Virus record (IMG/VR): IMGVR_UViG_3300037222_000084
Span: 22,894-86,893 of that record
Length of the DNA stretch: 64,000 nt
Source: a virus
Direction: 5' to 3' (one strand)
The notes beneath the pieces are model-generated. The model made no database searches. It saw only the letters and a list, made by a program, of their open reading frames with translations, and was not told the origin of the DNA. The translations under genes were made by a program, and so were the position numbers. Shown one piece after another: positions 1-64,000 of the stretch. How positions within the stretch are numbered: the first letter of the stretch is position 1; every line of letters starts with the position of its first letter.

Positions 1-134
1 CCGATAAGCAAAGCGAAGCAGCACTTCGTGTATATCACATCTCAGTCAGTTTTAAAGCAGCGTTTTAGCAATTATTTTTAAGCTACATTTTTAACTACCC
101 GTAATATTTGGCTTAAACTATAAAATATTTATTT

Positions 135-163
135 TCTTGCGTTAGCTTTGGCTTTGGTATAAT
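135..163 (+). promoter_or_regulatory. sigma70-type promoter (extended -10)
   Basis: TGG-TATAAT at 155-163, weak -35; SD GAGGTG before ATG 182. Confidence 0.6.
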
Positions 164-181
164 CTACAAACGAGGTGAAAA

Positions 182-454
182 ATGTTCATACCACTAGAAA
201 ATCCGATTGTATGTGGCTACAAATTATTGGACCTGACCACCCACTACGAACTGCACTGGCGTAAGGGTGTCTTTCGTGGCGATCTCAAAAAGATAACCAC
301 CTATGCTGTCCTTGAACTTGGCTTTGAGACTGATGAGATCGAGCTAGCCGTACTGGAAATGAACAAGCATTTTCACAACGGATCAGAGTTTGGTATGATG
401 CGTCGATTCATGTTTACTTTTGAGACCAACGAAACCAATATGAAACTGCACTAG
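182..454 (+). CDS. hypothetical protein
   Basis: ORF with strong SD; first gene of a coupled run. Confidence 0.7.
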   Translation: MFIPLENPIVCGYKLLDLTTHYELHWRKGVFRGDLKKITTYAVLELGFETDEIELAVLEMNKHFHNGSEFGMMRRFMFTFETNETNMKLH

Positions 455-462
455 GAGATATC

Positions 463-783
463 GTGGAAGATTTTGACAAGGCTAGATGCATATTCTTAAC
501 GTTAATGGCGACCTTCATCGTCGCCATGCTTGTCTACTGCTTTTATCCGTTCAAGCCAGACTATATGGTTGGAGAATGTGGAGCTTTAAGACCACGAAGC
601 GAGCCTTGGGAAACACGAGACCTGTACGTAGACAAGATTCTGGAAGTTGGCAATAAGCATTACCGGCTAGCTGCTTTGAATCATACTAACCTACAAGCTT
701 ATCCAGAAGTAGAAGAGATTAGGCTTTTCGATAGGATTTATAAGAAAGTTGAATGTCCACCCGAACTAAAGGAAGTAAAATGA
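463..783 (+). CDS. hypothetical membrane-anchored protein
   Basis: SD AGGAG, N-terminal TM helix; resembles 3205..3498 (xVGEC after the TM). Confidence 0.65.
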   Translation: MEDFDKARCIFLTLMATFIVAMLVYCFYPFKPDYMVGECGALRPRSEPWETRDLYVDKILEVGNKHYRLAALNHTNLQAYPEVEEIRLFDRIYKKVECPPELKEVK

Positions 784-1175
784 AAAAGAAAGCATTAAAG
801 AAACTATCCCAAGCGTTACGATCTGGTCAATTTCAACAGTATCGCGGATCATGCTACAACACTAAGACTGGAGAATATTGCGTACTTGGTGTGGCCAACA
901 GCGTATTCGGCGGATTGACTGGTAAAGAACAGTCGGAGCTATATAGCCTTAGCGAATATACGGTTAAGGCTGTTGGGTTCTCAGATGAAATGCCATATTT
1001 CTTGGGAGTTGCCTTGCATATCCTTAATGATGGCGACTACAACGGGAAAGACTGGCTGAATACCTCCGATAAAGAAATTGGAGCTTTGACTTTCGACGAA
1101 TTGGCTGATCTGATTGACATTGCTTTGTTAGATGGTCCTAAAAAGTATTTCCACAAAAAAGGTGCAACTCTATGA
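780..1175 (+). CDS. hypothetical phage protein
   Basis: ATG 780 overlaps the upstream stop; ALRSG.F.Q / YCVLGVA / LND / TFDELADLI motifs common in phage hypotheticals. Confidence 0.65.
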   Translation: MKKKALKKLSQALRSGQFQQYRGSCYNTKTGEYCVLGVANSVFGGLTGKEQSELYSLSEYTVKAVGFSDEMPYFLGVALHILNDGDYNGKDWLNTSDKEIGALTFDELADLIDIALLDGPKKYFHKKGATL

Positions 1176-1465
1176 AATTCTTAATCATTACCCTTTTATT
1201 CTTGGCTGGCTGTGCTAAGTCCAACCCTACGACTACTTGCAGCATGAACTATAGCTGCTACAGCAGCAACATCGGTGGGTTCAATCTACTTTGCGTTGCG
1301 CAGTACGGCACGGGAACACGCTCTGGATCATTCACGGACCAAGACTCTGGCACTGCCGGTAACGAATGTGAAGCATGGGAGTTTGCGTTCATCAACTCAT
1401 ACGGATCTACTAGCTACCCATACGCGCATCCATCTGTAACTCAGTGTACTTGTTCTAGCAATTAG
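1172..1465 (+). CDS. Cys-rich lipoprotein
   Basis: Lipobox LAGC, 6 further Cys. Confidence 0.7.
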   Translation: MKFLIITLLFLAGCAKSNPTTTCSMNYSCYSSNIGGFNLLCVAQYGTGTRSGSFTDQDSGTAGNECEAWEFAFINSYGSTSYPYAHPSVTQCTCSSN

Positions 1466-1544
1466 ATTATGCTGGCGTCCAGGTCGATGGTAGACTGCGT
1501 AGAGTACCTACAGGGGCACCTTAGCTACGCCACCAGGCCAGCAT

Positions 1545-1898
1545 TTAAGTTTTTGGATCTTGATAGTAGATTGGCAATTCGGGTAGCGGCACAGACTGAC
1601 CACTCATTGAATGGGTACAGTCTCCGCAGAAGTTCAATATGCCATTTGTTAAGATGTAATGACAAACGAAAGGTAGTGCCTTTCCGTTAGCGTCTAGTTT
1701 CCATTCCCCAGTCCACTGACCATTCTCATCGGTTATGGTTTGAACGCCTGAATGTTTGAAGCTTGGAGTGAATGTTGGCTTATTGAGGTCGCCGTTGAAT
1801 GCCCATGTGTCTGGTAGAGAATGCGTCTCTTTACAGGCTGGACACCAATGCATGTAACCGTCTGTCTTCCTACGAAGGTAGGGACTGACTTGGCCCAT
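1545..1898 (-). CDS. DUF6527-like Zn-binding phage protein
   Basis: HWCPAC..H, W.FNG...PTF.PS, CH..LT.G...FC.DCTH motifs. Confidence 0.7.
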   Translation of the reverse strand: MGQVSPYLRRKTDGYMHWCPACKETHSLPDTWAFNGDLNKPTFTPSFKHSGVQTITDENGQWTGEWKLDANGKALPFVCHYILTNGILNFCGDCTHSMSGQSVPLPELPIYYQDPKT

Positions 1899-2221
1899 TA
1901 GGATTTCTTTTTATACCAATCATCAGCGACTGGCTTTTCTTGACTTGGCAAGTCATTCGACTGTTTTACTAAAGCGTCTGCTTGAGCATTGTCAGCGTTT
2001 TCCTGGGCTTGCAGGATGTTGCTAGCTGCGGTAGCCGCAGTGACTTCAGCCTTAGACTTAGCTGCCAACAGGCTAATCATTAAGCTAGAACCTTTAGCGA
2101 TCAAAACCAAAACACCAAAGATAAACAGGAAGATACGGTCGTTAGCCCACATGAATTTTAGGTCGGCCTGTAGACGAGCCCAGAACAGCGACAGTGCAGA
2201 TTTTACATCTTGTGCGTTCAT
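1898..2221 (-). CDS. membrane protein, possible spanin/lysis component
   Basis: TM helix followed by a coiled coil; coupled to neighbours. Confidence 0.5.
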   Translation of the reverse strand: MNAQDVKSALSLFWARLQADLKFMWANDRIFLFIFGVLVLIAKGSSLMISLLAAKSKAEVTAATAASNILQAQENADNAQADALVKQSNDLPSQEKPVADDWYKKKS

Positions 2222-2595
2222 TACTTCTTACCTACCATTTTGGTCAAAAGATCAATCAATCCAGAGTGTTGCTGTCTCAACTCATCGCGCAGGTTCTCGA
2301 TTTTATCGCCTAAGTTCTTGATTTCACTAGTATAAGTAGCTTTTAAATGATCCATGTCTTTATTCACTGAGACTTCTAAGCTATTGATTTTAACAGACAA
2401 AGCTTCGATTTTAGCTTCTAGCTTGGCTTTGATGACCGCATCGTCTTCCTTAGCTGCCTGAATGACTTTGGCGGCATATTCATCACGTTCCTTCCTAAAG
2501 TTCTTAAAAACCTTTTGAAGCGTAACTACAAGCGTGGCTATGCCAATCGCTAATCCAAGGGCACCATAATACTGAGCTTCGCCAAATTCCATCAT
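2221..2595 (-). CDS. membrane-anchored coiled-coil protein, possible holin/antiholin
   Basis: N-terminal TM plus coiled coil; late motif directly upstream. Confidence 0.5.
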   Translation of the reverse strand: MMEFGEAQYYGALGLAIGIATLVVTLQKVFKNFRKERDEYAAKVIQAAKEDDAVIKAKLEAKIEALSVKINSLEVSVNKDMDHLKATYTSEIKNLGDKIENLRDELRQQHSGLIDLLTKMVGKK

Positions 2596-2609
2596 AGTTT
2601 AAAGATTGT

Positions 2610-2637
2610 TTGACTTCGTGGAAACATGTGCTATAGT
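2610..2637 (+). promoter_or_regulatory. sigma70-type promoter
   Basis: TTGACT-N16-TATAGT with TG extension, ahead of the tRNA-like gene. Confidence 0.6.
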
Positions 2638-2646
2638 CACTGGTAT

Positions 2647-2728
2647 GGCCCCTGTAGCTCAGTTGGTAAGAGCGAACCCCATAGTGGGTGGTAAGAAGTG
2701 CGTGGGTTCAAATCCCATCAGAAGGCCA
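2647..2728 (+). tRNA. degenerate tRNA / tRNA-like RNA, isotype uncertain
   Basis: TAGCTCAGTTGGTAAGAGC D-arm, GTGGG-TTCAAAT-CCCAT T-arm, 3' CCA; imperfect acceptor stem and non-canonical anticodon loop. Confidence 0.6.
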
Positions 2729-2741
2729 TTTAAGGAGACGT

Positions 2742-3035
2742 ATGCGTCAAAAACTTGCTGATTTCTTCAATGCTTTCTTGGACTTACAGAAAGCCCTCAT
2801 CATGTTGCTTCTAATAATCATTGGGGTGACTTTCAGGGTGCTTAATCTGATCTCCGGTAGCGACATGGTTGACCTGCTTAAGAACACCGTGATAGCCTTC
2901 TTTGCGGTCCATGCTACGCAGCATATCGTGTCCACAGTCAACTCCTATTACAACAATAAGAATGCGCCAGACGACCCGCCAGACGATCCTAGTGACCCAT
3001 CTACGCCTCCGCCGCCACCTGGAGTTAAGCTGTGA
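2742..3035 (+). CDS. putative holin (2 TM, Pro/Asp-rich tail)
   Basis: SD AAGGAG, ATG 2742, two hydrophobic segments. Confidence 0.5.
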   Translation: MRQKLADFFNAFLDLQKALIMLLLIIIGVTFRVLNLISGSDMVDLLKNTVIAFFAVHATQHIVSTVNSYYNNKNAPDDPPDDPSDPSTPPPPPGVKL

Positions 3036-3208
3036 GCTGGAAGAAGCCTAAATGGGAAAAACCTAGAGTATTTGTGAATAGAAAAACAGGTGAGCTTATC
3101 GTAGCCCGTTACATGGTGTCAGTAGGTTGGTGGGGAGAAGTCTTGGGAAAAATTGAAATCTATTCAGGAATAGATGAAACGCAACACGTAGATTGTGGTG
3201 AATTATGA
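3032..3208 (+). CDS. small hypothetical protein (58 aa, not in ORF track)
   Basis: GTG overlaps the upstream TGA and its TGA overlaps ATG 3205; MSWKKPKWEKPRVFVNRKTGELIV... Confidence 0.55.
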   Translation: MSWKKPKWEKPRVFVNRKTGELIVARYMVSVGWWGEVLGKIEIYSGIDETQHVDCGEL

Positions 3209-3498
3209 GCCCAAACAAAGGCCTACTCAAATTTGCGATTGCGCTATGTCTCATCTTTGCACTCAGCAGGTTGGTTGAATTCATATACATTCATATCCCA
3301 CCGCACAAGGTAGGAGAGTGTTTCGTAATACCTGGCGTTACCGGATTGACAGCCAAGATAATCCATAACTTTCCGATAGATGGATTCTCCGACGTAGAAA
3401 TGACCTTCACATACAGACAATCCACGATAACCGATACTGCATTGGCCACGTTTACAGAACAGCGCCAAGACTTTGGAGAGAAAACCACATGTCTATAG
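3205..3498 (+). CDS. hypothetical membrane protein
   Basis: TM helix then KVGECF. Confidence 0.6.
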   Translation: MSPNKGLLKFAIALCLIFALSRLVEFIYIHIPPHKVGECFVIPGVTGLTAKIIHNFPIDGFSDVEMTFTYRQSTITDTALATFTEQRQDFGEKTTCL

Positions 3499-3890
3499 CC
3501 AAAATCGTTTCTTTAGTTGCCGCGTTAGCCATGTTCTCGAATACTGCATTTGCTGGCTGTGATTGGTCTACGATTGTAGCCAATTCAGATGGTACATATA
3601 CCTATTCAAAGACCTTGAATTTATGTGTGGGAAATTTAGTGCAAGACAACGCTACCAAGGCTCAGCAGGTTAGCGATCTGAATAAGGCGATCACTTTGAA
3701 GGACGCTGCTATTACCAAGTCGGACGCCAGGGCTCAACTTTGGCAGGACACTAGCTTAAAGTTAGAATCTAATATTCAGTCGATTGATTCTTATAAGAGC
3801 ACAAGCAATTGGGCATACTTTGCCCTTGGTGCATTGACGATCATTGGTGCAGGCGTAGCCGCAGCGCAAGTACACAGCTTAGGACGCTAG
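3489..3890 (+). CDS. secreted coiled-coil protein with C-terminal TM, possible spanin
   Basis: Signal peptide (AFA|GC), coiled coil, C-terminal hydrophobic helix. Confidence 0.5.
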   Translation: MSIAKIVSLVAALAMFSNTAFAGCDWSTIVANSDGTYTYSKTLNLCVGNLVQDNATKAQQVSDLNKAITLKDAAITKSDARAQLWQDTSLKLESNIQSIDSYKSTSNWAYFALGALTIIGAGVAAAQVHSLGR

Positions 3891-4159
3891 TCCTTTATCC
3901 AATTCCAAAGTTCATAGTCCGTTACGTCTATACCGTTAAGAATAGACGAAACACAATGGTTGGTCTGTTTGGCTAGAATCCAAGCAGCAGTATCAACGAA
4001 TTTTTTTGCCGGATATACAAACCATTTAGCTTTTCCAGAAAAGAAAGCCCTTCCTAGTCTTGAGCTTATAGTTTCTTCTGGAGAACCCAAAAGTAAAATA
4101 TTTGCAAATTCGTCTATCCCTAGAAGGATGTTGAAATAATAGCGAGAAACCCTGTTCAT
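3887..4159 (-). CDS. conserved tail-fibre-adjacent phage protein
   Basis: NILL.IDE.AN.LL.G.P.ETISSRLG...HC..SI motif. Confidence 0.65.
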   Translation of the reverse strand: MNRVSRYYFNILLGIDEFANILLLGSPEETISSRLGRAFFSGKAKWFVYPAKKFVDTAAWILAKQTNHCVSSILNGIDVTDYELWNWIKD

Positions 4160-4184
4160 ATTGGTTATTGTCCTTGTTATCGTA

Positions 4185-7100
4185 TTACTGAGTTTCTATA
4201 ACGTGATAATTCCACTGAAGAACATCTGTGGCGACTCCAGCAGATGCAAAGTTTATAGAAAATCCTGCTGTAGTTGATGTCACATACACTCCAAATATCA
4301 CGACGTTTTGTGCAGTCGTCGCATTGGTAGGCGTAATGACCACAATTGGAGCAACTCCGTATGCCGCATTGAAATTGACCGTAGTCTGCACTCCAGACGA
4401 CAGTGTGCCAATTGAACCCAAAGTAAGATTAACAACCCCTGCCGTATCCGTAGCATTGGCGACAGTACTTGTAGCTCCTGTACCAGCGTTGGCATTTACC
4501 GAAGCTGTGGGAGCGGTAGTTTGCGTTGACTTTATGTGACCGTTGTTTACGATCAAAACAGCGTCTGTAGACGCTACTGCTCCATTTAGTAAGCCAGCAT
4601 TGAGGTTGCTGTATACGAAGCTCCAATTGGCAGCCGTTGTTGGCGTTGCCACCAGTGCCGTAGCTACTAACTCTGTTTCAGATGCCATTGCTTGAATGAC
4701 GCTAGCGTTGGAAGACTGGACCGTAACAACACCCGTACTACTGTTAACAATCGTAAAGGTATCACCAGCAACTATACTTGTGGTTGGCAATTTTACGATT
4801 TGAGTTGTAACACCAGTGAAATACTGTTGAGCCTTAGAGCCCACCACCAAAGTGGTTGTTCCAGCAGCGGTCGCAGTAGTCGCAAAGCCTGATATAAAGC
4901 GATTCGCCGACATGTTTAGGTTGGCATCCCAACCAGCCCAAGAAGAAGCTGTTGCGGCAATAGTCACTGCGGTTTTCGCAGTTCCACCATTTGCAATGGG
5001 TAAGGCAGTGCCAGATAAAGTTACCGCCAACGTGCCAGATGTTGTGATGGGAGAACCAGCAATAGATAAAAATGCTGGAACGGACATCGCTACAGATGTA
5101 ACTGTTCCAGAGCCGCCTACGGTAGTCCAAGTAGGAGCGGCGGTTCCGCCACCAGATGTTAAAATCTGTCCCACGGTTCCGTTGGCCAAAAGCGCTGTTG
5201 TATTTACCGCCGTTTGATACGGTATAGAACCACCAAGTCCACCAGCAATATTCGTGGCGGTAGTTGCAGTCGTTGCACTTGTAGCGGTTGCGGCATTGCC
5301 GGTTGTACTTTGGTTAAGCGTAGGAATATCCGCAGCAACGATTAATCGAGCAGTTGGAGCGCCCGCCGAACCGTTAGGTGCGGCCAAGAAAGTGTTAGCA
5401 GCTTGAGACTGGAAGGTTAAAGTTCGAGTAGCTAGAGTGTAAGTGAACGGATTTGCCGTAACAACTGCTGCCGCCCAGTTCAAACCATCTGCGGCTGCCG
5501 AGTTAGCAACCAAGACGTTTCCATTGGCACCTACAGCAAGAACTGAGTCTCCTCCTACATTATTGGTGAGTAAACCACCTTTGACGCCAACGGCATCTAC
5601 GTGTTTGTAGAAATCAATATTCAATTCAGTTGAACTGATAGATTTACCGACGCCTACATACGTATCGTTGAATGGAGACGGTAGTGGAGAGATTTTTCCA
5701 GCAGTATTATCTATGTACTGTTCATAGCCAACAAATGGGCCGAAGCTGAATCCATTCATGTAGCCGCTTATGTAAATGTCTGCGACTGAACCAACAATAT
5801 TTGTGGCAAATCCCAGCATAACGCCAGGATCGCCAGAAATTGAGCCAGCCGCACCAGTAATAGTGGCTGGAACCCATTGCTGAGCGCCATCGGTCCACAT
5901 AACAACCATATGGTCTGTTACTGCACCGCTGATAGGGTTAGCCAAAAGGACGAGCGATGGAACTTGCGTAGCCGCCACAGCGTTAAGAACTCTATTGAGA
6001 AGAAAATTGTCTAATTGTAGATCCCACGCTGTAGCACTTGTGGTAGCGATGTGGAGAATGAGTCGATAATTTACGCTGTTCGCAGATGCTTTAAATTGAC
6101 CCACGAAAGTTTTAATGGTGCTTACGGGACCCTTTAAGGTTCTTAGCGGAACTACTGGGATTAAAACTGCGTTGGTAATATCGTAGACAAACACTTGTAC
6201 GTCAGAACTTGCGCCAAGAACCATTCCAGAAGAACCGTCATAGGCAAATGAAACTTGAAGTGTTTGGCCCTTATCTAGACTATTGATTATAAAATCTGTG
6301 CTTACGCCTTCGCCTTCGCGATTAGCTGCGTCCTTGCCGAGATCAAAACTAGCAGTTCCTATAATAGGATTGACCAAAGTTCTAGTGAATGTAACGCCCG
6401 TTACAACTCCGCCAGTTCCATCTACAGGCGCAACGTCTCCGCCATTAGCGGTGATATTGGCACCAGTTTCGTATTGCAAATTACCGGCTACCCCAGTAAT
6501 AGCAGCTGTGGCTAAAGCTACTGCTCCAGGAACGGCATCCCATGCAGCCTTAAGCTGTGTTGCTGTGGGGTTATTCGCTACAGTAGGTCCGTTATACCAA
6601 GCAACGGTGACGTGGGTAGACGACACAACCGTAACCAAAGGAGTAAGATAACTCTGTGTAGCATGAAATATGTAGTCGATGTCGATGCCATTACCAGCCG
6701 ACCCAGATGCAACTGCCGTAAACGTAATATCTTGTGCCACAACGAAGGCGGAAGCTGGATTACCCTGATCGTTATATAGATTCCATCCGGTCGTATTGAC
6801 TTCGGCATCTGGATTGGTTATATAATTGCCACGAGAAGCGTCAAGCTTATTGTTGAACGTGCTCCAATCTGCGGCTAACAAATATCCGTTGTGAGTCGCA
6901 TCTGCTACGTGCTGAGCAATAGAAGTGCCACTGCCGATGACAGCGCCTGTTCCGCCCGTAATAGTGATTCCATCAGTGCCTGCATCGGTGAGATTACCAA
7001 ATGTCAAAGCTGCTTGCTTATTGTTAAAAGTTGACCAGTCTGTTCCAGAAAGGGCACCTGTTACTCCAGCAGAAGCAATTCCTAGGCTTAATATTTGACC

Positions 7101-9080
7101 AGAAAGTCCTAATCCGCTTGGAGTACCTAGGGTTATGTCGCCAGTGTTGGTGCCCAAAAGAGCAGATACTGGGGATGGTATTCCGGTTATGCCACTCCAA
7201 GGTACAGAAGTCGCCGTGCCAGCCGTGTATACTGAGTATCCAGACGAATTGTTGAGATTGGTGTCGTCAATGACGAAATACATCAAGCCAGTGTCTGTCT
7301 GACTAACAGTATCGCCGTTTTGAACTGTCGCCGTCGTTAAGGCAAATCTGGCTGTTTGATTCGCAACAATCACTAAGCGCTCTAAAGCAGCAGGAGGAAT
7401 TTGCGTAATAGGAACTAATCCAGAAGCATCTAAGCTAGCATAGCCATTAGCTACGCCCTTGTTGGCAATATTTTCTGGGGTAAATCCCAATGCTGCTTGC
7501 TTAGAATTAAATGTGGTCCAGTCAGCGCTACTCAATAGTCCAGGCTGTGAACTTGAGGCTGTTTGTATATCAACCGTAACATTGGGACCAACTGTCGAGT
7601 TAGCACCAGATCCGACGCTTACGCCTGTAGTCGAAGTAGATATTGACCCAAATGTCAAAGCTGCTTGCTTATTGTTAAAAGTTGACCAGTCGGTCTGGGA
7701 TAAAAACCCGTTCGTAGAACCATCGGCCTGCGGAATAGATATGTTTGGATTAGCACCGCCAGAACTAGCCAACGGAGCACTCGCAGTTACAGACGCAACT
7801 CCTCCGCCACCGCCAGCGTCAACCTGAGCTTGTATTTTTTGAAAGGCTTGAAGGATCGTATCTGTTGCCAAAATCGCGCTATTGGGTCCAGAAGCAAATC
7901 CAGTAAGAAATTTACCGATAATCGCCGAATTGGATAGCGTAACTACGGTTGAACCAGGGCCAACTCCAGTGGCTTCACCTGTCAGCTGGGTGATAGCAGC
8001 AGGAGCACCCGAGATTTGCGAATAAGGCAGTGACAAGCTTGACAGTGTAGTCAGGGTAGAGTTGCTAAGTGCTGTAATATTTGCAGCGATACCAGTGGTA
8101 TCCTGATTGAGCGTAGGAAAATTTGATGCAATAGCAGCAGCAATGCTAGTTCCATTGCCGTATAGGATACCCGTGACAGTAGTGCTAATCGTGATTGCAG
8201 GAGTAGTTGTAGCTGTAGCTACAGTTCCAGCGAATCCATTTGCACTAGCAACGGAAACGGATGACACCGATCCGCTTCCAGCGACTGCCCATACGCCATC
8301 GGCACGCAGGAAATTGGTAGTTCCACCGCCAGAGGCAGGGACTGAACCATTAAGTAAATTTGTAAATACTGGTAAAATTGCATTGACTTGAGCAACGCTC
8401 AAAGCAATAGGAGTTGCCGTGCTGCCAGTATTGTTTCCAAGAATAGTATTTGAGGCAATACTTGGAAGCTGTGCAAGCGATGCTTGGCCAGTCAGCTGTG
8501 AAAACGGCAATGCCAAGGATACTAGTGTCGTAAGAGTAGAATTGGTAGACGCAGTGATATTAGCAGCTAGTCCAGTCGTGTCTTGGTTCCAAGTAGGGAC
8601 AGTGCCTGTCAGACCGCTGTACGGAACGCTAGCGGCGCTTCCAGCAGTGGTTGCGTGAGTGGCTGTCGCTGCGTTTCCAGTAGTGTTCTGATTCCACGTA
8701 GGAACAGCACCAGTCAGACCGCTGTATGGCACACTAGCGGCACTACCGGCAGAAGTCGCACTTGTAGCAGTCGCTGCGTTGCCGGTTGTACTTTGGTTCC
8801 AGGTTGGAACTGTTCCAGTCAATTGAGAATAAGGAAGTGCCAACGCAGACAGTGTAACCAAGGTAGCGTTTGATGTAGCTACTAAAGAGGCAACCTGAGA
8901 TCCTCCGCCAGGACCGGCAACAACGTCTCCAGTCAGTTGGTTTAAGCCACCAGCGCCCAATGCAGCAGCTAGGACAGAAAACGTAACGCTCTTGTTGACT
9001 CCACCTTGAACTAGAGTGTACAGGTCTGGACCACTGGTCGCGAAAGCTACTGGTAATTGTGAAATCTTAGTGTTTGCCAT
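4185..9080 (-). CDS. long tail fibre / receptor-binding protein
   Basis: 1631 aa, Gly/Thr/Ala-rich; N-terminal KISQLP motif; NQxTTGxA and DWSTFNNKQ repeats; KGVANGYASLD. Confidence 0.85.
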   Translation of the reverse strand: MANTKISQLPVAFATSGPDLYTLVQGGVNKSVTFSVLAAALGAGGLNQLTGDVVAGPGGGSQVASLVATSNATLVTLSALALPYSQLTGTVPTWNQSTTGNAATATSATSAGSAASVPYSGLTGAVPTWNQNTTGNAATATHATTAGSAASVPYSGLTGTVPTWNQDTTGLAANITASTNSTLTTLVSLALPFSQLTGQASLAQLPSIASNTILGNNTGSTATPIALSVAQVNAILPVFTNLLNGSVPASGGGTTNFLRADGVWAVAGSGSVSSVSVASANGFAGTVATATTTPAITISTTVTGILYGNGTSIAAAIASNFPTLNQDTTGIAANITALSNSTLTTLSSLSLPYSQISGAPAAITQLTGEATGVGPGSTVVTLSNSAIIGKFLTGFASGPNSAILATDTILQAFQKIQAQVDAGGGGGVASVTASAPLASSGGANPNISIPQADGSTNGFLSQTDWSTFNNKQAALTFGSISTSTTGVSVGSGANSTVGPNVTVDIQTASSSQPGLLSSADWTTFNSKQAALGFTPENIANKGVANGYASLDASGLVPITQIPPAALERLVIVANQTARFALTTATVQNGDTVSQTDTGLMYFVIDDTNLNNSSGYSVYTAGTATSVPWSGITGIPSPVSALLGTNTGDITLGTPSGLGLSGQILSLGIASAGVTGALSGTDWSTFNNKQAALTFGNLTDAGTDGITITGGTGAVIGSGTSIAQHVADATHNGYLLAADWSTFNNKLDASRGNYITNPDAEVNTTGWNLYNDQGNPASAFVVAQDITFTAVASGSAGNGIDIDYIFHATQSYLTPLVTVVSSTHVTVAWYNGPTVANNPTATQLKAAWDAVPGAVALATAAITGVAGNLQYETGANITANGGDVAPVDGTGGVVTGVTFTRTLVNPIIGTASFDLGKDAANREGEGVSTDFIINSLDKGQTLQVSFAYDGSSGMVLGASSDVQVFVYDITNAVLIPVVPLRTLKGPVSTIKTFVGQFKASANSVNYRLILHIATTSATAWDLQLDNFLLNRVLNAVAATQVPSLVLLANPISGAVTDHMVVMWTDGAQQWVPATITGAAGSISGDPGVMLGFATNIVGSVADIYISGYMNGFSFGPFVGYEQYIDNTAGKISPLPSPFNDTYVGVGKSISSTELNIDFYKHVDAVGVKGGLLTNNVGGDSVLAVGANGNVLVANSAAADGLNWAAAVVTANPFTYTLATRTLTFQSQAANTFLAAPNGSAGAPTARLIVAADIPTLNQSTTGNAATATSATTATTATNIAGGLGGSIPYQTAVNTTALLANGTVGQILTSGGGTAAPTWTTVGGSGTVTSVAMSVPAFLSIAGSPITTSGTLAVTLSGTALPIANGGTAKTAVTIAATASSWAGWDANLNMSANRFISGFATTATAAGTTTLVVGSKAQQYFTGVTTQIVKLPTTSIVAGDTFTIVNSSTGVVTVQSSNASVIQAMASETELVATALVATPTTAANWSFVYSNLNAGLLNGAVASTDAVLIVNNGHIKSTQTTAPTASVNANAGTGATSTVANATDTAGVVNLTLGSIGTLSSGVQTTVNFNAAYGVAPIVVITPTNATTAQNVVIFGVYVTSTTAGFSINFASAGVATDVLQWNYHVIETQ
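6997..7691. repeat. 44-bp exact direct repeat in the tail fibre (6997-7040, 7648-7691)
   Basis: CCAAATGTCAAAGCTGCTTGCTTATTGTTAAAAGTTGACCAGTC occurs twice. Confidence 0.9.
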
Positions 9081-9091
9081 AAATCATCCTT

Positions 9092-9544
9092 CTACTGAAG
9101 TAGAATTGTTCCAGAGCTATCTTCTAGCTCGAAAAAGTCGCCGTTTTCAAGCAATAGAAAGCTATCTTCAGGAGGAACGGGAAACTGACCGCTTTTGCTA
9201 CGTTTTATTACGATTCTGATTGGCCCTTTAGGAAAATTAGGCAGAAGGGTATGGTTCCAATACTCAAGCCAGAATTCCCCAAACAAATCAGCAGGTTGAA
9301 ACCTTTGACCCTGAATTAAATCAGGGAAATCCACATCATAGCCCAAGTTCGTATAGTACTTGTATATATCGTGTGGATTTACGTCACCAAACGTGGTAGC
9401 GCTGACGAAAGACACGTCAAGAGCTATGGCTGCTCGTATCTGCTTATCGGCGTCAGCTATAAACAATGCGTTATCAGCTGCTGTTAAAGCGGCTTTCTGT
9501 GCTTTTTGGGCCGCTAAAGCTGCGGAAGCTGGTATAGATGACAT
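9092..9544 (-). CDS. virion/tail-fibre-associated protein
   Basis: C-terminal FLLLENGDFFELEDSSGTILL motif typical of genes just before fibre genes; late motif upstream. Confidence 0.6.
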   Translation of the reverse strand: MSSIPASAALAAQKAQKAALTAADNALFIADADKQIRAAIALDVSFVSATTFGDVNPHDIYKYYTNLGYDVDFPDLIQGQRFQPADLFGEFWLEYWNHTLLPNFPKGPIRIVIKRSKSGQFPVPPEDSFLLLENGDFFELEDSSGTILLQ

Positions 9545-9570
9545 GCTATTAAGATTGTCATTAATCGCTA

Positions 9571-9600
9571 AAATGAAAAAGGCCCGACGAAGCGAGCCTT
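9571..9600 (-). terminator. intrinsic terminator after tail tube
   Basis: Minus strand AGGCTCG-CTTCGT-CGGGCCT-TTTTCATTTT. Confidence 0.75.
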
Positions 9601-9628
9601 AGACTTAATTTGAATGTAAAAATTATAA

Positions 9629-10129
9629 CTACGGCAGGCTGTTGCCTGGATCGCTGTCGTTGTTGTCTTCGTTGTAAGCAATCGTACCAATGTACGTGAT
9701 GTTCACTTTGGAAGTAGCTTTAGCGTTGTAGTTCGTGTTATTCGAGGTTGGAACACAACCCAAAATAGTCTCTAAAATTTCGCCAGTCTGACGGTCCACG
9801 ACGGTGATCGTGAAAGGGTCAAAGAGCAAAAGATCGCTGACTAATGGGAAGGCAGGCAAGGTGTGAACACCAGAGCCTACGACTCGAAAACCGGAACAGG
9901 TCACGTTGACAGCTTCACTCGAAGTTACTGCGATCTCGTCTGGGCTATAACGACCCAAGAGGAAGATGGGCTCAGTTCCTAAAGAACTAGCTACAGTACA
10001 GCTTTCGAAAATGCCGACTAGATGATTGTTCACGTATACTTTGGCCCGTGCTCCAGTTACGACTTTACCGCCTTTTGTAGCGGTATAGCCTTTCTGAAGT
10101 GGATTCGGGCTAGATGGATTTCCTGGCAT
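9629..10129 (-). CDS. tail tube protein
   Basis: Follows the sheath; VVTGARAKVY..LVG..EPIFLLG pattern, 166 aa. Confidence 0.8.
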   Translation of the reverse strand: MPGNPSSPNPLQKGYTATKGGKVVTGARAKVYVNNHLVGIFESCTVASSLGTEPIFLLGRYSPDEIAVTSSEAVNVTCSGFRVVGSGVHTLPAFPLVSDLLLFDPFTITVVDRQTGEILETILGCVPTSNNTNYNAKATSKVNITYIGTIAYNEDNNDSDPGNSLP

Positions 10130-10154
10130 AATATCTCCTTAATTACCTAAAAGA

Positions 10155-12314
10155 TTAGCTTGCTGCCGATTGTTGAACTTGCGAGATGTTAATGCTGATC
10201 GGGATGAAGTAGATCGCAGTTGCAAGTTTGATTTCGACACTAACATCCATTTCTGGTGCCAGAATGGTGATTTTACCGTTCTTCCAGCCAAGTGGAGCGT
10301 CATCGCTAGCTGCGATAAGCTTCAGTTTCTTGTAACCTTCCATCTTTTGAGCCAAGTAGCTCAAACCAGTCGCAGCGTCTACATCAGCCAAAGACTGACC
10401 GACGAAAGCGGCTTGGAAGCTTGCAGCAAGGTCAAGAGCCAGAATGTCCGAGCAGTAAACCGCTTGGATGCTGTTGTACACGAAATTGGTGTCAAAACCG
10501 TAAGTAGTTTGATCGCTAACCCACAGACTTCCTGCGGTCGAAGCGGTCAAGATCAACATACCAGAAGACAGCGCGTCTTCAACGTCACCAGGACTTCCCG
10601 AATCAAATCCGGTAGGATCTGTGTAGGAAATAATGTTAGCCAACTTGTTACAGATAGACTTATAGAATCCACCGGCTTGCATACCAGCTGCGATTGTAGC
10701 CGTATACCAGGGTTGGAACTTAGTGATAACACCAACCGAGTTGACTTCTGTCGATCCTTGGAAAGCCAAGGAACAACGATAGCTGGCGAGACCCAGAGCC
10801 GCAGCTTTGCAATTCGCATACGTGTCTTGCATAGACAATACGCAGATGCGGTTGCGTTTGAGCTTAACAGTGCTGTACGCGATGCAATGGTTCTTGACCA
10901 ATGCGTTGGTAGCTGCGATAGTGTAGGTAGAGCCAGGATCGGTCAAACCAGCAGTAATGTCCTTCGATGCATCTTGCGAGAACAAAGGAACGATGATGTT
11001 TACTTGAACACCTGCAACTTGTTGCAGAGCATTCACGATGTCGATGGCCAGAGTTGGTCCTCTTGCTCCGCCAGACAGGAATGCCTGACCAGCCATAGGA
11101 AGTGGCAGACCTGCTGCGACAGCAGCGTTGAAAGCTAATGCAGACGAAGTGCCCAAAACTGATTGAAAAGTGTTAGCAGCATCTTTGATGCGTCCAGGCA
11201 TTGCGCTTGCAGCAGTAGAAGCGATACCTACAGCGGTAACGGCATCCAGTGCAGCGGTAGACTGTTGTTGAGCAGAAGGCGCTGCCTGAGCAGTGTAGCC
11301 TGGCTGAGCATTCAGATAAGCGGCCAAAATACCGATGGTAGCATAGTGAGTAAGATCTACACTCAACGCTGCACCGATTCCACCAGCGACAGTTGTCGTC
11401 AGCATACCAGTAGTCTGGTTGATTGTAATAGTTGCAGTCGTACCCTGATACCCAATATTGAGAGCGATATCTGGAACAACGTTAAGAGTCTCGTTTACGC
11501 CAGCAGAAGGATTGTTGATCTGGACTTCAACCTGTGCTTCATCAGAAGAAGCAGTCAGAGCAGCAACCAAACCAAGAGCGGCCAAGTCACCAGGAGTAGA
11601 GTCGATCAATTCTAATGCTTGTCCGTAACCATTGGCAAATGGAGTAGCGTCAACCACAGTCAACTGAATGCTAGTCGTTGGAGCAGCTGGATTAGCAGAT
11701 GCTACGATAGTTGCCGGTAACAGGCCGTTAAGCTCAGCTACAAGGTGAGGAACAGTGTCGTGCTGTGTAGGAGTCGCGCTAAGAGTGATAACCGTAGCAG
11801 CACCGCCGTTTAAGCGGAAGCTGAAAGACTGACCATTGAGCGGAGCGCCGAATGCAGGAATTGGAGAACCAAGAACGTTGGGAGCAACTTCTGCTTGAAG
11901 AGTGCTGATTTGATAAGAATAACCGTTTCCAGCAACTCCAGAATTCTGGAATACCAAACTACCGTATCCACCAGCGATAGCAGCAGATGCCTGAGCGCTC
12001 GTGTTAGTTTTAACGATATAGATAAGATTTGCAGATCCTTTGATGTTTGTATCGTTAGAAGGAGCGGTCAGCGCGTCGAAAGCATCTACGATTGGTCCAC
12101 TCGTATAGATGTTTTGAACCTTGGCCAGTTGATCTGGAGTAAAAGTGTTGTTTTTCAACGCGACTTGCTGATAGCTAGGACCGCCATCGGCTTCACCCAT
12201 GATTACGATAATGCCGGATTGACCTAAACCTACGGGTTGCGATTGCACCGTGATGTTAGGATATGCTCCAGGAATATTTGTATTTAATAAACTTGTAACT
12301 ACTCGTAGAGACAT
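10155..12314 (-). CDS. contractile tail sheath protein
   Basis: IPGAY...IIVIMGEADGGP N-terminus, LSGG, C-terminal AIYFIPISI. Confidence 0.9.
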   Translation of the reverse strand: MSLRVVTSLLNTNIPGAYPNITVQSQPVGLGQSGIIVIMGEADGGPSYQQVALKNNTFTPDQLAKVQNIYTSGPIVDAFDALTAPSNDTNIKGSANLIYIVKTNTSAQASAAIAGGYGSLVFQNSGVAGNGYSYQISTLQAEVAPNVLGSPIPAFGAPLNGQSFSFRLNGGAATVITLSATPTQHDTVPHLVAELNGLLPATIVASANPAAPTTSIQLTVVDATPFANGYGQALELIDSTPGDLAALGLVAALTASSDEAQVEVQINNPSAGVNETLNVVPDIALNIGYQGTTATITINQTTGMLTTTVAGGIGAALSVDLTHYATIGILAAYLNAQPGYTAQAAPSAQQQSTAALDAVTAVGIASTAASAMPGRIKDAANTFQSVLGTSSALAFNAAVAAGLPLPMAGQAFLSGGARGPTLAIDIVNALQQVAGVQVNIIVPLFSQDASKDITAGLTDPGSTYTIAATNALVKNHCIAYSTVKLKRNRICVLSMQDTYANCKAAALGLASYRCSLAFQGSTEVNSVGVITKFQPWYTATIAAGMQAGGFYKSICNKLANIISYTDPTGFDSGSPGDVEDALSSGMLILTASTAGSLWVSDQTTYGFDTNFVYNSIQAVYCSDILALDLAASFQAAFVGQSLADVDAATGLSYLAQKMEGYKKLKLIAASDDAPLGWKNGKITILAPEMDVSVEIKLATAIYFIPISINISQVQQSAAS

Positions 12315-12326
12315 TTTTTGCTCTCC

Positions 12327-12629
12327 TTAATTCTTAATTTTTTTCAGTCCGAAGTGAGCAACCCCAGCTTCGAATTTTGAGGGTTCGTCCATTTTTGAAG
12401 ATTTCAGGTGTAACCACACGATTTCCTCTAATTCTTTGGTCTTGCCATATTTACGCTTAGCCTGTGTCCAGAAAATCCTGAACTGCTCACGTTTTTGTTG
12501 TTCTGTCAACACGGCTTCCTGTGGAACATATAAAGATGCACGCCAAGCCTTTGCTTCTTCTAGCGTCATTTCCTGTTTATTTTCCATAGGTTGTACCTTC
12601 TTCTCTTTCGCCATATTAGCTAAGTGCAA
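12327..12629 (-). CDS. hypothetical virion-module protein
   Basis: Coupled ORF (start may be 12614). Confidence 0.6.
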   Translation of the reverse strand: MHLANMAKEKKVQPMENKQEMTLEEAKAWRASLYVPQEAVLTEQQKREQFRIFWTQAKRKYGKTKELEEIVWLHLKSSKMDEPSKFEAGVAHFGLKKIKN

Positions 12630-13407
12630 TGCCCTTTTTTACAGGAGCAACAGCGGGTGCAGGTGCAGCTACTGTTTTTGGTTGACCCATAGCCGTTCCA
12701 ATGTTGGAGTTTGGCTGTTTCAGTTTCTTTTTAGCGCTCGTGTGGCCAATAAAATGAGCCAATTTAATGTGGCCCTTTACTTGCGGACTGGTTCCCCAAT
12801 CTGCGTTGTTACCTTCAGCTTGCTCATGAGGGTTGTTCTCGGGAGCAGGAGTAGCATTAGCGGCTTCAGGATGTGTACTAGCCGGTTTCATTGCAGATTC
12901 CTCTTTAGGAGGGTTCGAATGATCTGGCTTTCCTACTGGCGGAGCATTCTTTGTCAAATCTGCTTCGGCAATAGCTTTAAACAATTCTTCAGTTTTTTCA
13001 AGTTTGAAATACTGAACATTGTGCATACCAGAGGCGAATTCGCCAGTTTTTCGTAACAATTGATATCCAAATTCTTCTTCAGACTTATCCATTTTTTGGC
13101 TTTTCCCAGCAACTTTTTGTTTAGCGTCTTTACCGGATGTACTAAAATTATCTGGTTCATCTGGTGCTGCGCCACCGCCGCCACCGCCTGAACCTTCACC
13201 GCTTCCGCCTTCGCCTTCTGCTCCATCTGCTCCTGGGGTTGCTTCTGCTTCAGGATCTACTTCCGCATCTTCAGGTTTAGCTTTGGCCTTTAAAGATGGA
13301 ATAACAGCGGCCTTTGCCAAGCTATGCGCCTTAAGCAATTCTTCAGTCTTGGCTAAAACTGCCAAAGCTGCTTCTTTTGCGCTGTAAAATTTCTTGCTTT
13401 CGGCCAT
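12616..13407 (-). CDS. low-complexity putative internal head protein
   Basis: Many [LM]xK[STA]E-type motifs, late motif upstream. Confidence 0.6.
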   Translation of the reverse strand: MAESKKFYSAKEAALAVLAKTEELLKAHSLAKAAVIPSLKAKAKPEDAEVDPEAEATPGADGAEGEGGSGEGSGGGGGGAAPDEPDNFSTSGKDAKQKVAGKSQKMDKSEEEFGYQLLRKTGEFASGMHNVQYFKLEKTEELFKAIAEADLTKNAPPVGKPDHSNPPKEESAMKPASTHPEAANATPAPENNPHEQAEGNNADWGTSPQVKGHIKLAHFIGHTSAKKKLKQPNSNIGTAMGQPKTVAAPAPAVAPVKKGIALS

Positions 13408-13535
13408 GGTTTCCCTCTTGTACCTATCTAAGATTGTCTGGCTATCATACTCATCAGATAAGTAGTTGATTTCATTGAGTTTATTTTTTAAAGCCTGCTA
13501 AAGTATTGATTTCCATGTCTTATAATAAGATTGTC

Positions 13536-14540
13536 TTAGTCTTCACTGTTCTCGTCTATGGTGGTCCAGGTCTCTTCTGTGGCGTCTATAATAGGCGGCG
13601 TGTCAAGATTGCTTAAGATCTTGATTCCACTAGTGATTTCGCAACAATCGACACCCTTGATTATGGACGATTCGATGAATCTGCGTGGTAGCTTGATCCA
13701 GCTATTTTCTACTTGACCTGACAAAACGATCATTCTAAGATATGACAGTTCGCCACCGTCCCCACCTATATAATTGGGGTCCATCAGGATCTCGCCGCTA
13801 CTGATAGAGCTTTGGGCAAATCCGTTACCCTCAAGGAGACTTTCGCGGTATCTGAGGATTGCATACATTACAATGGAGTGCAGCCAAATCAAAGTCTGTA
13901 CGTCACCATGGGTTTGGCAGGTTATCGTGTATGAGTCCTGAAAGAAAGCATGCTCAACTCTAGCCTCGTAGAAAGGAAACTGAGGTATTACGGCAAGTTC
14001 GGTCGCATCGACGCCCAATCCTGGCTCGATAAAAAACATACCAGCAGATACGGCCAAAATAGGGTATCCATTGCCGTTTGCAGGATTTACAAGTACCATT
14101 CCAGGAGTAACCACTTCAAAACCAGCAGTGTTAGGGTCTATGCCGATTTCACCGGACGCTTGATCGTAGCTAGTAGGAACGAAAGGTTTTACTACGAAAG
14201 CAATCGGTTTGCCAATTTCCAAAGGCAAGAGCATTTTCTTGACCGTAGATAGGTCGGCCATGTGCTTCATCTCTGGTATCTCTGGGGTAGGCCCAGGAGT
14301 AATAGTTACACAAGGCAACTCATCTTTGTCGTTGCGAGGACGCATGTAGACGTTGATGTTGTTGTTCATGAACCATTCTTTAGCAGCATCTATTTGTTTT
14401 TGGCCGTACTTGTCGGAAATGTAAGGAATGGCCTTGAGGCTATCAAAGACGTGATCTAACAACCATGCGTTTTTGCGCATCTCATCCAGGCCTAGATCGA
14501 CCATAGTTTTTATAATTACGTCACCTTGAAAGATGCCCAT
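13536..14540 (-). CDS. tail completion/terminator-like protein
   Basis: Position upstream of the sheath; PR..DELPCVTI motif. Confidence 0.55.
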   Translation of the reverse strand: MGIFQGDVIIKTMVDLGLDEMRKNAWLLDHVFDSLKAIPYISDKYGQKQIDAAKEWFMNNNINVYMRPRNDKDELPCVTITPGPTPEIPEMKHMADLSTVKKMLLPLEIGKPIAFVVKPFVPTSYDQASGEIGIDPNTAGFEVVTPGMVLVNPANGNGYPILAVSAGMFFIEPGLGVDATELAVIPQFPFYEARVEHAFFQDSYTITCQTHGDVQTLIWLHSIVMYAILRYRESLLEGNGFAQSSISSGEILMDPNYIGGDGGELSYLRMIVLSGQVENSWIKLPRRFIESSIIKGVDCCEITSGIKILSNLDTPPIIDATEETWTTIDENSED

Positions 14541-15337
14541 TATTTACCGTTCCATTTGTCTACGATGCCAGGGAGGATTTTCTCTTCCCATTGGCGTATC
14601 GCTTCTTCCATGGCTTTATCCATGTATTTTTTAGCTTTCAGGCCAGGGTGTAGCCATTTGCCATCACTTGCAGGACCAGCAGAAACTGTGCGAAACGTAA
14701 GAATGTCTCTTCGAACGTTTCCAGTATTCTTGTCGATCTGCTGATAAATAGACAGCCCTTGTAGCCGTGGCGTGTTACCTTTGCCAGGTATTTTCATGCC
14801 AATGTTGCCACCCATAGTTCCGTCTTTTCTTTGATCTCTGAGGTTAACTCCCCATTTTAGATCGTGCAGTTTGCCAAGCTTAGGACTACCATCTTGATTA
14901 TATTCAATATTCTTATATGGAATTTTTTCACTTTTCAGTTTTCTTTTAATAGCATCAACCAAAAGCATCGTAGACGGTTGCGTTTGGGTTGGTTTTGTAT
15001 CATACTTGAAAGGTATAACCCTGTGGGTTTTGCCTTGCAGTAAATCTGGCTTCATATCGTGGGCAGTGAGTCCTTCTTCTATCCACATAGCTTTCTCATC
15101 AAGGGTAATTACGTACAGGCCTGGAGCAGAATCGTCTACGTCAGACAATGCTTCCATGTAGATATGCTGAGTCGAATTAAGTTTGTCGTCTCCACGCTGA
15201 GCTTCCATGGCAATCTGAGCACGAGTCAAAGTAGCAAGCTCGCGCATGGCACTATTTATGTCTGCCTCTACTTCTTTGGCAAACTCTTGAAATTGCGCTG
15301 CTATAGCATCAGCGTTTGCGCTAAGCTTTAGGCTCAC
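14540..15337 (-). CDS. neck/tail-completion protein (HK97 gp10-like)
   Basis: A.WIEEG..AHDMKP.LL; TFRTVS...WLHPG motifs. Confidence 0.6.
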   Translation of the reverse strand: MSLKLSANADAIAAQFQEFAKEVEADINSAMRELATLTRAQIAMEAQRGDDKLNSTQHIYMEALSDVDDSAPGLYVITLDEKAMWIEEGLTAHDMKPDLLQGKTHRVIPFKYDTKPTQTQPSTMLLVDAIKRKLKSEKIPYKNIEYNQDGSPKLGKLHDLKWGVNLRDQRKDGTMGGNIGMKIPGKGNTPRLQGLSIYQQIDKNTGNVRRDILTFRTVSAGPASDGKWLHPGLKAKKYMDKAMEEAIRQWEEKILPGIVDKWNGK

Positions 15338-15575
15338 GAGGCACCTTCTGAGGGTTTTCTTCTTTAATTGGCAATGGCTTCACTGGTACTCCAGTAGGAC
15401 TTTGCACCTTGCCGTCGCGCATAGTGATCCACCGAGTTTTCTTAGTAATCGGATCAATCACTTTCTTTTGACCTTTTTCATTAACAGCACCTTCCATGTA
15501 CGGCGTTCGCGCTACGTGTTGTGTTGTTTGAGAGGTCGGCAGTTTTCCAATGGGTTGCCCTATCGCCCCTGAAGC
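15321..15575 (-). CDS. -1 frame extension of the mCpol protein (or a separate ORF from ATG 15497)
   Basis: Open -1 frame from slippery C CCA AAG to TAG 15321 fills an otherwise empty gap. Confidence 0.55.
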   Translation of the reverse strand, partial: ASGAIGQPIGKLPTSQTTQHVARTPYMEGAVNEKGQKKVIDPITKKTRWITMRDGKVQSPTGVPVKPLPIKEENPQKVPREPKA

Positions 15576-17557
15576 TTTGGGTCGGCACCACTATCTGGAT
15601 GGGCAGGATACAAATTGTTGTAGTCTGGATTTCCTCCAGCTGCTTCAGTCTGAGCTTGCGGATCGTTGGTTTGATCTTCTGGCATTCCACCAGCAGGTTG
15701 TCCTTCTAGGACGCCTTCTTCAGGAGATAAAATGTTTGGAGATTCTTCTACTACGCCAGACGGCTGAGCAGCTTGGTCTTGGTCTAACCCAAGAAGCTTG
15801 GCCATTTCTATCATCGCTTTAAGCATAGCGATAGAAGACGCGTATAATTGAGGTGCTTCTAATTTAGCACGCTCAAGTATCATCTTACAGCCTTTGAATC
15901 CTTCCAAAGCTTCGCCAACCATAGCAACAACTTTTTCTCGTTTGATGCTGTCGGCATGACTGTCCAACCCTTGTTGCAGCACAGACGTAACATCTGGAGC
16001 ACCATCTGGTTGTTCGCCAAGTCCCATATCAGTGGGAGTATTCTGGCTATAGCTTTCTGGACGGCTAACGTTGCCTTCCATGTTAGTACCGCCAGGCAGG
16101 TCTGCGTCGTCAGCTTGACCTTCAGCGCGTAATGGAACTTGGTCAGCTCCAAGTGCGTCGATTTCATTTGTAATGCTTTCTATAGAATCGCTATTTTCTG
16201 GAGTACTGGTAGTTCCAACAGGAGGAGCAAACGGTTCTTGATATTCTTGAGCAGCAGGCCCGCCTTGTGAGTTTTCAAGAATGATGTTCTGATTGGATTT
16301 TGAATCAGTAGGTGCGGCCAATTTCGAGGGTTGCGAAGAAATAGCGGCAGGCTTGTCCATTCCTGGACGAGCAAGATCCTGACCGGCATAGTTCTGGCTA
16401 TCTTGAGTGGTAGGCAGTAATTCAGTAGAGGGATCGTTTGGACTTATGTTTTGATCGTCTCCGCCCATAGACTGAGCAGCTACTTGACAATAAGGACAAT
16501 CCTGTTCGTGACCTTCAGCATTAGGATCATGCGAGCCCATTTCCTGGCAATAAGGACAATCGTCAGTGTGACCTTCAGCATTAGGATCGTGATTCATTAC
16601 TGCGCAATAAGGACAATCATCGGCATGTCCTTCGGCATTAGGATCGTGCATTTGTACACAATAAGGACAGCTTTCGTCTTGAATGCCCTGAGCACTCAAT
16701 TCTTGACAATAAGGACAGTCGTGCTGTTCAGGAGCGGGCGCGGCCTCAACGGTAACATCTTCGTCTTTAGTTAGATTCGGTTTTTGTTGTTTCAGAGCGT
16801 GCATGGTATCATGATGGCGAGACATAGCCGTAGCTTTGTCACCAGCACGGGCATTTAGCCCAGCAGATGAAGCGCCAAGCAATTTTTTACTATGAGTAGA
16901 TTGATCTTTGTGATGATCGCTAGTAAAACCGGATAAACTGTCGTGCGTGCCCTTAGCTCTTGTTCCTGGAACCTTTTCGCCAGGTTTATCCATGTGCTGC
17001 GGCATCTTATGTTGATCTGGTCTAGGAGATGCCTTAGCCAGTTCGTCTTTAGTGATTGATTTGTCTTTGCCGTCCATAACCGTATCCTGTCCTTCAGGCC
17101 GCAAATAAGCGTCACCCTGTTTCTTTTCTTGTTCAGAAGCTGTCCCGTCTTCTAGTTTCAATTGAACTTGCTGAATTTCCTGTTCAATCCTGGGATCGTA
17201 GATGACTACTTGGTTCTTACCTCTGAATTTTGCCACTATTAGAGACTTGCCTGCCTCAGATAAAGTTTTACCTATACCTACAGACATAGTAAGCCTAGTA
17301 GCAAAATGATAATCCGTTCTCAACTGTTCAATATGATCTAGCGCTTCATGAGGTAAATGGAAGGTCCCTTCGTCACCGCCGCCAGATATAATTCCGCCGT
17401 TGTGCTCCTGAGCCCATTTTTTGACTATCTCGTGGCCAAGATTTATTCTTTCAGAGACTTCGCTCAGGGCAGCTGGATCATTGGACAATATAGCACGACC
17501 AACAAGCCTTCCAGCATTGTCACCGTCGTATGCTAATATCCACTGAAAATTATCCAC
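15560..17557 (-). CDS. mCpol (minimal CRISPR polymerase) domain protein with CPYC repeats and acidic tail
   Basis: N-terminal ~120 aa: AYDGDNAG, IISGGGDEG, TMSVGIG.TL.EA..L..AK..GKN. Confidence 0.8.
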   Translation of the reverse strand: MDNFQWILAYDGDNAGRLVGRAILSNDPAALSEVSERINLGHEIVKKWAQEHNGGIISGGGDEGTFHLPHEALDHIEQLRTDYHFATRLTMSVGIGKTLSEAGKSLIVAKFRGKNQVVIYDPRIEQEIQQVQLKLEDGTASEQEKKQGDAYLRPEGQDTVMDGKDKSITKDELAKASPRPDQHKMPQHMDKPGEKVPGTRAKGTHDSLSGFTSDHHKDQSTHSKKLLGASSAGLNARAGDKATAMSRHHDTMHALKQQKPNLTKDEDVTVEAAPAPEQHDCPYCQELSAQGIQDESCPYCVQMHDPNAEGHADDCPYCAVMNHDPNAEGHTDDCPYCQEMGSHDPNAEGHEQDCPYCQVAAQSMGGDDQNISPNDPSTELLPTTQDSQNYAGQDLARPGMDKPAAISSQPSKLAAPTDSKSNQNIILENSQGGPAAQEYQEPFAPPVGTTSTPENSDSIESITNEIDALGADQVPLRAEGQADDADLPGGTNMEGNVSRPESYSQNTPTDMGLGEQPDGAPDVTSVLQQGLDSHADSIKREKVVAMVGEALEGFKGCKMILERAKLEAPQLYASSIAMLKAMIEMAKLLGLDQDQAAQPSGVVEESPNILSPEEGVLEGQPAGGMPEDQTNDPQAQTEAAGGNPDYNNLYPAHPDSGADPKLQGR
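16483..16722 (-). repeat. five CPYC motifs including three HDPNAEGHxxDCPYC units
   Basis: Visible in protein and DNA (caataaggaca x5; cattaggatc x3). Confidence 0.9.
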
Positions 17558-17870
17558 GCTTCCCTCTGAGTACTTCTAACAACATCTCAATATTTTCTGG
17601 GTCCCAGCCTTTACCGAATCGAACCTTCACGCCATCTTCTGATTTTGTAAGGTATACTTTACTATTCATATCGCTGCCCATACAAACACAACCAGAGTAT
17701 GCTTCATTTTTGAAGATACTTTGACCACAGTCTGGACACGACACTTGGTCGTTCTTAGAAAGAGATACCTGATACTCTTTCTTATGTAACTTATGCTTTC
17801 TACCTTCCAAAAATTCATTAAGAGGTGAACTCTTTTTGGATTTATCTGGACGGTCTAATGCAGACGACAT
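17550..17870 (-). CDS. small Zn-ribbon protein
   Basis: CPDC...CVC; LTKSE motif. Confidence 0.65.
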   Translation of the reverse strand: MSSALDRPDKSKKSSPLNEFLEGRKHKLHKKEYQVSLSKNDQVSCPDCGQSIFKNEAYSGCVCMGSDMNSKVYLTKSEDGVKVRFGKGWDPENIEMLLEVLRGKRG

Positions 17871-17883
17871 CTGAACGCTCCGA

Positions 17884-18390
17884 TTAAGTATTAGGCTCGT
17901 TTACAGGAGCGCCCCAAGGAGCGGTTGTTTGCTGCGGATTTTGCGAGTTGTTATGCGGTTGAGCTTGAATGAATGTGGGATCGTCAATGATAAACACAAG
18001 CAAGGTAGCAGCAGTCGATGCAACCCAGTTCCATTGAGCAGCAGCAAGATATGTCCAAGCATTTGGCTGACATGGAACGCCAACGAAAACGTTGGTTCCA
18101 GAAACCTGCACAGCACCAGGAGCTTGAGGCGTCATAGTGTTATCTCCAACAGTCACAGCGCCAACGGCACCGGCATTGTTGTAAATAGCAAGGTTGAGGC
18201 CTGCACTTGGCAATATACGAGGAGTCGAAGCGTCGGTTGTAAAACCAGCAGCACCGTTTCCGAGCGGAATCAACGCACGTCCTACTTCTGAGGATTTTCG
18301 TGATCCAGCCTTTTCACTCCAGCTTAGAAGCTCAATAGCCGAAGGATCGCGGGATTGGTCGCCTGGTATTTGTCTGTTCTTAATTTGCAT
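17884..18390 (-). CDS. virion structural protein
   Basis: Beta-rich, late motif upstream, SD GGAG. Confidence 0.6.
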   Translation of the reverse strand: MQIKNRQIPGDQSRDPSAIELLSWSEKAGSRKSSEVGRALIPLGNGAAGFTTDASTPRILPSAGLNLAIYNNAGAVGAVTVGDNTMTPQAPGAVQVSGTNVFVGVPCQPNAWTYLAAAQWNWVASTAATLLVFIIDDPTFIQAQPHNNSQNPQQTTAPWGAPVNEPNT

Positions 18391-18436
18391 AACTACTCCG
18401 TTTCATTGTATTTCTTAAAGATTGTTTTGGTGTTGA

Positions 18437-19402
18437 TTATTCGTCATCTTTGCCATATCCGTCGCCATATGCGTCCATTTCGACCTTGACCCCGTATTTA
18501 TTGGGATTTTGGGCTTCAATGGGAGCTGCATCTTTGCGTTTAGGATCTACTGGCCTGTTTTGATTCAATGCGTCACCACGGTTTTGGTTGTGATACATGT
18601 ACTCGCGCTGGGCTATAGCGTGGTAGGGCATACGTTGAGGGGTTCGCCCATTACCATCGGTGACGTTTGTAACCCGTACTTCTTTCAATAAAATTGTGAT
18701 GTACCAATAAGCATTATAGAGGTATCTTACTGAATATACTCGACCTTTTCCAGTATCTGGATCAATACCAGGATTTCTACCACCGTCTACCCAACGAATA
18801 TTGCCGTCTTTTGTTATGCTATAGTCTACGCCTTGCATGTATTCGAAGCCACGGCTGTCGATCAGCGGTACTTCCATTTCTTCAATTTTGAACATGGGGA
18901 CATTGTCTTGTCCAGCGATGTAGTTCATTTTCTGAGGATTTGACACTTTCACGTCAACGGTTGGGTCTGAAACGTAAATTCTATCGCCAGGTGACAGGTA
19001 AATGCGCTTGCCGTCAGCGAGGCCTAAGTTATTGTAAAAACGAGGCATTACGAGCTTGCTCTCAGACGGATCTAAGATGCTACCACTAGCCCTATTTCTA
19101 GTTCGTGTGTTGTCAGTCATGGTAGCCGTAAAGCGACCAGCCAAAGTGTAAATATTGCCGTTTGACGTAATCGTGTCTACACCGTCACTTCTGCGGTAGT
19201 CACCACGGTCCTTTTGGCCAATAGGACTAGGCATGCCCTTATAGTGAAAGAATTCGACGCCCAAACCGACCACAAAGTCTTCCAATCTATCAAGGTCGAA
19301 AGACTCTTGAATATAGGGAGCAAAGGCTGGAATGGTATCCACCTGTATGTCGCCACTAGGGTCTAGTGGTTTATTTGGACTGTCAGATCCGCTATCGGAC
19401 AT
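18437..19402 (-). CDS. head-closure/neck protein
   Basis: G.DY.I...GNI.W...P....G.VYSVRY motif typical of large-myovirus neck proteins. Confidence 0.55.
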   Translation of the reverse strand: MSDSGSDSPNKPLDPSGDIQVDTIPAFAPYIQESFDLDRLEDFVVGLGVEFFHYKGMPSPIGQKDRGDYRRSDGVDTITSNGNIYTLAGRFTATMTDNTRTRNRASGSILDPSESKLVMPRFYNNLGLADGKRIYLSPGDRIYVSDPTVDVKVSNPQKMNYIAGQDNVPMFKIEEMEVPLIDSRGFEYMQGVDYSITKDGNIRWVDGGRNPGIDPDTGKGRVYSVRYLYNAYWYITILLKEVRVTNVTDGNGRTPQRMPYHAIAQREYMYHNQNRGDALNQNRPVDPKRKDAAPIEAQNPNKYGVKVEMDAYGDGYGKDDE

Positions 19403-19587
19403 TATTTACACTCTCTGTTTAAGCAAAGGTCTGCTACTTCTTTCAGTTTCTTGTCTGATTCATCGCAAACTTCTTTTACGGTTTCCATGAACCTATCCCA
19501 GTCTATATCACTCATTCCCTTTTCAGGCTGTTGAGTGGATTTTTTACAAGGTTTAAGTTTCTTTTCGCCCATGTTACCTTCCTTCAA
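19402..19587 (-). CDS. hypothetical protein
   Basis: Small coupled ORF. Confidence 0.5.
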   Translation of the reverse strand: MKEGNMGEKKLKPCKKSTQQPEKGMSDIDWDRFMETVKEVCDESDKKLKEVADLCLNRECK

Positions 19588-20083
19588 TCCTGATCTTGTG
19601 TGCTCCGCACGAAAGAACTTTCTCTGAGGTAGCTCCAGCTAAGGCTCTACTGAATTTTTTATCGAGGTCCATATCACCAAACACCAACGTGCTCTTGTCT
19701 AAATAGGCGTTAACCGAATACACTTTGTTGTTTGCCTGGGTAACTTGGAATTCTATTTCATTGCCAATTTGCACTGAATACAGGTCGTGTCCAGATTTGC
19801 GCAATGAGTCAGACAGAAAATGCGAGTGACTCTCTACCGTTGGCTCGTATCCCGTCAATTCGCTTTTTTGCATGGAAGGTTGAAATTCTGGATGTTGACG
19901 CTCTAGGTTGAATTTCACAATAGCAGGGTGACTGCCAGCCGCTAGTGCCTCTTCTTGAAGTTTACCTCTTGGACGACCAACGGCTATGTGGAATCCACCG
20001 CGAGTTTTGATCATTTTTACGGGTGCTCCGTTTAGGACACCAACGTCGTCTACTGATTCAATTTCATTAGGTGTGAGTTGCAT
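19574..20083 (-). CDS. putative internal head protein
   Basis: Central MQKSE motif; coupled to neighbours. Confidence 0.55.
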   Translation of the reverse strand: MQLTPNEIESVDDVGVLNGAPVKMIKTRGGFHIAVGRPRGKLQEEALAAGSHPAIVKFNLERQHPEFQPSMQKSELTGYEPTVESHSHFLSDSLRKSGHDLYSVQIGNEIEFQVTQANNKVYSVNAYLDKSTLVFGDMDLDKKFSRALAGATSEKVLSCGAHKIRIEGR

Positions 20084-21148
20084 TTATTTTTCCTTGTCAT
20101 AGGCATCTTTGATTTTTTTAACATGCCAATGTTCGTCTATGTTCTTTTTTTCTTTCTGAGCACGGTATGTACCCTTTACACCTTCAAGCCATGCGTACCC
20201 GATTTTGTTTGGATTTTGGCCAAAATGGTGTTCTAATCGAGCCAAGTGTTTCTGCGCTACAGTGTCTTCTAATCCAGGGTTGTCGTGCATGTACCTACGC
20301 ATATCGTCACCGCGAAGCGCCATGCCCTTAGCATATTTGGCTTTTAGGTCCGTGTTCATGTGGATAGTATCGCGTATAGTGGAAGGCATTAGGGCGTACT
20401 TTCCATATGCGCTCTCGCCTGTGTGCATTCCACCAGCTGGCTTATGGTTGGTCATCTTGCCGTTTTGACTTTCTACGGTTGCGATAGTATTGAGCATGCG
20501 CTGACTGCTATACGAAGGCTGATGCTGTTGAATACTGGCCGGTTCTCTAGGAGGCGAAGCATCTTTGATTGTAGGGCTAGACTGCATAGCGCCCATTACG
20601 CCAATTGCTGCGGCAACGTGTTTGATGCCTTTGTCTAATTTTTCAGATTTTTCAAACGTGTGAACAGGGTTATTTGCGCCGTGTTCAAGAGTCAGAGGAC
20701 CAAACTCGATATCGTCGGCGGTTACGCCGTTTTCTTTAAGGTCATCGTAGAGCACCTTGTCGATGGTTACATGGGTCATGAAATTTTTGTAAACATTACC
20801 TACGTGTCCGTAGTGATCGTAAAGAGCCTTGTATTTTGGAGGCAAACCTTCTATCTTGAGCATGTAGTAGTCTAGCTTAGACACTTCCGCCGTAAAGATG
20901 ATTGGTTTGAACGTCAAATCCTTAGGATCTGGAGAGCAAATATCATGCTCCTTGACGTACTCTTTCATTTCATCTAAATCAAATTCTTTGGGATTACCAA
21001 ATATTTTGAGAGACATGTGCAGAGGAATATCGTCAACAAGGGTAGCGCGACCTTTGATTTTTACGCAGAACAGTACGTCACAGCCTTTTTTGGCTTGTTC
21101 CTTATAACTGCTGTGTACTCCGACGCCACGCTTCTCTGCCGCGCCCAT
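20084..21148 (-). CDS. 2H phosphoesterase (Acb1-like) fused to a lysozyme/transglycosylase-like domain
   Basis: LHMSL and THVTI 2H motifs ~80 aa apart; linker FEKSEKLDKG; IATVES..G / AYGKYALMPST lysozyme-fold motifs. Confidence 0.7.
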   Translation of the reverse strand: MGAAEKRGVGVHSSYKEQAKKGCDVLFCVKIKGRATLVDDIPLHMSLKIFGNPKEFDLDEMKEYVKEHDICSPDPKDLTFKPIIFTAEVSKLDYYMLKIEGLPPKYKALYDHYGHVGNVYKNFMTHVTIDKVLYDDLKENGVTADDIEFGPLTLEHGANNPVHTFEKSEKLDKGIKHVAAAIGVMGAMQSSPTIKDASPPREPASIQQHQPSYSSQRMLNTIATVESQNGKMTNHKPAGGMHTGESAYGKYALMPSTIRDTIHMNTDLKAKYAKGMALRGDDMRRYMHDNPGLEDTVAQKHLARLEHHFGQNPNKIGYAWLEGVKGTYRAQKEKKNIDEHWHVKKIKDAYDKEK

Positions 21149-21981
21149 TAGAAACTCCCGACTAGATACCTATTAGAGAAAACGCTTCTTAGCTGTTTTT
21201 TCAAGGTTTCTCGTTTTTTCTCAAGATCCTCAATGCGTCTAACATATACGTTAGGACCAGGACCACTTGACGATTGAGAGATACCATCTTGACTTTGCGA
21301 CTGTGAGTTAAAAATGAATGTAGCTGCGATCATGCTTAAGACAGATATTGCTGCAATTGTACCGATAAGTTCGTTAACCGCTACTGGCACTTGACCTTCT
21401 GTATTGGATAAACCAGCGGTGTAGTTGATCTGCCAATATGCTGGAACCCAATTGAGTCCATCCATAACGGTCAAAAATGCAATACCCGCATTTCCAACTG
21501 ATCCGCCAACTTGATTGACGCCGTATGCTGCCAAAAGAGGAATAACGTTGATTAAGCGTTTTGAGAAATTTGTACATTCTACCCAGGTAGGAGGAATACT
21601 GAAAATGTTGTTGTTGTCCGCGCTGACAATTGCCAGCGACTCCAAACTTATGATTGGGCCTTTCTCGGCCATGATATGAATATACGACTTGTATAAAGCA
21701 TAGTCAAATGGAACTTTGTGCTGAAAGGCTTCACGCAGGATAGTAGATCCTATCATAAGCTCCGCTTCATTCATTGCCCAGTTTAACTGTTCTGTAATTT
21801 CTATATCTGTGATGACATCGCCGTTTCTGAATCTCAACGGAATACCTTTGAGAAACAAACGCTTGAACTTATCAGCGGCAAGCAAAGGCTCGCATCTAGT
21901 CAAAAGACCAGACGTTTGCTGAGCGTGAACCGGATAAACGGCTGTACCTGAGGTTTTTACCCCTGTTTCTCTAAAATCCAT
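21148..21981 (-). CDS. head-tail adaptor/neck protein
   Basis: P.YWQINYTAGL...VP..; SQS..DGISQS motif; start likely ATG 21981. Confidence 0.65.
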   Translation of the reverse strand: MDFRETGVKTSGTAVYPVHAQQTSGLLTRCEPLLAADKFKRLFLKGIPLRFRNGDVITDIEITEQLNWAMNEAELMIGSTILREAFQHKVPFDYALYKSYIHIMAEKGPIISLESLAIVSADNNNIFSIPPTWVECTNFSKRLINVIPLLAAYGVNQVGGSVGNAGIAFLTVMDGLNWVPAYWQINYTAGLSNTEGQVPVAVNELIGTIAAISVLSMIAATFIFNSQSQSQDGISQSSSGPGPNVYVRRIEDLEKKRETLKKQLRSVFSNRYLVGSF

Positions 21982-22430
21982 TAGCAAGACCCACAAGTCG
22001 AGACAAGCTCGACAGCCATAGCATTCATGAGCACGAACTTTCTAGTTACACTGCCTTCTTTCAGGGTGAAAAATAGGTTTCCGCTATTGACAGCCTGGGT
22101 GCCAGAGAGAGATACTGCCCATATAGAACTGTCACAATCGTCTGGTTGAAATGCCTGCACTACGAGTTGTTTACTGTCGTCGATTGAGCAAAATGTTACT
22201 TGCGCAGAAGCTGGACTGTTCACGCCACAACCGGCCATGTAGCGAAGGCTGGACGTTGGACCATTGGAGTTTTGTCCGTTAGATCCGTTCATATTGTTGA
22301 TATTTTGGTCTAAGTCAACGAACTGGAAATACAGGGTATTTGGATCTCCCAGACGGGTTTTCCATTGCAAGGCGTAACCAAACTGGTTGACATTTGCATA
22401 ATTTACAATCAAGTTTGCGGATAATCTCAT
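21981..22430 (-). CDS. virion structural protein
   Basis: First gene after a late motif. Confidence 0.55.
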   Translation of the reverse strand: MRLSANLIVNYANVNQFGYALQWKTRLGDPNTLYFQFVDLDQNINNMNGSNGQNSNGPTSSLRYMAGCGVNSPASAQVTFCSIDDSKQLVVQAFQPDDCDSSIWAVSLSGTQAVNSGNLFFTLKEGSVTRKFVLMNAMAVELVSTCGSC

Positions 22431-22534
22431 TGTTTTGGGCTCCGATCTATGGTATATTCTTACTAAAGATTGCCAGGATCGGCCAAAAGATCGGCCAATA
22501 AACTGCTAAACTAGTGTAATCACAAGGATTAAAC

Positions 22535-22945
22535 ATGTCGGAAGATAAGAAAGCCCCCGTTTTAGGCACTAACCCAAAAGACCTACTTGGGATCAAGAAA
22601 GTCCAGTTAAATCTGGTGCCTGCCTCAAGCATCATATACCAGGCATTGGCGATGGAAGACGGAGCTAAAAAGTATGGCCCTTACAATTGGCGAGAAAACA
22701 AAGTAATTGCGAGCATTTACGTCGCAGCTGCTATGCGTCACCTGATGCAGTGGTACGATGAAGGCGAAGAGTTGGCAGAAGACAGCAAGAAGCCACACTT
22801 AGCTCACGCCTTGGCCTGTATAGGCATCATAGTGGACGCCCTGGAGACTGGCAACCTATCTGACGACCGCCCTGTGCCTGGCTCAGCGTCTAAATTGATC
22901 GCTAAGTGGGAACAAATAAAAAAGGCCCAGTTACCCAAGCCTTAG
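22535..22945 (+). CDS. dATP/dGTP diphosphohydrolase domain protein (DUF5664-like)
   Basis: NPKD..G..K..L.LVP, GA.KYG.YNWR, AAMRH, DS..PHLAHA.AC. Confidence 0.85.
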   Translation: MSEDKKAPVLGTNPKDLLGIKKVQLNLVPASSIIYQALAMEDGAKKYGPYNWRENKVIASIYVAAAMRHLMQWYDEGEELAEDSKKPHLAHALACIGIIVDALETGNLSDDRPVPGSASKLIAKWEQIKKAQLPKP

Positions 22946-23005
22946 TTGATCATTCTTTACAGATCGGCTAGGCCTATCGTCCCTAGCGCCCGTTAAATTT
23001 TCTAA

Positions 23006-24889
23006 TTAGCTAGTAATTACGTCGTCATCCAGCGTAACTGCGGTCTGGGCGTATAATGCGCCATGGACAGTTGCAGTTGTTTGAACTGCAATGTTCGTTT
23101 GGCCCAAGATGACGCCTTCGAAAACTGAGCTAACTCCAAGAGTTACAGCGCCACTCACTTGCCAGAAGATGTTCTGTGGCAGCAATCCGCCAGCCAAAGT
23201 TATGTGTACAGAAGTGCTAAGGCCTAAAGTGCCAGCTACCTGCATGATATACACGTCGCTTGGTCCACCGTTAAGGGTGAGCGCGGTTGGGATAGTAACA
23301 CCAGTAGTCCATTTGTACAGACCAGGGGTAAGCGACAATCCGCCAAGGTTTCCGCCACCAAGATTTGTGTGGTCAGGGCTAGTACGTCCAGCCGCATCAG
23401 TATACGCTGCTTGCATATCGCTAACAGCCGTAGTCAGATTGGATGGAGTAGGTGCCGTGTAATCTGCTGCGAAGATATGGCCAGTAACGTTTGGAGCAGT
23501 AGAGAATGTTCCGCTACCATCCATAGTTAAAGTAAATCCGGTGATCGCTGTTGCAGCGATTGGGCTGACTGCCATTTGGCCAGTGATTGCTGAACCAGAG
23601 GTATCGCTGATACCAGACTCAGACAAGATTCTGTAGTTTCCAGCGGTAGCCAGATTTACAGCGGCGGGACTGTTGCCAATGACATAAGCTGCGCTTGCGA
23701 TTGCAGAATTTGTGTCACCAGCGTGGACTGCCAATGCTTTGAGAGTTTCGCTAGAAGCTACAGACACAGGGCCTGAGTACAGAGTGCTTCCAGTGGTAGG
23801 AGTCGAACCGTCAGTAGTGTAGTAAATGGTCGATCCAGCTGTAACCGTAGAAATCGTAACCGATTGTATTCCAAGATATGATCCAGCGACTGGCGACATT
23901 GTTGGAGTTGCAACCGTAATTCCACCAGAAATAACATATGCAACGCTAGAAACGTTCGAGTTCAAGAAACCAGATGCAACCGAGATAGCTTTAACGGTTT
24001 CGCTAGAGCTTACGGAAATTGGTCCCGTATATAGGGTGCTTGCCGTGGTAGGAGTCGATCCATTAGTAGTGTAATAAATAGCGGCACCTACGGTAAGCGA
24101 AGAAAGGCTAACCGTTTGTGAGCTAGAATAAGTTCCAGCTGGAACTGAAGCGGCTGGAGCAGCTGCTTGATTAAGTACTGCGGTAGCTACAGTCGTAACG
24201 ACTGCGCCTAACACGGTAGCTGTTAAACCAACAGTATCAGCTGCAATAGCGGCTTGCGTATCAGCAGCGATAGTCGCAGCAGAGTCGCCTGAATTAATAG
24301 TGACTTCGACGCTTACTTGGCCAGGTAGAGTGGGATCTGTGTTTGATCCACCAGTAACATTGTACCAAACTACGTAAGTGTTTGCGTTACCAGCATTGTA
24401 AAGAAGAAAAGATGCGCCAGGACCAGTTGAAGGAAAAAGGCTACCGGCAGGCAAAGTAGACTGTACTTGTTGCCATCCGGTGTTTCCATACGTAGAAACA
24501 TTCAGAGAAAAACCAGCAGGCATAGACTGATTCTTTGGCTTGTTAGTGAGTTTGATAGGATTCGGAACAAAAGGAATAAGGTTTCCGATATTACGAGCAG
24601 CAAGAGCGGAAATTCCACCTGCTACGTTGGCTATGAATTCAGCCGCTAAAAGAGCGTTGGAAAAACCGTCTACCATTACTCTAATATCGTGTACGGAAAG
24701 GGCTTGTGTTCCAAGCATAGCTGCCTGGATGTTATCTGCAACTTTTTCATCGCCCATAGCAATGACCAATCGTTTCATGGTATAATGCGACAGTATGGAG
24801 CCATTAACGACGGCAAGGGCCAATTCGTTGCCAGCGATCTTACTAGTCAGCATGTCTACGAGATCGGCGGTTGTCTTTGTGGTTAGCAT
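23006..24889 (-). CDS. virion-associated ice-binding protein (DUF3494) with two CHB_HEX_C/FN3-associated repeats
   Basis: IYYTT.GSTPT..STLY.GP x2; AVNL.TAG.Y.IL, AYTDAAGR, LTPGLYKW, NIFWQV, GALYAQTAVTLD. Confidence 0.9.
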   Translation of the reverse strand: MLTTKTTADLVDMLTSKIAGNELALAVVNGSILSHYTMKRLVIAMGDEKVADNIQAAMLGTQALSVHDIRVMVDGFSNALLAAEFIANVAGGISALAARNIGNLIPFVPNPIKLTNKPKNQSMPAGFSLNVSTYGNTGWQQVQSTLPAGSLFPSTGPGASFLLYNAGNANTYVVWYNVTGGSNTDPTLPGQVSVEVTINSGDSAATIAADTQAAIAADTVGLTATVLGAVVTTVATAVLNQAAAPAASVPAGTYSSSQTVSLSSLTVGAAIYYTTNGSTPTTASTLYTGPISVSSSETVKAISVASGFLNSNVSSVAYVISGGITVATPTMSPVAGSYLGIQSVTISTVTAGSTIYYTTDGSTPTTGSTLYSGPVSVASSETLKALAVHAGDTNSAIASAAYVIGNSPAAVNLATAGNYRILSESGISDTSGSAITGQMAVSPIAATAITGFTLTMDGSGTFSTAPNVTGHIFAADYTAPTPSNLTTAVSDMQAAYTDAAGRTSPDHTNLGGGNLGGLSLTPGLYKWTTGVTIPTALTLNGGPSDVYIMQVAGTLGLSTSVHITLAGGLLPQNIFWQVSGAVTLGVSSVFEGVILGQTNIAVQTTATVHGALYAQTAVTLDDDVITS

Positions 24890-24946
24890 TTAAAACTCCT
24901 TTAAAAGAACGTCTATCATTCAACGGTAAAGATTAATACGGGTCAT

Positions 24947-25642
24947 TTACTCTTCTGCTAAATAGCAGATGCTGCCATCTTGCACCACTTCTCTGGTAGC
25001 TCGAATAGGACGCTTGCTGGCTGGGTAATACATTCGATCTAAGCACGAAGCGTTAACAAAAGTGGTAGGACCAACGTATTCGATCCCACGGGCTTCGTGA
25101 ATATGACCAAAAACATGTAATTTCACCTGTGTTTTCAATATCTTATCCATCAAATCTTGGCAACCAGCACGCTCTTTTGGAGTACCGTCAACATAGGAAA
25201 CAACGTCTAAGAATCCAGCTGGAGGACCATGCGTAATGAGCAATTCGGTATCATCTGGAATCATGTCCCAGTGACGTTTAATATCGGGTCCACGATCACG
25301 GTTAAAGGCCCAGCTATGAAACCAAGGTTGGACTGGCGAGCCCCAAATCTTGACGCCTTCTAGGTCTACCCCAGAATCGTTCAAAAGAATAATGTTGCGA
25401 TCTTGGCATGCTTCAGCGAGCAACGCAGGAGTGCGCTCAAAACCCCAATCGTGGTTTCCAGGGACTAGTATGGTATAGTCATAGTCCTGTTTTGCATACC
25501 AGTCTAAAAATGTAAGAATTTCAACTTCACTACCACGAAGACTGACATCTCCAGAGTGAATCAAAATATTGCCACCGTCACACTTGAATCTTTCGTGCTG
25601 ATTATGAGTATCTGATAGTAGATCTATGATTAATTTTTCCAT
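24947..25642 (-). CDS. calcineurin-like metallophosphoesterase (MPPED/239FB-like)
   Basis: SDTH, HSGD, GNHD, THGPP, FGHIHE motifs. Confidence 0.9.
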   Translation of the reverse strand: MEKLIIDLLSDTHNQHERFKCDGGNILIHSGDVSLRGSEVEILTFLDWYAKQDYDYTILVPGNHDWGFERTPALLAEACQDRNIILLNDSGVDLEGVKIWGSPVQPWFHSWAFNRDRGPDIKRHWDMIPDDTELLITHGPPAGFLDVVSYVDGTPKERAGCQDLMDKILKTQVKLHVFGHIHEARGIEYVGPTTFVNASCLDRMYYPASKRPIRATREVVQDGSICYLAEE

Positions 25643-25658
25643 ACCCTGTTATATCACT

Positions 25659-25694
25659 AAAACGAAAAAACCCGCTAAGAAAACCTAGCGGGTT
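25659..25694 (-). terminator. intrinsic terminator after major capsid gene
   Basis: AACCCGCTAG-loop-TTAGCGGGTT-TTTT. Confidence 0.8.
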
Positions 25695-25722
25695 AGAAAT
25701 TTTACAATTTAGAAACTAAGGA

Positions 25723-27123
25723 TTATCCGCCGCCAGGAATCAATTGGCCAGTGATGTTCTCAAGCAACACGTTTTTGCGTGGCTGATACATTGCCAAAGA
25801 CAAGAAGCGGAAGTGAGCTTCGGGCAAGCTCAGGTCGTTTACTGCAAGTTTCAGCTTGCTGTAAGGAGCCAATTGAGCGAATCCCATGGTGTTAGCTTGC
25901 ACCAAGAAACCAGTGATCGAACCAGGCTGACGATTGCCCAAGTCTGTGAAGACAGGGTTTCCGTTGTTCTGTGCGATACGACCGATAAACTTTGCAGAAG
26001 CAGCTGAACCATTAGCAGCTGAACGATACACGTTGTAGTACTGAGCATTAGCAGCAGCAGTGATAGTCACTGTCAACTTGTCACCAGCAGCAGCAGCAAC
26101 ACCAGCAGAAGCGGCAGATGGGAAGCTTTCGCCGCGCATCGAAACCGACGTTACGTAGTATTGATACGTACCAGCAGCTAACAACGAACCAGCAGCACCG
26201 GCATCAGCAACAGCCGGAGCAGCGGGAGCGGCTGGCGAACCAGTCCGTGCGCGTGCAGGGCGTGTTTTGCCAGACAAGAAGCGCGAAGCCTCAAGGCTAA
26301 CAATTGCAGACGAGGTCCACTGAGTGCGCAAATGAGCACCAGTAGCTTCTTGAGCCGAACCTGCTAACATAATGCGCTCTTTTGCGTGCGCGATTTTGTT
26401 ATAAGCCGACAAGCTGATAGGATCTAAGATCAAACGATCAGCAGCGCCCATGTTCATTGCAGAACGAACAGAGCTATCTTCGATAATACTTTGGGTAAGA
26501 GTTCCACCGACTGAAAGAACTACAGTTTGGTCTGAGCCAAATTCTGCGAACATCAAGTCCTGTGTGTTGGACTGAGCGTCCGACTGACGAACTTGTTGGT
26601 CAACACCAATCATGTTCGGAACTTTTGCTACGGCGAGAGGATTGCCGTCAAAAACGCCTACGTTAGAGAAATCTGACTGTCCACGGAACGAGTCAAACTC
26701 AATGTCACCGGCCAATTTCATGGCAGCGTCAGCAGCAGCGCGATCTTCAGCTTTTACACCGTCGAATGCACCGATCATGTTGGACGCGACAGTCACCCGA
26801 CGAGTCGTGCTGTAGTATGCCATGGGCACAACTGCACGAACGTAGTTAGACGTGTCTTCTTCACCCACGCCACCTTCGAATTGGGCGGACCCACCGAAAA
26901 TACCGTAGTCAAGTTGACGGTTGAATTGATGCAATTGGCTCTTAACATCTTTCGATGGGAGCATTTTTTGCAATTTGATATGGGAATCGTCGAATGTGAC
27001 GTTCTGCATCACGGGCGACATATCCTCGATCATTAAAGCTGCGCCCTGAACTAAGCGATCTGGAGATGCGAGGTACGAACCTGCTTCCAAAGCTTTCATA
27101 AGGGACTGAAGTTGTTCAATCAT
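25723..27123 (-). CDS. major capsid protein (HK97 fold, Herelleviridae-like)
   Basis: MKALEAG...QGAAL.IE N-arm; GGSAQFEG; Ig/FN3-like insertion (YYNVYRS); strong SD and terminator. Confidence 0.85.
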   Translation of the reverse strand: MIEQLQSLMKALEAGSYLASPDRLVQGAALMIEDMSPVMQNVTFDDSHIKLQKMLPSKDVKSQLHQFNRQLDYGIFGGSAQFEGGVGEEDTSNYVRAVVPMAYYSTTRRVTVASNMIGAFDGVKAEDRAAADAAMKLAGDIEFDSFRGQSDFSNVGVFDGNPLAVAKVPNMIGVDQQVRQSDAQSNTQDLMFAEFGSDQTVVLSVGGTLTQSIIEDSSVRSAMNMGAADRLILDPISLSAYNKIAHAKERIMLAGSAQEATGAHLRTQWTSSAIVSLEASRFLSGKTRPARARTGSPAAPAAPAVADAGAAGSLLAAGTYQYYVTSVSMRGESFPSAASAGVAAAAGDKLTVTITAAANAQYYNVYRSAANGSAASAKFIGRIAQNNGNPVFTDLGNRQPGSITGFLVQANTMGFAQLAPYSKLKLAVNDLSLPEAHFRFLSLAMYQPRKNVLLENITGQLIPGGG

Positions 27124-27146
27124 TTTGTTCTCCTTTAAACCGCTGC

Positions 27147-28316
27147 TTAGTTCTTAAACAGGTGGCTAATTGTGTTAAAATTCGATCCACCAAGATAGAA
27201 AGAGTTGATTGCATCTCTGTCCGACTTGGTTAATTTTGAGTAATCTTGCTTCTTCAAAAGTTCAGTAACTTCTGATTTTGAAAGCTCTTTTGATCCTGTG
27301 ATGTCTTCACCCTTGGTGATAGTTCCCAGTTCGGTAATGGCTTTACCTTGTGGCACAGTGACTTTGCTAACCAATTTGGCTAGAACTTCAGTTGCCTTGT
27401 CGAAACTTTTCTTGAGTTCCGCGCTAGATGCCTTTTCAGCTTCCAACTCAGATTTCAATAATTCGACTTCTACGTTTCCTTCAGACTTGTGCATTTGAAC
27501 TGCCTTAGATGCATCACTAGCAGGTGATTTTGCGCCAGGAATTTTTCCAGGAGCAGCAGCATCTTGTTTGCCACCATTGCGTCTATCGAACTCAGATTTG
27601 TTAATCTTCGCACCGTTAGCAGCACTTGCAGCAGATTTAGCACCCAACGCATTGTGCGGAGGAGCACCTTTAATTCCACCGTTTTTCTTATCGGGGAACA
27701 TGTTATCGCCTTTATCTGTAGGCTTAGAATTGATAACGGGATTCTCTTCGCTAAGTTCGCTATGGCCAGGCTTTTCAGACTTGCCCATTTTTTCTGACAT
27801 TCCCATTTTCATAGGAGCAGCAGCAGCTTCGGGAGCAGCTTCAGGAGCGGCTTCCATTCCAGGAGCAGCAGGTGCTTGCGCACTCATTGCATCTAGGGCT
27901 TGGCGAACACAATCGTGGTGAGCCATTAACTCTTCACGCGACATGGAGGCATACATTTGACACATATGAGCCATATCTTCTTCATCATAAGCTCCACCCA
28001 TGGGTGCAGCAGCGCCAGGAGCAGCAGGTGCAGCTTCTTGGCCTTCTTCAGGTGCAGCTTCGCCTTCAGCAGGAAAAGCGCCTTCTTCAGGAGCGGCTTC
28101 TTCTTCAGCAGGTGCAGCTTCGCCTTCAGCAGGAGCGGCTTCTTTCGGAGCAGCTTCTTTCTTCTCAGGCGGCTTAGATTCTTTCTTCTCTTTTGGAGGA
28201 GCAGACTCTTCAGCCTTAGCGAGGGAATGTAATTCCTCCGCTTTATTCAAATGGACAGTAAATTCTTTCTCTACTGTCTCAATGAGCTTGGCAAGCTCGA
28301 TTTCAGTGTAAGACAT
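27147..28316 (-). CDS. scaffold protein
   Basis: Acidic/APE-rich, upstream of MCP, about 10 xxK[SAG][ED]-type motifs. Confidence 0.7.
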   Translation of the reverse strand: MSYTEIELAKLIETVEKEFTVHLNKAEELHSLAKAEESAPPKEKKESKPPEKKEAAPKEAAPAEGEAAPAEEEAAPEEGAFPAEGEAAPEEGQEAAPAAPGAAAPMGGAYDEEDMAHMCQMYASMSREELMAHHDCVRQALDAMSAQAPAAPGMEAAPEAAPEAAAAPMKMGMSEKMGKSEKPGHSELSEENPVINSKPTDKGDNMFPDKKNGGIKGAPPHNALGAKSAASAANGAKINKSEFDRRNGGKQDAAAPGKIPGAKSPASDASKAVQMHKSEGNVEVELLKSELEAEKASSAELKKSFDKATEVLAKLVSKVTVPQGKAITELGTITKGEDITGSKELSKSEVTELLKKQDYSKLTKSDRDAINSFYLGGSNFNTISHLFKN

Positions 28317-28342
28317 GTTGTCCTCCTAAGTTGCCTGTTTAA

Positions 28343-28819
28343 TTAGACGGACTTAGTTGGCCAATAAAGAGGTTGAATATCAACAACAGGTGCAGCAGCA
28401 TTCAGAGCAGCAGCAGTTGCAGCAGTTCCGTTTGCGATTTCTTTCAATTGGAATTCACAGCCACAAGTTTGTGCTTCAAATTGGATTTGAGCCAAGTCTG
28501 CGCGAGCAGGAAAGGGGCCTGGAACCAATGACAGTTCATAACCGAGTTGCAGCAAATGTGGAGCATATGCGAAAGTTTGGTTGCCGAAAATGTCTTTCGA
28601 AACCATGTCAACGTTCGAGATTTCAATAACAACTACTGGTTGACCAGCAGCGACGTTGGTGCCGTGCGAAATGGTCAGAACCGGCCACGATGCGCCATTA
28701 GCGTCTACGTAAAAAGACTCAGTAACCGTGTTAAGGCCAGCTGCGTTAGCGTTCAAGCGAACGTTCAAGCGGTCAGCGAGATCTCGGATAAGTGCCAGGG
28801 CTTTTGCGTTTGAATACAT
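28343..28819 (-). CDS. capsid-operon protein (minor capsid/decoration)
   Basis: First gene of the capsid operon, SD AAGGAG, late motif upstream. Confidence 0.55.
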   Translation of the reverse strand: MYSNAKALALIRDLADRLNVRLNANAAGLNTVTESFYVDANGASWPVLTISHGTNVAAGQPVVVIEISNVDMVSKDIFGNQTFAYAPHLLQLGYELSLVPGPFPARADLAQIQFEAQTCGCEFQLKEIANGTAATAAALNAAAPVVDIQPLYWPTKSV

Positions 28820-29021
28820 TTGGGATTCTCCTTTGTTTTTACGTAGAAAGTGCCGTTCATTAAGGACCGGCTAAGTGTTCGTAACTTCTAAAAGATTTTC
28901 ACTCCCGAAAAAAGTGCCTTATTTCAGGTACTTAGAGGGTAAAAGCTGCCAAAACCGGATTTTGACCTACCTTTTTTACACATAAGACAATCTTTAGTGA
29001 TATACGCTATATGGAGTTAAA

Positions 29022-31007
29022 TTGGGCACATATGTAGATGGAATAGGCGCAAGCCAAAATATAGACAGTAGCGGCGAGATCGTTGACATCTCAGGATTGG
29101 ACATTTCCAGCCTAGAAGTCGATGGTTCATTGAACTGGGAACACAAAAAAGACCTGCCAGATCAACTAGTTGGCAAGATTCTCAAGGCCAAAAAGATCTT
29201 CTCTGATAAAGACTGTGAAGACGACCGACAGAAATATTTCTGGGAAAAGTGCAAAGTTCCGTATCTATATGTATTAGGCGAACTGTTCGACGATTACACC
29301 GATTCTGCCCGCACCGTTGCTGGTTTGTTTCGATATGACCTAGACCATCGTGGCAAAAACGCTAAGGATGTCGTGGGTTTCTCTGTCGAAGGTGCCACTA
29401 TACACAAAAACGGCAATACCATCACTCGCTCCATAGCACGCAAAATTACCTGTACGTCGCTACCCTGCAATAAACAGGCTGTGGCTGAAATGGTCCCTAA
29501 AGAGGGTAAAAAGCCAAAAGACAACTTGAGTAATATTTTCAAAACTGAGAGCTACGTCGAAATCGAGGTAGTGAACCTTCCTAAGCAGCCAAATCTGTGG
29601 GAAATGTTAAAAACTGAGTCTTTGATGAAAAGGGCAAAAGCCATGTTCGCCAAACCAGTCAAGAAAGACGAAGCTGCCCTGACTTCTGGTGCCGGAACTT
29701 CCATGGCATTAGGCGGCGGCGCTCCATCGTCTCCATCGCTGTCGTGTTCAGAACCAGATATGGCTAAGGCTTTGAAGGTAGCAAGTCCACTTGGCACGCA
29801 TTTAGGGAATACTACTAGCGGTAAACCAGTACACAGCCACGCGCAAGTTGGTCAAACGGGTTTTTCAGCAGAAGAACATGGCGAAGCCGCACAACTTCAT
29901 CAAAAGGCTGGTGCCGCAAGCCCATCAATGTTTCAGCATCACAAAGGCAAAGCTGATCTACACAACTCTGCCGCCGTTAGAATGAAAGACGTTGCTATTA
30001 AGAGACAGGCAGCTGCTAAGAAAAATACTATGGTTGCTGGACCTAGTGGCGGCGCTCCAAATAAATTGTTCAATCCGAGAACCAGTGGTACTATAAATTA
30101 TAAGAAATCGGAAACGTTGCAACCTGGCGAAAAAGGCAATAGCGTAACGGCTAACCAAAAACAGGAACGTGATCGTAGGGCTCAAGAGGCATATCCTAAT
30201 AGCAGTAAGCGTAATTTTGACAAACACGTAGTCAACCATAGCGAGTCGAATCCTTCAAACCAAAAACGTGCGAGCATTCCAAATCAGCAAACTGCTCCTT
30301 CTGCTAAAGAAGCCGGTGGACCAAGCAATAACATGCTGCACAACAATATTTTGGCACCAAAACGCACTATGCATAAAGCCGCAGGCGGTGCTGGCGGCGG
30401 ACTTGGTGGTGGCGGTATTTCTGCTGGAGTATCTAGCATGACTACTGTTCAAGCTCCAACGGTTCCTAATCCTAAGCCAAAGACCGTTATGCCAGTTGGT
30501 AAAATCACGAAAGCACTCGAAGCCGGTTCTAGTCTGACTTCGCCTGCTAATCTATCAGGAGGCGCTGCTTTGGGTAAAGAAAGTCTTGAAAAGTGTAACT
30601 GTAATATGGCTAAATGCGCTTCTTGTGGTCCAAAATTGGCCAAGGGCGGACAGTTCTCTGGTAACGTTCCCAAAGATGCTAAGATTAAAGATTTGCAGCA
30701 TAAAATTGATAGTGGCACGTATAAGCCTGACGCTAAAAAGATAGGCGAGAGCATGTTGAATCATCCTAGCAAACCCCTAAAAGGCACTAAGGTGCAAAAG
30801 TCTGAAATGCTGCAACGCGCAGAGTCAGAATATGCTTCATGGGAAAAACGTGAAGAATTTGAAAGTTTTATGAAGTCTCGTATGCCGCATATGACCAAGG
30901 GCGAAATCGTCGCATTTGGCCAGGCTATGATTTTGAACAAATCGTTTAAGATGGAAAAGTCCTTGAATGGTCTTCTTGGCCTGTTGAAAGAAGAACCTAA
31001 AAAATAA
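29022..31007 (+). CDS. prohead protease (HK97-type) with long C-terminal extension
   Basis: GIGAS...DSSGE, LNWEH, VG.I, GFSVEG, ITCT..PCN..A; CAATCTT upstream. Confidence 0.85.
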   Translation: MGTYVDGIGASQNIDSSGEIVDISGLDISSLEVDGSLNWEHKKDLPDQLVGKILKAKKIFSDKDCEDDRQKYFWEKCKVPYLYVLGELFDDYTDSARTVAGLFRYDLDHRGKNAKDVVGFSVEGATIHKNGNTITRSIARKITCTSLPCNKQAVAEMVPKEGKKPKDNLSNIFKTESYVEIEVVNLPKQPNLWEMLKTESLMKRAKAMFAKPVKKDEAALTSGAGTSMALGGGAPSSPSLSCSEPDMAKALKVASPLGTHLGNTTSGKPVHSHAQVGQTGFSAEEHGEAAQLHQKAGAASPSMFQHHKGKADLHNSAAVRMKDVAIKRQAAAKKNTMVAGPSGGAPNKLFNPRTSGTINYKKSETLQPGEKGNSVTANQKQERDRRAQEAYPNSSKRNFDKHVVNHSESNPSNQKRASIPNQQTAPSAKEAGGPSNNMLHNNILAPKRTMHKAAGGAGGGLGGGGISAGVSSMTTVQAPTVPNPKPKTVMPVGKITKALEAGSSLTSPANLSGGAALGKESLEKCNCNMAKCASCGPKLAKGGQFSGNVPKDAKIKDLQHKIDSGTYKPDAKKIGESMLNHPSKPLKGTKVQKSEMLQRAESEYASWEKREEFESFMKSRMPHMTKGEIVAFGQAMILNKSFKMEKSLNGLLGLLKEEPKK

Positions 31008-31010
31008 GTG

Positions 31011-31038
31011 TTGCTAAAAGCCAATTGTATGTTATATT
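31011..31038 (+). promoter_or_regulatory. sigma70-type promoter
   Basis: TTGCTA-N16-TATATT with TG extension. Confidence 0.5.
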
Positions 31039-31133
31039 GGCTTTAGTGCAGTTTAACCTCTGTACTCTGGGATGACTCGTAGGTGAGTGGAAGACCAGTA
31101 AATCGAGAGTAATAACTTGCACTCAGAGGACAC

Positions 31134-31712
31134 ATGGACTTAAATCTCCGCAAAGCACGCAAACTTGAAGCAAAAATCTTAGCATATGCCAATGCTATGT
31201 CCCTTTCATCTGCCGTAAAAGTACGCATCATGGCAAGTGAATCAGAACGCTCAGACGCACTTTCTGCCGGTCGCTCAAAATTCCTATCCGACGTTTCCAC
31301 CCAAAAATCCCTTATTTTAGCCCGTTTCAATATTCGCCAAGCTATCTCTGACGCTAACCAAGCTGTAGGGATCAATGCTTTAATCAATAAGCGCGAAGGC
31401 ATTCAAGCACTCCTAGAAAAGTCAACTGGTACGGTTGACGCATTGGACTATAAAGAGGCCACAGATTTAGCCGATGCCAAGAAACGCTCTCTTGAAAACG
31501 GCGACTCCAGCCGTGCATACGGCGAGACTTCGGTCACTTTTAGTCTACCAGTCGCACTCGTCCACGACGTAGCTGGTTTCAAAGCACACGAATTGGCTTT
31601 AAAACGACAGCTTGAAGAAACAGAAGACGAATTGTCACAAAAGAACCTGGGAGCGAAAGTTACGCTTCCTGCTGATACCGTTAAATTGCTCCAGTCCGTT
31701 GGATTGCTGTAG
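31134..31712 (+). CDS. helical hypothetical protein (DIP1984/DUF6847-like architecture)
   Basis: LNLRKA.KL...I; IR.AI..AN; L..L.DEL...N....TL. Confidence 0.6.
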   Translation: MDLNLRKARKLEAKILAYANAMSLSSAVKVRIMASESERSDALSAGRSKFLSDVSTQKSLILARFNIRQAISDANQAVGINALINKREGIQALLEKSTGTVDALDYKEATDLADAKKRSLENGDSSRAYGETSVTFSLPVALVHDVAGFKAHELALKRQLEETEDELSQKNLGAKVTLPADTVKLLQSVGLL

Positions 31713-31739
31713 TAGCGATCCTGTCATAGTGCTGGAGCT

Positions 31740-31927
31740 AGTGAAGTGAAAGGGCATTACTACATGGCTGACTCAACCACCCAGTAGAGTCAAACCTGTT
31801 TTGTCATTCTCCCGATATAGCGCCTGCCAAGGTGCATTGTTACATTATCGGTATTGTAGAGGATTTATACAGGGCGTTATTTGGGGATTGATTTTTATAC
31901 ATTGTTCGCCCAATCCTTCACTTTTTT
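31740..31927 (+). ncRNA. putative structured RNA
   Basis: Closing helix AGTGAAG..GGGC/GCCC..CTTCACT, internal helices TGACTC/GAGTCA, CCGATA/TATCGG, CCTGT/ACAGG; ends in a T-run. Confidence 0.5.
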
Positions 31928-31936
31928 GGATATAAA

Positions 31937-32479
31937 ATGAAACTGATTCCTTTTAGAACAAACAATTACACGTCGGATACCCACTTCGCAGTAGACGATG
32001 ACGACTTTGACTTGGTTTCAAAATCCCAATGGCGCTGCAAGTGTAATACTGGCTCGAACCATGTCACTCCGCAATACCACGTATCCAGAAAAGCTACGGC
32101 TGAAGAAAAGAAAAACGGAGCGCCAACAGAAATATCTTTGCATCGTTTTGTGATGGGCGTAGGATTAAAATATGCCAAAAAAGATGAAGAGGTTGACCAC
32201 ATCAACAGAAACCAGTTCGACAATACAAAGGCAAATCTCAGAATCTGTACCAGGCATACGAATCAAAGGAATAAAGGCAATAATTCTAGAGTGGGATTTG
32301 GCCTGTGGGGAGCTACTTTCAATAAAGCTCTGAAAAGAGATAAAAAATGGCAAGCTAATTTCCACATAAAAGGGAAAACCTATATGGTAGGGTATTTTGC
32401 CACAGAAAAAGAAGCCCATGAACGTGCCGCTACGCGTTATGAAGAAATTACAGGAAACAAGCCTCGAATAACTTTGTAG
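31937..32479 (+). CDS. HNH-AP2 homing endonuclease
   Basis: VDDDDF.LV...W, LHRFVMG, VDHINRN..DN.K.NLR, KWQA...GYF.TE.EA. Confidence 0.9.
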   Translation: MKLIPFRTNNYTSDTHFAVDDDDFDLVSKSQWRCKCNTGSNHVTPQYHVSRKATAEEKKNGAPTEISLHRFVMGVGLKYAKKDEEVDHINRNQFDNTKANLRICTRHTNQRNKGNNSRVGFGLWGATFNKALKRDKKWQANFHIKGKTYMVGYFATEKEAHERAATRYEEITGNKPRITL

Positions 32480-32508
32480 TTGACAAAATTTTTTAAGAGT
32501 AGTAACCT
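32480..32508 (+). promoter_or_regulatory. sigma70-type promoter of the NAD operon
   Basis: TTGACA-N17-TAACCT. Confidence 0.65.
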
Positions 32509-32586
32509 TTAGTAGGTAAGAACTCCTGCCGATATGATAGCGCAGGAAAACATTCAAATGGCATAGGATATTTGCCAGGAGATACA

Positions 32587-33378
32587 ATGATCTATTTAAA
32601 CGGTAATCCCGTTAATACCACTCTCTTCCCTGACAACACCAGTCAAGTATGGAAGATACCCACCCTCGAAATTCCAGACACCAATTGGGTCCACGTAAAA
32701 TGGGACTTTTCGCATGAAGGCGAGTTTATCCAATTGGCCCAGCTTAAACAATTGCTCGATAAACGCGGTTTTCGTGCCGCATTGCGTCTTAGCTACCTGC
32801 CCTATGGCCGTCAAGACAAAGAAGTTTCAAACGACGCCACTTTCGCGCTTCGCACTTTCAACAAATACATAGACTTTATGGATTGGGACGAAATCATCGT
32901 AATGGACCCGCATAGCTCCGTAATCATGGACTATGTTCGTAATGTTCGGGCCGTATATCCTATCCAAGAACTCGAAAAGACACTAGCGCATACGGTTTCT
33001 ACTTTGGTCTGCTATCCCGACAAAGGCGCACTCGAAAAGTACACTAAAGTGTATCGCAGCATCGTTGAAGACGAATTCATCTATGGTGAAAAGGTCCGCG
33101 ATCAATCTACTGGAAATATTACAAGTTATCAATTAATCGGCAACCCCAAAGGCCACAGTGTCCTCATTGTTGATGACATTTGCGACGGCGGTGCCACATT
33201 CAAGCTTCTTGCCAAAGACCTATTGGCAGCAGGAGCTACGGAGGTAAATCTTTTTGTAACCCATGGAATTTTCTCACGAGGTCTGAGAACGCTCCAAGAA
33301 TCAGGAATTAAACGCATATTTACTCAAGATGGCGAAGCTAGTACCCATCAAGATCAAATCACTTATAGGAGATTATAA
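32587..33378 (+). CDS. PRPP-synthetase-like protein, probable ADPR-PP synthetase (NARP1 Adps)
   Basis: YLPYGRQD, DPHS, PDKGA, K.RD..TG.I, LIVDDICDGGATF, VTHGIFS. Confidence 0.85.
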   Translation: MIYLNGNPVNTTLFPDNTSQVWKIPTLEIPDTNWVHVKWDFSHEGEFIQLAQLKQLLDKRGFRAALRLSYLPYGRQDKEVSNDATFALRTFNKYIDFMDWDEIIVMDPHSSVIMDYVRNVRAVYPIQELEKTLAHTVSTLVCYPDKGALEKYTKVYRSIVEDEFIYGEKVRDQSTGNITSYQLIGNPKGHSVLIVDDICDGGATFKLLAKDLLAAGATEVNLFVTHGIFSRGLRTLQESGIKRIFTQDGEASTHQDQITYRRL

Positions 33379-33379
33379 C

Positions 33380-34870
33380 GTGAAAAATTTAATGAAAAGC
33401 CTACCGACTACAGTCCTCTGCGATTTCTATAAAATTGCACACCGTGCAATGTACCCAACTGGAACAGAAGTGGTTTATTCCACCTGGACACCGCGAGCCA
33501 GTCGCATGAAAGGCATAGATCAAGTTGTTGCCTTCGGCATGCAAGCCTTCATCAAGACCTACTTGATTGATTTCTTTGACACAAACTTCTTTGGTCGAGA
33601 AAAGTCCGTTGTAGTCGCTGAATACAAACGATTGATTTCAGCCACTCTTGGAGACCCCAATCCAGAGACCAAACACATCGAAGACCTTCACGATCTTGGC
33701 TTTTTGCCACTTTCAGTTAAAGCTCTCCCAGAAGGAACTCTTGTTCCGCTGCGCGTACCGATGATGACCCTCCAAAACACAGACAAACGGTTTTTCTGGT
33801 TAACAAACTTCGTAGAATCTTTGGCTTCTTGCGAGTTGTGGCAACCCACTACCAGCGCGACTATTGCGCGTGAGTACCGCAAGATCATGGACAAAGCAGC
33901 AATGGAGACGGTTGGCGACACTGGATTCGTAATGTTCCAAGGTCACGATTTCTCTATGCGCGGCATGTCTTCTCTGCAATCCGCAGTTTCTTCTGGCATG
34001 GGCCACCTGCTGTCATTCGTTGGCACAGACACTATTCCAGCAATTGTTGGAGCAGAAGTGCTCTACGGCGCAGATGTGACGAAGGAACTCGTTGGAACAT
34101 CCATTCCAGCCACAGAACACTCAATCCAATGCACTTACGGCGATGACCTGAAATACTTGGAGCGCATGCTCTCAGTGGTTCACCCAAATGGCTTCGTTTC
34201 CATCGTTTCTGATGGTTATGACTTTTGGGAAGTTATTCGCAGCGTGCTCCCTGCTCTCAAATCCAAAATCATGGCTCGTAGCGGTGGACCCGTTGGAGAC
34301 CGTGTGGTTATTCGCCCTGACTCTGGCGACCCTGTGCTGATAGTTTGCGGCGATCCAGATGCAACTCCTGGAAGCCTTGAGTATAAAGGCGCTGTAGAGG
34401 CTCTATGGGACATTTTCGGCGGGACCGAATCCTCTAAAGGATACAAAGTCCTCGATTCCCACATTGGCCTGATCTATGGTGACGCTATTACTCTCCGTCG
34501 TTGTGAAGAAATTTCCGAACGGCTGAAAGCCAAAGGTTTCGCCTCGATCAACTGCGTGTACGGCATTGGTAGCTACACCTATCAGTACAACACCCGTGAC
34601 ACCTTCGGATTTGCTCTTAAGAGCACATTAGCCGTGATAAACGGCGATGAAAAGCAGATTTTCAAAGATCCGAAAACTGATAATGGCATCAAGAAGTCAC
34701 AGAAAGGCCGTGTGGTCGTTCTTAAGGATGGCAATTCACTCAAGTTCGTCGATGGCCTTGGACTCAACGATGTCGTAGAAGGCGACCTGTTGACAGAAGT
34801 GTTCCGCGACGGTAAACTGTTGGTGGATCAAAAATTCTCCGAAATCAGAGCACGGCTCGCAGGACAGTAA
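33380..34870 (+). CDS. NAMPT-like protein, probable nicotinamide ADPR transferase (NARP1 Namat)
   Basis: DFYK..H..MYP, HDFSMRG, GTDT, SIPATEHS, VSDGYD, IRPDSGDP, YGDAIT, TRDT.GFA.K, KKS.KG; GTG 33380 with SD. Confidence 0.9.
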   Translation: MKNLMKSLPTTVLCDFYKIAHRAMYPTGTEVVYSTWTPRASRMKGIDQVVAFGMQAFIKTYLIDFFDTNFFGREKSVVVAEYKRLISATLGDPNPETKHIEDLHDLGFLPLSVKALPEGTLVPLRVPMMTLQNTDKRFFWLTNFVESLASCELWQPTTSATIAREYRKIMDKAAMETVGDTGFVMFQGHDFSMRGMSSLQSAVSSGMGHLLSFVGTDTIPAIVGAEVLYGADVTKELVGTSIPATEHSIQCTYGDDLKYLERMLSVVHPNGFVSIVSDGYDFWEVIRSVLPALKSKIMARSGGPVGDRVVIRPDSGDPVLIVCGDPDATPGSLEYKGAVEALWDIFGGTESSKGYKVLDSHIGLIYGDAITLRRCEEISERLKAKGFASINCVYGIGSYTYQYNTRDTFGFALKSTLAVINGDEKQIFKDPKTDNGIKKSQKGRVVVLKDGNSLKFVDGLGLNDVVEGDLLTEVFRDGKLLVDQKFSEIRARLAGQ

Positions 34871-35358
34871 TGAAAACCGATCAATTCGCATTTTTCTATG
34901 GAGGAGCCTTAAGTCAATGGGCTCCTTCCCCATTCACTCTGGACGAAGTGGAGTATTCTACTGCTGAACAGTATATGATGGCTATGAAGGCTGATTATTT
35001 TAATGATCAAGATACCAAAGCCAAAATAATGGCCACTGATAGTCCTTCTGAGCAGAAGTCACTAGGCAGGATGGTTAAGAATTTCAATGCAGAAGCTTGG
35101 AATGCTGTTTCTAGGGGATTCGTGTACAAGGCGAACATTGCCAAATTCACTCAAAACGACTGGTGTATGAAGGAACTGGAACGAACCGGAGACCTAGAAA
35201 TCGTTGAGGCTAGTCCGTATGACCGAATCTGGGGCATTGGCCTTGGAACTAGCGACAAACGAGCACTTGACAAGACCCAGTGGCTTGGTACAAACTGGTT
35301 AGGTGAGACTTTGATGAAAGTACGGAAGGACCTACGTGAGCAAAACAGTCGAGTGTGA
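34870..35358 (+). CDS. NADAR family protein
   Basis: LSQW, TAEQYMM..KA..F.D, K.LGR.V.NF, KF.QN, VEASPYDRIWGIG, G.N.LG..LM.VR. Confidence 0.92.
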   Translation: MKTDQFAFFYGGALSQWAPSPFTLDEVEYSTAEQYMMAMKADYFNDQDTKAKIMATDSPSEQKSLGRMVKNFNAEAWNAVSRGFVYKANIAKFTQNDWCMKELERTGDLEIVEASPYDRIWGIGLGTSDKRALDKTQWLGTNWLGETLMKVRKDLREQNSRV

Positions 35359-35530
35359 TTGTATGATGTGCCAAAAACCACTAGAAAACTACGATCCACA
35401 GATGTGCTGTGGCGGGTTCGATTGCGGGTGTATGGGCCTTCCTACTAACCCTCCTATTTGTTCTGAAGAATGCTGGGATGCGCTTATTAAAAGGAATAGT
35501 GATGGGCAAAGTAACGACAATAAAGGGTAA
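35336..35530 (+). CDS. small Cys-rich protein
   Basis: 9 Cys in 64 aa; overlaps both neighbours. Confidence 0.55.
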   Translation: MSKTVECDCMMCQKPLENYDPQMCCGGFDCGCMGLPTNPPICSEECWDALIKRNSDGQSNDNKG

Positions 35531-35945
35531 TCTCTTTGATGCTCCAGAAGGCTCCATAATCATTCATGCGTGCAATACTAAGGGCGTATGGGGATCTGGC
35601 ATAGCCAGGGAGTTCGCCAAACGGTTCCCTAAGGCCCGTGACATTTACGCTCAAACTTGTCAAGAACAAGGACCGTCTCTTATTGGGAAATGTCTTCTAA
35701 TTCCAGCTGGGAGCCACGTTATTGGCTGCTTATTCACTTCAAAAAACTATGGACAATTCGTAGATTCTCCTGCTAAGATATTAACAGCAACCAGATTGGC
35801 CATTGCTCATTTGATTCTTCAAAATGAGAGCAAGTTGCCCATGCATATGTGCAAGATAAATGCTGGATTGTTCAACGTTCCTTGGCCTAAAACCAAGGCA
35901 ATATTGAAAGACGCCGATGTTGAATTTGTAGTTTACGATTTTTAG
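35502..35945 (+). CDS. macrodomain (Poa1p/TARG1/DarG-like) ADP-ribosylhydrolase
   Basis: GNLFDAP...IIHACN..G.WG.GIA..F..RFP; KINAGLF.VPW; start ATG 35502. Confidence 0.9.
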   Translation: MGKVTTIKGNLFDAPEGSIIIHACNTKGVWGSGIAREFAKRFPKARDIYAQTCQEQGPSLIGKCLLIPAGSHVIGCLFTSKNYGQFVDSPAKILTATRLAIAHLILQNESKLPMHMCKINAGLFNVPWPKTKAILKDADVEFVVYDF

Positions 35946-36069
35946 GTCCGTGTGTAGATATAGAAGGGGATACCCTTCGTGCGGTGCGACCCCGCAAGCG
36001 GCCAGGTGCATGTTGCTTAATCGACGTTTCGAATCCGTTATGCCTGGGAAGCCTTTTGAAAGGACTGTT

Positions 36070-36651
36070 ATGTTTAAGCAAAGCGTTGTCTGGAACAAAG
36101 TTACTGAAGTGCTTCCTGAAGCAGGGAGAGAATACCTAGTTTGGACTGGCCGTGGAATGCTAGTCTCGGACGCCGATTTTTACGATGAAGAGTATTTGTC
36201 AAATATTCCCGCCTCAATGATTGAGGACTACAAAAAATCCGTAGGGTATTTCCAGGAATTTGGCCATAAATATTATTTTGACGATGAAAAAGTTCACTGG
36301 TCAGAGCTTCCACTTGCTCCAGGTGAGGAAAATCCTTCACAGCCAGATCCTATGGACGGAATGGTTTCTAGGGACGCGTATCTCACAAAAGACGGCACAA
36401 TCATTGGTATTCATGCGATAGGGTATCCAGAACCATACGAATGGACAGAAGTTGCTCTAGACGGCACAGAAACCCAAAAGACCTCCGATTTCATGCAAAT
36501 GGAAATTTGGGGAAACGAATACGACGAAAATCATCAGATGCTTGGCCGTGGATCTTTCAGAGTTTTCGATCAATTTGAGAGTGAAGTGAAAAATTGGGAA
36601 GCAGACGGTTGGGTGCGCCGTGAAGGACCCAAAAAGAAAGAAGTCACATGA
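36070..36651 (+). CDS. hypothetical protein with DUF551-like N-terminus
   Basis: W.KV.E.LPE....YLVW...HW.ELP; SD AAGGA before ATG 36070. Confidence 0.6.
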   Translation: MFKQSVVWNKVTEVLPEAGREYLVWTGRGMLVSDADFYDEEYLSNIPASMIEDYKKSVGYFQEFGHKYYFDDEKVHWSELPLAPGEENPSQPDPMDGMVSRDAYLTKDGTIIGIHAIGYPEPYEWTEVALDGTETQKTSDFMQMEIWGNEYDENHQMLGRGSFRVFDQFESEVKNWEADGWVRREGPKKKEVT

Positions 36652-36887
36652 AATACTTACTTTTATTGCTTATTTCGACTAATTGCTGGGCCTCTGAGTA
36701 CAAATTCACCTACAACATGAAGGACGGTCGCCAACTCAAGGTCAAACAAGAAGGGCCTACTCGTTGGAAGGCCCTAGAAGATGCTGGAGTTTTTTGTGGA
36801 AAATTCTTTGGTATTGGATCTAAGGATATGTCAGAGCAAGAGATAGACGAAATCGTCATATCGTGTGCTAATCCAGAGTTTAACTAA
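36648..36887 (+). CDS. small secreted protein
   Basis: Signal peptide, C...CANP. Confidence 0.6.
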   Translation: MKYLLLLLISTNCWASEYKFTYNMKDGRQLKVKQEGPTRWKALEDAGVFCGKFFGIGSKDMSEQEIDEIVISCANPEFN

Positions 36888-37392
36888 CGGTCAACTCGAA
36901 TTCGTCGATGCCGTCTAGCGAGGTCATCCACTTTGCGAACGTGGCTTTGCTATTGGTAATCATTTCGATGTTACCGCTCATCACGTCAGCTTCTCCCATG
37001 AGCACACAGCCTTCTGAGTCTTTATTGTAGTTGCCCCAGTGAAATAGCAAATCGGTATGTCCAGCAATGCCAGTGATTTCGAACGTGATGAAGTCTTCAG
37101 TCATGTTGTGCAAACGGTGAGGACCACGAACACACTTCCATACGCCATTGGTGATCTTAGGCGCATTTCCATAGGAATGCTCCAGAGTATGAGCCACTAT
37201 GTTACCTTTGCTGTCACTTAGCTCACTAAAAACGCCGTCTACACGAAACTGTTTTCGCGTCAACTTGAAGGAGACCTTTTCTGGTTTAATTTGTGGGATT
37301 GCAGGTGCTTCAATAGCCTTAGGAGCCTGCTGCTTAATCAACGCGATCAACTGCGGTAAATACTGTTTTAAAAGCTCAAATATAGCGCCCAT
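36880..37392 (-). CDS. DUF5675-family protein, putative endolysin (L,D-peptidase-like)
   Basis: TLE...I..G.W.C, FEI..I.G.T..LFHWGN...DSEGCVLMG; late motif upstream. Confidence 0.75.
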   Translation of the reverse strand: MGAIFELLKQYLPQLIALIKQQAPKAIEAPAIPQIKPEKVSFKLTRKQFRVDGVFSELSDSKGNIVAHTLEHSYGNAPKITNGVWKCVRGPHRLHNMTEDFITFEITGIAGHTDLLFHWGNYNKDSEGCVLMGEADVMSGNIEMITNSKATFAKWMTSLDGIDEFELTVS

Positions 37393-37449
37393 GTTTCCTC
37401 TTGTCTTCTTATGAGACATCTGTTACATTAAAGATTACCTGGAGGCCGT

Positions 37450-38262
37450 ATGAAAGTAGCTATTTGCAATTTACAATCTGCTGATTTCGAAGAAACACTG
37501 TTAAAATCACTAGTTAACACTGGTTTTGCGGTATTGACGCATCATGGCATTGATTTTCAGCTTATAAAGGATTCACAGACAGAGTGGCGTAAATTTTTCA
37601 AACGCGAGAAGCTATACAAGAACCTTTTCATTAACGGCAACGACTCCAACATGGGCTATAAGGGCATGGGCTCAGAAAAAGCTGTTGGAGCTAAAGCAGC
37701 CGACTTGAAAGAATTCTTCCACTACAAAATTGGCGAAGAAATCCCTGAAAATGCTCAAGGCCCCACAGAAAAACTCTTTGTTCAACTCGAAGGCCTGGGA
37801 ATGCAAATCCTTGAAGTGTTGGATAAAACCAACGGCACTACCTATCGAAACGACTGCTTTGGTAGCTCTAAAACCCTGTTCCGAGCGTTGTACTATCCTG
37901 CAATTGATTTTGAAACCGCAGACGGCGCTGTACGTGCTGCTGCCCACGAAGACATTAACCACATTACCATGCTAGTCGCCGCAAGTGCTCCTGGACTTGA
38001 GGTTCAAGACAATTACGGCAAATGGCATGCAGTGCCACACGAAGACAATTCGGTCGTAGTCAATATTGGCGATATGTTGAAATTAGCCAGTAATGGACTG
38101 TATAAATCTACAACCCATCGCGTAACTGGTGGCGATTCTAAGTCTGACCGCATCAGTATGCCGCTTTTTATTCACCCGCACAGCTTCGTCCGTTTGGCTC
38201 AAGGGATCACCGCTGGACAATTTTTAACCGACCGCTTGAATACTATTTACGGCAAAAAATGA
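37450..38262 (+). CDS. 2OG-Fe(II) oxygenase, isopenicillin-N-synthase family
   Basis: GFAVL..HGI, DLKEFFH, YYP, HED, NIGDML, STTHRV, RIS. Confidence 0.9.
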   Translation: MKVAICNLQSADFEETLLKSLVNTGFAVLTHHGIDFQLIKDSQTEWRKFFKREKLYKNLFINGNDSNMGYKGMGSEKAVGAKAADLKEFFHYKIGEEIPENAQGPTEKLFVQLEGLGMQILEVLDKTNGTTYRNDCFGSSKTLFRALYYPAIDFETADGAVRAAAHEDINHITMLVAASAPGLEVQDNYGKWHAVPHEDNSVVVNIGDMLKLASNGLYKSTTHRVTGGDSKSDRISMPLFIHPHSFVRLAQGITAGQFLTDRLNTIYGKK

Positions 38263-38522
38263 TAAATACGCTTATAGGCCTGGCAGCAGGCACGCTTTTG
38301 GCTGGCTGTGGCATCCCACAGGCGATAAAAGTAGTTAAAGACGGACACGCACGAGGCATAGCCCTCAACATGATGCTAATGCTCATCTCAGGTCTGTTTT
38401 TGATGGGTCTGTATATTTACTTGCAGCACGGATTCGACATTTTGATACATGGAGAGTACGCCATTAGCGTGGCAGTATGGGGAATCTCCCTTTTTTACTA
38501 CTTTTTCCCAAGGAAAACGTGA
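38259..38522 (+). CDS. PQ-loop/SemiSWEET-like membrane protein
   Basis: IPQAIK...G.A.GI, 3 TM, 87 aa. Confidence 0.75.
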   Translation: MINTLIGLAAGTLLAGCGIPQAIKVVKDGHARGIALNMMLMLISGLFLMGLYIYLQHGFDILIHGEYAISVAVWGISLFYYFFPRKT

Positions 38523-38854
38523 AGTTATCACTAATTTTAGGCGACAAACAGCACACTGTGACTTGGGACAAAGATCTTAGCGATTTCCCCAATGTGGTCA
38601 CGTATGACGGCAAGTACTGGGAATGGGTTTGTTGGGACGATGATCCAAATGGCCTGGTTGATAAGGTATTGACGTTTGGTATTACTAGAGAATCAGCCCT
38701 GCCTGTGAACATGTTTGGAGTGCTGTTCCCAGTTCCCAATTTAACCTATATGTTTCAACTTGATACGGCCACTGGACCATGTGAGTGCGGTGCAAAATTT
38801 ACTTCCTTTCCAGATCAACATATGATATTATGTCCTAAATGGAGTAAAACATGA
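38519..38854 (+). CDS. hypothetical protein with C-terminal Zn finger
   Basis: CECG...H...CPKW; GTG overlaps the upstream stop. Confidence 0.6.
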   Translation: MKLSLILGDKQHTVTWDKDLSDFPNVVTYDGKYWEWVCWDDDPNGLVDKVLTFGITRESALPVNMFGVLFPVPNLTYMFQLDTATGPCECGAKFTSFPDQHMILCPKWSKT

Positions 38855-39999
38855 AACTACCTATTCTGTACAAGAAGACTTCCACGGGCGCAATTCAGTC
38901 GTGGAGAACTTTTGTGATCGACCAACGTGGCTCTGCCACAGCCGCTGTTATCGTCACGGATTTTGGACAAGTGGAAGGCAAGATTCAAACCACCCAAGAT
39001 TTGATCCAAGAAGGCAAGAACATTGGTAAAAAGAACGAAACTACTCCTCGCCAACAGGCAGAGTTAGAGGCTAAAGCTAGCTGGGAAAAGAAGAAGAAAA
39101 GCGGATACGTCGAATCTATTGGCGATGCCATGGATAACAAGACCGACGACCTTATCGAAGGTGGCGTTCTGCCCATGTTGGCCAAAAAGTTCTCAGAGCA
39201 AGCCAATAAGATCAAATATCCCTGTTTTACTCAGCCAAAACTAGACGGCATTCGCTGTGTTGCCATCGTCAAAGACGGTGCCTGTACCCTTTGGTCTCGT
39301 ACCCGCAAACAGATAAAATCCTGCCCACACATCGTTCAAGAGCTAGAAGCAGCATTCGAGACTAGAGATATTATCCTAGATGGTGAGCTTTATAACCACG
39401 ATTTTAAGTCAAATTTCGAGCACATCGTACATTTGGTTCGCCAAGACAAAACCCCAGACCCACAGCATACTGACGTGCAATACCATGTTTACGACGTGAT
39501 TGAGGATAAGCTATGCGGTCCCACTTTCGCTGATCGCACTGAAAACCTCGATATTATATTTGCTGCCTACGAGTTTTATAGCATCAAGCAAGTTGATACG
39601 GAAGAAGTCGAATCTGAAGATCAAGTAATGGAGTTTTTTGAGAAATTTCGTGCAATGGGCTATGAAGGCTCCATGCTTCGTAATTACGACTCAAAATACG
39701 TCAATAAACGCTCTAATGATCTTCAAAAAGTCAAAGAATTCGATGATGGTGAATTCAAGGTCACTGGTATCAAAGAGGGCCGTGGTAAATTGGCCGGTCA
39801 CGCCATTTTCATTTGCGTTGACAACAAAGGCGACGAATTTGAGGCTAAACTCAAAGGCGACACGTCCAGACTTAAAGAGTATTTTGACGACCATTCCCTG
39901 TGGAAGGGCAAACAGTTAACCGTACAATATCAAGGGCTTACTGGTAAAAATAAAGTTCCACGTTTCCCTGTTGGCGTGGCGATTAGAGACTATGAATGA
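38851..39999 (+). CDS. ATP-dependent DNA ligase
   Basis: QPKLDGIRC, LDGELY, YHVYD, GYEG.MLR, KRS..L.K.K, PRFP. Confidence 0.92.
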   Translation: MKLPILYKKTSTGAIQSWRTFVIDQRGSATAAVIVTDFGQVEGKIQTTQDLIQEGKNIGKKNETTPRQQAELEAKASWEKKKKSGYVESIGDAMDNKTDDLIEGGVLPMLAKKFSEQANKIKYPCFTQPKLDGIRCVAIVKDGACTLWSRTRKQIKSCPHIVQELEAAFETRDIILDGELYNHDFKSNFEHIVHLVRQDKTPDPQHTDVQYHVYDVIEDKLCGPTFADRTENLDIIFAAYEFYSIKQVDTEEVESEDQVMEFFEKFRAMGYEGSMLRNYDSKYVNKRSNDLQKVKEFDDGEFKVTGIKEGRGKLAGHAIFICVDNKGDEFEAKLKGDTSRLKEYFDDHSLWKGKQLTVQYQGLTGKNKVPRFPVGVAIRDYE

Positions 40000-40229
40000 T
40001 CTCCCCAGAGCACATGAAGGAAATCAAGGAAAACTGCTACCACTGGTCCAATAACTGTGGCGGCTGTGAGACTTGTGACAGAGAGTTCCGCAATCCACCT
40101 CTTTACGACCATCAGGAAACGCTATGTCTGATTTCCATGATCGAGGATAGGGATAAGAAGATCAAGGACTTAGAAGATACGATAAAATGCTTGAATCTGG
40201 CCACTGGAAATGGTATTCTCAAAGCTTAA
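39996..40229 (+). CDS. hypothetical protein
   Basis: Coupled ORF. Confidence 0.5.
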   Translation: MISPEHMKEIKENCYHWSNNCGGCETCDREFRNPPLYDHQETLCLISMIEDRDKKIKDLEDTIKCLNLATGNGILKA

Positions 40230-40246
40230 CACTATAGGAAGGTCAA

Positions 40247-40654
40247 ATGATGAAGTTTTTACATTTTCAGATGCCTAGGGACAAAAAGGCTTCTGCTCGT
40301 TTACAAAAACACTACCAGAGCAGAACAGTGGCCGTCGAAGCAGCAGCGCCAGACGTAGTTCGCGCTCTAGCCGCAGACTTTGTCTTGACGCATCCTACTG
40401 AACAGTTCTTAATGCACGTATTGCGAGTTGGAGTCACATTTTTACACCCAAGTGACAATTACTTCAAACAGGTGGGACGCGACACTGCATCCAAAAAGAT
40501 GGAAGATATTCCGCTTAAAGTTGTTGGAGTACAAATTACGCCTACACACATATTCGTAAAACTCCAAAGATTCAAAGGCATGGACCTTAATTTACGCTTA
40601 AATAAGGCTACTAATTTTTCAACCGTTACAGGAAGAGTTTCAGACGAGGAATAA
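40247..40654 (+). CDS. hypothetical protein
   Basis: VGVTF.HP.DNY.K.VGR motif; promoter-like TTGAAT...TATTCT upstream. Confidence 0.6.
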   Translation: MMKFLHFQMPRDKKASARLQKHYQSRTVAVEAAAPDVVRALAADFVLTHPTEQFLMHVLRVGVTFLHPSDNYFKQVGRDTASKKMEDIPLKVVGVQITPTHIFVKLQRFKGMDLNLRLNKATNFSTVTGRVSDEE

Positions 40655-41503
40655 ATGGACCCCAAATTTGAGTCATTCCCAGATATCAAGAAGCTTGGCA
40701 CTGCCGTACTTTTCATTACTCAGAAGATCCATGGCGCTAACGCGCAAGTCTTCATCTTTCAACAAGAAGATGGCACTCTAGGCTTGGCCTGCGGTTCTCG
40801 TTCACAATGGGTATCGCCTGGCAAGGACAATTTTGGATTCGCCCAGATGGTCTACGCCAACAAACAAGAGTTCATTGACAAACTTGGTCCTGGCCGTCAC
40901 TATGGAGAATGGGCTGGTTCTGGTATCAATTCTGGCGAGGGACTTAAAAACAAGACCTTCGTTCTGTTTGACCACTGGAAATATCCTCCTGAGCGCCCTC
41001 TACCTCCAAATACAGTAGTCGTCCCAGTCCTTTACTCTGGTCCATTCGATATGTCCAAAGTTCAAGAATGCATGGATGACCTCAAAGCCAATGGCTCTAA
41101 GCTGGTTCCTGGATTTATGCGTCCAGAAGGCGTTGTTGTCCGAATCAAGGGCGAACGCTACAAAGTCGTGTTCAATGCAGAAGAAACTGCCTGGAAAGAC
41201 GGCGATCCTGAGTATCAGAAGAACAAGTCGCGTGAAGAAAATAAAGCAGCTACGGAATACGCCCATTTACTACAGCCTATTCGCCTGGAAAAGCTCCTTT
41301 GCCGCGATGAAGTCTATTTGAAAGAATACCCCAAAAGCATGGGCAAAATTGTTACTGATTACTTCGCCGATTTGGTAAAAGAAGACCAAGTACAAGGCAC
41401 TGAGGTTGAAATTCAAGGCATTCGCAGAAGCTTAGGACGTACCATGTTCAAATTCGTCCAAGAAACAGTGGAGAAACAAAATGCCGCTCAGCAAGGAACA
41501 TAA
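40655..41503 (+). CDS. RNA ligase (Rnl2 family)
   Basis: TQKIHGANA, GSR, DNFGF, YGEW.G.GI, F.LFD, VVPVLY.G, EGVVVR. Confidence 0.85.
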   Translation: MDPKFESFPDIKKLGTAVLFITQKIHGANAQVFIFQQEDGTLGLACGSRSQWVSPGKDNFGFAQMVYANKQEFIDKLGPGRHYGEWAGSGINSGEGLKNKTFVLFDHWKYPPERPLPPNTVVVPVLYSGPFDMSKVQECMDDLKANGSKLVPGFMRPEGVVVRIKGERYKVVFNAEETAWKDGDPEYQKNKSREENKAATEYAHLLQPIRLEKLLCRDEVYLKEYPKSMGKIVTDYFADLVKEDQVQGTEVEIQGIRRSLGRTMFKFVQETVEKQNAAQQGT

Positions 41504-41720
41504 ACTCACCAAGCCCAGCGAAGGCTGGTGGGCATGCCAAAGACAAATGCAGGATTCTTTAATGGGTCGCTGTATGGTTTTGGAAGAAAAGATAAATAAG
41601 GCTATTGAAGCCGGTTTCACAGCAGAAGTGGTGCTACTAGAAAGCGAATACGTGATTACCGATAAGATCCGTATGCACCTGAAAAACGTTTTACTTTGGG
41701 ACACTAGCCGTGGCAAATAA
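41481..41720 (+). CDS. hypothetical protein
   Basis: Overlapping ORF with SD GGAG. Confidence 0.5.
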   Translation: MPLSKEHKLTKPSEGWWACQRQMQDSLMGRCMVLEEKINKAIEAGFTAEVVLLESEYVITDKIRMHLKNVLLWDTSRGK

Positions 41721-41946
41721 AATCGTTCCATACAAAACAGACTGTCCAGATGGTATTTTACCCACTGCGTTAAACGCAGCAGCACGCAATTTCGCCTCTA
41801 TCATAACTGGCCACGAGTCCCATGGCATGGAAAATGCCCTGTTCATTGAGACCTGGAAGGCCTGCTTTCAAGCTATGCAAGAAATGGGCATGGTCAAAGA
41901 CGAATATATGGTTTCTGAGAAACCCATTGACTTAGACGACGAGTAG
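41710..41946 (+). CDS. hypothetical protein
   Basis: Overlapping ORF. Confidence 0.5.
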   Translation: MANKIVPYKTDCPDGILPTALNAAARNFASIITGHESHGMENALFIETWKACFQAMQEMGMVKDEYMVSEKPIDLDDE

Positions 41947-41955
41947 TAGTAACCT
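41927..41955 (+). promoter_or_regulatory. sigma70-type promoter of the RNA-gene cluster
   Basis: TTGACT-N17-TAACCT; shares AGTAGTAACCT with the 32480 promoter. Confidence 0.6.
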
Positions 41956-41962
41956 TATAAGT

Positions 41963-42039
41963 CTAAGCGTGGCCGGAAATAGGTGCGGGCTAGGTCTGGA
42001 ACCTAGAAGATGCAGGTGCAAGTCCTGTCGCTTAGACCA
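41963..42039 (+). tRNA. tRNA-Pro(UGG), atypical
   Basis: Acceptor CTAAGCG/CGCTTAG + A73 + CCA; anticodon stem CTAGG/CCTAG, loop TCTGGAA; T-arm GCAGG-TGCAAGT-CCTGT. Confidence 0.8.
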
Positions 42040-42055
42040 TTTTATATAATATTGG

Positions 42056-42620
42056 CGTTAGGGACTTTGACCATATCTTAACTGATGGATCAAAGTACGG
42101 GTGGACAGTCCGAGCTTGGATGCTAGCCTGAGACCGAACCGTGAAGCTAGGGTTTCGTAGAAATACGGCCCAAAGTCCTAACGAGAGAGTTCCGTGAGAA
42201 CTTTCGTTAGTTGTTCTATGGTGTATAGCTAAACTAAGCTCTATATCAAGCTATTGGGAAGGCCATAGAAAGCTAGGTAGACCGACAGAGTTTGCGGCGG
42301 GTTGTAGTTTAATTACGAAAACATTTGCCAAAAAAGGGGTTGCAAACCCTTCTGGAGTAACGACCAGACTACCTATTTTTTTATTTGTTTTTAAGCGGTT
42401 GACGGGAGGCCAAAATCCCACCTGGAGCAGTAGCGAATGACCCGCTGAGCAAGGTCGGCGTAAACGGGAGTTACCGCTTTGTTTTTAGATAGAAGTGTGG
42501 TAGATGCGTTGAATATTCTGTACGAAGCTCACAAACACGCTGGACCCGCACGGTTGGTGCCCATACAAATGCGCGTGGCACCGCAGACCTGTCAGCGCGA
42601 CCTGACGAGCTAGAGTAGCG
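42056..42620 (+). ncRNA. cluster of putative structured small RNAs
   Basis: No ORF >=60 aa; successive closed helices (CGTTAGGGACTTTG/CAAAGTCCTAACG, TTCTATGG/CCATAGAA, AGGTAG/CTACCT, AAGCGGT/ACCGCTT) separated by AT-rich spacers. Confidence 0.55.
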
Positions 42621-42621
42621 A

Positions 42622-43392
42622 CTAGCCTATCTTTCTTTGTTCTGAGTAGAGATCGAAGCCTTCAGATTGATAGTCTAGTTTACCATTCTTATCAAATCCA
42701 AAACCCCTAGTGAGATAGACTAAAGTGCAGCGACAATGTGGATGAAGGCCAAAGGCAGACGGAGAATTCTCGCCGCGCTTATGGTAACTTTGCTTAAGTT
42801 CGCTAAACTTGTAAAGCCTGGGCGTGATCTGGTCAGGCATCATGTGGAGCCTCAAGCACTCCTTACAGGTAGCGTTGTCACGGACGACTACGAAGAAGCA
42901 AGTTGGATCATTGTCACCAACACTAGCTGCCATTCGACTTATACTCATTAGACTGCCAATATTGCGCAGTTTGGTCGCCTCAGACTCAACAATAGCCAAA
43001 AGTTTAAATCTAGCCTTGTTCATTTCTTCTGTGATTACCGCTTTAACCGCCGATTCAGATGCTCGTTCACCGCGCACGCTGGCCTCTTTGGTCAGGCCGT
43101 CAATTCGCTCAATGAGATTCGACTTAGTTTGGCTCTTTACCGATTCAATATATCCATCAGCACTAGCCAATAGGCCCTTCAAAGCGTCCTGCTCTATTGA
43201 GTTTGGAACCTTGTTTTCCATAGCTTGAACGAATAGGTGCGAAAGCGCCATATTTGGTGCTGTACTGAAAACCATGGTCTTTTTGTTTTTGAATCTGGGG
43301 AGATTACCTAGGAACTGCAAGGCAATATTATCGAACATGTTTTCGATGATAGTGCCAATGTTTTCCTTGCCAGAACTAGAGATCCCATTCAT
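42622..43392 (-). CDS. head morphogenesis protein (Mu gpF/SPP1 gp7-like)
   Basis: D..TC..C..L...HPHCRC. Confidence 0.75.
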   Translation of the reverse strand: MNGISSSGKENIGTIIENMFDNIALQFLGNLPRFKNKKTMVFSTAPNMALSHLFVQAMENKVPNSIEQDALKGLLASADGYIESVKSQTKSNLIERIDGLTKEASVRGERASESAVKAVITEEMNKARFKLLAIVESEATKLRNIGSLMSISRMAASVGDNDPTCFFVVVRDNATCKECLRLHMMPDQITPRLYKFSELKQSYHKRGENSPSAFGLHPHCRCTLVYLTRGFGFDKNGKLDYQSEGFDLYSEQRKIG

Positions 43393-43395
43393 GGG

Positions 43396-44079
43396 TTAGT
43401 CCTTCTTGGTAACGCCCTGAATGCCCAATTGAGCAAGGATGTCTTTGCTACCGCGTGCTTCTTCGTCAGCCCATTTTGACATTACGTCGCCTACGATTTT
43501 TTCTTGCATAGAAACGGCCTGTTTAGCGTTGGAAGTCATATTGTGGTTAGCTTGCGAACTAACCTTGAAAGCTGGACGATGCAAAGCCAAAGCGATGCCC
43601 TTAATAGCTTCATGAGACTTTTTCAATTCAATGGCTTGCACTTGGTCACGTCGAAAAGCACGAATGCCCTCAACTGATTTCATAATGTCCGATCTTTCAG
43701 CTGGATCTAGCTCTGATTTACTGAGCATGCTTTCAAGCTTGGAAATGTGTTGATCTAACTCAGTGCCGTCTGGATGTTCTGATTCAGCCATTGGAACAGC
43801 TGGTTGTGGAGCACTTGCAGGTGTCGCACCGCCAGGCATAGGAGCAGCTTGATCGTCGCCAGGCGCAGAAGCACCGCTGTCGTCGCCAGGAGCACCGCCT
43901 CCACCAGGAGGTTGTTGAGCAGCAGCTTCTTCAGCTTGTTGCTGTTGTTGCATAGCCGCGTCTTGAGTAGCTTGTTGAGCGCCCTGTTCAAAGCCTAAAC
44001 GGAAAGCCATGTCTACAGAGTTCATGTACTTCGCTTTTAGTTCTTGATATTTTTGTCGCCAGTTGATGTCGCCTGCCAT
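43396..44079 (-). CDS. putative internal head protein
   Basis: Q/P-rich; LSKSE, IMKS, LKKS motifs; follows portal. Confidence 0.6.
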   Translation of the reverse strand: MAGDINWRQKYQELKAKYMNSVDMAFRLGFEQGAQQATQDAAMQQQQQAEEAAAQQPPGGGGAPGDDSGASAPGDDQAAPMPGGATPASAPQPAVPMAESEHPDGTELDQHISKLESMLSKSELDPAERSDIMKSVEGIRAFRRDQVQAIELKKSHEAIKGIALALHRPAFKVSSQANHNMTSNAKQAVSMQEKIVGDVMSKWADEEARGSKDILAQLGIQGVTKKD

Positions 44080-44088
44080 ATATACCTC

Positions 44089-45948
44089 TTAAATGTTCTC
44101 TTCGCCTTCTAGTTCATCTTCAATCTGCATTCTCAAAAATTCCATAGCATATGGACGTGGAGCTAAATAGGCTTGCACCGATGCAGGATTTGTCTGAGCT
44201 AAAAGTTGTAACCATTGCAAAAAGAAGGGATCTCGTTTATACTTCAATATAGGGTCTACGATTGCTGAAGGATCTCCAAAAAATGGACCCATTAGCTCGC
44301 TTACGTTCTTGTATTTATCGGCAAGTAACTGCCAACGTTCATTCAGAGGAAAATTGCCTCCGAGAATCTTTCCAATAGGCTCTTTATCAACCTCATGTAG
44401 GACTTCGTCGTAGGACATGTGAACGACCATGTCCTGTTGCAAACGAGTAGTCTCTTGTTCTTTCGATTGAGCGTCTAGACCTGCCAGCTTGATGACGCAG
44501 ATTTTGGCCAATAACGGATCAATGATAGGAAACAGCCGTTGATTGAAGAAGTTTTGAAACTTCAGGATCAAAGGACGCAATCCAGAATCTCTGGAAGCGG
44601 TTAGTTTGAATTCGTTGTTCGACTCGGACAAGGTTTGCGAGTTAGTGCCTTTCGATAAATGGCCATAGCCAGGAAGCTCGTCAGGAGACACGCCAAAAGC
44701 GGATAATATGTTACGAGCAATTTGGTCATACATAAACTGAAATTCATCGCCTAATCCTTCGCCGACCATTGGGAGCCAGCTAACGTTGTCTTCTGTGCCG
44801 ATACCAAAAATTGGTGTACGGAATGAGTTCGATACGCTGTTAATGCCAGCGTTGAACTGAAGCTTCATATTGTCTAGAGTCTGTTGGTCAACTTCGTCCG
44901 ACTGGATGACAAGCATTCCCTTTGTCGCACGACCATTCTGGAAATACAGTTTCTTGTAAGCGTCAATACTAATGTGAGTAGTAACAGAACTGACAACGGT
45001 ATCGAGAGGGCTAATTGGGTAGCCGTTATGCTCCACATCAGTAGATGGGAAAAGAGTAAACACGAGCATTTCGTCGTGAGTAAAAGCTTGCCTTGGAGTG
45101 CCGTCAATAACTTGTAGCCACGCATACCGATCTTCCTGAAGCATGTTTATGTCGATATTGATTTTTTCGCCTGTAATGCTTTCTAATGCACGGATAGCGG
45201 TAGCTCGTAGGTTGTTACCTACATATTCGCCTTTTCTTACAGCCCTGACGATAGTAGCCACGTCGATAGCGCGAAAACGATGGAAAGGATAATTACCGTC
45301 TTCATCAGGAGGAACAGAACGATCATAAATGACCTCTGTAGCGAAACGTCCAAAAGTCAGACCGTTTCTAGCTTGAATGTCCATGTATTCGCCAAGGGTG
45401 ACTTTTTCTTGATTTTCTAATTGATCGGTGTGTCCGCACTGGAGCAAGATCTTTTCAAAACGCTTCATGCGCTCTTTGACTTTGTCAAATTGCTCAGGAG
45501 TAAGGATTTTGTAGAATTCTGGCTTGATTTCGATTTCTAAACCGAAACCAAAACGGTCGGGACGCAGGTCTCCAAACAGAGACATCATATTTCCGCGACA
45601 TCGTAATATCGCAGCAACGAGATGGTCTGTGATTCGGATTTGTTTTAGAACTTCATCTGGTAACGCTCTGCGTTTGGTTTTATACAGACCAAGGAAGTTA
45701 TCAGACGGTGCAGGGTTCTCAGTAAAGGCCAAGGCTGGAGCACGTTTTGAGTTGGCCGTGCCGCTGGCTTGTTGCAGCGCGTACATAAGAGGGCCAGCAT
45801 CAGACTTCTCGAAGCCAGACTTTTCCAATTGCTCGTCCATACTTGGACCCATAGCAAAGACCATCTTGTTCTTGACAGAATTATTGATAGCGTCGGCGGC
45901 TCGTACTGCGTCTTGTGCTATTTGTTCTGGCGTTTTCTGATCTGACAT
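44089..45948 (-). CDS. portal protein
   Basis: D.ATI, GYP.SPL, YF.NG...KG.L, I...FGVSPDELP, GLRPL. Confidence 0.9.
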   Translation of the reverse strand: MSDQKTPEQIAQDAVRAADAINNSVKNKMVFAMGPSMDEQLEKSGFEKSDAGPLMYALQQASGTANSKRAPALAFTENPAPSDNFLGLYKTKRRALPDEVLKQIRITDHLVAAILRCRGNMMSLFGDLRPDRFGFGLEIEIKPEFYKILTPEQFDKVKERMKRFEKILLQCGHTDQLENQEKVTLGEYMDIQARNGLTFGRFATEVIYDRSVPPDEDGNYPFHRFRAIDVATIVRAVRKGEYVGNNLRATAIRALESITGEKINIDINMLQEDRYAWLQVIDGTPRQAFTHDEMLVFTLFPSTDVEHNGYPISPLDTVVSSVTTHISIDAYKKLYFQNGRATKGMLVIQSDEVDQQTLDNMKLQFNAGINSVSNSFRTPIFGIGTEDNVSWLPMVGEGLGDEFQFMYDQIARNILSAFGVSPDELPGYGHLSKGTNSQTLSESNNEFKLTASRDSGLRPLILKFQNFFNQRLFPIIDPLLAKICVIKLAGLDAQSKEQETTRLQQDMVVHMSYDEVLHEVDKEPIGKILGGNFPLNERWQLLADKYKNVSELMGPFFGDPSAIVDPILKYKRDPFFLQWLQLLAQTNPASVQAYLAPRPYAMEFLRMQIEDELEGEENI

Positions 45949-45968
45949 ATATACCTTATATCACTTGT

Positions 45969-47444
45969 CTATTCAGCAGCCGCTAAAAAGACGTTTGCAG
46001 CGACTAGGCCGTTATTGGTTACACTCAGGGAGTATATGGTAGAGGTGAGCATCAGTATTCCAGGAGTGCTAACACCTAGGGCTGACGATGGAAGTCCAGT
46101 AGGGCAATTGGTCACAACGAAAGGTTGAATTTGTGCTGCCAAAGCGACCCCATTTACGGTCACGGTTAGGTTTTGGTCGCTTTCCATATAGATGATTGAC
46201 TTAGCCATTGAATAAATTACAACTGGCGATAGAATGTTCGTTTCTTGTGGCAAAATTGCCGTGGAAGAAAATTCCAAAGATTCTGCGTATACAGCCGTTA
46301 TTACGTAGCTGCCCCATGAGACTGGGGAGAAGCCTGACGAGATCACGAGAGTATCGCCGACTTGTACGCCTGCATCGCTAAAGATCTGCAATTGCGTAGC
46401 AAAGCTAGCACCTAAAGTGATAGGTCCTTCTCCGACAGCCGCAGTATTCACAACTGAGAAGCTAATAGGAGTCATTGAGATAATTTGAAATGTTCCCTGA
46501 TTGTCAGCATTGAAATCGCTACCAACCGTCACGAAATCGCCCACTACGACGCCGCTAGTGACCAAATTCAATGGCTGTGCAGCTGCTCCGCCAGATAGAG
46601 ATATAGTGTCAGGAGATTCGCCGCCAGACAAAGCCATGGTTGCGCCAATGGCTGGTGTTTGTGTACCAAGACCAGCAGTCTCGGTAACTTGGTCTCCTGG
46701 ATTAGCAGCATTCCAAGCAGCGACTAGACCAGATATGGTCGAAGTGCCATCGCCAGTCAGGACTATCGAATTACCTGCGGCTCCTATGTTGTTGGCTGTC
46801 AATGTGATAGGAAGGGTTGTTCCAGTTGGAGTGCCAGTGTAGCTAGCAAATGTGCCCACAGTAGGGGTTTGACTGCCATCGCCGGATGTTAGCGCAATCG
46901 TGTTACCAGGGTTGGCCGTATTCCAGTTTGCGATCAAGGTGTTTATGGTCGAAATGCCATCGGTGTCCAGAACTACGGTATTACCGATAACTCCGAGACT
47001 AGTCGCTGTAATAGTTACAGAGGTCGTCATTCCAGTGACAATGCCAGTAAAAGACGCTGCGGTGGCAAAAGTGCTAGTGAATGTAAAAGTTTCAACTGGG
47101 CCATTTACGGTAGTCGTTACCTGTGTAGTCGATGCTATTGGAATAGCTCGTGGGGTACGGAAATCAGGCTTAGTGCCAGATGCCCAAGAAAGCACGTAAA
47201 CAGTTGTATTTAAAGGCTTTAATGTCAAGGAATAGTGGGTAGTACCGTCCTGTAGCGTGGTACGGACTCCGCTAGATAGGAGCTGGGTCGTTCCAGGAGC
47301 GATTGTATAATCTTCACTTTTAGGGTTATTTACGACCAAACCCTGTAGGTCTCTGGCCCATTTGATTGGACTACGAGAAGGCGCATTGGAAGGCCTGTTA
47401 TCGTCGTAAGCATTCAAAATTACTGACAAACTCAATTTACTCAT
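45969..47444 (-). CDS. virion structural protein (beta-rich, duplicated sheath-like insert)
   Basis: Two ITA...G..GN.I.L..DG..TI..L...WN.ANPG repeats; late motif upstream. Confidence 0.6.
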   Translation of the reverse strand: MSKLSLSVILNAYDDNRPSNAPSRSPIKWARDLQGLVVNNPKSEDYTIAPGTTQLLSSGVRTTLQDGTTHYSLTLKPLNTTVYVLSWASGTKPDFRTPRAIPIASTTQVTTTVNGPVETFTFTSTFATAASFTGIVTGMTTSVTITATSLGVIGNTVVLDTDGISTINTLIANWNTANPGNTIALTSGDGSQTPTVGTFASYTGTPTGTTLPITLTANNIGAAGNSIVLTGDGTSTISGLVAAWNAANPGDQVTETAGLGTQTPAIGATMALSGGESPDTISLSGGAAAQPLNLVTSGVVVGDFVTVGSDFNADNQGTFQIISMTPISFSVVNTAAVGEGPITLGASFATQLQIFSDAGVQVGDTLVISSGFSPVSWGSYVITAVYAESLEFSSTAILPQETNILSPVVIYSMAKSIIYMESDQNLTVTVNGVALAAQIQPFVVTNCPTGLPSSALGVSTPGILMLTSTIYSLSVTNNGLVAANVFLAAAE

Positions 47445-47473
47445 TAATTAGACCTCTTTAGGTATTGCTACCT

Positions 47474-47992
47474 TTAAGATTGTCTGGCGAGGTACGAGAA
47501 GGTAAATTGGTGTTTTAGGCGCTTTCTTTGCCCCCTTAGGACCCTGCTGATCTGTTTTGGCTTAACATTGAAGAATTCAGAGCATTCCCTAACCGACTTC
47601 CATTCCTGGCCAGTCTCATTACATTTTATTGGCTTCCAGTGTTTGGCTGTAATTCTATCTCTGGTTTCCTGATTCATAGAAGCCCTATCGCCACCATCGG
47701 TTAAATTATAACCATCAGGGGCCAACGTTTTGAGTACAGCTATCCAGGATTTTTCAGATTCATTTAGAATACTTACCAAATCTTCATGTGAATCGCACTT
47801 GATTTCAGAAATTATTTTGATTTCAAAATTTTCTTTACCGTATTTTTCTATGGCGCTTTTTAGCGCTGCACATCTGCTATATTTTGAAAAATGGGTATTT
47901 AATCTCGCAGCAATTGGTTTTATTGTTTGTCCCACATACGTCTTACCATTGATTTTATTAATAATTCTATATACATAGCCTATATGTCCCAA
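47474..47992 (-). CDS. GIY-YIG homing endonuclease with NUMOD1-like tail
   Basis: GYVYRI.NKINGK.YVGQT, AI.KYG.ENF, GYNL..GG, IKC.ETG. Confidence 0.9.
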   Translation of the reverse strand: MGHIGYVYRIINKINGKTYVGQTIKPIAARLNTHFSKYSRCAALKSAIEKYGKENFEIKIISEIKCDSHEDLVSILNESEKSWIAVLKTLAPDGYNLTDGGDRASMNQETRDRITAKHWKPIKCNETGQEWKSVRECSEFFNVKPKQISRVLRGQRKRLKHQFTFSYLARQS

Positions 47993-49839
47993 TGGAAGCC
48001 CCCGCGTTTGCCGGTTCCGCCACGCATACTGCCGCCCTCTTGTACGCGTTTTGCAATTTCCTCTTTCATCTGCTGATTTGTGGTAGGATTTGGGTTGTCT
48101 TCTGGGCTAGATCTGACATCTGTCCATGCCACTTCGGGTTTGGAACTACCCTTGACAGGGAACAGGTTTTGGCCAATGTAACGTGCAGCATCGGCGATAT
48201 CCGCTATTCCACGCTCATCATCAGGCTCAGTAGTCAAGTTTCCCTGACTGTCCATTTTGAACCGATGTTTTTGGAGTGCTGATATGACTTTTTTGGTGTT
48301 CTGAGTAGCTACAACTTTGAGAAAACGTTTTCCGGTAGCACCAATGATTTTAGCGCGAATGCTGTCGATACCGCCCAGCACATCTTTGGTGAATTTTGGA
48401 GACTTCATGCCATTCTTGTTGAACGACTTGATACTTGAGGGCATAGCTTGGTCGCAGAACCACTTTTGTATTCCGTACTTGTCTCTATATGCCATTGCTG
48501 TTTGGAGTACGTCGGAGAATTCTAAGCCAGGAGCGGCAAAACAGTCGATAACCCAAATCTCGCCAGTGGGCATCTTGCACACTATCAAAATAACAGAGTC
48601 ATGTGTAAATCCCCAATCCACTCCAGCGTAGAAAGGAATGTCCGCTTTTTGAAGCTGATACAGGAGATCCATTTCTGTGACGAATGCCTTAGAGTTCGGC
48701 CCCATCAGTGCTGAATATGCCTCTTTAAGCGTAATCACGTTACCTTTTTCAGGAACCGTACTGAAACGAGGATAAACTAGACCTTCAGATCCAGGCTTCC
48801 AACACATAAGCTGTGCTTCAGCGGTGTCAGGGTCATTCTCTCTGAATTTCTGAATCACAGACACGATAGGCTTGTAGAACCCACCAGTCGCGTGATCTGG
48901 CTTTTGAGATAGTCGCTTCTTACAAACTGGGAGCAGAAGACATTCTTTACATCCGTCGTACACGTCCGTAATCAACTCATATTTGGTTTTTTCAGCGTCA
49001 GGAAGTAGAGCGAATTCCTCTGTGTAAATCTGCTTTAACGGCAGATTCTTGGCCACATACATGTCTCTCACTGGACCATCAGGAAGATGTCGTGAAGGAG
49101 GACACTTCTCTGTAACGTCCAAAATATTCCAGCTGAGAATTTTATAGTTCATTGCTGGTGCTTCGTCAATGGCCTTGGTCATGTTGCCGAAGGCGTATTT
49201 ACGAGTGGACAGGTAGACCTTAATACCGTGGATACCCTTAGAGTATCCAGTGATATTCTTACCCTCTTTAATAGCCTTAGGATCAGCCAAATCAAGTTCG
49301 TCAAGTATCAAAATATTTGAGTGAAGACTGTTCATGCCCTTGGGAGTACAAATTACGATTTTAATGAATGGAGTCTTTCCTTGTGGAGTCTTAAACTTAG
49401 CGAGACGCTTATTTTTGGTTTTATTTTCCCATCCGGCTATGTCCAACAACGGTTGTATTATAGTGAAGAATCCTTCAATATAACCAAGAGCAATTGACGA
49501 CTGATCCTCTGTCGCCGCTGCATGGCCCACTTCTAACTGAAAATGCAGCACAAGTAATACTTCTAGAATAGCGACGGAAACAGTTTTCATTCCTTCGCGA
49601 CAAGACATGAGAATATATCCAGGATTTTTGTCACCAGTGTTATGTTTAAAGGTGTTATAGACTTGGAAGACGCTGTCGAGAGGCGTGCTGGTGCTATCTG
49701 GATCTGTTATCTCTAGTGGTAATTCAAGACCAAGATATAACTTAACCCAGTTTCTTATGTCTTCTGCCGAACTAAGGGGCATGAACATGTACTCAGCTAA
49801 CTTCTTTTGTTCTTCATAGGGCAAAATACTAAAATCCAT
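47980..49839 (-). CDS. terL: terminase large subunit
   Basis: Walker A variant REGMKT, Walker B LILDELD, LSTR coupling motif, GLVYP.F, AGVDWGF, DAARY. Confidence 0.9.
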   Translation of the reverse strand: MDFSILPYEEQKKLAEYMFMPLSSAEDIRNWVKLYLGLELPLEITDPDSTSTPLDSVFQVYNTFKHNTGDKNPGYILMSCREGMKTVSVAILEVLLVLHFQLEVGHAAATEDQSSIALGYIEGFFTIIQPLLDIAGWENKTKNKRLAKFKTPQGKTPFIKIVICTPKGMNSLHSNILILDELDLADPKAIKEGKNITGYSKGIHGIKVYLSTRKYAFGNMTKAIDEAPAMNYKILSWNILDVTEKCPPSRHLPDGPVRDMYVAKNLPLKQIYTEEFALLPDAEKTKYELITDVYDGCKECLLLPVCKKRLSQKPDHATGGFYKPIVSVIQKFRENDPDTAEAQLMCWKPGSEGLVYPRFSTVPEKGNVITLKEAYSALMGPNSKAFVTEMDLLYQLQKADIPFYAGVDWGFTHDSVILIVCKMPTGEIWVIDCFAAPGLEFSDVLQTAMAYRDKYGIQKWFCDQAMPSSIKSFNKNGMKSPKFTKDVLGGIDSIRAKIIGATGKRFLKVVATQNTKKVISALQKHRFKMDSQGNLTTEPDDERGIADIADAARYIGQNLFPVKGSSKPEVAWTDVRSSPEDNPNPTTNQQMKEEIAKRVQEGGSMRGGTGKRGGFHWDI

Positions 49840-50686
49840 GTTTGCTATCCAAAAATGTCAGACATTTTTCTATGCATTTTTCTTTGTCTTCTATCCATTC
49901 CTTGTCTGTTATGTGAATGATCCTAATGCCTCTTGAAAAAAAATAGTCATCTTTTATTTGATGGTAGTTCAACACGTCTTCGTCTGGCCAACTCTTCCTT
50001 TTTGGATCGGATCGCATTTTTTCAAAAGAATGCCAATATGTACCATCAAACTCTATGCCCCTATTTGATTCAGGAACAAAAATATCGACATCAAAGCCCT
50101 TTATATGAGGTTTCGATTCTATTTTCACCTTTCTATCCCTTAATTTAATTGCGTTTGGATACTTCGATTTTATGAAAAACATCAAATCTTTTTCAGATAC
50201 AGACATCGTTTTGTCTTTTGACATATGTTGACAAATTTCGTCTAGCATATGACGCTTTCTTGCTGCTTGGTATGCCCCAAGAGACTTGTTTTCGAACTCA
50301 GCCCTACTTTTATATTTTAGCGCTTCCTCTTTAATATCGCAATCCTTCCACGGATGAGTTGGACTTTCTCCCATATGAACGCATATTTGGTCCAGTATTC
50401 CTCTTTTGTAAGCCGCTTGATATGCGACTCCACTTCTCATAAAATCTATTCTAGTAGAATATTTTAGAGCTTCCTTATATAAAGACGAATCGTCCCATAC
50501 ATACAAAGCGCTATTTTCTCCAGAGCTAATTTGCCATGCCGGTAGCATGTGAGAACAAATTTCATCAAAAATTCCACGTCTGATAGAGGCCATCACAGCT
50601 GCTGCATTGCCGCTTCTAAACGCGCCACGAGTATTATATTTTAGCGCTTCTTCAAAAAGAAGCTCTTTAGTCCATTTTTTTCTCAT
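49829..50686 (-). CDS. PD-(D/E)xK (DUF559/Vsr-like) putative homing endonuclease
   Basis: Three W....L..EALKY..R..F.....AY.AA....LD.IC.HM repeats; DIF.P...GIEFDG.YWH, KD. Confidence 0.85.
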   Translation of the reverse strand: MRKKWTKELLFEEALKYNTRGAFRSGNAAAVMASIRRGIFDEICSHMLPAWQISSGENSALYVWDDSSLYKEALKYSTRIDFMRSGVAYQAAYKRGILDQICVHMGESPTHPWKDCDIKEEALKYKSRAEFENKSLGAYQAARKRHMLDEICQHMSKDKTMSVSEKDLMFFIKSKYPNAIKLRDRKVKIESKPHIKGFDVDIFVPESNRGIEFDGTYWHSFEKMRSDPKRKSWPDEDVLNYHQIKDDYFFSRGIRIIHITDKEWIEDKEKCIEKCLTFLDSKHGF

Positions 50687-50882
50687 ATTTATTTTTTACT
50701 AGCGTCAATAGCTTGGCCTCTTTCTCTTGTTGGCGGTCGTCCTGACGGCCACTATGTTTAATTTTCTTTTTCATGGCCTTGTTTCCGCCATTGGGACCAA
50801 CACATTGTCGGCATTGGCACCCAGTTTTATTCATCCCTTGGAATTTCATCTTCGATCTCTTTCTTGGCTTTCTTGCGGCCAC
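50667..50882 (-). CDS. small basic hypothetical protein
   Basis: GCQCRQC, Lys/Arg-rich. Confidence 0.45.
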   Translation of the reverse strand: MAARKPRKRSKMKFQGMNKTGCQCRQCVGPNGGNKAMKKKIKHSGRQDDRQQEKEAKLLTLVKNKYEKKMD

Positions 50883-50966
50883 GTTTCTTACAGGCTATCT
50901 TTTTCTGTTTCGTGTAGGCTGTGCAACAATAGCACATGTTCTTGGCACGCTTCTGGCCGTATGGTT

Positions 50967-51329
50967 TCATGGCTTGGGTGCTTGATGAGCAAAATAATAA
51001 GTGCCATCTGGTTTATAGAACGTAAGTCCCATAAACAGGTTAAACTGGTGGAGACCACCGATCTTGTCTGGATAAACAGCTCGAACCCAAGTAGAATCTA
51101 TTTTGCTTCCGTCTTCAAACCATGGGTGCTCAAAAGCCAACACGTACTGATTTGACAATGAGGCAACGTGCCGTGGTCCGGTGTAACCCAGATATTTCGT
51201 ATTTGGTGGAAGGAACGGCTTAATAAGCTCAACGTGCTCTTTGATGTTTTCTTCGTTGCTTTTACCAGTGCCAAAGCCAACCATAGATGCTATACAGGAT
51301 ATGCCGTATTCATAAGTCACAAAGCCCAT
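50967..51329 (-). CDS. hypothetical protein
   Basis: Coupled ORF. Confidence 0.55.
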   Translation of the reverse strand: MGFVTYEYGISCIASMVGFGTGKSNEENIKEHVELIKPFLPPNTKYLGYTGPRHVASLSNQYVLAFEHPWFEDGSKIDSTWVRAVYPDKIGGLHQFNLFMGLTFYKPDGTYYFAHQAPKP

Positions 51330-51595
51330 TAGCCAGTAACCTCAAAAAGATCCTTGTTAGTATCTACGCTAAGAATGTCAACCCAGCATCCAGCAGAACA
51401 CGCCATTCTAGCGACCTTAGAGGTGTCGTTGTTTGTAACGGCAATTTTGATCAATTCTCTTGGTTTAAGATAGTCCGTAAATCTATTGAATGCGTCTTTA
51501 TCGAGTAGCACGAATCGTGGATATTTGCCGGTATCTAGTACGTACTGGCTGACTTTGTTGTCGATATAGCTTTGGTCAACCATTTTAATACTCAT
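51329..51595 (-). CDS. hypothetical protein
   Basis: Coupled ORF. Confidence 0.55.
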   Translation of the reverse strand: MSIKMVDQSYIDNKVSQYVLDTGKYPRFVLLDKDAFNRFTDYLKPRELIKIAVTNNDTSKVARMACSAGCWVDILSVDTNKDLFEVTG

Positions 51596-51652
51596 AGTCG
51601 CAAGGAAGAGGTTTGTGGGGCAGTGGAATGCTACGATTAGGATTGTTGCTCA

Positions 51653-53425
51653 TTATGGCCTCTCGTTAGCTTCATTTACATGTGCGTTTGGATTTTCTAC
51701 GTTTCTGGTGAACTCACTGTCCAGCCCAGCTTCGGTGCGCTCAAAAACATCATCCCTAGGATGACATACCATTCCGCCCATAGTACCTAAGATTACCGCA
51801 ATACTTACGGCGTTGCTCAAACTCTCTGAGACGGCTTTGGTGGCGTCAAATAGGCCTAATTCCTCGGCTTTTCCGAATTTCTGGTTTTCAATATCGTACA
51901 CTAAACCGCTGTCCATAACCAGTTTAGATATCACGTCCGAAATCTCTTCTGACGTGTGGCCAGCGTTTTCTAGCAGTCTCAAAGGCAATGACATAAGGGC
52001 TGGAACCAACACGTCTCGTGCGGGATCTCCAATTTCTAATTCAGCTCCTAATTTAAGAGCAAGATCAATTGCGACACGAGCGCCGCCAGGTAGAGCGCCG
52101 TGACTAATAGCAGCACGAACCGAGCACACAGCGTCTTCACAGCGGTCGTGCGCTTCCTTAAGTTCACCATTTGAACCACCGTAGATGGTGAGTTTTGCGA
52201 TTCCATTCGTAATTTTTCCTATGCGTTCTTGTAGCCATGTTTTTTCAAATGCGCTTTCAGGGTTAAGCATCATAGTTTTCAACTCTTCTGCGCGAGCCTC
52301 AATGTTGATAGGCTCTGGATCACCGATAACAGTAGTACGGAAACGATAAGTTTCAATGCTAGTCATTCCAGAGCCAAGGTCTGCCAAAGTAGCAGTTGAG
52401 ATTTGATCTTTCATCCCAAACAGTTTGGCACCAGTGAAAGCAGACAAATCCTGAAGGAAATGCAGCTGACTGTTCACGACTTGAACCATAGGAGTAACTA
52501 GCGGTAGAACATTGATAGTGTTTGGATCGGAGAAATTGAAGGCCAAATTAATAAGGACGTTCTCACTGAATCCATGTGAAAAGATGACCAAATTCTTATA
52601 CTTAGAGTCTTTTTCGTTCATGAACTTATTACCAAGTTCAACGATCAAAGGCATGATTGCAACTAAGTCGTTTACTTGTCCATCGAACAACAAAAACAAT
52701 GGGTCTTCAAGATAGCAACGTTGATTGGCCTGATCGTTGATAAATGCGGTATGAAGCTTGCCGATTGAGTCTTCATAGCCCATTGGAATAGGGAAACCGT
52801 CAATACGTTCAACCGTGTAATTCTTTTTGCCAGACAATTCGCGGATAGTAACGTGTGAAGCGTCGCCGTAGCCAATCTCTTCGAATGCTTTAATAACAGC
52901 AGACGCCATTTCTTCATCGCCATTAGCGCTAATCTGTGCAACCATCTTTAAGAGGTTTTGATTGCTCTCGTCGATTTTGATGCTACGATCAAGAATATAA
53001 GGAACAAGAATAGAATCTGTAACTTTTGCAATCCGACGTGCAGCTTTCTGCGGACTATATTTTGGATTTTTTTCACAGAAGTCGAAAAGGTTCTCAATCA
53101 AAGCGTGGCTGAGCACGGTAGCGGTGGTAGTTCCATCGCCAGCTTCAGAAGCAGTCCGCATAGCGGCGTCACGAGCTTGTTCAATGATTAGATGCTCATA
53201 GGCATCAACCGATCCCAGAGATTTAAACACGGTCACGCCGTCTTTGGTGTTTTTATTGGGAATGCCAGGATAATCGCTTTCGATCAGGATATTTCGTCCG
53301 CCAGGGCCAAGAGTGCGACCGACTGCGCGAGAAACTCGACTCATTGCGCTAAGAACCTTCTTTTTAAGAATTTTCTCGTCTACTTCAAATATCTTAGGTG
53401 CTGATTTAGCTTTGCGACTTGACAT
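51653..53425 (-). CDS. groEL: phage GroEL-like chaperonin
   Basis: TLGPGGRN, TKDGVTV, AGDGTTTATVL, ISANGD, ERI.KI..G.A, EDA...RAA...G.LPG; no GGM tail. Confidence 0.92.
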   Translation of the reverse strand: MSSRKAKSAPKIFEVDEKILKKKVLSAMSRVSRAVGRTLGPGGRNILIESDYPGIPNKNTKDGVTVFKSLGSVDAYEHLIIEQARDAAMRTASEAGDGTTTATVLSHALIENLFDFCEKNPKYSPQKAARRIAKVTDSILVPYILDRSIKIDESNQNLLKMVAQISANGDEEMASAVIKAFEEIGYGDASHVTIRELSGKKNYTVERIDGFPIPMGYEDSIGKLHTAFINDQANQRCYLEDPLFLLFDGQVNDLVAIMPLIVELGNKFMNEKDSKYKNLVIFSHGFSENVLINLAFNFSDPNTINVLPLVTPMVQVVNSQLHFLQDLSAFTGAKLFGMKDQISTATLADLGSGMTSIETYRFRTTVIGDPEPINIEARAEELKTMMLNPESAFEKTWLQERIGKITNGIAKLTIYGGSNGELKEAHDRCEDAVCSVRAAISHGALPGGARVAIDLALKLGAELEIGDPARDVLVPALMSLPLRLLENAGHTSEEISDVISKLVMDSGLVYDIENQKFGKAEELGLFDATKAVSESLSNAVSIAVILGTMGGMVCHPRDDVFERTEAGLDSEFTRNVENPNAHVNEANERP

Positions 53426-53555
53426 TATGTCTCCTTAATTAGCGCGGCCTTTGGCACACGGTATCCGCCCCTAGTGGGGAGATCGCCGCTCAAACCCTTA
53501 TGGTTTTACCTTAGGTCCCTAGCAATGCATCTGGACGCCAGTACCGCGTAAGATA

Positions 53556-53597
53556 CTTATATCACTTCTTGCAAACCGTGTCAATATGAGATATAGT
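53556..53597. promoter_or_regulatory. overlapping divergent sigma70 promoters
   Basis: Minus: TTGACA-N17-TATAAG (53584-53556); plus: TTGCAA-N17-TATAGT (53569-53597). Confidence 0.75.
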
Positions 53598-53602
53598 GTA
53601 TT

Positions 53603-55114
53603 ATGCAATTTGAAATTACCAGTCCTACCAAAGCTTTAGTCCTTGACGCAACAGATCAAGAAATGGCCAGTCTTCGTGATAGTCTTACCTATACTAACAC
53701 GGCAGCGGCCCATGATGTAAAGCGTCATTTTAATAACCGCTGGTTACGCAGCAAAAACAATGCCGCCTGGGAAAGTCGTCTAAACTTTCTCAAGTCAAAG
53801 GTAAAGAATACGCTGGTTTATGAGGATAGTGACGGCAAGACGTTTATTCGTCCAGGATCACTGTCCTATCTTGGCGCAACTGTTGCTAATTACGACAATA
53901 CCACCAACAATGTGGTGTACCCAACTCCAAAGAAAGTGGCATGGGCCAAAAAGCTACCATTTGAGCTGTATCCGTATCAAACGTCCAGCATTGAGAAGCT
54001 AATTCCTATTCAACACGGTAATGTGGAGCTTTGCACTGGTGCTGGTAAAAGCGCAATCATTCTGAACCTTTGCAGAGAGACTGGTTACAAAACTGTTATC
54101 GTAGCGCCATCACGCAGCATTTTTAGAGAATTGATGAAAGCCTTCGAGACCTACCTTGGAAGAGACAAGGTTGGCGGCTTCGGTGACGGAAAACGCAAGA
54201 TCGGTAAGAGATTTACCATTGCAATTGGCGACAGTCTATGCAATGTCAAGCCTGGCACTCCAGAATGGGAATTCTTTAGTAAAGTCGATATGATGATCGT
54301 TGATGAGTCTCACACCTGGGGCGCTGAAACGCTAGAAGATATTTGTCACGGTGTTCTTGCCAATGTTCCAGTCAGATTTTTCATGTCAGGCACCCAGACA
54401 CGCGGCGACGGTGCTGAAAAACTGCTCCAGTCAATTATTGGCAGGACCGTACACACACTGACTACGGCAGAAGCCATTGCAGGTGACTATATCTGTAACC
54501 ACAATTTTACAATCGTACCCGTGAATTCGTCTAATCCCAATTATAATGACGAAGACGTTCTGAAAATGAAAAGAATTCACTTCCTAAACAACAATAACAT
54601 AGCCAAATGGATTGCTCAATTGGCCAATGCAGCGGCTACCGCTAACGGTGAGCAAACGCTTGTACTCGTTGAGGAATTAACTCAACTGAGCATGTTAATA
54701 CCCATGCTGAAAGTGCCATACGCATACGCGCACTCAGAATCTAGCAAACTGAAGCTAGAACCTCTTGGTCTAGAGAAAGTGGACACTGACGAATCCGTTG
54801 AAAAGTTCAATAAGGGCGAGGCTATGGTACTTCTTGGTACTTCTTGCATTGCAACTGGCACCAATATATACCCAACCCATTACGTGGCCAACTGGTGCGG
54901 TGGAGCATCGGAGATCAGGACCAAACAAGGTACGGTGGGTAGATCTGTCAGAAAGGGCAATCAAAATCCATTCAAAGACAAGTGCAAGCCAAAAACCCTG
55001 GCTAGGATATTCGACTTCGACGTTAGAGATGTGTATGTTTTACAACATCACCTGGAACAACGCGAAGCCTACTACGCTGACTCTGGGACAGAAATTAGGC
55101 GTCTAGGACGATAA
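53603..55114 (+). CDS. SF2 DNA helicase (UvsW/Rad25-like)
   Basis: LYPYQ, TGAGKS, VDESH, SGT, GTNI, Q..GR.VR. Confidence 0.9.
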   Translation: MQFEITSPTKALVLDATDQEMASLRDSLTYTNTAAAHDVKRHFNNRWLRSKNNAAWESRLNFLKSKVKNTLVYEDSDGKTFIRPGSLSYLGATVANYDNTTNNVVYPTPKKVAWAKKLPFELYPYQTSSIEKLIPIQHGNVELCTGAGKSAIILNLCRETGYKTVIVAPSRSIFRELMKAFETYLGRDKVGGFGDGKRKIGKRFTIAIGDSLCNVKPGTPEWEFFSKVDMMIVDESHTWGAETLEDICHGVLANVPVRFFMSGTQTRGDGAEKLLQSIIGRTVHTLTTAEAIAGDYICNHNFTIVPVNSSNPNYNDEDVLKMKRIHFLNNNNIAKWIAQLANAAATANGEQTLVLVEELTQLSMLIPMLKVPYAYAHSESSKLKLEPLGLEKVDTDESVEKFNKGEAMVLLGTSCIATGTNIYPTHYVANWCGGASEIRTKQGTVGRSVRKGNQNPFKDKCKPKTLARIFDFDVRDVYVLQHHLEQREAYYADSGTEIRRLGR

Positions 55115-55157
55115 ATAGGCGTTTTTACATGGTTATGTGATATAAGTTCTTGAGGCC

Positions 55158-56240
55158 ATGGTTGGCCAGGGAACACGTATCATGCAGAAGCCTAAGAAAC
55201 ATGACGCATCGTTCGACGATTCATTCTACAAGTTGGCAGGCGAAATAGCTGTCGCGCTAGCCAGAAATAAGACTGAGGAAGAGAAAGGTCTCACCTCTAC
55301 AGAAGCCCAGAAAAGACAAGTAGAAGAATTACTCGATGCTGAAAAGAAATTCAAAGAAGTAGTCCTCAAGTATCGTCAATCGACTGAGGTCTATAAGAAA
55401 TTTTTACAACGAGTCTGTATTCAGAATCGCAATATACTTTCAGCCCGTCCTTATTTCCGTGAAGCAGCTACTACTTTTAGCCAGTCGATAACTCCAGCCA
55501 TAAAAACTAGCAATATCGAGGTGTTGAAGCAGTTCAACATCAATTATCAATTTATCAAATTCATAAAAGACAATTGGCTAGGTCCTTTCCCTAAACGTGC
55601 AGACGAACTGTTTGCTCGCGTCTTCAAAGCTCGCACCATCCTCATTGAAAACAACATGCCATTGGCGGTCAATCGCGCAAAGTTGTTTTACCGCAAAACC
55701 CCGCGAAGTCACTTGACTTTGATGGATTTAATTGGTATATGTAGTATGGGACTAGCAGCTGGCATCGACAAATGGTGCGGAAGTTACACTCCAGTATTCA
55801 GATCAGTTTGCATTGGCCGAATGGTCGGCAATATGATTGACTGCTACAGCGAAACCATGCTACACTTCTATCCATCCGATAAGAGGGTCCTATATAAGGC
55901 CAACTCCATACGTGGTCGCCAAGGCATAGATGAGATCAACGAACTTACAGACGCAGTCAACAAATCTTTCAAGCAAGACGAAAAAGACGGAAAAAGCATT
56001 CCCAAATATGAAGTCAAGGCAGGAGAGTTGAGCGATCTAATGAACGCTGCCAGCACGGTTTCTGCGGACTCTACTGTCAACGATGAAGGATATGGGGTCT
56101 ACAGCTACACTCAAGATGCCAGCCAAGATATCGAGTCAGCTTTTATCGAAAGAGAATCGACCGTAGAAATGCTTATGTATGCGAAACATCTACCGATTTT
56201 GCACCGCAAGGTCCTACGTTTAAAGGGCATCAAAATATGA
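55158..56240 (+). CDS. phage sigma-factor-like protein
   Basis: Region-2-like LIENNMPLAVNRA...MDLI....MGL..GIDKW...FRS; region-4-like LP...RKVL.L; start may be 55182. Confidence 0.7.
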   Translation: MVGQGTRIMQKPKKHDASFDDSFYKLAGEIAVALARNKTEEEKGLTSTEAQKRQVEELLDAEKKFKEVVLKYRQSTEVYKKFLQRVCIQNRNILSARPYFREAATTFSQSITPAIKTSNIEVLKQFNINYQFIKFIKDNWLGPFPKRADELFARVFKARTILIENNMPLAVNRAKLFYRKTPRSHLTLMDLIGICSMGLAAGIDKWCGSYTPVFRSVCIGRMVGNMIDCYSETMLHFYPSDKRVLYKANSIRGRQGIDEINELTDAVNKSFKQDEKDGKSIPKYEVKAGELSDLMNAASTVSADSTVNDEGYGVYSYTQDASQDIESAFIERESTVEMLMYAKHLPILHRKVLRLKGIKI

Positions 56241-56362
56241 AAACCTGCAACTATTGCATGAATCCAACAGAAGCTGAGCGCTATAGCATGTGCTACGACT
56301 GTTGGTGGGAACGAGATCCTAGAAATATTAAAAACGGTGGAACCGTTGACCTGGAGAAGAAA

Positions 56363-56686
56363 ATGGGAGGAATAACGTCTTTAAATAATCGTTTTATCGT
56401 TGAACCATACAAAGGTGATCGTACATTAAAATCCAACGCAACTAGCGGATTTGCAATCGTACAACAGAAGGTGTCCCTAGTCGGTCTCACCCTTTTAGCG
56501 GACGTTGACATTTTAGGCAACGGTACGGCTCTCCATTTCTACAAAGGATCTAAGGTATACATTAAAGAAGAACTTCTGTTCACTCAACCTTGGGCAAAAA
56601 ACGTCTTTGAGAGCGATGCAATTGAAGGAAAGTTCATCATAGTTGATTCTGGCTACGTTGAATTTATCAAGCAGGTGATCCCATGA
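56363..56686 (+). CDS. GroES-like co-chaperonin
   Basis: SLNNRFIVEP, mobile-loop-like TSGFAIV, G.KVY, EGKFIIV; SD GGAG before ATG 56363 (track start 56237). Confidence 0.6.
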   Translation: MGGITSLNNRFIVEPYKGDRTLKSNATSGFAIVQQKVSLVGLTLLADVDILGNGTALHFYKGSKVYIKEELLFTQPWAKNVFESDAIEGKFIIVDSGYVEFIKQVIP

Positions 56687-56925
56687 AATATTTACTATTA
56701 GCCCTATTGTTGACTGGCTGTGCTTCCAATGGTATCAAGGACTTCAACTGCTACAAAGTCAGTGGACCTCAGACAGCCTCTGGCCCTCTCAATAAGCATG
56801 AGTTGGAACGGATGATAAAAGAAACTGATCTGCAAGTGAAGCTGTTCTCAGATAAGCCCGTATACTATGTATGCGAAGAAGTCACCCCAGTGAAAGAACC
56901 TAGACAGTACCCCAAGGGCAAATGA
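56683..56925 (+). CDS. small lipoprotein
   Basis: Lipobox LTGC. Confidence 0.65.
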   Translation: MKYLLLALLLTGCASNGIKDFNCYKVSGPQTASGPLNKHELERMIKETDLQVKLFSDKPVYYVCEEVTPVKEPRQYPKGK

Positions 56926-57308
56926 AGACTTGTAATGTTTGTTATTTAGAAAAAGACAGTAAAATGTTTCAACATGGAACCAGAAGGTGCAAGTCTTGTG
57001 ATTCCAAGAGGGCTTCTGTGTGGAATAAAGCCAATCCACATAAACGAAGAATAGTCAGTAGAAGAAATAAACTGAAAACACAATACGGAATCACGCCAGA
57101 ACAGTACGATGCTATGGTTTTAGCGCAAGATTCTAAATGCTCTATTTGTTTCAAGAAAACGAAACTAGTAATAGACCACGACCATTCGACTGGTAAAATT
57201 AGAGAACTACTTTGTAATAATTGTAACGGGGGAATAGGGTATCTCAGAGATAGTCTCATTAACCTAAAAAATGCCGTTAACTATTTGGAAACACATGCGA
57301 ATACTTAG
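56922..57308 (+). CDS. endonuclease VII-family HNH protein
   Basis: YGIT..QY..M...Q...C.IC, DHDH.TG.IR.LLC..CN..IG. Confidence 0.9.
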   Translation: MKTCNVCYLEKDSKMFQHGTRRCKSCDSKRASVWNKANPHKRRIVSRRNKLKTQYGITPEQYDAMVLAQDSKCSICFKKTKLVIDHDHSTGKIRELLCNNCNGGIGYLRDSLINLKNAVNYLETHANT

Positions 57309-58296
57309 GATCGGAGATCCGCATATCAAACCCAGCAACCTTGAGGAAGCTGAGAAATTATTTCACTTCATCAATGACCAGATCTTGGAACTACAGCCAG
57401 ATCGAGTCGAGATTCTTGGTGATTTGTTTCACACGCACGCCATCATTAGGATGGAAGTATTGGAGTTTTGGAATGGTTGGCTTGATGTATTAGTAACCCA
57501 TGAGAATATTGAATTTGTTATTCTTATAGGCAACCACGATATGACTGGAAGCTATCATTCTCACACTTCAGCCTTAGGTGTGTTCAAACACATGGCCAGG
57601 AAGCATCGGAATCTCAAGATTGTTGAGAATCCAAGGACAGAAGGAATTTATGGATACGTCTCCTATACCCATGACAGAAATACGTTCTATGATATTGCAC
57701 GCGGGCTTGCTAGTGAAGGAGCCAAGATACTCGTGTGTCATCAGTCATTTCTCACATCCAAGTTCGAGTCTGGCACCTATGATCCAGACGGTTTTGACCC
57801 CAGCCAAATCCCCTTCGATCTCATCATCTCAGGACATATTCACGCCCATCAAAAATGTATTGCCGATGGAAAGACCATAATCCATCCTGGAACGCCTAAA
57901 TGGGACACTCTGTCTGACGCGAACCAGGAAAAGGGCATTTGGCTGTATGAGCATGACGATGTAACTGGCGCTATCCTGTCAGAACGCATGATCGGCACCA
58001 AACATGTGGTCACAAAGATCGTAGAGATCGTGTGGGAAGAGGGAAAGCCACTTCCAGCCATCGAGAGTGGCGTTAAGACGACGATTGAGCTGATTGGCTC
58101 ATCAGCATGGGTATCAGAGCACAAAAAGGCCCTAAAGGGCCATTACGGGCTCAAATCGCAGATTACAGACAGGGCAGACAAGTCGGAACGCAAGCCTGGT
58201 AAGAATTTCCAGGATTTTATGTTGAATCTTTACGTGACCAAGGCAGACAAGTCTAAGTTATTGGAATATATGAGGAACAATGGAATCATCGGATGA
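57295..58296 (+). CDS. Mre11/SbcD-like nuclease (gp47-like)
   Basis: IGDPH, LGDLFH, GNHD, SGHIH, PGTP. Confidence 0.88.
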   Translation: MRILRIGDPHIKPSNLEEAEKLFHFINDQILELQPDRVEILGDLFHTHAIIRMEVLEFWNGWLDVLVTHENIEFVILIGNHDMTGSYHSHTSALGVFKHMARKHRNLKIVENPRTEGIYGYVSYTHDRNTFYDIARGLASEGAKILVCHQSFLTSKFESGTYDPDGFDPSQIPFDLIISGHIHAHQKCIADGKTIIHPGTPKWDTLSDANQEKGIWLYEHDDVTGAILSERMIGTKHVVTKIVEIVWEEGKPLPAIESGVKTTIELIGSSAWVSEHKKALKGHYGLKSQITDRADKSERKPGKNFQDFMLNLYVTKADKSKLLEYMRNNGIIG

Positions 58297-58666
58297 TAAT
58301 GCAGCAAATGTAGTCAAAGACATGGCCAAATTGGTCCTAGTTGCTGGCAAGATTTCTGACATGCACGTAAAAAATATGCAGATGTACCCGTTGATCTACT
58401 TCAATGGCGTGAAAACAGTAAAAATTGACTACGATCTGTCCCACAAGGCCGACGCTTTAGTGGACAAAGATAATAACCTAACCATCAACGCTCCGCACAG
58501 AAGCAACGTTGTCACGTACTACCTGACAATGCATGAAGGTGCCGTCAACGACAAACTGGACAAGCGCTATGCCGCTTTGACAGCTTCTATCAGGACCTTG
58601 TTTTGGAAAGATGTAGTGGTAGAAGTGTTCATGGACGAGAAAATCGTCTATAAGAGTAAAAAATGA
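58280..58666 (+). CDS. hypothetical protein
   Basis: Overlapping ORF with SD GAGG. Confidence 0.6.
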   Translation: MESSDDNAANVVKDMAKLVLVAGKISDMHVKNMQMYPLIYFNGVKTVKIDYDLSHKADALVDKDNNLTINAPHRSNVVTYYLTMHEGAVNDKLDKRYAALTASIRTLFWKDVVVEVFMDEKIVYKSKK

Positions 58667-59322
58667 GCGGTGAAGAAAGCAAGGCTCTAGTACCAGAAGT
58701 TGTCGATAACTTAAAAATTACCGATATTTCTGAACAGAGCATGAAAAAGGTACAAAGATATATCGACGATGGGCTCCCTGGCATTGCCACCATAGACGAA
58801 ACCAAGCTCGCAAAGATCACAGAACTGTACCTTGGCGGCAAGACCTATGACCAAATAGCCAATGCTACCAGGGAAGATCGCACGAAAATCATGTTCGTTT
58901 CCCATAGATACAACTTATGTGATATAAGAAAAGAGTACATGCTAGAACTCAGCGACCATATGAAACGTCGCATATTAGAGTTTAAGCTGACTAGCCAGGA
59001 TCACCTTTTGAACTTGGCTCAGATGTACCAGAGGAAGCATGGTGGAAAGATCATGCGCTACTTGGAAACAAATGACGAGGCTCATACCGATCAGATCAAC
59101 CTCAAAGAGCTTGATCGCTATATGAAGATAGTCGATTTGATCCAAAAATCTGTCGCTGAACCCGCCAAGGACAAAGGGCCGCTTATCGGTCTGAATGTTG
59201 GCGACGGCGCTACCGTTACTCGCAAAGGCGACAACGAGATAGAAATTACGCCTAAACAGAAGGCTATTGGCGATGTGCTGAAACACTTTGCTGATCTGAG
59301 ACGAGAAGAAGAGAAAAATTAA
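58663..59322 (+). CDS. HTH protein, possible terminase small subunit
   Basis: ELYL.GKTY.QIA HTH followed by a helical region. Confidence 0.4.
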   Translation: MSGEESKALVPEVVDNLKITDISEQSMKKVQRYIDDGLPGIATIDETKLAKITELYLGGKTYDQIANATREDRTKIMFVSHRYNLCDIRKEYMLELSDHMKRRILEFKLTSQDHLLNLAQMYQRKHGGKIMRYLETNDEAHTDQINLKELDRYMKIVDLIQKSVAEPAKDKGPLIGLNVGDGATVTRKGDNEIEITPKQKAIGDVLKHFADLRREEEKN

Positions 59323-59343
59323 CCATATAACTAGGAGTTATAG

Positions 59344-60237
59344 ATGAGTTTTGTAAAAAAGACACTGGTATTAGCAGTGCTGGCATTATCCGCATGTACG
59401 TCAGTACAGCCAAAAGTAGGACGTTCAGCGGTTTCATGGGATGCTACAGCAAATAGTGTCAAAGTTACAAACATGGCGGGAAACCATGGCGGTACAGGAA
59501 TTATCCTAAAATCTTCTCCAACTCAGTCTCTTGTTCTGACCAACTCACACGTTTGTGGTGTAGTAGAAGAAGGCGGCAAGGTATCAGGCGAAGCCGGTAC
59601 ATTCGCAGTTTCAGAGTACAAAAAAGCTGAAAGCCACGATCTGTGTCTTATTAAAGTGTCAGGCGACCTACGAGGCGGAGTACGACTTGCAAATCGTCCT
59701 CCAGTGGCATATGAAGACGTAGCGCTAATCTCTGGCCATCCAGCCCTGTATCCAAACGTGAAGACGGTTGGACATTTCTCTGGTCGTCAAAATATCGCTA
59801 TTTTGGTTGGTTTCAAGCCCTGCACAGACGACGACCTAGCTGATGAAAACAAAGTCCCCTACTGCGCAATGCTTGGTGGACTGCCTATAGTTAAGCAGTA
59901 TGATTCTGTTCTTGTCACGGCTACAATCATGCCAGGATCAAGTGGCAGCGCAGTATACAATGGAAGCATGGAACTTACTGGCGTAGTATTTGCTGGATCG
60001 GGCGAACTTGGATATGCTTGGACTGTGCCCTATGAATACGTAAAGAACTTTTTACAAAAAGAAGCGCACACTCTAAAGTATACGAAACCTTCTAACGTGC
60101 TGAGCCTGTTTCCTGAAGGTGCAAAGAAGTCTAAAGAAAAAGAGAGCATGCAGAAACTTGTAACGTTATGTGAATCGGCAGACAAGGCGAAAATGAAAAG
60201 CCTTTGTGCGATCCTCAATAACGACATGCTGAAGTAA
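59344..60237 (+). CDS. trypsin-like serine protease lipoprotein
   Basis: Lipobox LSAC; GTG, LTNSHVC, HDLCL, PGSSGS. Confidence 0.88.
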   Translation: MSFVKKTLVLAVLALSACTSVQPKVGRSAVSWDATANSVKVTNMAGNHGGTGIILKSSPTQSLVLTNSHVCGVVEEGGKVSGEAGTFAVSEYKKAESHDLCLIKVSGDLRGGVRLANRPPVAYEDVALISGHPALYPNVKTVGHFSGRQNIAILVGFKPCTDDDLADENKVPYCAMLGGLPIVKQYDSVLVTATIMPGSSGSAVYNGSMELTGVVFAGSGELGYAWTVPYEYVKNFLQKEAHTLKYTKPSNVLSLFPEGAKKSKEKESMQKLVTLCESADKAKMKSLCAILNNDMLK

Positions 60238-60238
60238 A

Positions 60239-60487
60239 ATGCCTCTAATCGCCTATCTTTGCGAGTGTAAAAACTCCAAAAAGAAATATTTTCGGCAGGT
60301 AAAAGACATACCTGCCGTTATTATTTGTGATAAGTGCGAAAAATCAATGAAAAAATGCTTGTCTTCTCCTACGAATTCGTCTAAGATAACAGTAGACAAT
60401 GGCCTGCAAGCCAGAGCCATCGAAATCATGCCTGACATTATCGAGATCAACAAGGCTCGATCAGAAAAAGACTACAGGGAAGAATAG
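60239..60487 (+). CDS. FmdB-like zinc-ribbon protein
   Basis: MP...Y.C.C...C..C...M.K.LS. Confidence 0.7.
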   Translation: MPLIAYLCECKNSKKKYFRQVKDIPAVIICDKCEKSMKKCLSSPTNSSKITVDNGLQARAIEIMPDIIEINKARSEKDYREE

Positions 60488-62544
60488 TGCTAGATTTACT
60501 CGATCTGCAATTCGGCAGCATCGGTAGGTTCGTAGAAAATCAACAAATAGATTTTTCTTCATTAAACGAATTTATCCAAGTTGACGGGCAGAACAATAAC
60601 ACAACAGGGTCAAGCGGAAGCGGCAAGTCAACCGTATTCAATGCGCTAGACTACCTACTTGGTCTTAACGACCTTCCCTCTACGATTCTACAGTCAAGAT
60701 ACACCGACAGCACTATATCTGTTAGTGGCAAGTTCTCATGGGATGGCCAAGCCGTAGAGATCACTCGTGGCAAAAAACTCAAAGTTAAAATTGGCGATAA
60801 AGTAGTAGAAGGTAGCAGTGCCCTATCAGAAGAACAAATCGACAAGATTCTTGGTATGCCCAGAAAGATCTTTCGAAAGCTTCTTCACAAACGTCAGAAA
60901 GAGGGCGGATTTTTCCTGGACTTTACCCCAGCTAAAATGCACGAGTTCCTGATTGACTGTTTGAATCTGGCTGATTTCAGAAAGTTTGATCTGGCTGAAG
61001 ACGTTAAGATAAAAGATTTAACTAAGAAGAAAACAGAAGAAGAAGCATTCTTAAACGGTCAAGAAGTGGGTCTTTCGGCCACGCTAGAAGCTATATCGTT
61101 CCTCGGTTCTCCTCCCGTTAGACAAATGGATCAGGAAACGATCTTAGGCCTCAAAAAGAAAGTGGACGAGGCTGAAAGTCAGTTCAAATCCATAGCAGGA
61201 ATCTGGAGTCAGGTTCTGCATGACCATGACCTTTTGCGACCAAAGAATCAAGTGGTTCCATTTGACAGGTCTGGGATAGACAAGTGTTCCGACGAAATCC
61301 TAGGTCTTAATCAAAAGCTGAACTCTCTCTTCCAAGAAGACAAGGACCGTGTAGCCAAAGTCAGAGAGGCCAGAGCTAAAATCAAGCAAGCCCAAAAAGA
61401 CGCCAGCGCAGCTATGGTGTTGGCCCACAGTGCTAAGCTGGAGACCGTAAAACTTGCAGAAGAGGTCAAAAAGATCAGAGCTGCTATTTGCCCTACTTGC
61501 GAACAAAGTTGGATAACAGAACAGTACAGTACACAGGAGCGAGAAAGGCTTACCCAGATACTACGGCTGAAATCCACCATAGACCTTGGCGATTTATCGA
61601 GACAGGCCCTAGAATCTCTCAACGAAGAAGACGTAGCGTTAGAGGGTCAAGACCAAGGCAAGGTCCATCCTGACATGCCAGACATAAATGAGAAGCTTAG
61701 AGACGCGCACGCCAGACACTTGGCCGAGAAGCTCAGGGGAGATGCGTGGATTGAGCAGCAAAACTCCGCAAATAATGCGGAGAATGAAAAGTTTACACAA
61801 AAACAAAAAGATGTGCAGTTTAGAGCTAACGCTGAGATGGACCAAGCCAAAGGAACGCTCGACCTGGCGCGAAGAGTTTTCGACAATGCTGTGAATATTT
61901 TTCGTTCATATTCTGATTCTAGTGCTCAATACGAAAAAAATCTGAATTCCTTGAAAGAAAAAGAAGTAAAATTTACAAATAAGATCGCAGAAGTAAAAAA
62001 TAACATTGAAGATATTTCAAACAAGCTTGCTCTGGCAGAAGAAACTAAAGCGGCTATCAAACAATTCCTTTCGTATTCGTTCGACAATGCCATCGAGTCG
62101 ATTGGTACTCGTGCTACTGAAATTATTCGTTGCATTCCTAACATGAGTAATGCTACTATACAATTCGATGGTACAAGAGAGACCGGCGATGGCAAGATCA
62201 AAGATGAAGTGAATGCGGTCCTAGCTGTCGATGGAGAAGAAGACGTACCGATCAAGAGCTTGTCTGGTGGAGAGCGATCTGCCCTGGATATAGCGGTAGA
62301 TTTAGCGGTTATTGATTTTATCGAGACTAAATCCGGCAAGGGAATCAACCTGTTTATCTTGGATGAACCCTTCACAGGACTTGGACCAGTTGAAATTGAA
62401 ATGGCCTTGGAAGTGTTGAAAAACTCCAATACGAATAAGAAGATAGTAATAGTTGACCATAATTCGGAAGTAAAACAGATGGTGCAGAATCGACTCGTAG
62501 TGGTCAGAGACGGTTTAACCAGCAGGATTGAGAAATCAGCATGA
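60487..62544 (+). CDS. Rad50/SbcC-like ATPase (gp46-like)
   Basis: GSSGSGKS, CPTC zinc hook, LSGGE, LDEPF, VDH. Confidence 0.9.
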   Translation: MLDLLDLQFGSIGRFVENQQIDFSSLNEFIQVDGQNNNTTGSSGSGKSTVFNALDYLLGLNDLPSTILQSRYTDSTISVSGKFSWDGQAVEITRGKKLKVKIGDKVVEGSSALSEEQIDKILGMPRKIFRKLLHKRQKEGGFFLDFTPAKMHEFLIDCLNLADFRKFDLAEDVKIKDLTKKKTEEEAFLNGQEVGLSATLEAISFLGSPPVRQMDQETILGLKKKVDEAESQFKSIAGIWSQVLHDHDLLRPKNQVVPFDRSGIDKCSDEILGLNQKLNSLFQEDKDRVAKVREARAKIKQAQKDASAAMVLAHSAKLETVKLAEEVKKIRAAICPTCEQSWITEQYSTQERERLTQILRLKSTIDLGDLSRQALESLNEEDVALEGQDQGKVHPDMPDINEKLRDAHARHLAEKLRGDAWIEQQNSANNAENEKFTQKQKDVQFRANAEMDQAKGTLDLARRVFDNAVNIFRSYSDSSAQYEKNLNSLKEKEVKFTNKIAEVKNNIEDISNKLALAEETKAAIKQFLSYSFDNAIESIGTRATEIIRCIPNMSNATIQFDGTRETGDGKIKDEVNAVLAVDGEEDVPIKSLSGGERSALDIAVDLAVIDFIETKSGKGINLFILDEPFTGLGPVEIEMALEVLKNSNTNKKIVIVDHNSEVKQMVQNRLVVVRDGLTSRIEKSA

Positions 62545-62885
62545 ACCACGCCGAAAAACTCTTATCGCATCTATACACGTCGAACCAGACGGTAGCGTAT
62601 GCGACAGTTAAGGGTTTGATGGATGAAGTGGAAGATCTGAAGAAGCAGTTGGCAGAAGCGAAGTCGTTGACGCCAGAGACTCATTTGGTAACTTTGAAAG
62701 ACTTCGAACTGATGGTGAGCTGCGCAGCTCAAGAATACGTGAAGAGAGCTTTTCCGATAAAACTGTCGGGCAAGCAGGTGTCTTCGGGACATGAGCCTCA
62801 CTTCTTCTTAATAGAGGCCTTTGTTGCGCATTTGAATAGGTATGAGATTTTAAGAAAACCAGTCACTTTTGACTATAGGAGATAA
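62541..62885 (+). CDS. hypothetical protein
   Basis: Coupled ORF. Confidence 0.55.
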   Translation: MNHAEKLLSHLYTSNQTVAYATVKGLMDEVEDLKKQLAEAKSLTPETHLVTLKDFELMVSCAAQEYVKRAFPIKLSGKQVSSGHEPHFFLIEAFVAHLNRYEILRKPVTFDYRR

Positions 62886-62886
62886 C

Positions 62887-63177
62887 ATGGGACGACCAAA
62901 GAAAGAAGCCTTGACCTTTGAAGGCAAAGTACAAAAAGAAATGCCTGAATTTGCTCGCGAAGTCGCTGGCTTAGATGTTCAGGCCCTCAAAAACCGCATT
63001 GCAAAGTATGCAAGCGAACTGTCCAAGTCGGAAGAGTGCCAAGAGAACGACGAAGCATTGTCTACCTCTAAGGCTGAAGTAAAAGAGTTGGGCGCACCCT
63101 ATCGTGAAGTGAAGAAAGCTGTAGCCACTAAGACTCGCTATTTGCTTAGCCTCATTGAAGAAAAAGGTGGACAGTAA
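62887..63177 (+). CDS. small coiled-coil protein
   Basis: SD AGGAG, ATG 62887. Confidence 0.6.
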   Translation: MGRPKKEALTFEGKVQKEMPEFAREVAGLDVQALKNRIAKYASELSKSEECQENDEALSTSKAEVKELGAPYREVKKAVATKTRYLLSLIEEKGGQ

Positions 63178-63787
63178 AATCGAACGCATTCTAGCTCTAG
63201 ATATGTCAACAAAAACTGGATGGGCCGTCTTCACTGTGGATGGCCAAGATCTAGCTTTATTGGGATTTGGTCAGAATACGCAAATTCCAGAGTCTCCTGG
63301 TATGTACCCTGAGAACTTCGTTGAATGGGCTCACCAATGCTACGATGCAATTATTACACTCATCGACAAGTGGAAACCTGACACTTTGGTGATTGAAGAG
63401 ACGGCTTCGAACAGTAAGTCTATTTATTCGCAAAAAATATTGGAATGGATTCATTATTTAGTTGCAAAGTATATAAAAGAGAGTAAGATAAAGGCTGTAT
63501 ACATAATGTCTGGCACTTGGAAAAGTGAAACAGGCGTTCTGATGAACGGCGACGAAAAGAAGCATAACAAGGCCGTTAAAGAGTACAAAGCAAAGAACGA
63601 TACGTCTATCGCATATGACCCAAAGGGCAAACGGATAGGCAAGATCACAAGGAAACACGTCGCAATCCGCAGAGCCAACGAGATTTTTGTAAAATTTCTA
63701 ATAAAGCCCTTGCTGAAAAAAGATGAAGATACCGCAGAGTCCCTTTTACTAGGGTACTGTTACTGCCTACGTAGGATGAAAGTATGA
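63167..63787 (+). CDS. RuvC-like Holliday junction resolvase
   Basis: ILALDMSTKTGWA, LVIEE, WK, D.AES.LLG. Confidence 0.8.
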   Translation: MDSKIERILALDMSTKTGWAVFTVDGQDLALLGFGQNTQIPESPGMYPENFVEWAHQCYDAIITLIDKWKPDTLVIEETASNSKSIYSQKILEWIHYLVAKYIKESKIKAVYIMSGTWKSETGVLMNGDEKKHNKAVKEYKAKNDTSIAYDPKGKRIGKITRKHVAIRRANEIFVKFLIKPLLKKDEDTAESLLLGYCYCLRRMKV

Positions 63788-64000
63788 GTAAAGATTACAT
63801 GGATGACGATAACGCTTCTGACGGATTCAGAGACGGACAAGATGAAGAGGTTGGACCCAACGAACAGGTTGGCGGCGGCGGCAACTACGCCACGCAACAA
63901 CCCGTTGCTGCGTCTACTCGTCGCGTGTTCCCTACTCAAAAAACTATTGAACTGCCAGTAGAGCAACAGCCAGTATATAGTGGAGACGGCGAAACCCACT
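63784..64000 (+). CDS. partial acidic hypothetical protein (runs off window)
   Basis: ATG 63784 overlaps the upstream TGA; open to the window end. Confidence 0.55.
   Translation, partial: MSKDYMDDDNASDGFRDGQDEEVGPNEQVGGGGNYATQQPVAASTRRVFPTQKTIELPVEQQPVYSGDGETH

Follow-up and report, generated by a model that had tools for sequence, protein, structure and literature searches.

A phage mCpol domain with apparently intact catalytic residues on a conserved late-module protein that is probably extended by -1 frameshifting

The locus described here lies in a window of 64,000 nucleotides, the whole stretch of DNA analysed, which corresponds to positions 22,894 to 86,893 of the IMG/VR virus record IMGVR_UViG_3300037222_000084. 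The record (86.9 kb, 53% complete) derives from a large soil phage akin to Myxococcus phage Mx1. Its mCpol gene and the associated features are the following, all on the minus strand.

17550..17870, minus strand: upstream gene, 106 aa here and about 310 aa in most relatives, with a CxxC...CxC motif.
15560..17557, minus strand: mCpol gene, a zero-frame ORF of 665 aa (P0001) with a GTG start.
17183..17536, minus strand: mCpol palm domain, residues 8-125, assigned by Pfam and PDB matches and residue conservation.
17099..17182, minus strand: helix-like extension, residues 126-153, conserved and ending in the near-invariant K146...A150-Y151-L.
17075..17088, minus strand: candidate internal start, the ATG of Met161 with AGGA 7 nt upstream.
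16733..17098, minus strand: His/Lys-rich linker, residues 154-275, lineage-specific, carrying ITKDE, LAKAS and LTKDE.
16478..16732, minus strand: five-CPYC array, residues 276-360, with H-x3-C-x2-C-x4-H spacing in repeated units.
16148..16477, minus strand: acidic region, residues 361-470, rich in Pro, Gly, Ser, Gln, Asn and Thr and poorly conserved.
15782..16147, minus strand: C-terminal core, residues 471-592, with NVSRP and DMGL motifs followed by a helical hairpin (about 515-592).
15563..15781, minus strand: variable acidic tail, residues 593-665, ending ADPKLQGR.
15575..15581, minus strand: slippery heptamer C_CCA_AAG, in phase, 19 nt before the zero-frame stop TAG (15562-15560).
15321..15575, minus strand: -1-frame extension of 84 aa (P0255), for a predicted long isoform of 661 + 84 = 745 aa.

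Neighbouring genes match PHROG families for a virion structural protein, tail sheath, tail fiber and major head protein. The mCpol gene is one of those immediately upstream of the tail sheath gene; the capsid gene lies about 8 kb away from it and the protease gene about 11.5 kb. Its start overlaps by 8 nt the upstream gene, which always adjoins it. Among 42 IMG/VR loci of related phages, the same two genes come next in all 42, the tail sheath lies downstream in 40, and the same upstream gene is present in each of the 38 loci that reach far enough. This synteny bears out the sequence-only reading in placing an mCpol fused to a non-enzymatic protein within a late or virion gene block. The site between tube and tape measure that is canonical for a chaperone is occupied by gene 9092-9544, and a candidate 2H phosphoesterase gene is found five genes upstream of the mCpol gene.

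The Pfam profile for mCpol, a domain that Burroughs et al. reportedly defined in 2015, is PF18182, and positions 2-114 of its 114 match residues 8-120 of the phage protein (E 9.2e-13; 49 bits, where the cut-off is 26.4), with 53.4 bits in a six-frame search. The Cas10 palm2 (24.8 bits) and GGDEF_GdpP profiles each fall under their own Pfam cut-offs. By sequence comparison, residues 8-125 also match the solved mCpol/OptS chains 9nwn_B (E 3.3e-8) and 9mnr_A (E 7.3e-8). The motifs from which mCpol had been recognized by eye, YDGDNAG (residues 10-16), GGGDEG (59-64) and TMSVGIG...AKFRGKN (90-115), are thereby confirmed as such, at 49 bits in Pfam and E 3e-8 in the PDB. The catalytic motifs are D11/D13 and G60-G61-D62-E63. 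In the alignment with 9nwn_B, D11 and D62 fall on Asp6 and Asp57 (KpOptS numbering), and S35 and N39 fall on S30 and N34; the available parts of PMC12657218 and PMC12657230 describe Asp6/Asp57 as catalytic and Ser30/Asn34 as ATP-selecting in solved mCpol. Conservation of the catalytic Asp residues in phage homologues, named beforehand as a point on which the assignment turned, was found across 243 domain-bearing relatives (D11 in 237, D62 in 242), as was that of D13 (242), G61 (243), E/Q63 (242) and K110 (243). S35 is kept in 227 of the 243 and position 39 is variable.

Judged from these alignments, residues 8-125 form a true mCpol whose catalytic residues are intact; none of the residues known to be important for catalysis or ATP choice has been lost. 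Since the domain match spans the whole length and the catalytic Asp pair and ATP-selecting Ser are kept, its chemistry is probably that of Panoptes mCpol, with constitutive production of cyclic adenylates by a dimer. That a real, active cyclase is carried on a conserved late-module protein appears very likely. The conserved extension at residues 126-153 is specific to the phage family and lies past the end of the solved mCpol chains of 125-131 aa. Three plasmid mCpols were compared with the phage domain, and a plasmid mCpol adjoining a Cap15-receptor effector and a CD-NTase is 29% identical to it (E 5e-12). Related contigs in MAGs comprise 3 short contigs; mCpol matches occur in 2 of 131 genomes of the phylum to which the related-contig MAG belongs, one of the two being that MAG itself. 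Co-option of the phage mCpol from host defence, as the sequence-only reading proposed, is unproven.

The family of the mCpol protein comprises 1417 clusters (50% identity) at E <= 1e-3 and at least 458 at E <= 1e-30, and the best 150 matches of the representative search are all of phage type. The clade that bears mCpol consists of soil and peat phages of roughly 155-177 kb, of which Mx1 is the only cultured relative. In a phage collection, neither a whole-protein search with the mCpol protein (at E 1e-5) nor a DNA search gave a match. The protein search is a weak negative, since that collection contains the distant Mx1 orthologue (E 9e-10 by local tblastn without a low-complexity filter) and the search missed it. 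The C-terminal core is common to all relatives, mCpol-less ones included, with six invariant columns, and it is also present in 105 of 125 newly returned representatives.

The comparison shows mCpol to be, by all signs, a dispensable N-terminal add-on to this conserved core. It is accessory because it is missing from one complete relative (a 100%-complete genome of 170.6 kb with mCpol nowhere in it), lost in one clade that holds 7 of 8 mCpol-less forms (support 0.92) and dead in Mx1. Other domains are added in other members; the 52 atypical ones include three with GNAT, one with NUDIX, one with ParB_N and four with DUF5661. Stand-alone short relatives number only seven proteins and are mostly fragment-like; one of them, 175 aa long and encoded on a 173-kb contig, appears to be frameshifted. 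A fold signal of mCpol persists in the Mx1 orthologue (Pfam 21-24 bits), which has lost D13, GGDE, K110 and K114, so the protein works without catalysis there. It might be argued from Mx1 that mCpol is merely a structural or nucleotide-binding module that makes no signal. This is scarcely probable for the phage described here, which retains the Asp, GGDE and Lys residues of catalysis, as do 237-243 of 243 relatives; conservation at this level would hardly be expected unless the chemistry were under selection.

The remainder of the protein agrees with its earlier description as a His-rich linker, five CPYC motifs and an acidic disordered region. The linker is 7% His, and the CPYC motifs are exactly five, at 281, 297, 315, 334 and 354, with His-x(1-3)-D ahead of four of them. 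At the DNA level the array stems from a tandem repeat of 57 nt (2.7 copies, 16488-16645), and the number of CxxC motifs in the family varies between 0 and 8, the mode being 5. The spacing of Cys and His suggests metal binding by the array. The CPYC motif was also considered as a glutaredoxin-like redox site, a candidate that was rejected for want of a thioredoxin fold (Pfam Thioredoxin_2 E 0.67, no passing stretch). Net charge is -18 in segment 276-360 and again -18 in 361-510, and the mean pLDDT of the full-length ESM Atlas model is 0.48. The C-terminal core has no relative in the PDB (best E 0.29, to a designed helical repeat), has helical-hairpin look-alikes at TM < 0.5 as its only counterparts in the ESM Atlas, and matches no Pfam or PHROG family; the mCpol domain likewise matches no PHROG family.

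The linker is an insert missing from nearly all relatives (alignment occupancy about 0 at residues 170-270), and a population variant carries a 282-nt tandem duplication between its two TKDE words. A contig from an RNA library (X8) spans about 256 nt of the linker region, which does not imply transcription as DNA can occur in such a library. All three words ITKDE, LAKAS and LTKDE lie within residues 168-266, and the sequence-only reading took them as sites at which a structural polyprotein is cut by the head protease. In that account a head-internal polyprotein would be cleaved by the prohead protease at ITK|DE, LAK|AS and LTK|DE, freeing a stand-alone mCpol in the capsid. A large prohead-protease-like gene does lie nearby (29022-31007, plus strand), with a weak PHROG match to head maturation protease and a match to the annotated prohead protease of Mx1; a long disordered linker behind the enzyme would be protease-accessible; and T4 Alt offers a precedent for a packaged, injected enzyme (in the available text of PMC5512222). 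Against it, the three words stand in an insert that nearly all relatives are without, and the gene belongs to the group just before the tail sheath, at a distance from both the capsid and protease genes. The word class [LMIFV]xK[SAGTD] is not enriched either: five words are seen against 2.6 +/- 1.5 in shuffles, a count reached by 217 of 2000 shuffles, two of the five lie inside conserved and apparently folded regions, and a word between mCpol and the Cys array occurs in only 12 of 112 fused relatives. The words were for these reasons rejected as a family signal, the claim of a polyprotein freed by the head protease was not sustained, and such processing is very unlikely. The comparative data point instead to two other sources of isoforms, -1 frameshifting near the end of the gene (3′) and, less surely, an internal start after mCpol.

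The candidate internal start is Met161, from which a product would begin where the mCpol-less orthologues begin. In 65 of 89 fused relatives, against 37 expected, a Met falls in the stretch from the AYL motif to the first CxxC. A Shine-Dalgarno core precedes 12 of the 22 ATGs at this junction, and among the other internal ATGs 23 of 329 have one. Initiation at Met161 may thus yield an mCpol-less isoform, with the qualification that the Shine-Dalgarno enrichment may reflect protein constraint, since the words before Met161 overlap conserved Pro-Glu-Gly codons.

At the other end of the gene, the coding unit that had been taken as ORF 15560..17557 runs on in the -1 frame to 15321. The heptamer C_CCA_AAG falls within a 31-nt overlap of the two frames, and the alignment of the 84-aa extension with the in-frame C-terminus of the homologue P0034 begins at residue 1 of the extension (69% identity, E 3e-36); 18 distinct loci have the extension fused in frame. 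All 13 distinct loci of the -1 type carry, no more than 40 nt from the zero-frame stop, an XXXAAAR heptamer in phase. Such a heptamer is present in 1 of the 18 in-frame-fused loci and in 0 of 6 loci of the +1 type, and occurs elsewhere in mCpol-family genes at 7 per 6694 codons (about 1 per 1000). A hairpin follows the heptamer by a few nucleotides in 10 of the 13 loci, with z <= -1.87 in 6 of these; in the window the RNA 3′ of the heptamer is no better than shuffles (z +0.54), and the same is true of the two closest relatives. The heptamer itself is called highly shift-prone in E. coli in the available part of PMC5009743. A -1 frameshift at C_CCA_AAG that joins the ORF to its extension is likely on these comparisons, and the sequence offers this phage no way to reach the extension other than by that shift.

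A plain gene split into 15560-17557 and 15321-15497, or an assembly error, would account for the two frames without recoding. The ORF at 15321-15497 does possess its own ATG and a stable stimulatory hairpin is not predicted in the window, both of which would suit a split. This ATG covers only the last 58 aa of the extension and has no Shine-Dalgarno sequence, 26 conserved extension residues precede it without a start codon of their own, and the shifty heptamer stands in phase at the same place in every one of the 13 independent split loci against its low background. With regard to assembly, the frameshift site is free of differences and gaps in contigs of runs X1 and X4, both of which may be source samples. 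Taken with the split, an error of this kind is highly improbable. In a permafrost run (X5), about half of the sampled words were present and the frameshift site was not spanned. Some relatives carry the extension in the +1 frame.

Profile searches found no Cap15/2TM-beta receptor (PF18153) in the 86.9-kb record, and neither PF18153 nor SAVED in five 100%-complete relatives; a positive-control plasmid scored 70.8 bits. The sequence-only reading had likewise seen no 2TM-beta partner, and this absence now extends to the whole record and the five complete relatives. As far as these searches go, no Panoptes-type effector lies beside the phage mCpol. An Acb2-family sponge and a GGDEF domain (Pfam) were not found in the 53%-complete record.

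The explanation of the whole that is favoured, by a modest margin over even chances, is that this is a modular late-module protein of an Mx1-like myophage, with mCpol as its cargo. Its ancestral, position-fixed part would be the CxxC/His repeat array, the acidic disordered spacer, the helical hairpin and the C-terminal extension of about 85 aa, to which mCpol would have been added as N-terminal enzymatic cargo and GNAT, NUDIX or ParB-like domains in other members. Several isoforms would be made, the internal start at Met161 deciding whether mCpol is included and the frameshift whether the extension is, so that a minority of subunits would carry the enzyme into an assembly built by the core. 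If that assembly is a part or companion of the virion, the cyclase would be present at or soon after DNA entry. It would dimerise like bacterial mCpol and make cyclic di- or oligo-adenylates from ATP without a trigger, and this product would disturb host cyclic-nucleotide immunity.

Virion association of the mCpol protein is, on the genomic evidence, about an even bet, and position among structural genes does not prove packaging. The genome announcement of Mx1 gives no proteomics (PMC10720576). The protein could alternatively be a late cytoplasmic one that is never packaged, its core acting as an assembly factor or chaperone released before maturation and its cyclase acting late, on lysis timing, superinfection exclusion or late-acting defences. 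Frameshifted tail chaperones are not known to be part of virions, and the two-isoform frameshifted design seen here is typical of assembly chaperones such as lambda G/GT. A core that is largely disordered with a short helical hairpin and has no structural PHROG match would suit such a factor, and position and translational coupling prove late co-expression only. Gene 9092-9544, however, already fills the usual chaperone position, and cargo such as ParB-like, NUDIX and GNAT domains, as in injected polyvalent proteins, better suits a delivered protein. This alternative is rather unlikely.

With regard to what the delivered or phage-made enzyme would do, the most economical version of the cargo model is that its product is an inhibitory ligand that silences Panoptes-type guard effectors while the phage's own nucleotide-degrading activities act. 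An anti-guard role of the phage mCpol in this general sense is doubtful at present. The fuller proposal, a "counter-guard" that makes the inhibitory cyclic adenylate of Panoptes while phosphodiesterases or sponges strip the alarm nucleotides, is unlikely; if true, an immune-silencing second messenger would for the first time have a viral synthase, one that is part of a virion-module protein and has its dosage set by an internal start and a -1 frameshift. Short of this, an mCpol with apparently intact chemistry is a standing feature of a phage clade of at least 458 clusters at 50% identity. If it is active, phages not only erase or sponge cyclic-nucleotide signals but also write them, and viruses may have an answer to the guard logic of Panoptes. 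The family is a natural series of intact, dead and deleted enzyme on one scaffold, with a clear and testable recoding site and a scaffold that accepts other enzymes, and is practical for asking how phages load and dose enzymatic cargo.

Among known systems, -1 frameshifting is used in phage morphogenetic genes such as those of the lambda G/GT tail chaperones and the T7 10A/10B capsid proteins. The mCpol locus resembles known -1 frameshifts in its in-phase heptamer before the zero-frame stop, conserved -1 extension, in-frame-fused orthologues and, in most relatives, downstream hairpin. It differs from lambda G/GT and T7 10A/10B in being unrelated in sequence, off the tube/tape-measure position and known from sequence alone. 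Shift sites of the X_XXA_AAG type are reviewed in PMC5009743, as far as its available text goes.

Phages are also known to nest genes, as in the lambda C protease/Nu3 scaffold pair, and to package enzymes, as with T4 Alt and P1 DarB. As in C/Nu3, an enzyme-bearing long form and an enzyme-less short form would share one assembly domain, and initiation at Met161 would build a few enzyme copies into a structure of mostly short form; the internal start here, in contrast to C/Nu3, is indicated by Met and Shine-Dalgarno enrichment only.

Alt and Dar are mentioned in the available text of the paper on polyvalent proteins by Iyer, Burroughs, Anand, de Souza and Aravind (2017; PMC5512222), which describes proteins with domains such as GGDEF and 2H that are thought to be packaged and injected. 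According to the same text, these are multidomain proteins encoded among virion genes and equipped with enzymatic "weapon" domains (GGDEF, 2H phosphoesterase, ParB-like, nucleotide-metabolism). A late virion-gene setting (synteny) and variable enzymatic domains on a common scaffold (cargo variation) are both found here, and the swapping of mCpol, GNAT, NUDIX and ParB_N in the phage family fits the pattern. The anchor, however, is an unannotated core of Cys array, acidic spacer and hairpin rather than MuF, portal or DarB-like, most members of the phage family carry one enzyme where polyvalent proteins carry many, and the frameshifted C-terminus falls outside that concept. In the part of the polyvalent-protein text available (PMC5512222), "mCpol" has 0 occurrences, and no description of a phage or viral mCpol was found in the main texts of the articles searched.

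mCpol is known so far only as the bacterial "decoy maker" of Panoptes, and cellular mCpol systems are called relatively rare in the literature consulted. Panoptes comes as type I with a 2TM-beta OptE and as type II with a CARF-TM protein. The phage domain shares with Panoptes OptS/mCpol (PDB 9mnr, 9pd0, 9nwn; PF18182) the entire palm domain, the ATP-selecting Ser and the two catalytic Asp residues (D11 and D62 for Asp6 and Asp57). In Panoptes, mCpol stands alone as a protein of about 120-130 aa, set in a cellular defence context and often near CBASS, with an adjacent receptor effector, and the plasmid examples display this cellular layout. The phage protein, in contrast, has 665 aa (745 with the frameshift), is encoded in a virus record by a lytic-type phage rather than in a defence island, and its neighbours are virion-module genes. 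It is fused to a non-enzymatic protein of about 540-620 aa, has the additional conserved helix 126-153 and is without a 2TM-beta/Cap15 partner in six phage records (for SAVED, in the five complete relatives). It also has a near-canonical GGGDEG, a motif (GGDEF) that OptS is said to nearly lack in the partial text of its description. The phage mCpol most likely acts on the side of the conflict that opposes Panoptes.

The reading frame at 15560..17557 on the minus strand, which the sequence-only reading had taken for a phage mCpol gene, is a genuine ORF with a GTG start and a 665-residue product (P0001). Comparison with its relatives shows an intact-looking mCpol domain, with no receptor partner, carried on a conserved late-module protein that has an apparent recoding site. 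Residues 8-120 match the Pfam mCpol model at 49 bits (cut-off 26.4), and the Cas10 palm2 and GGDEF models stay below their own Pfam cut-offs on this protein. The sequence of residues 8-125 also aligns to the solved chains 9nwn_B and 9mnr_A (E 3.3e-8 and 7.3e-8; also 9pd0). The alignment is ungapped and pairs query residue n with residue n-5 of 9nwn_B, so that D11 and D62 correspond to Asp6 and Asp57, which passages of PMC12657218 name as putative active-site residues; S35 and N39 align to S30 and N34, the residues that confer ATP selectivity according to passages of PMC12657230. The earlier reading had made the identification hinge on conservation of the catalytic aspartates in phage homologues, and it holds on this point because D11 is retained in 237 of 243 domain-bearing sequences (Asn in 5, truncated in 1) and D62 in 242. 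D13 (242), G61 (243), E/Q63 (242), K110 (243) and S35 (227) are conserved in the same set, and position 39 varies freely (N 72, D 55, E 34, Q 18, A 18, S 12). The window's domain shares 29% identity (E 5e-12) with an mCpol on a Sulfitobacter plasmid, which adjoins a Cap15-receptor effector and a CD-NTase, the published Panoptes layout.

The IMG/VR record is 53% complete by CheckV, and the window is the final 64 kb of its 86.9 kb. An 8-nt overlap joins the start of the mCpol gene to the stop of the gene upstream, and the surrounding region contains the following features.

4185-9080: 1631-aa ORF in the expected tape-measure position
9629-10129 and 18437-19402, same strand as the mCpol gene: virion structural proteins (PHROG matches)
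10155-12314, same strand as the mCpol gene: tail sheath (PHROG match)
17550-17870, minus strand: gene translationally coupled to the mCpol gene, 106 aa here, whereas most relatives have about 310 aa; matches no Pfam family beyond weak zinc-ribbon hints
21148-21996, same strand as the mCpol gene: tail fiber (PHROG match)
22535-22945, plus strand, inside the structural block: protein with a dATP/dGTP diphosphohydrolase N-terminal domain (82 bits)
23006-24889, minus strand, virion block: 627-aa protein with Chitobiase C-terminal and Fn3-associated repeats, then an ice-binding-like domain (Pfam 222 bits)
24947-25642, minus strand, inside the structural block: calcineurin-like metallophosphoesterase (39 bits), kept in many related loci
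25723-27123, same strand as the mCpol gene: major head protein (PHROG match)
29022-31007, plus strand: protease-like protein with a FlgM-like stretch at residues 553-580 (23.2 bits, just under the Pfam cut-off of 25)

The runs that contain the window phage are peat and permafrost metagenomes. Among cultured phages, the nearest is Myxococcus phage Mx1 (169.6 kb), whose capsid protein is 52% identical. A common gene order emerges from 42 IMG/VR loci that were fetched along with the family alignment: homologues of 14540-15337 and 13536-14540 directly follow the mCpol-family gene in all 42, the sheath gene is found beyond them in 40, and a homologue of 17550-17870 precedes the gene in 38 of the 38 loci that reach upstream. 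Mx1 has the same order, plus two inserted extra genes.

A word-indexed search returned 121 family proteins, with mCpol present in 113 (the window's own counted) and absent from 8. A profile built on residues 1-155 matched 1417 of 1.84 billion representatives at E <= 1e-3, of which 888 reached <= 1e-10 and 458 reached <= 1e-30; the best 150 of the 1417 are mostly 350-990 aa long with mCpol at or near the N-terminus, and an HMM of the conserved C-terminal core matches 105 of the 125 new identifiers among them. A conservation map over 120 aligned relatives divides P0001 into six regions.

Residues 1-153: mCpol and, beyond it, an additional conserved helix-like segment that terminates in K146...A150-Y151-L
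Residues 154-275: His/Lys-rich linker, with 170-270 missing from nearly every other member
Residues 276-360: Cys array
Residues 361-470: acidic, weakly conserved
Residues 471-592: NVSRP and DMGL motifs, then a helical hairpin; more strongly conserved than any other part of the protein, six columns being invariant
Residues 593-665: variable

The sequence-only reading was exact in its description of five CPYC motifs, and a 57-nt tandem repeat produces three of them. Across the family the number of CxxC motifs ranges from 0 to 8 (mode 5), PY, QY and KY are the most frequent inner pairs, and a His lies at most 6 residues upstream of 374 of the 539 motifs. With its H-x3-C-x2-C-x4-H spacing, the array may form small metal-binding knuckles. 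No relative of the hairpin core was found in PDB, Pfam or PHROGs, and the ESM Atlas model of P0001 is poor (mean pLDDT 0.48). The representative search also returned a 3516-aa protein, P0207, in which mCpol profile positions 7-51 are matched in 31 separate stretches.

As judged from the family comparison, mCpol is an add-on to this conserved core, with loss, decay and cargo swapping among its members. Loss is seen in a 170.6-kb relative, rated 100% complete, that has no mCpol match anywhere and whose orthologue begins at the Cys array. In a weak 225-tip tree of the short core domain, with a short segment of Mx1 as root, all eight mCpol-less proteins fall inside a 21-tip subtree, and seven of them group as a single clade (local support 0.92). 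Decay is seen in the Mx1 orthologue WNM70340.1, annotated as hypothetical, where the mCpol signal is sub-threshold (21-24 bits), D13, GGDE, K110 and K114 are lost and the Cys array is absent; the hairpin and C-terminal extension are retained. No member in culture has the enzyme intact. All 52 members of unusual length contain mCpol, with GNAT (3), NUDIX (1), ParB N-terminal (1) and DUF5661 (4) domains added among them, and their PHROG matches are to the added domains only. Mx1, whose mCpol copy is dead, also encodes a separate GGDEF-domain 'nucleotide cyclase' (17173-17904, Pfam 38 bits), located two genes beyond a 1239-aa 'putative prohead protease' (13002-16721). GGDEF was not found in the window's 53%-complete record.

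The sequence-only reading had proposed that the enzyme is released from a structural polyprotein by the head protease at ITKDE (168), LAKAS (173) and LTKDE (262). All three words lie within the lineage-specific linker, and the closest relative lacking the insert runs from ...SITKAED directly into the first CPYC, so that the two TKDE words look like insertion edges. Contigs from two sequencing runs, X4 (DNA, 48 nt) and X8 (an RNA library, 257 nt), contain a junction that goes back 282 nt from 17041 to 16760, with 12 letters shared at the joint. The junction records a variant in the population in which the 282-nt linker segment separating the two TKDE words (16760-17041) is duplicated in tandem, and it is consistent with the words being insertion edges. 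The general word [LMIFV]xK[SAGTD] occurs five times in P0001, versus 2.6 +/- 1.5 times in shuffles (at least five in 217 of 2000), and two of the five occurrences fall in the mCpol core and the hairpin; only 12 of 112 fused relatives have the word in the stretch from mCpol to the first CxxC. Because the three words are lineage-specific and their general class is neither enriched over shuffles nor common in relatives at the junction, processing at these sites is unsupported; cleavage may occur elsewhere.

An enzyme-free product may instead arise at the level of translation. The mCpol-less orthologues start a few residues ahead of the first CxxC, and 65 of 89 fused proteins have a Met between AYL and that motif, where the Met frequency of the region that follows would predict 37; this is a comparison among related sequences and hence not a probability. 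In 24 distinct genes a Shine-Dalgarno core (at least 4 nt, 4-13 nt upstream) precedes 12 of the 22 ATGs located up to 30 codons past AYL and 23 of 329 other internal ATGs, with the caveat that the purine-rich words before the junction ATGs overlap conserved Pro-Glu-Gly codons. The window's junction ATG encodes Met161, with AGGA 7 nt upstream, and is a possible internal start. In a 175-aa protein on a 173-kb contig (P0124), mCpol stops a few residues past the Met following AYL and an unrelated tail follows; the gene may truly be split where the internal start is proposed, or the break may be a frameshift error.

A second candidate recoding event lies at the 3′ end of the gene. The product of the 58-aa ORF at 15321-15497 resembles the very C-terminal end of 37-39 of 253 proteins (the family set together with the first 125 new representatives), and this homology starts upstream of the ORF's ATG. 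Read from 15575 to 15321, the -1 frame gives 84 residues that align from the first onward with the in-frame C-terminus of the family member P0034 (69% identity, E 3e-36). The open stretch of this frame shares only 31 nt with the main ORF. Those 31 nt contain, 19 nt ahead of the TAG stop and in the phase of the main frame, C_CCA_AAG (15581-15575), a heptamer called highly shift-prone in E. coli in passages of a review (PMC5009743). The extension is in the -1 frame in 13 distinct loci, the window included, and an in-phase XXXAAAR lies within 40 nt of the zero-frame stop in all 13, against a background of 7 per 6694 codons elsewhere in the same genes; such a heptamer is present near the stop in 1 of 18 loci with an in-frame extension and in none of 6 with a +1-frame extension. 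The HMM detected no extension in 4 loci, one of them Mx1, where it is visibly in frame but divergent. A hairpin follows the heptamer by a few nucleotides in 10 of the 13 loci of the -1 type (six with z <= -1.87); there is none in the window or its two nearest relatives (z +0.54, +1.27 and +0.61). Contigs from X1 and X4, both possible source samples of this DNA, cross the heptamer site with no differences or gaps. The predicted long isoform has 661 + 84 = 745 residues. The +1-frame loci (L014, L016, L023, L029, L032 and L040) have a 110-218-nt overlap, and in five of them the zero-frame end carries ...AGGAGG-(12-13 nt)-CCCCACAGC(A/G)(G/A)TAA, which may or may not be a +1 recoding signal.

The same module holds a candidate cyclic-nucleotide or RNA-end phosphoesterase at 20084-21148 (minus strand), whose N-terminal ~180 residues contain two H-x-S/T-x motifs, HMSL at 44 and HVTI at 126. 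Both motif histidines are invariant in 21 orthologues. The best PDB matches of the 21-orthologue profile, aligned on both motifs, are 1vdx_A/1vgj and 2fyh_A (E 0.034 and 0.072), named in the database only as hypothetical or transport proteins, which we take to be LigT-like 2H phosphoesterases. The product has no Pfam or PHROG match.

Taken together, the mCpol dimer would synthesize cyclic adenylate constitutively, isoforms might mix enzyme-bearing and enzyme-free subunits, the protein would be associated with the virion or its assembly, and it may interfere with host nucleotide immunity. No paper mentioning a phage-encoded mCpol was found by phrase and term searches of the literature covered, or in passages of the Panoptes papers and of a 2026 review. 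The variable added domains of the mCpol-family protein resemble those of packaged phage 'polyvalent proteins', on which passages of PMC5512222 describe GGDEF, 2H and other nucleotide-directed domains; the word mCpol is absent from its available text. In the most specific version of the proposed role, the phage would provide the ligand that keeps Panoptes effectors inactive. This version fits the candidate 2H phosphoesterase five genes upstream, and it also fits the published logic of Panoptes, described in passages of PMC12657218, PMC12657230 and PMC13577387 as a guard triggered by loss of its ligand.
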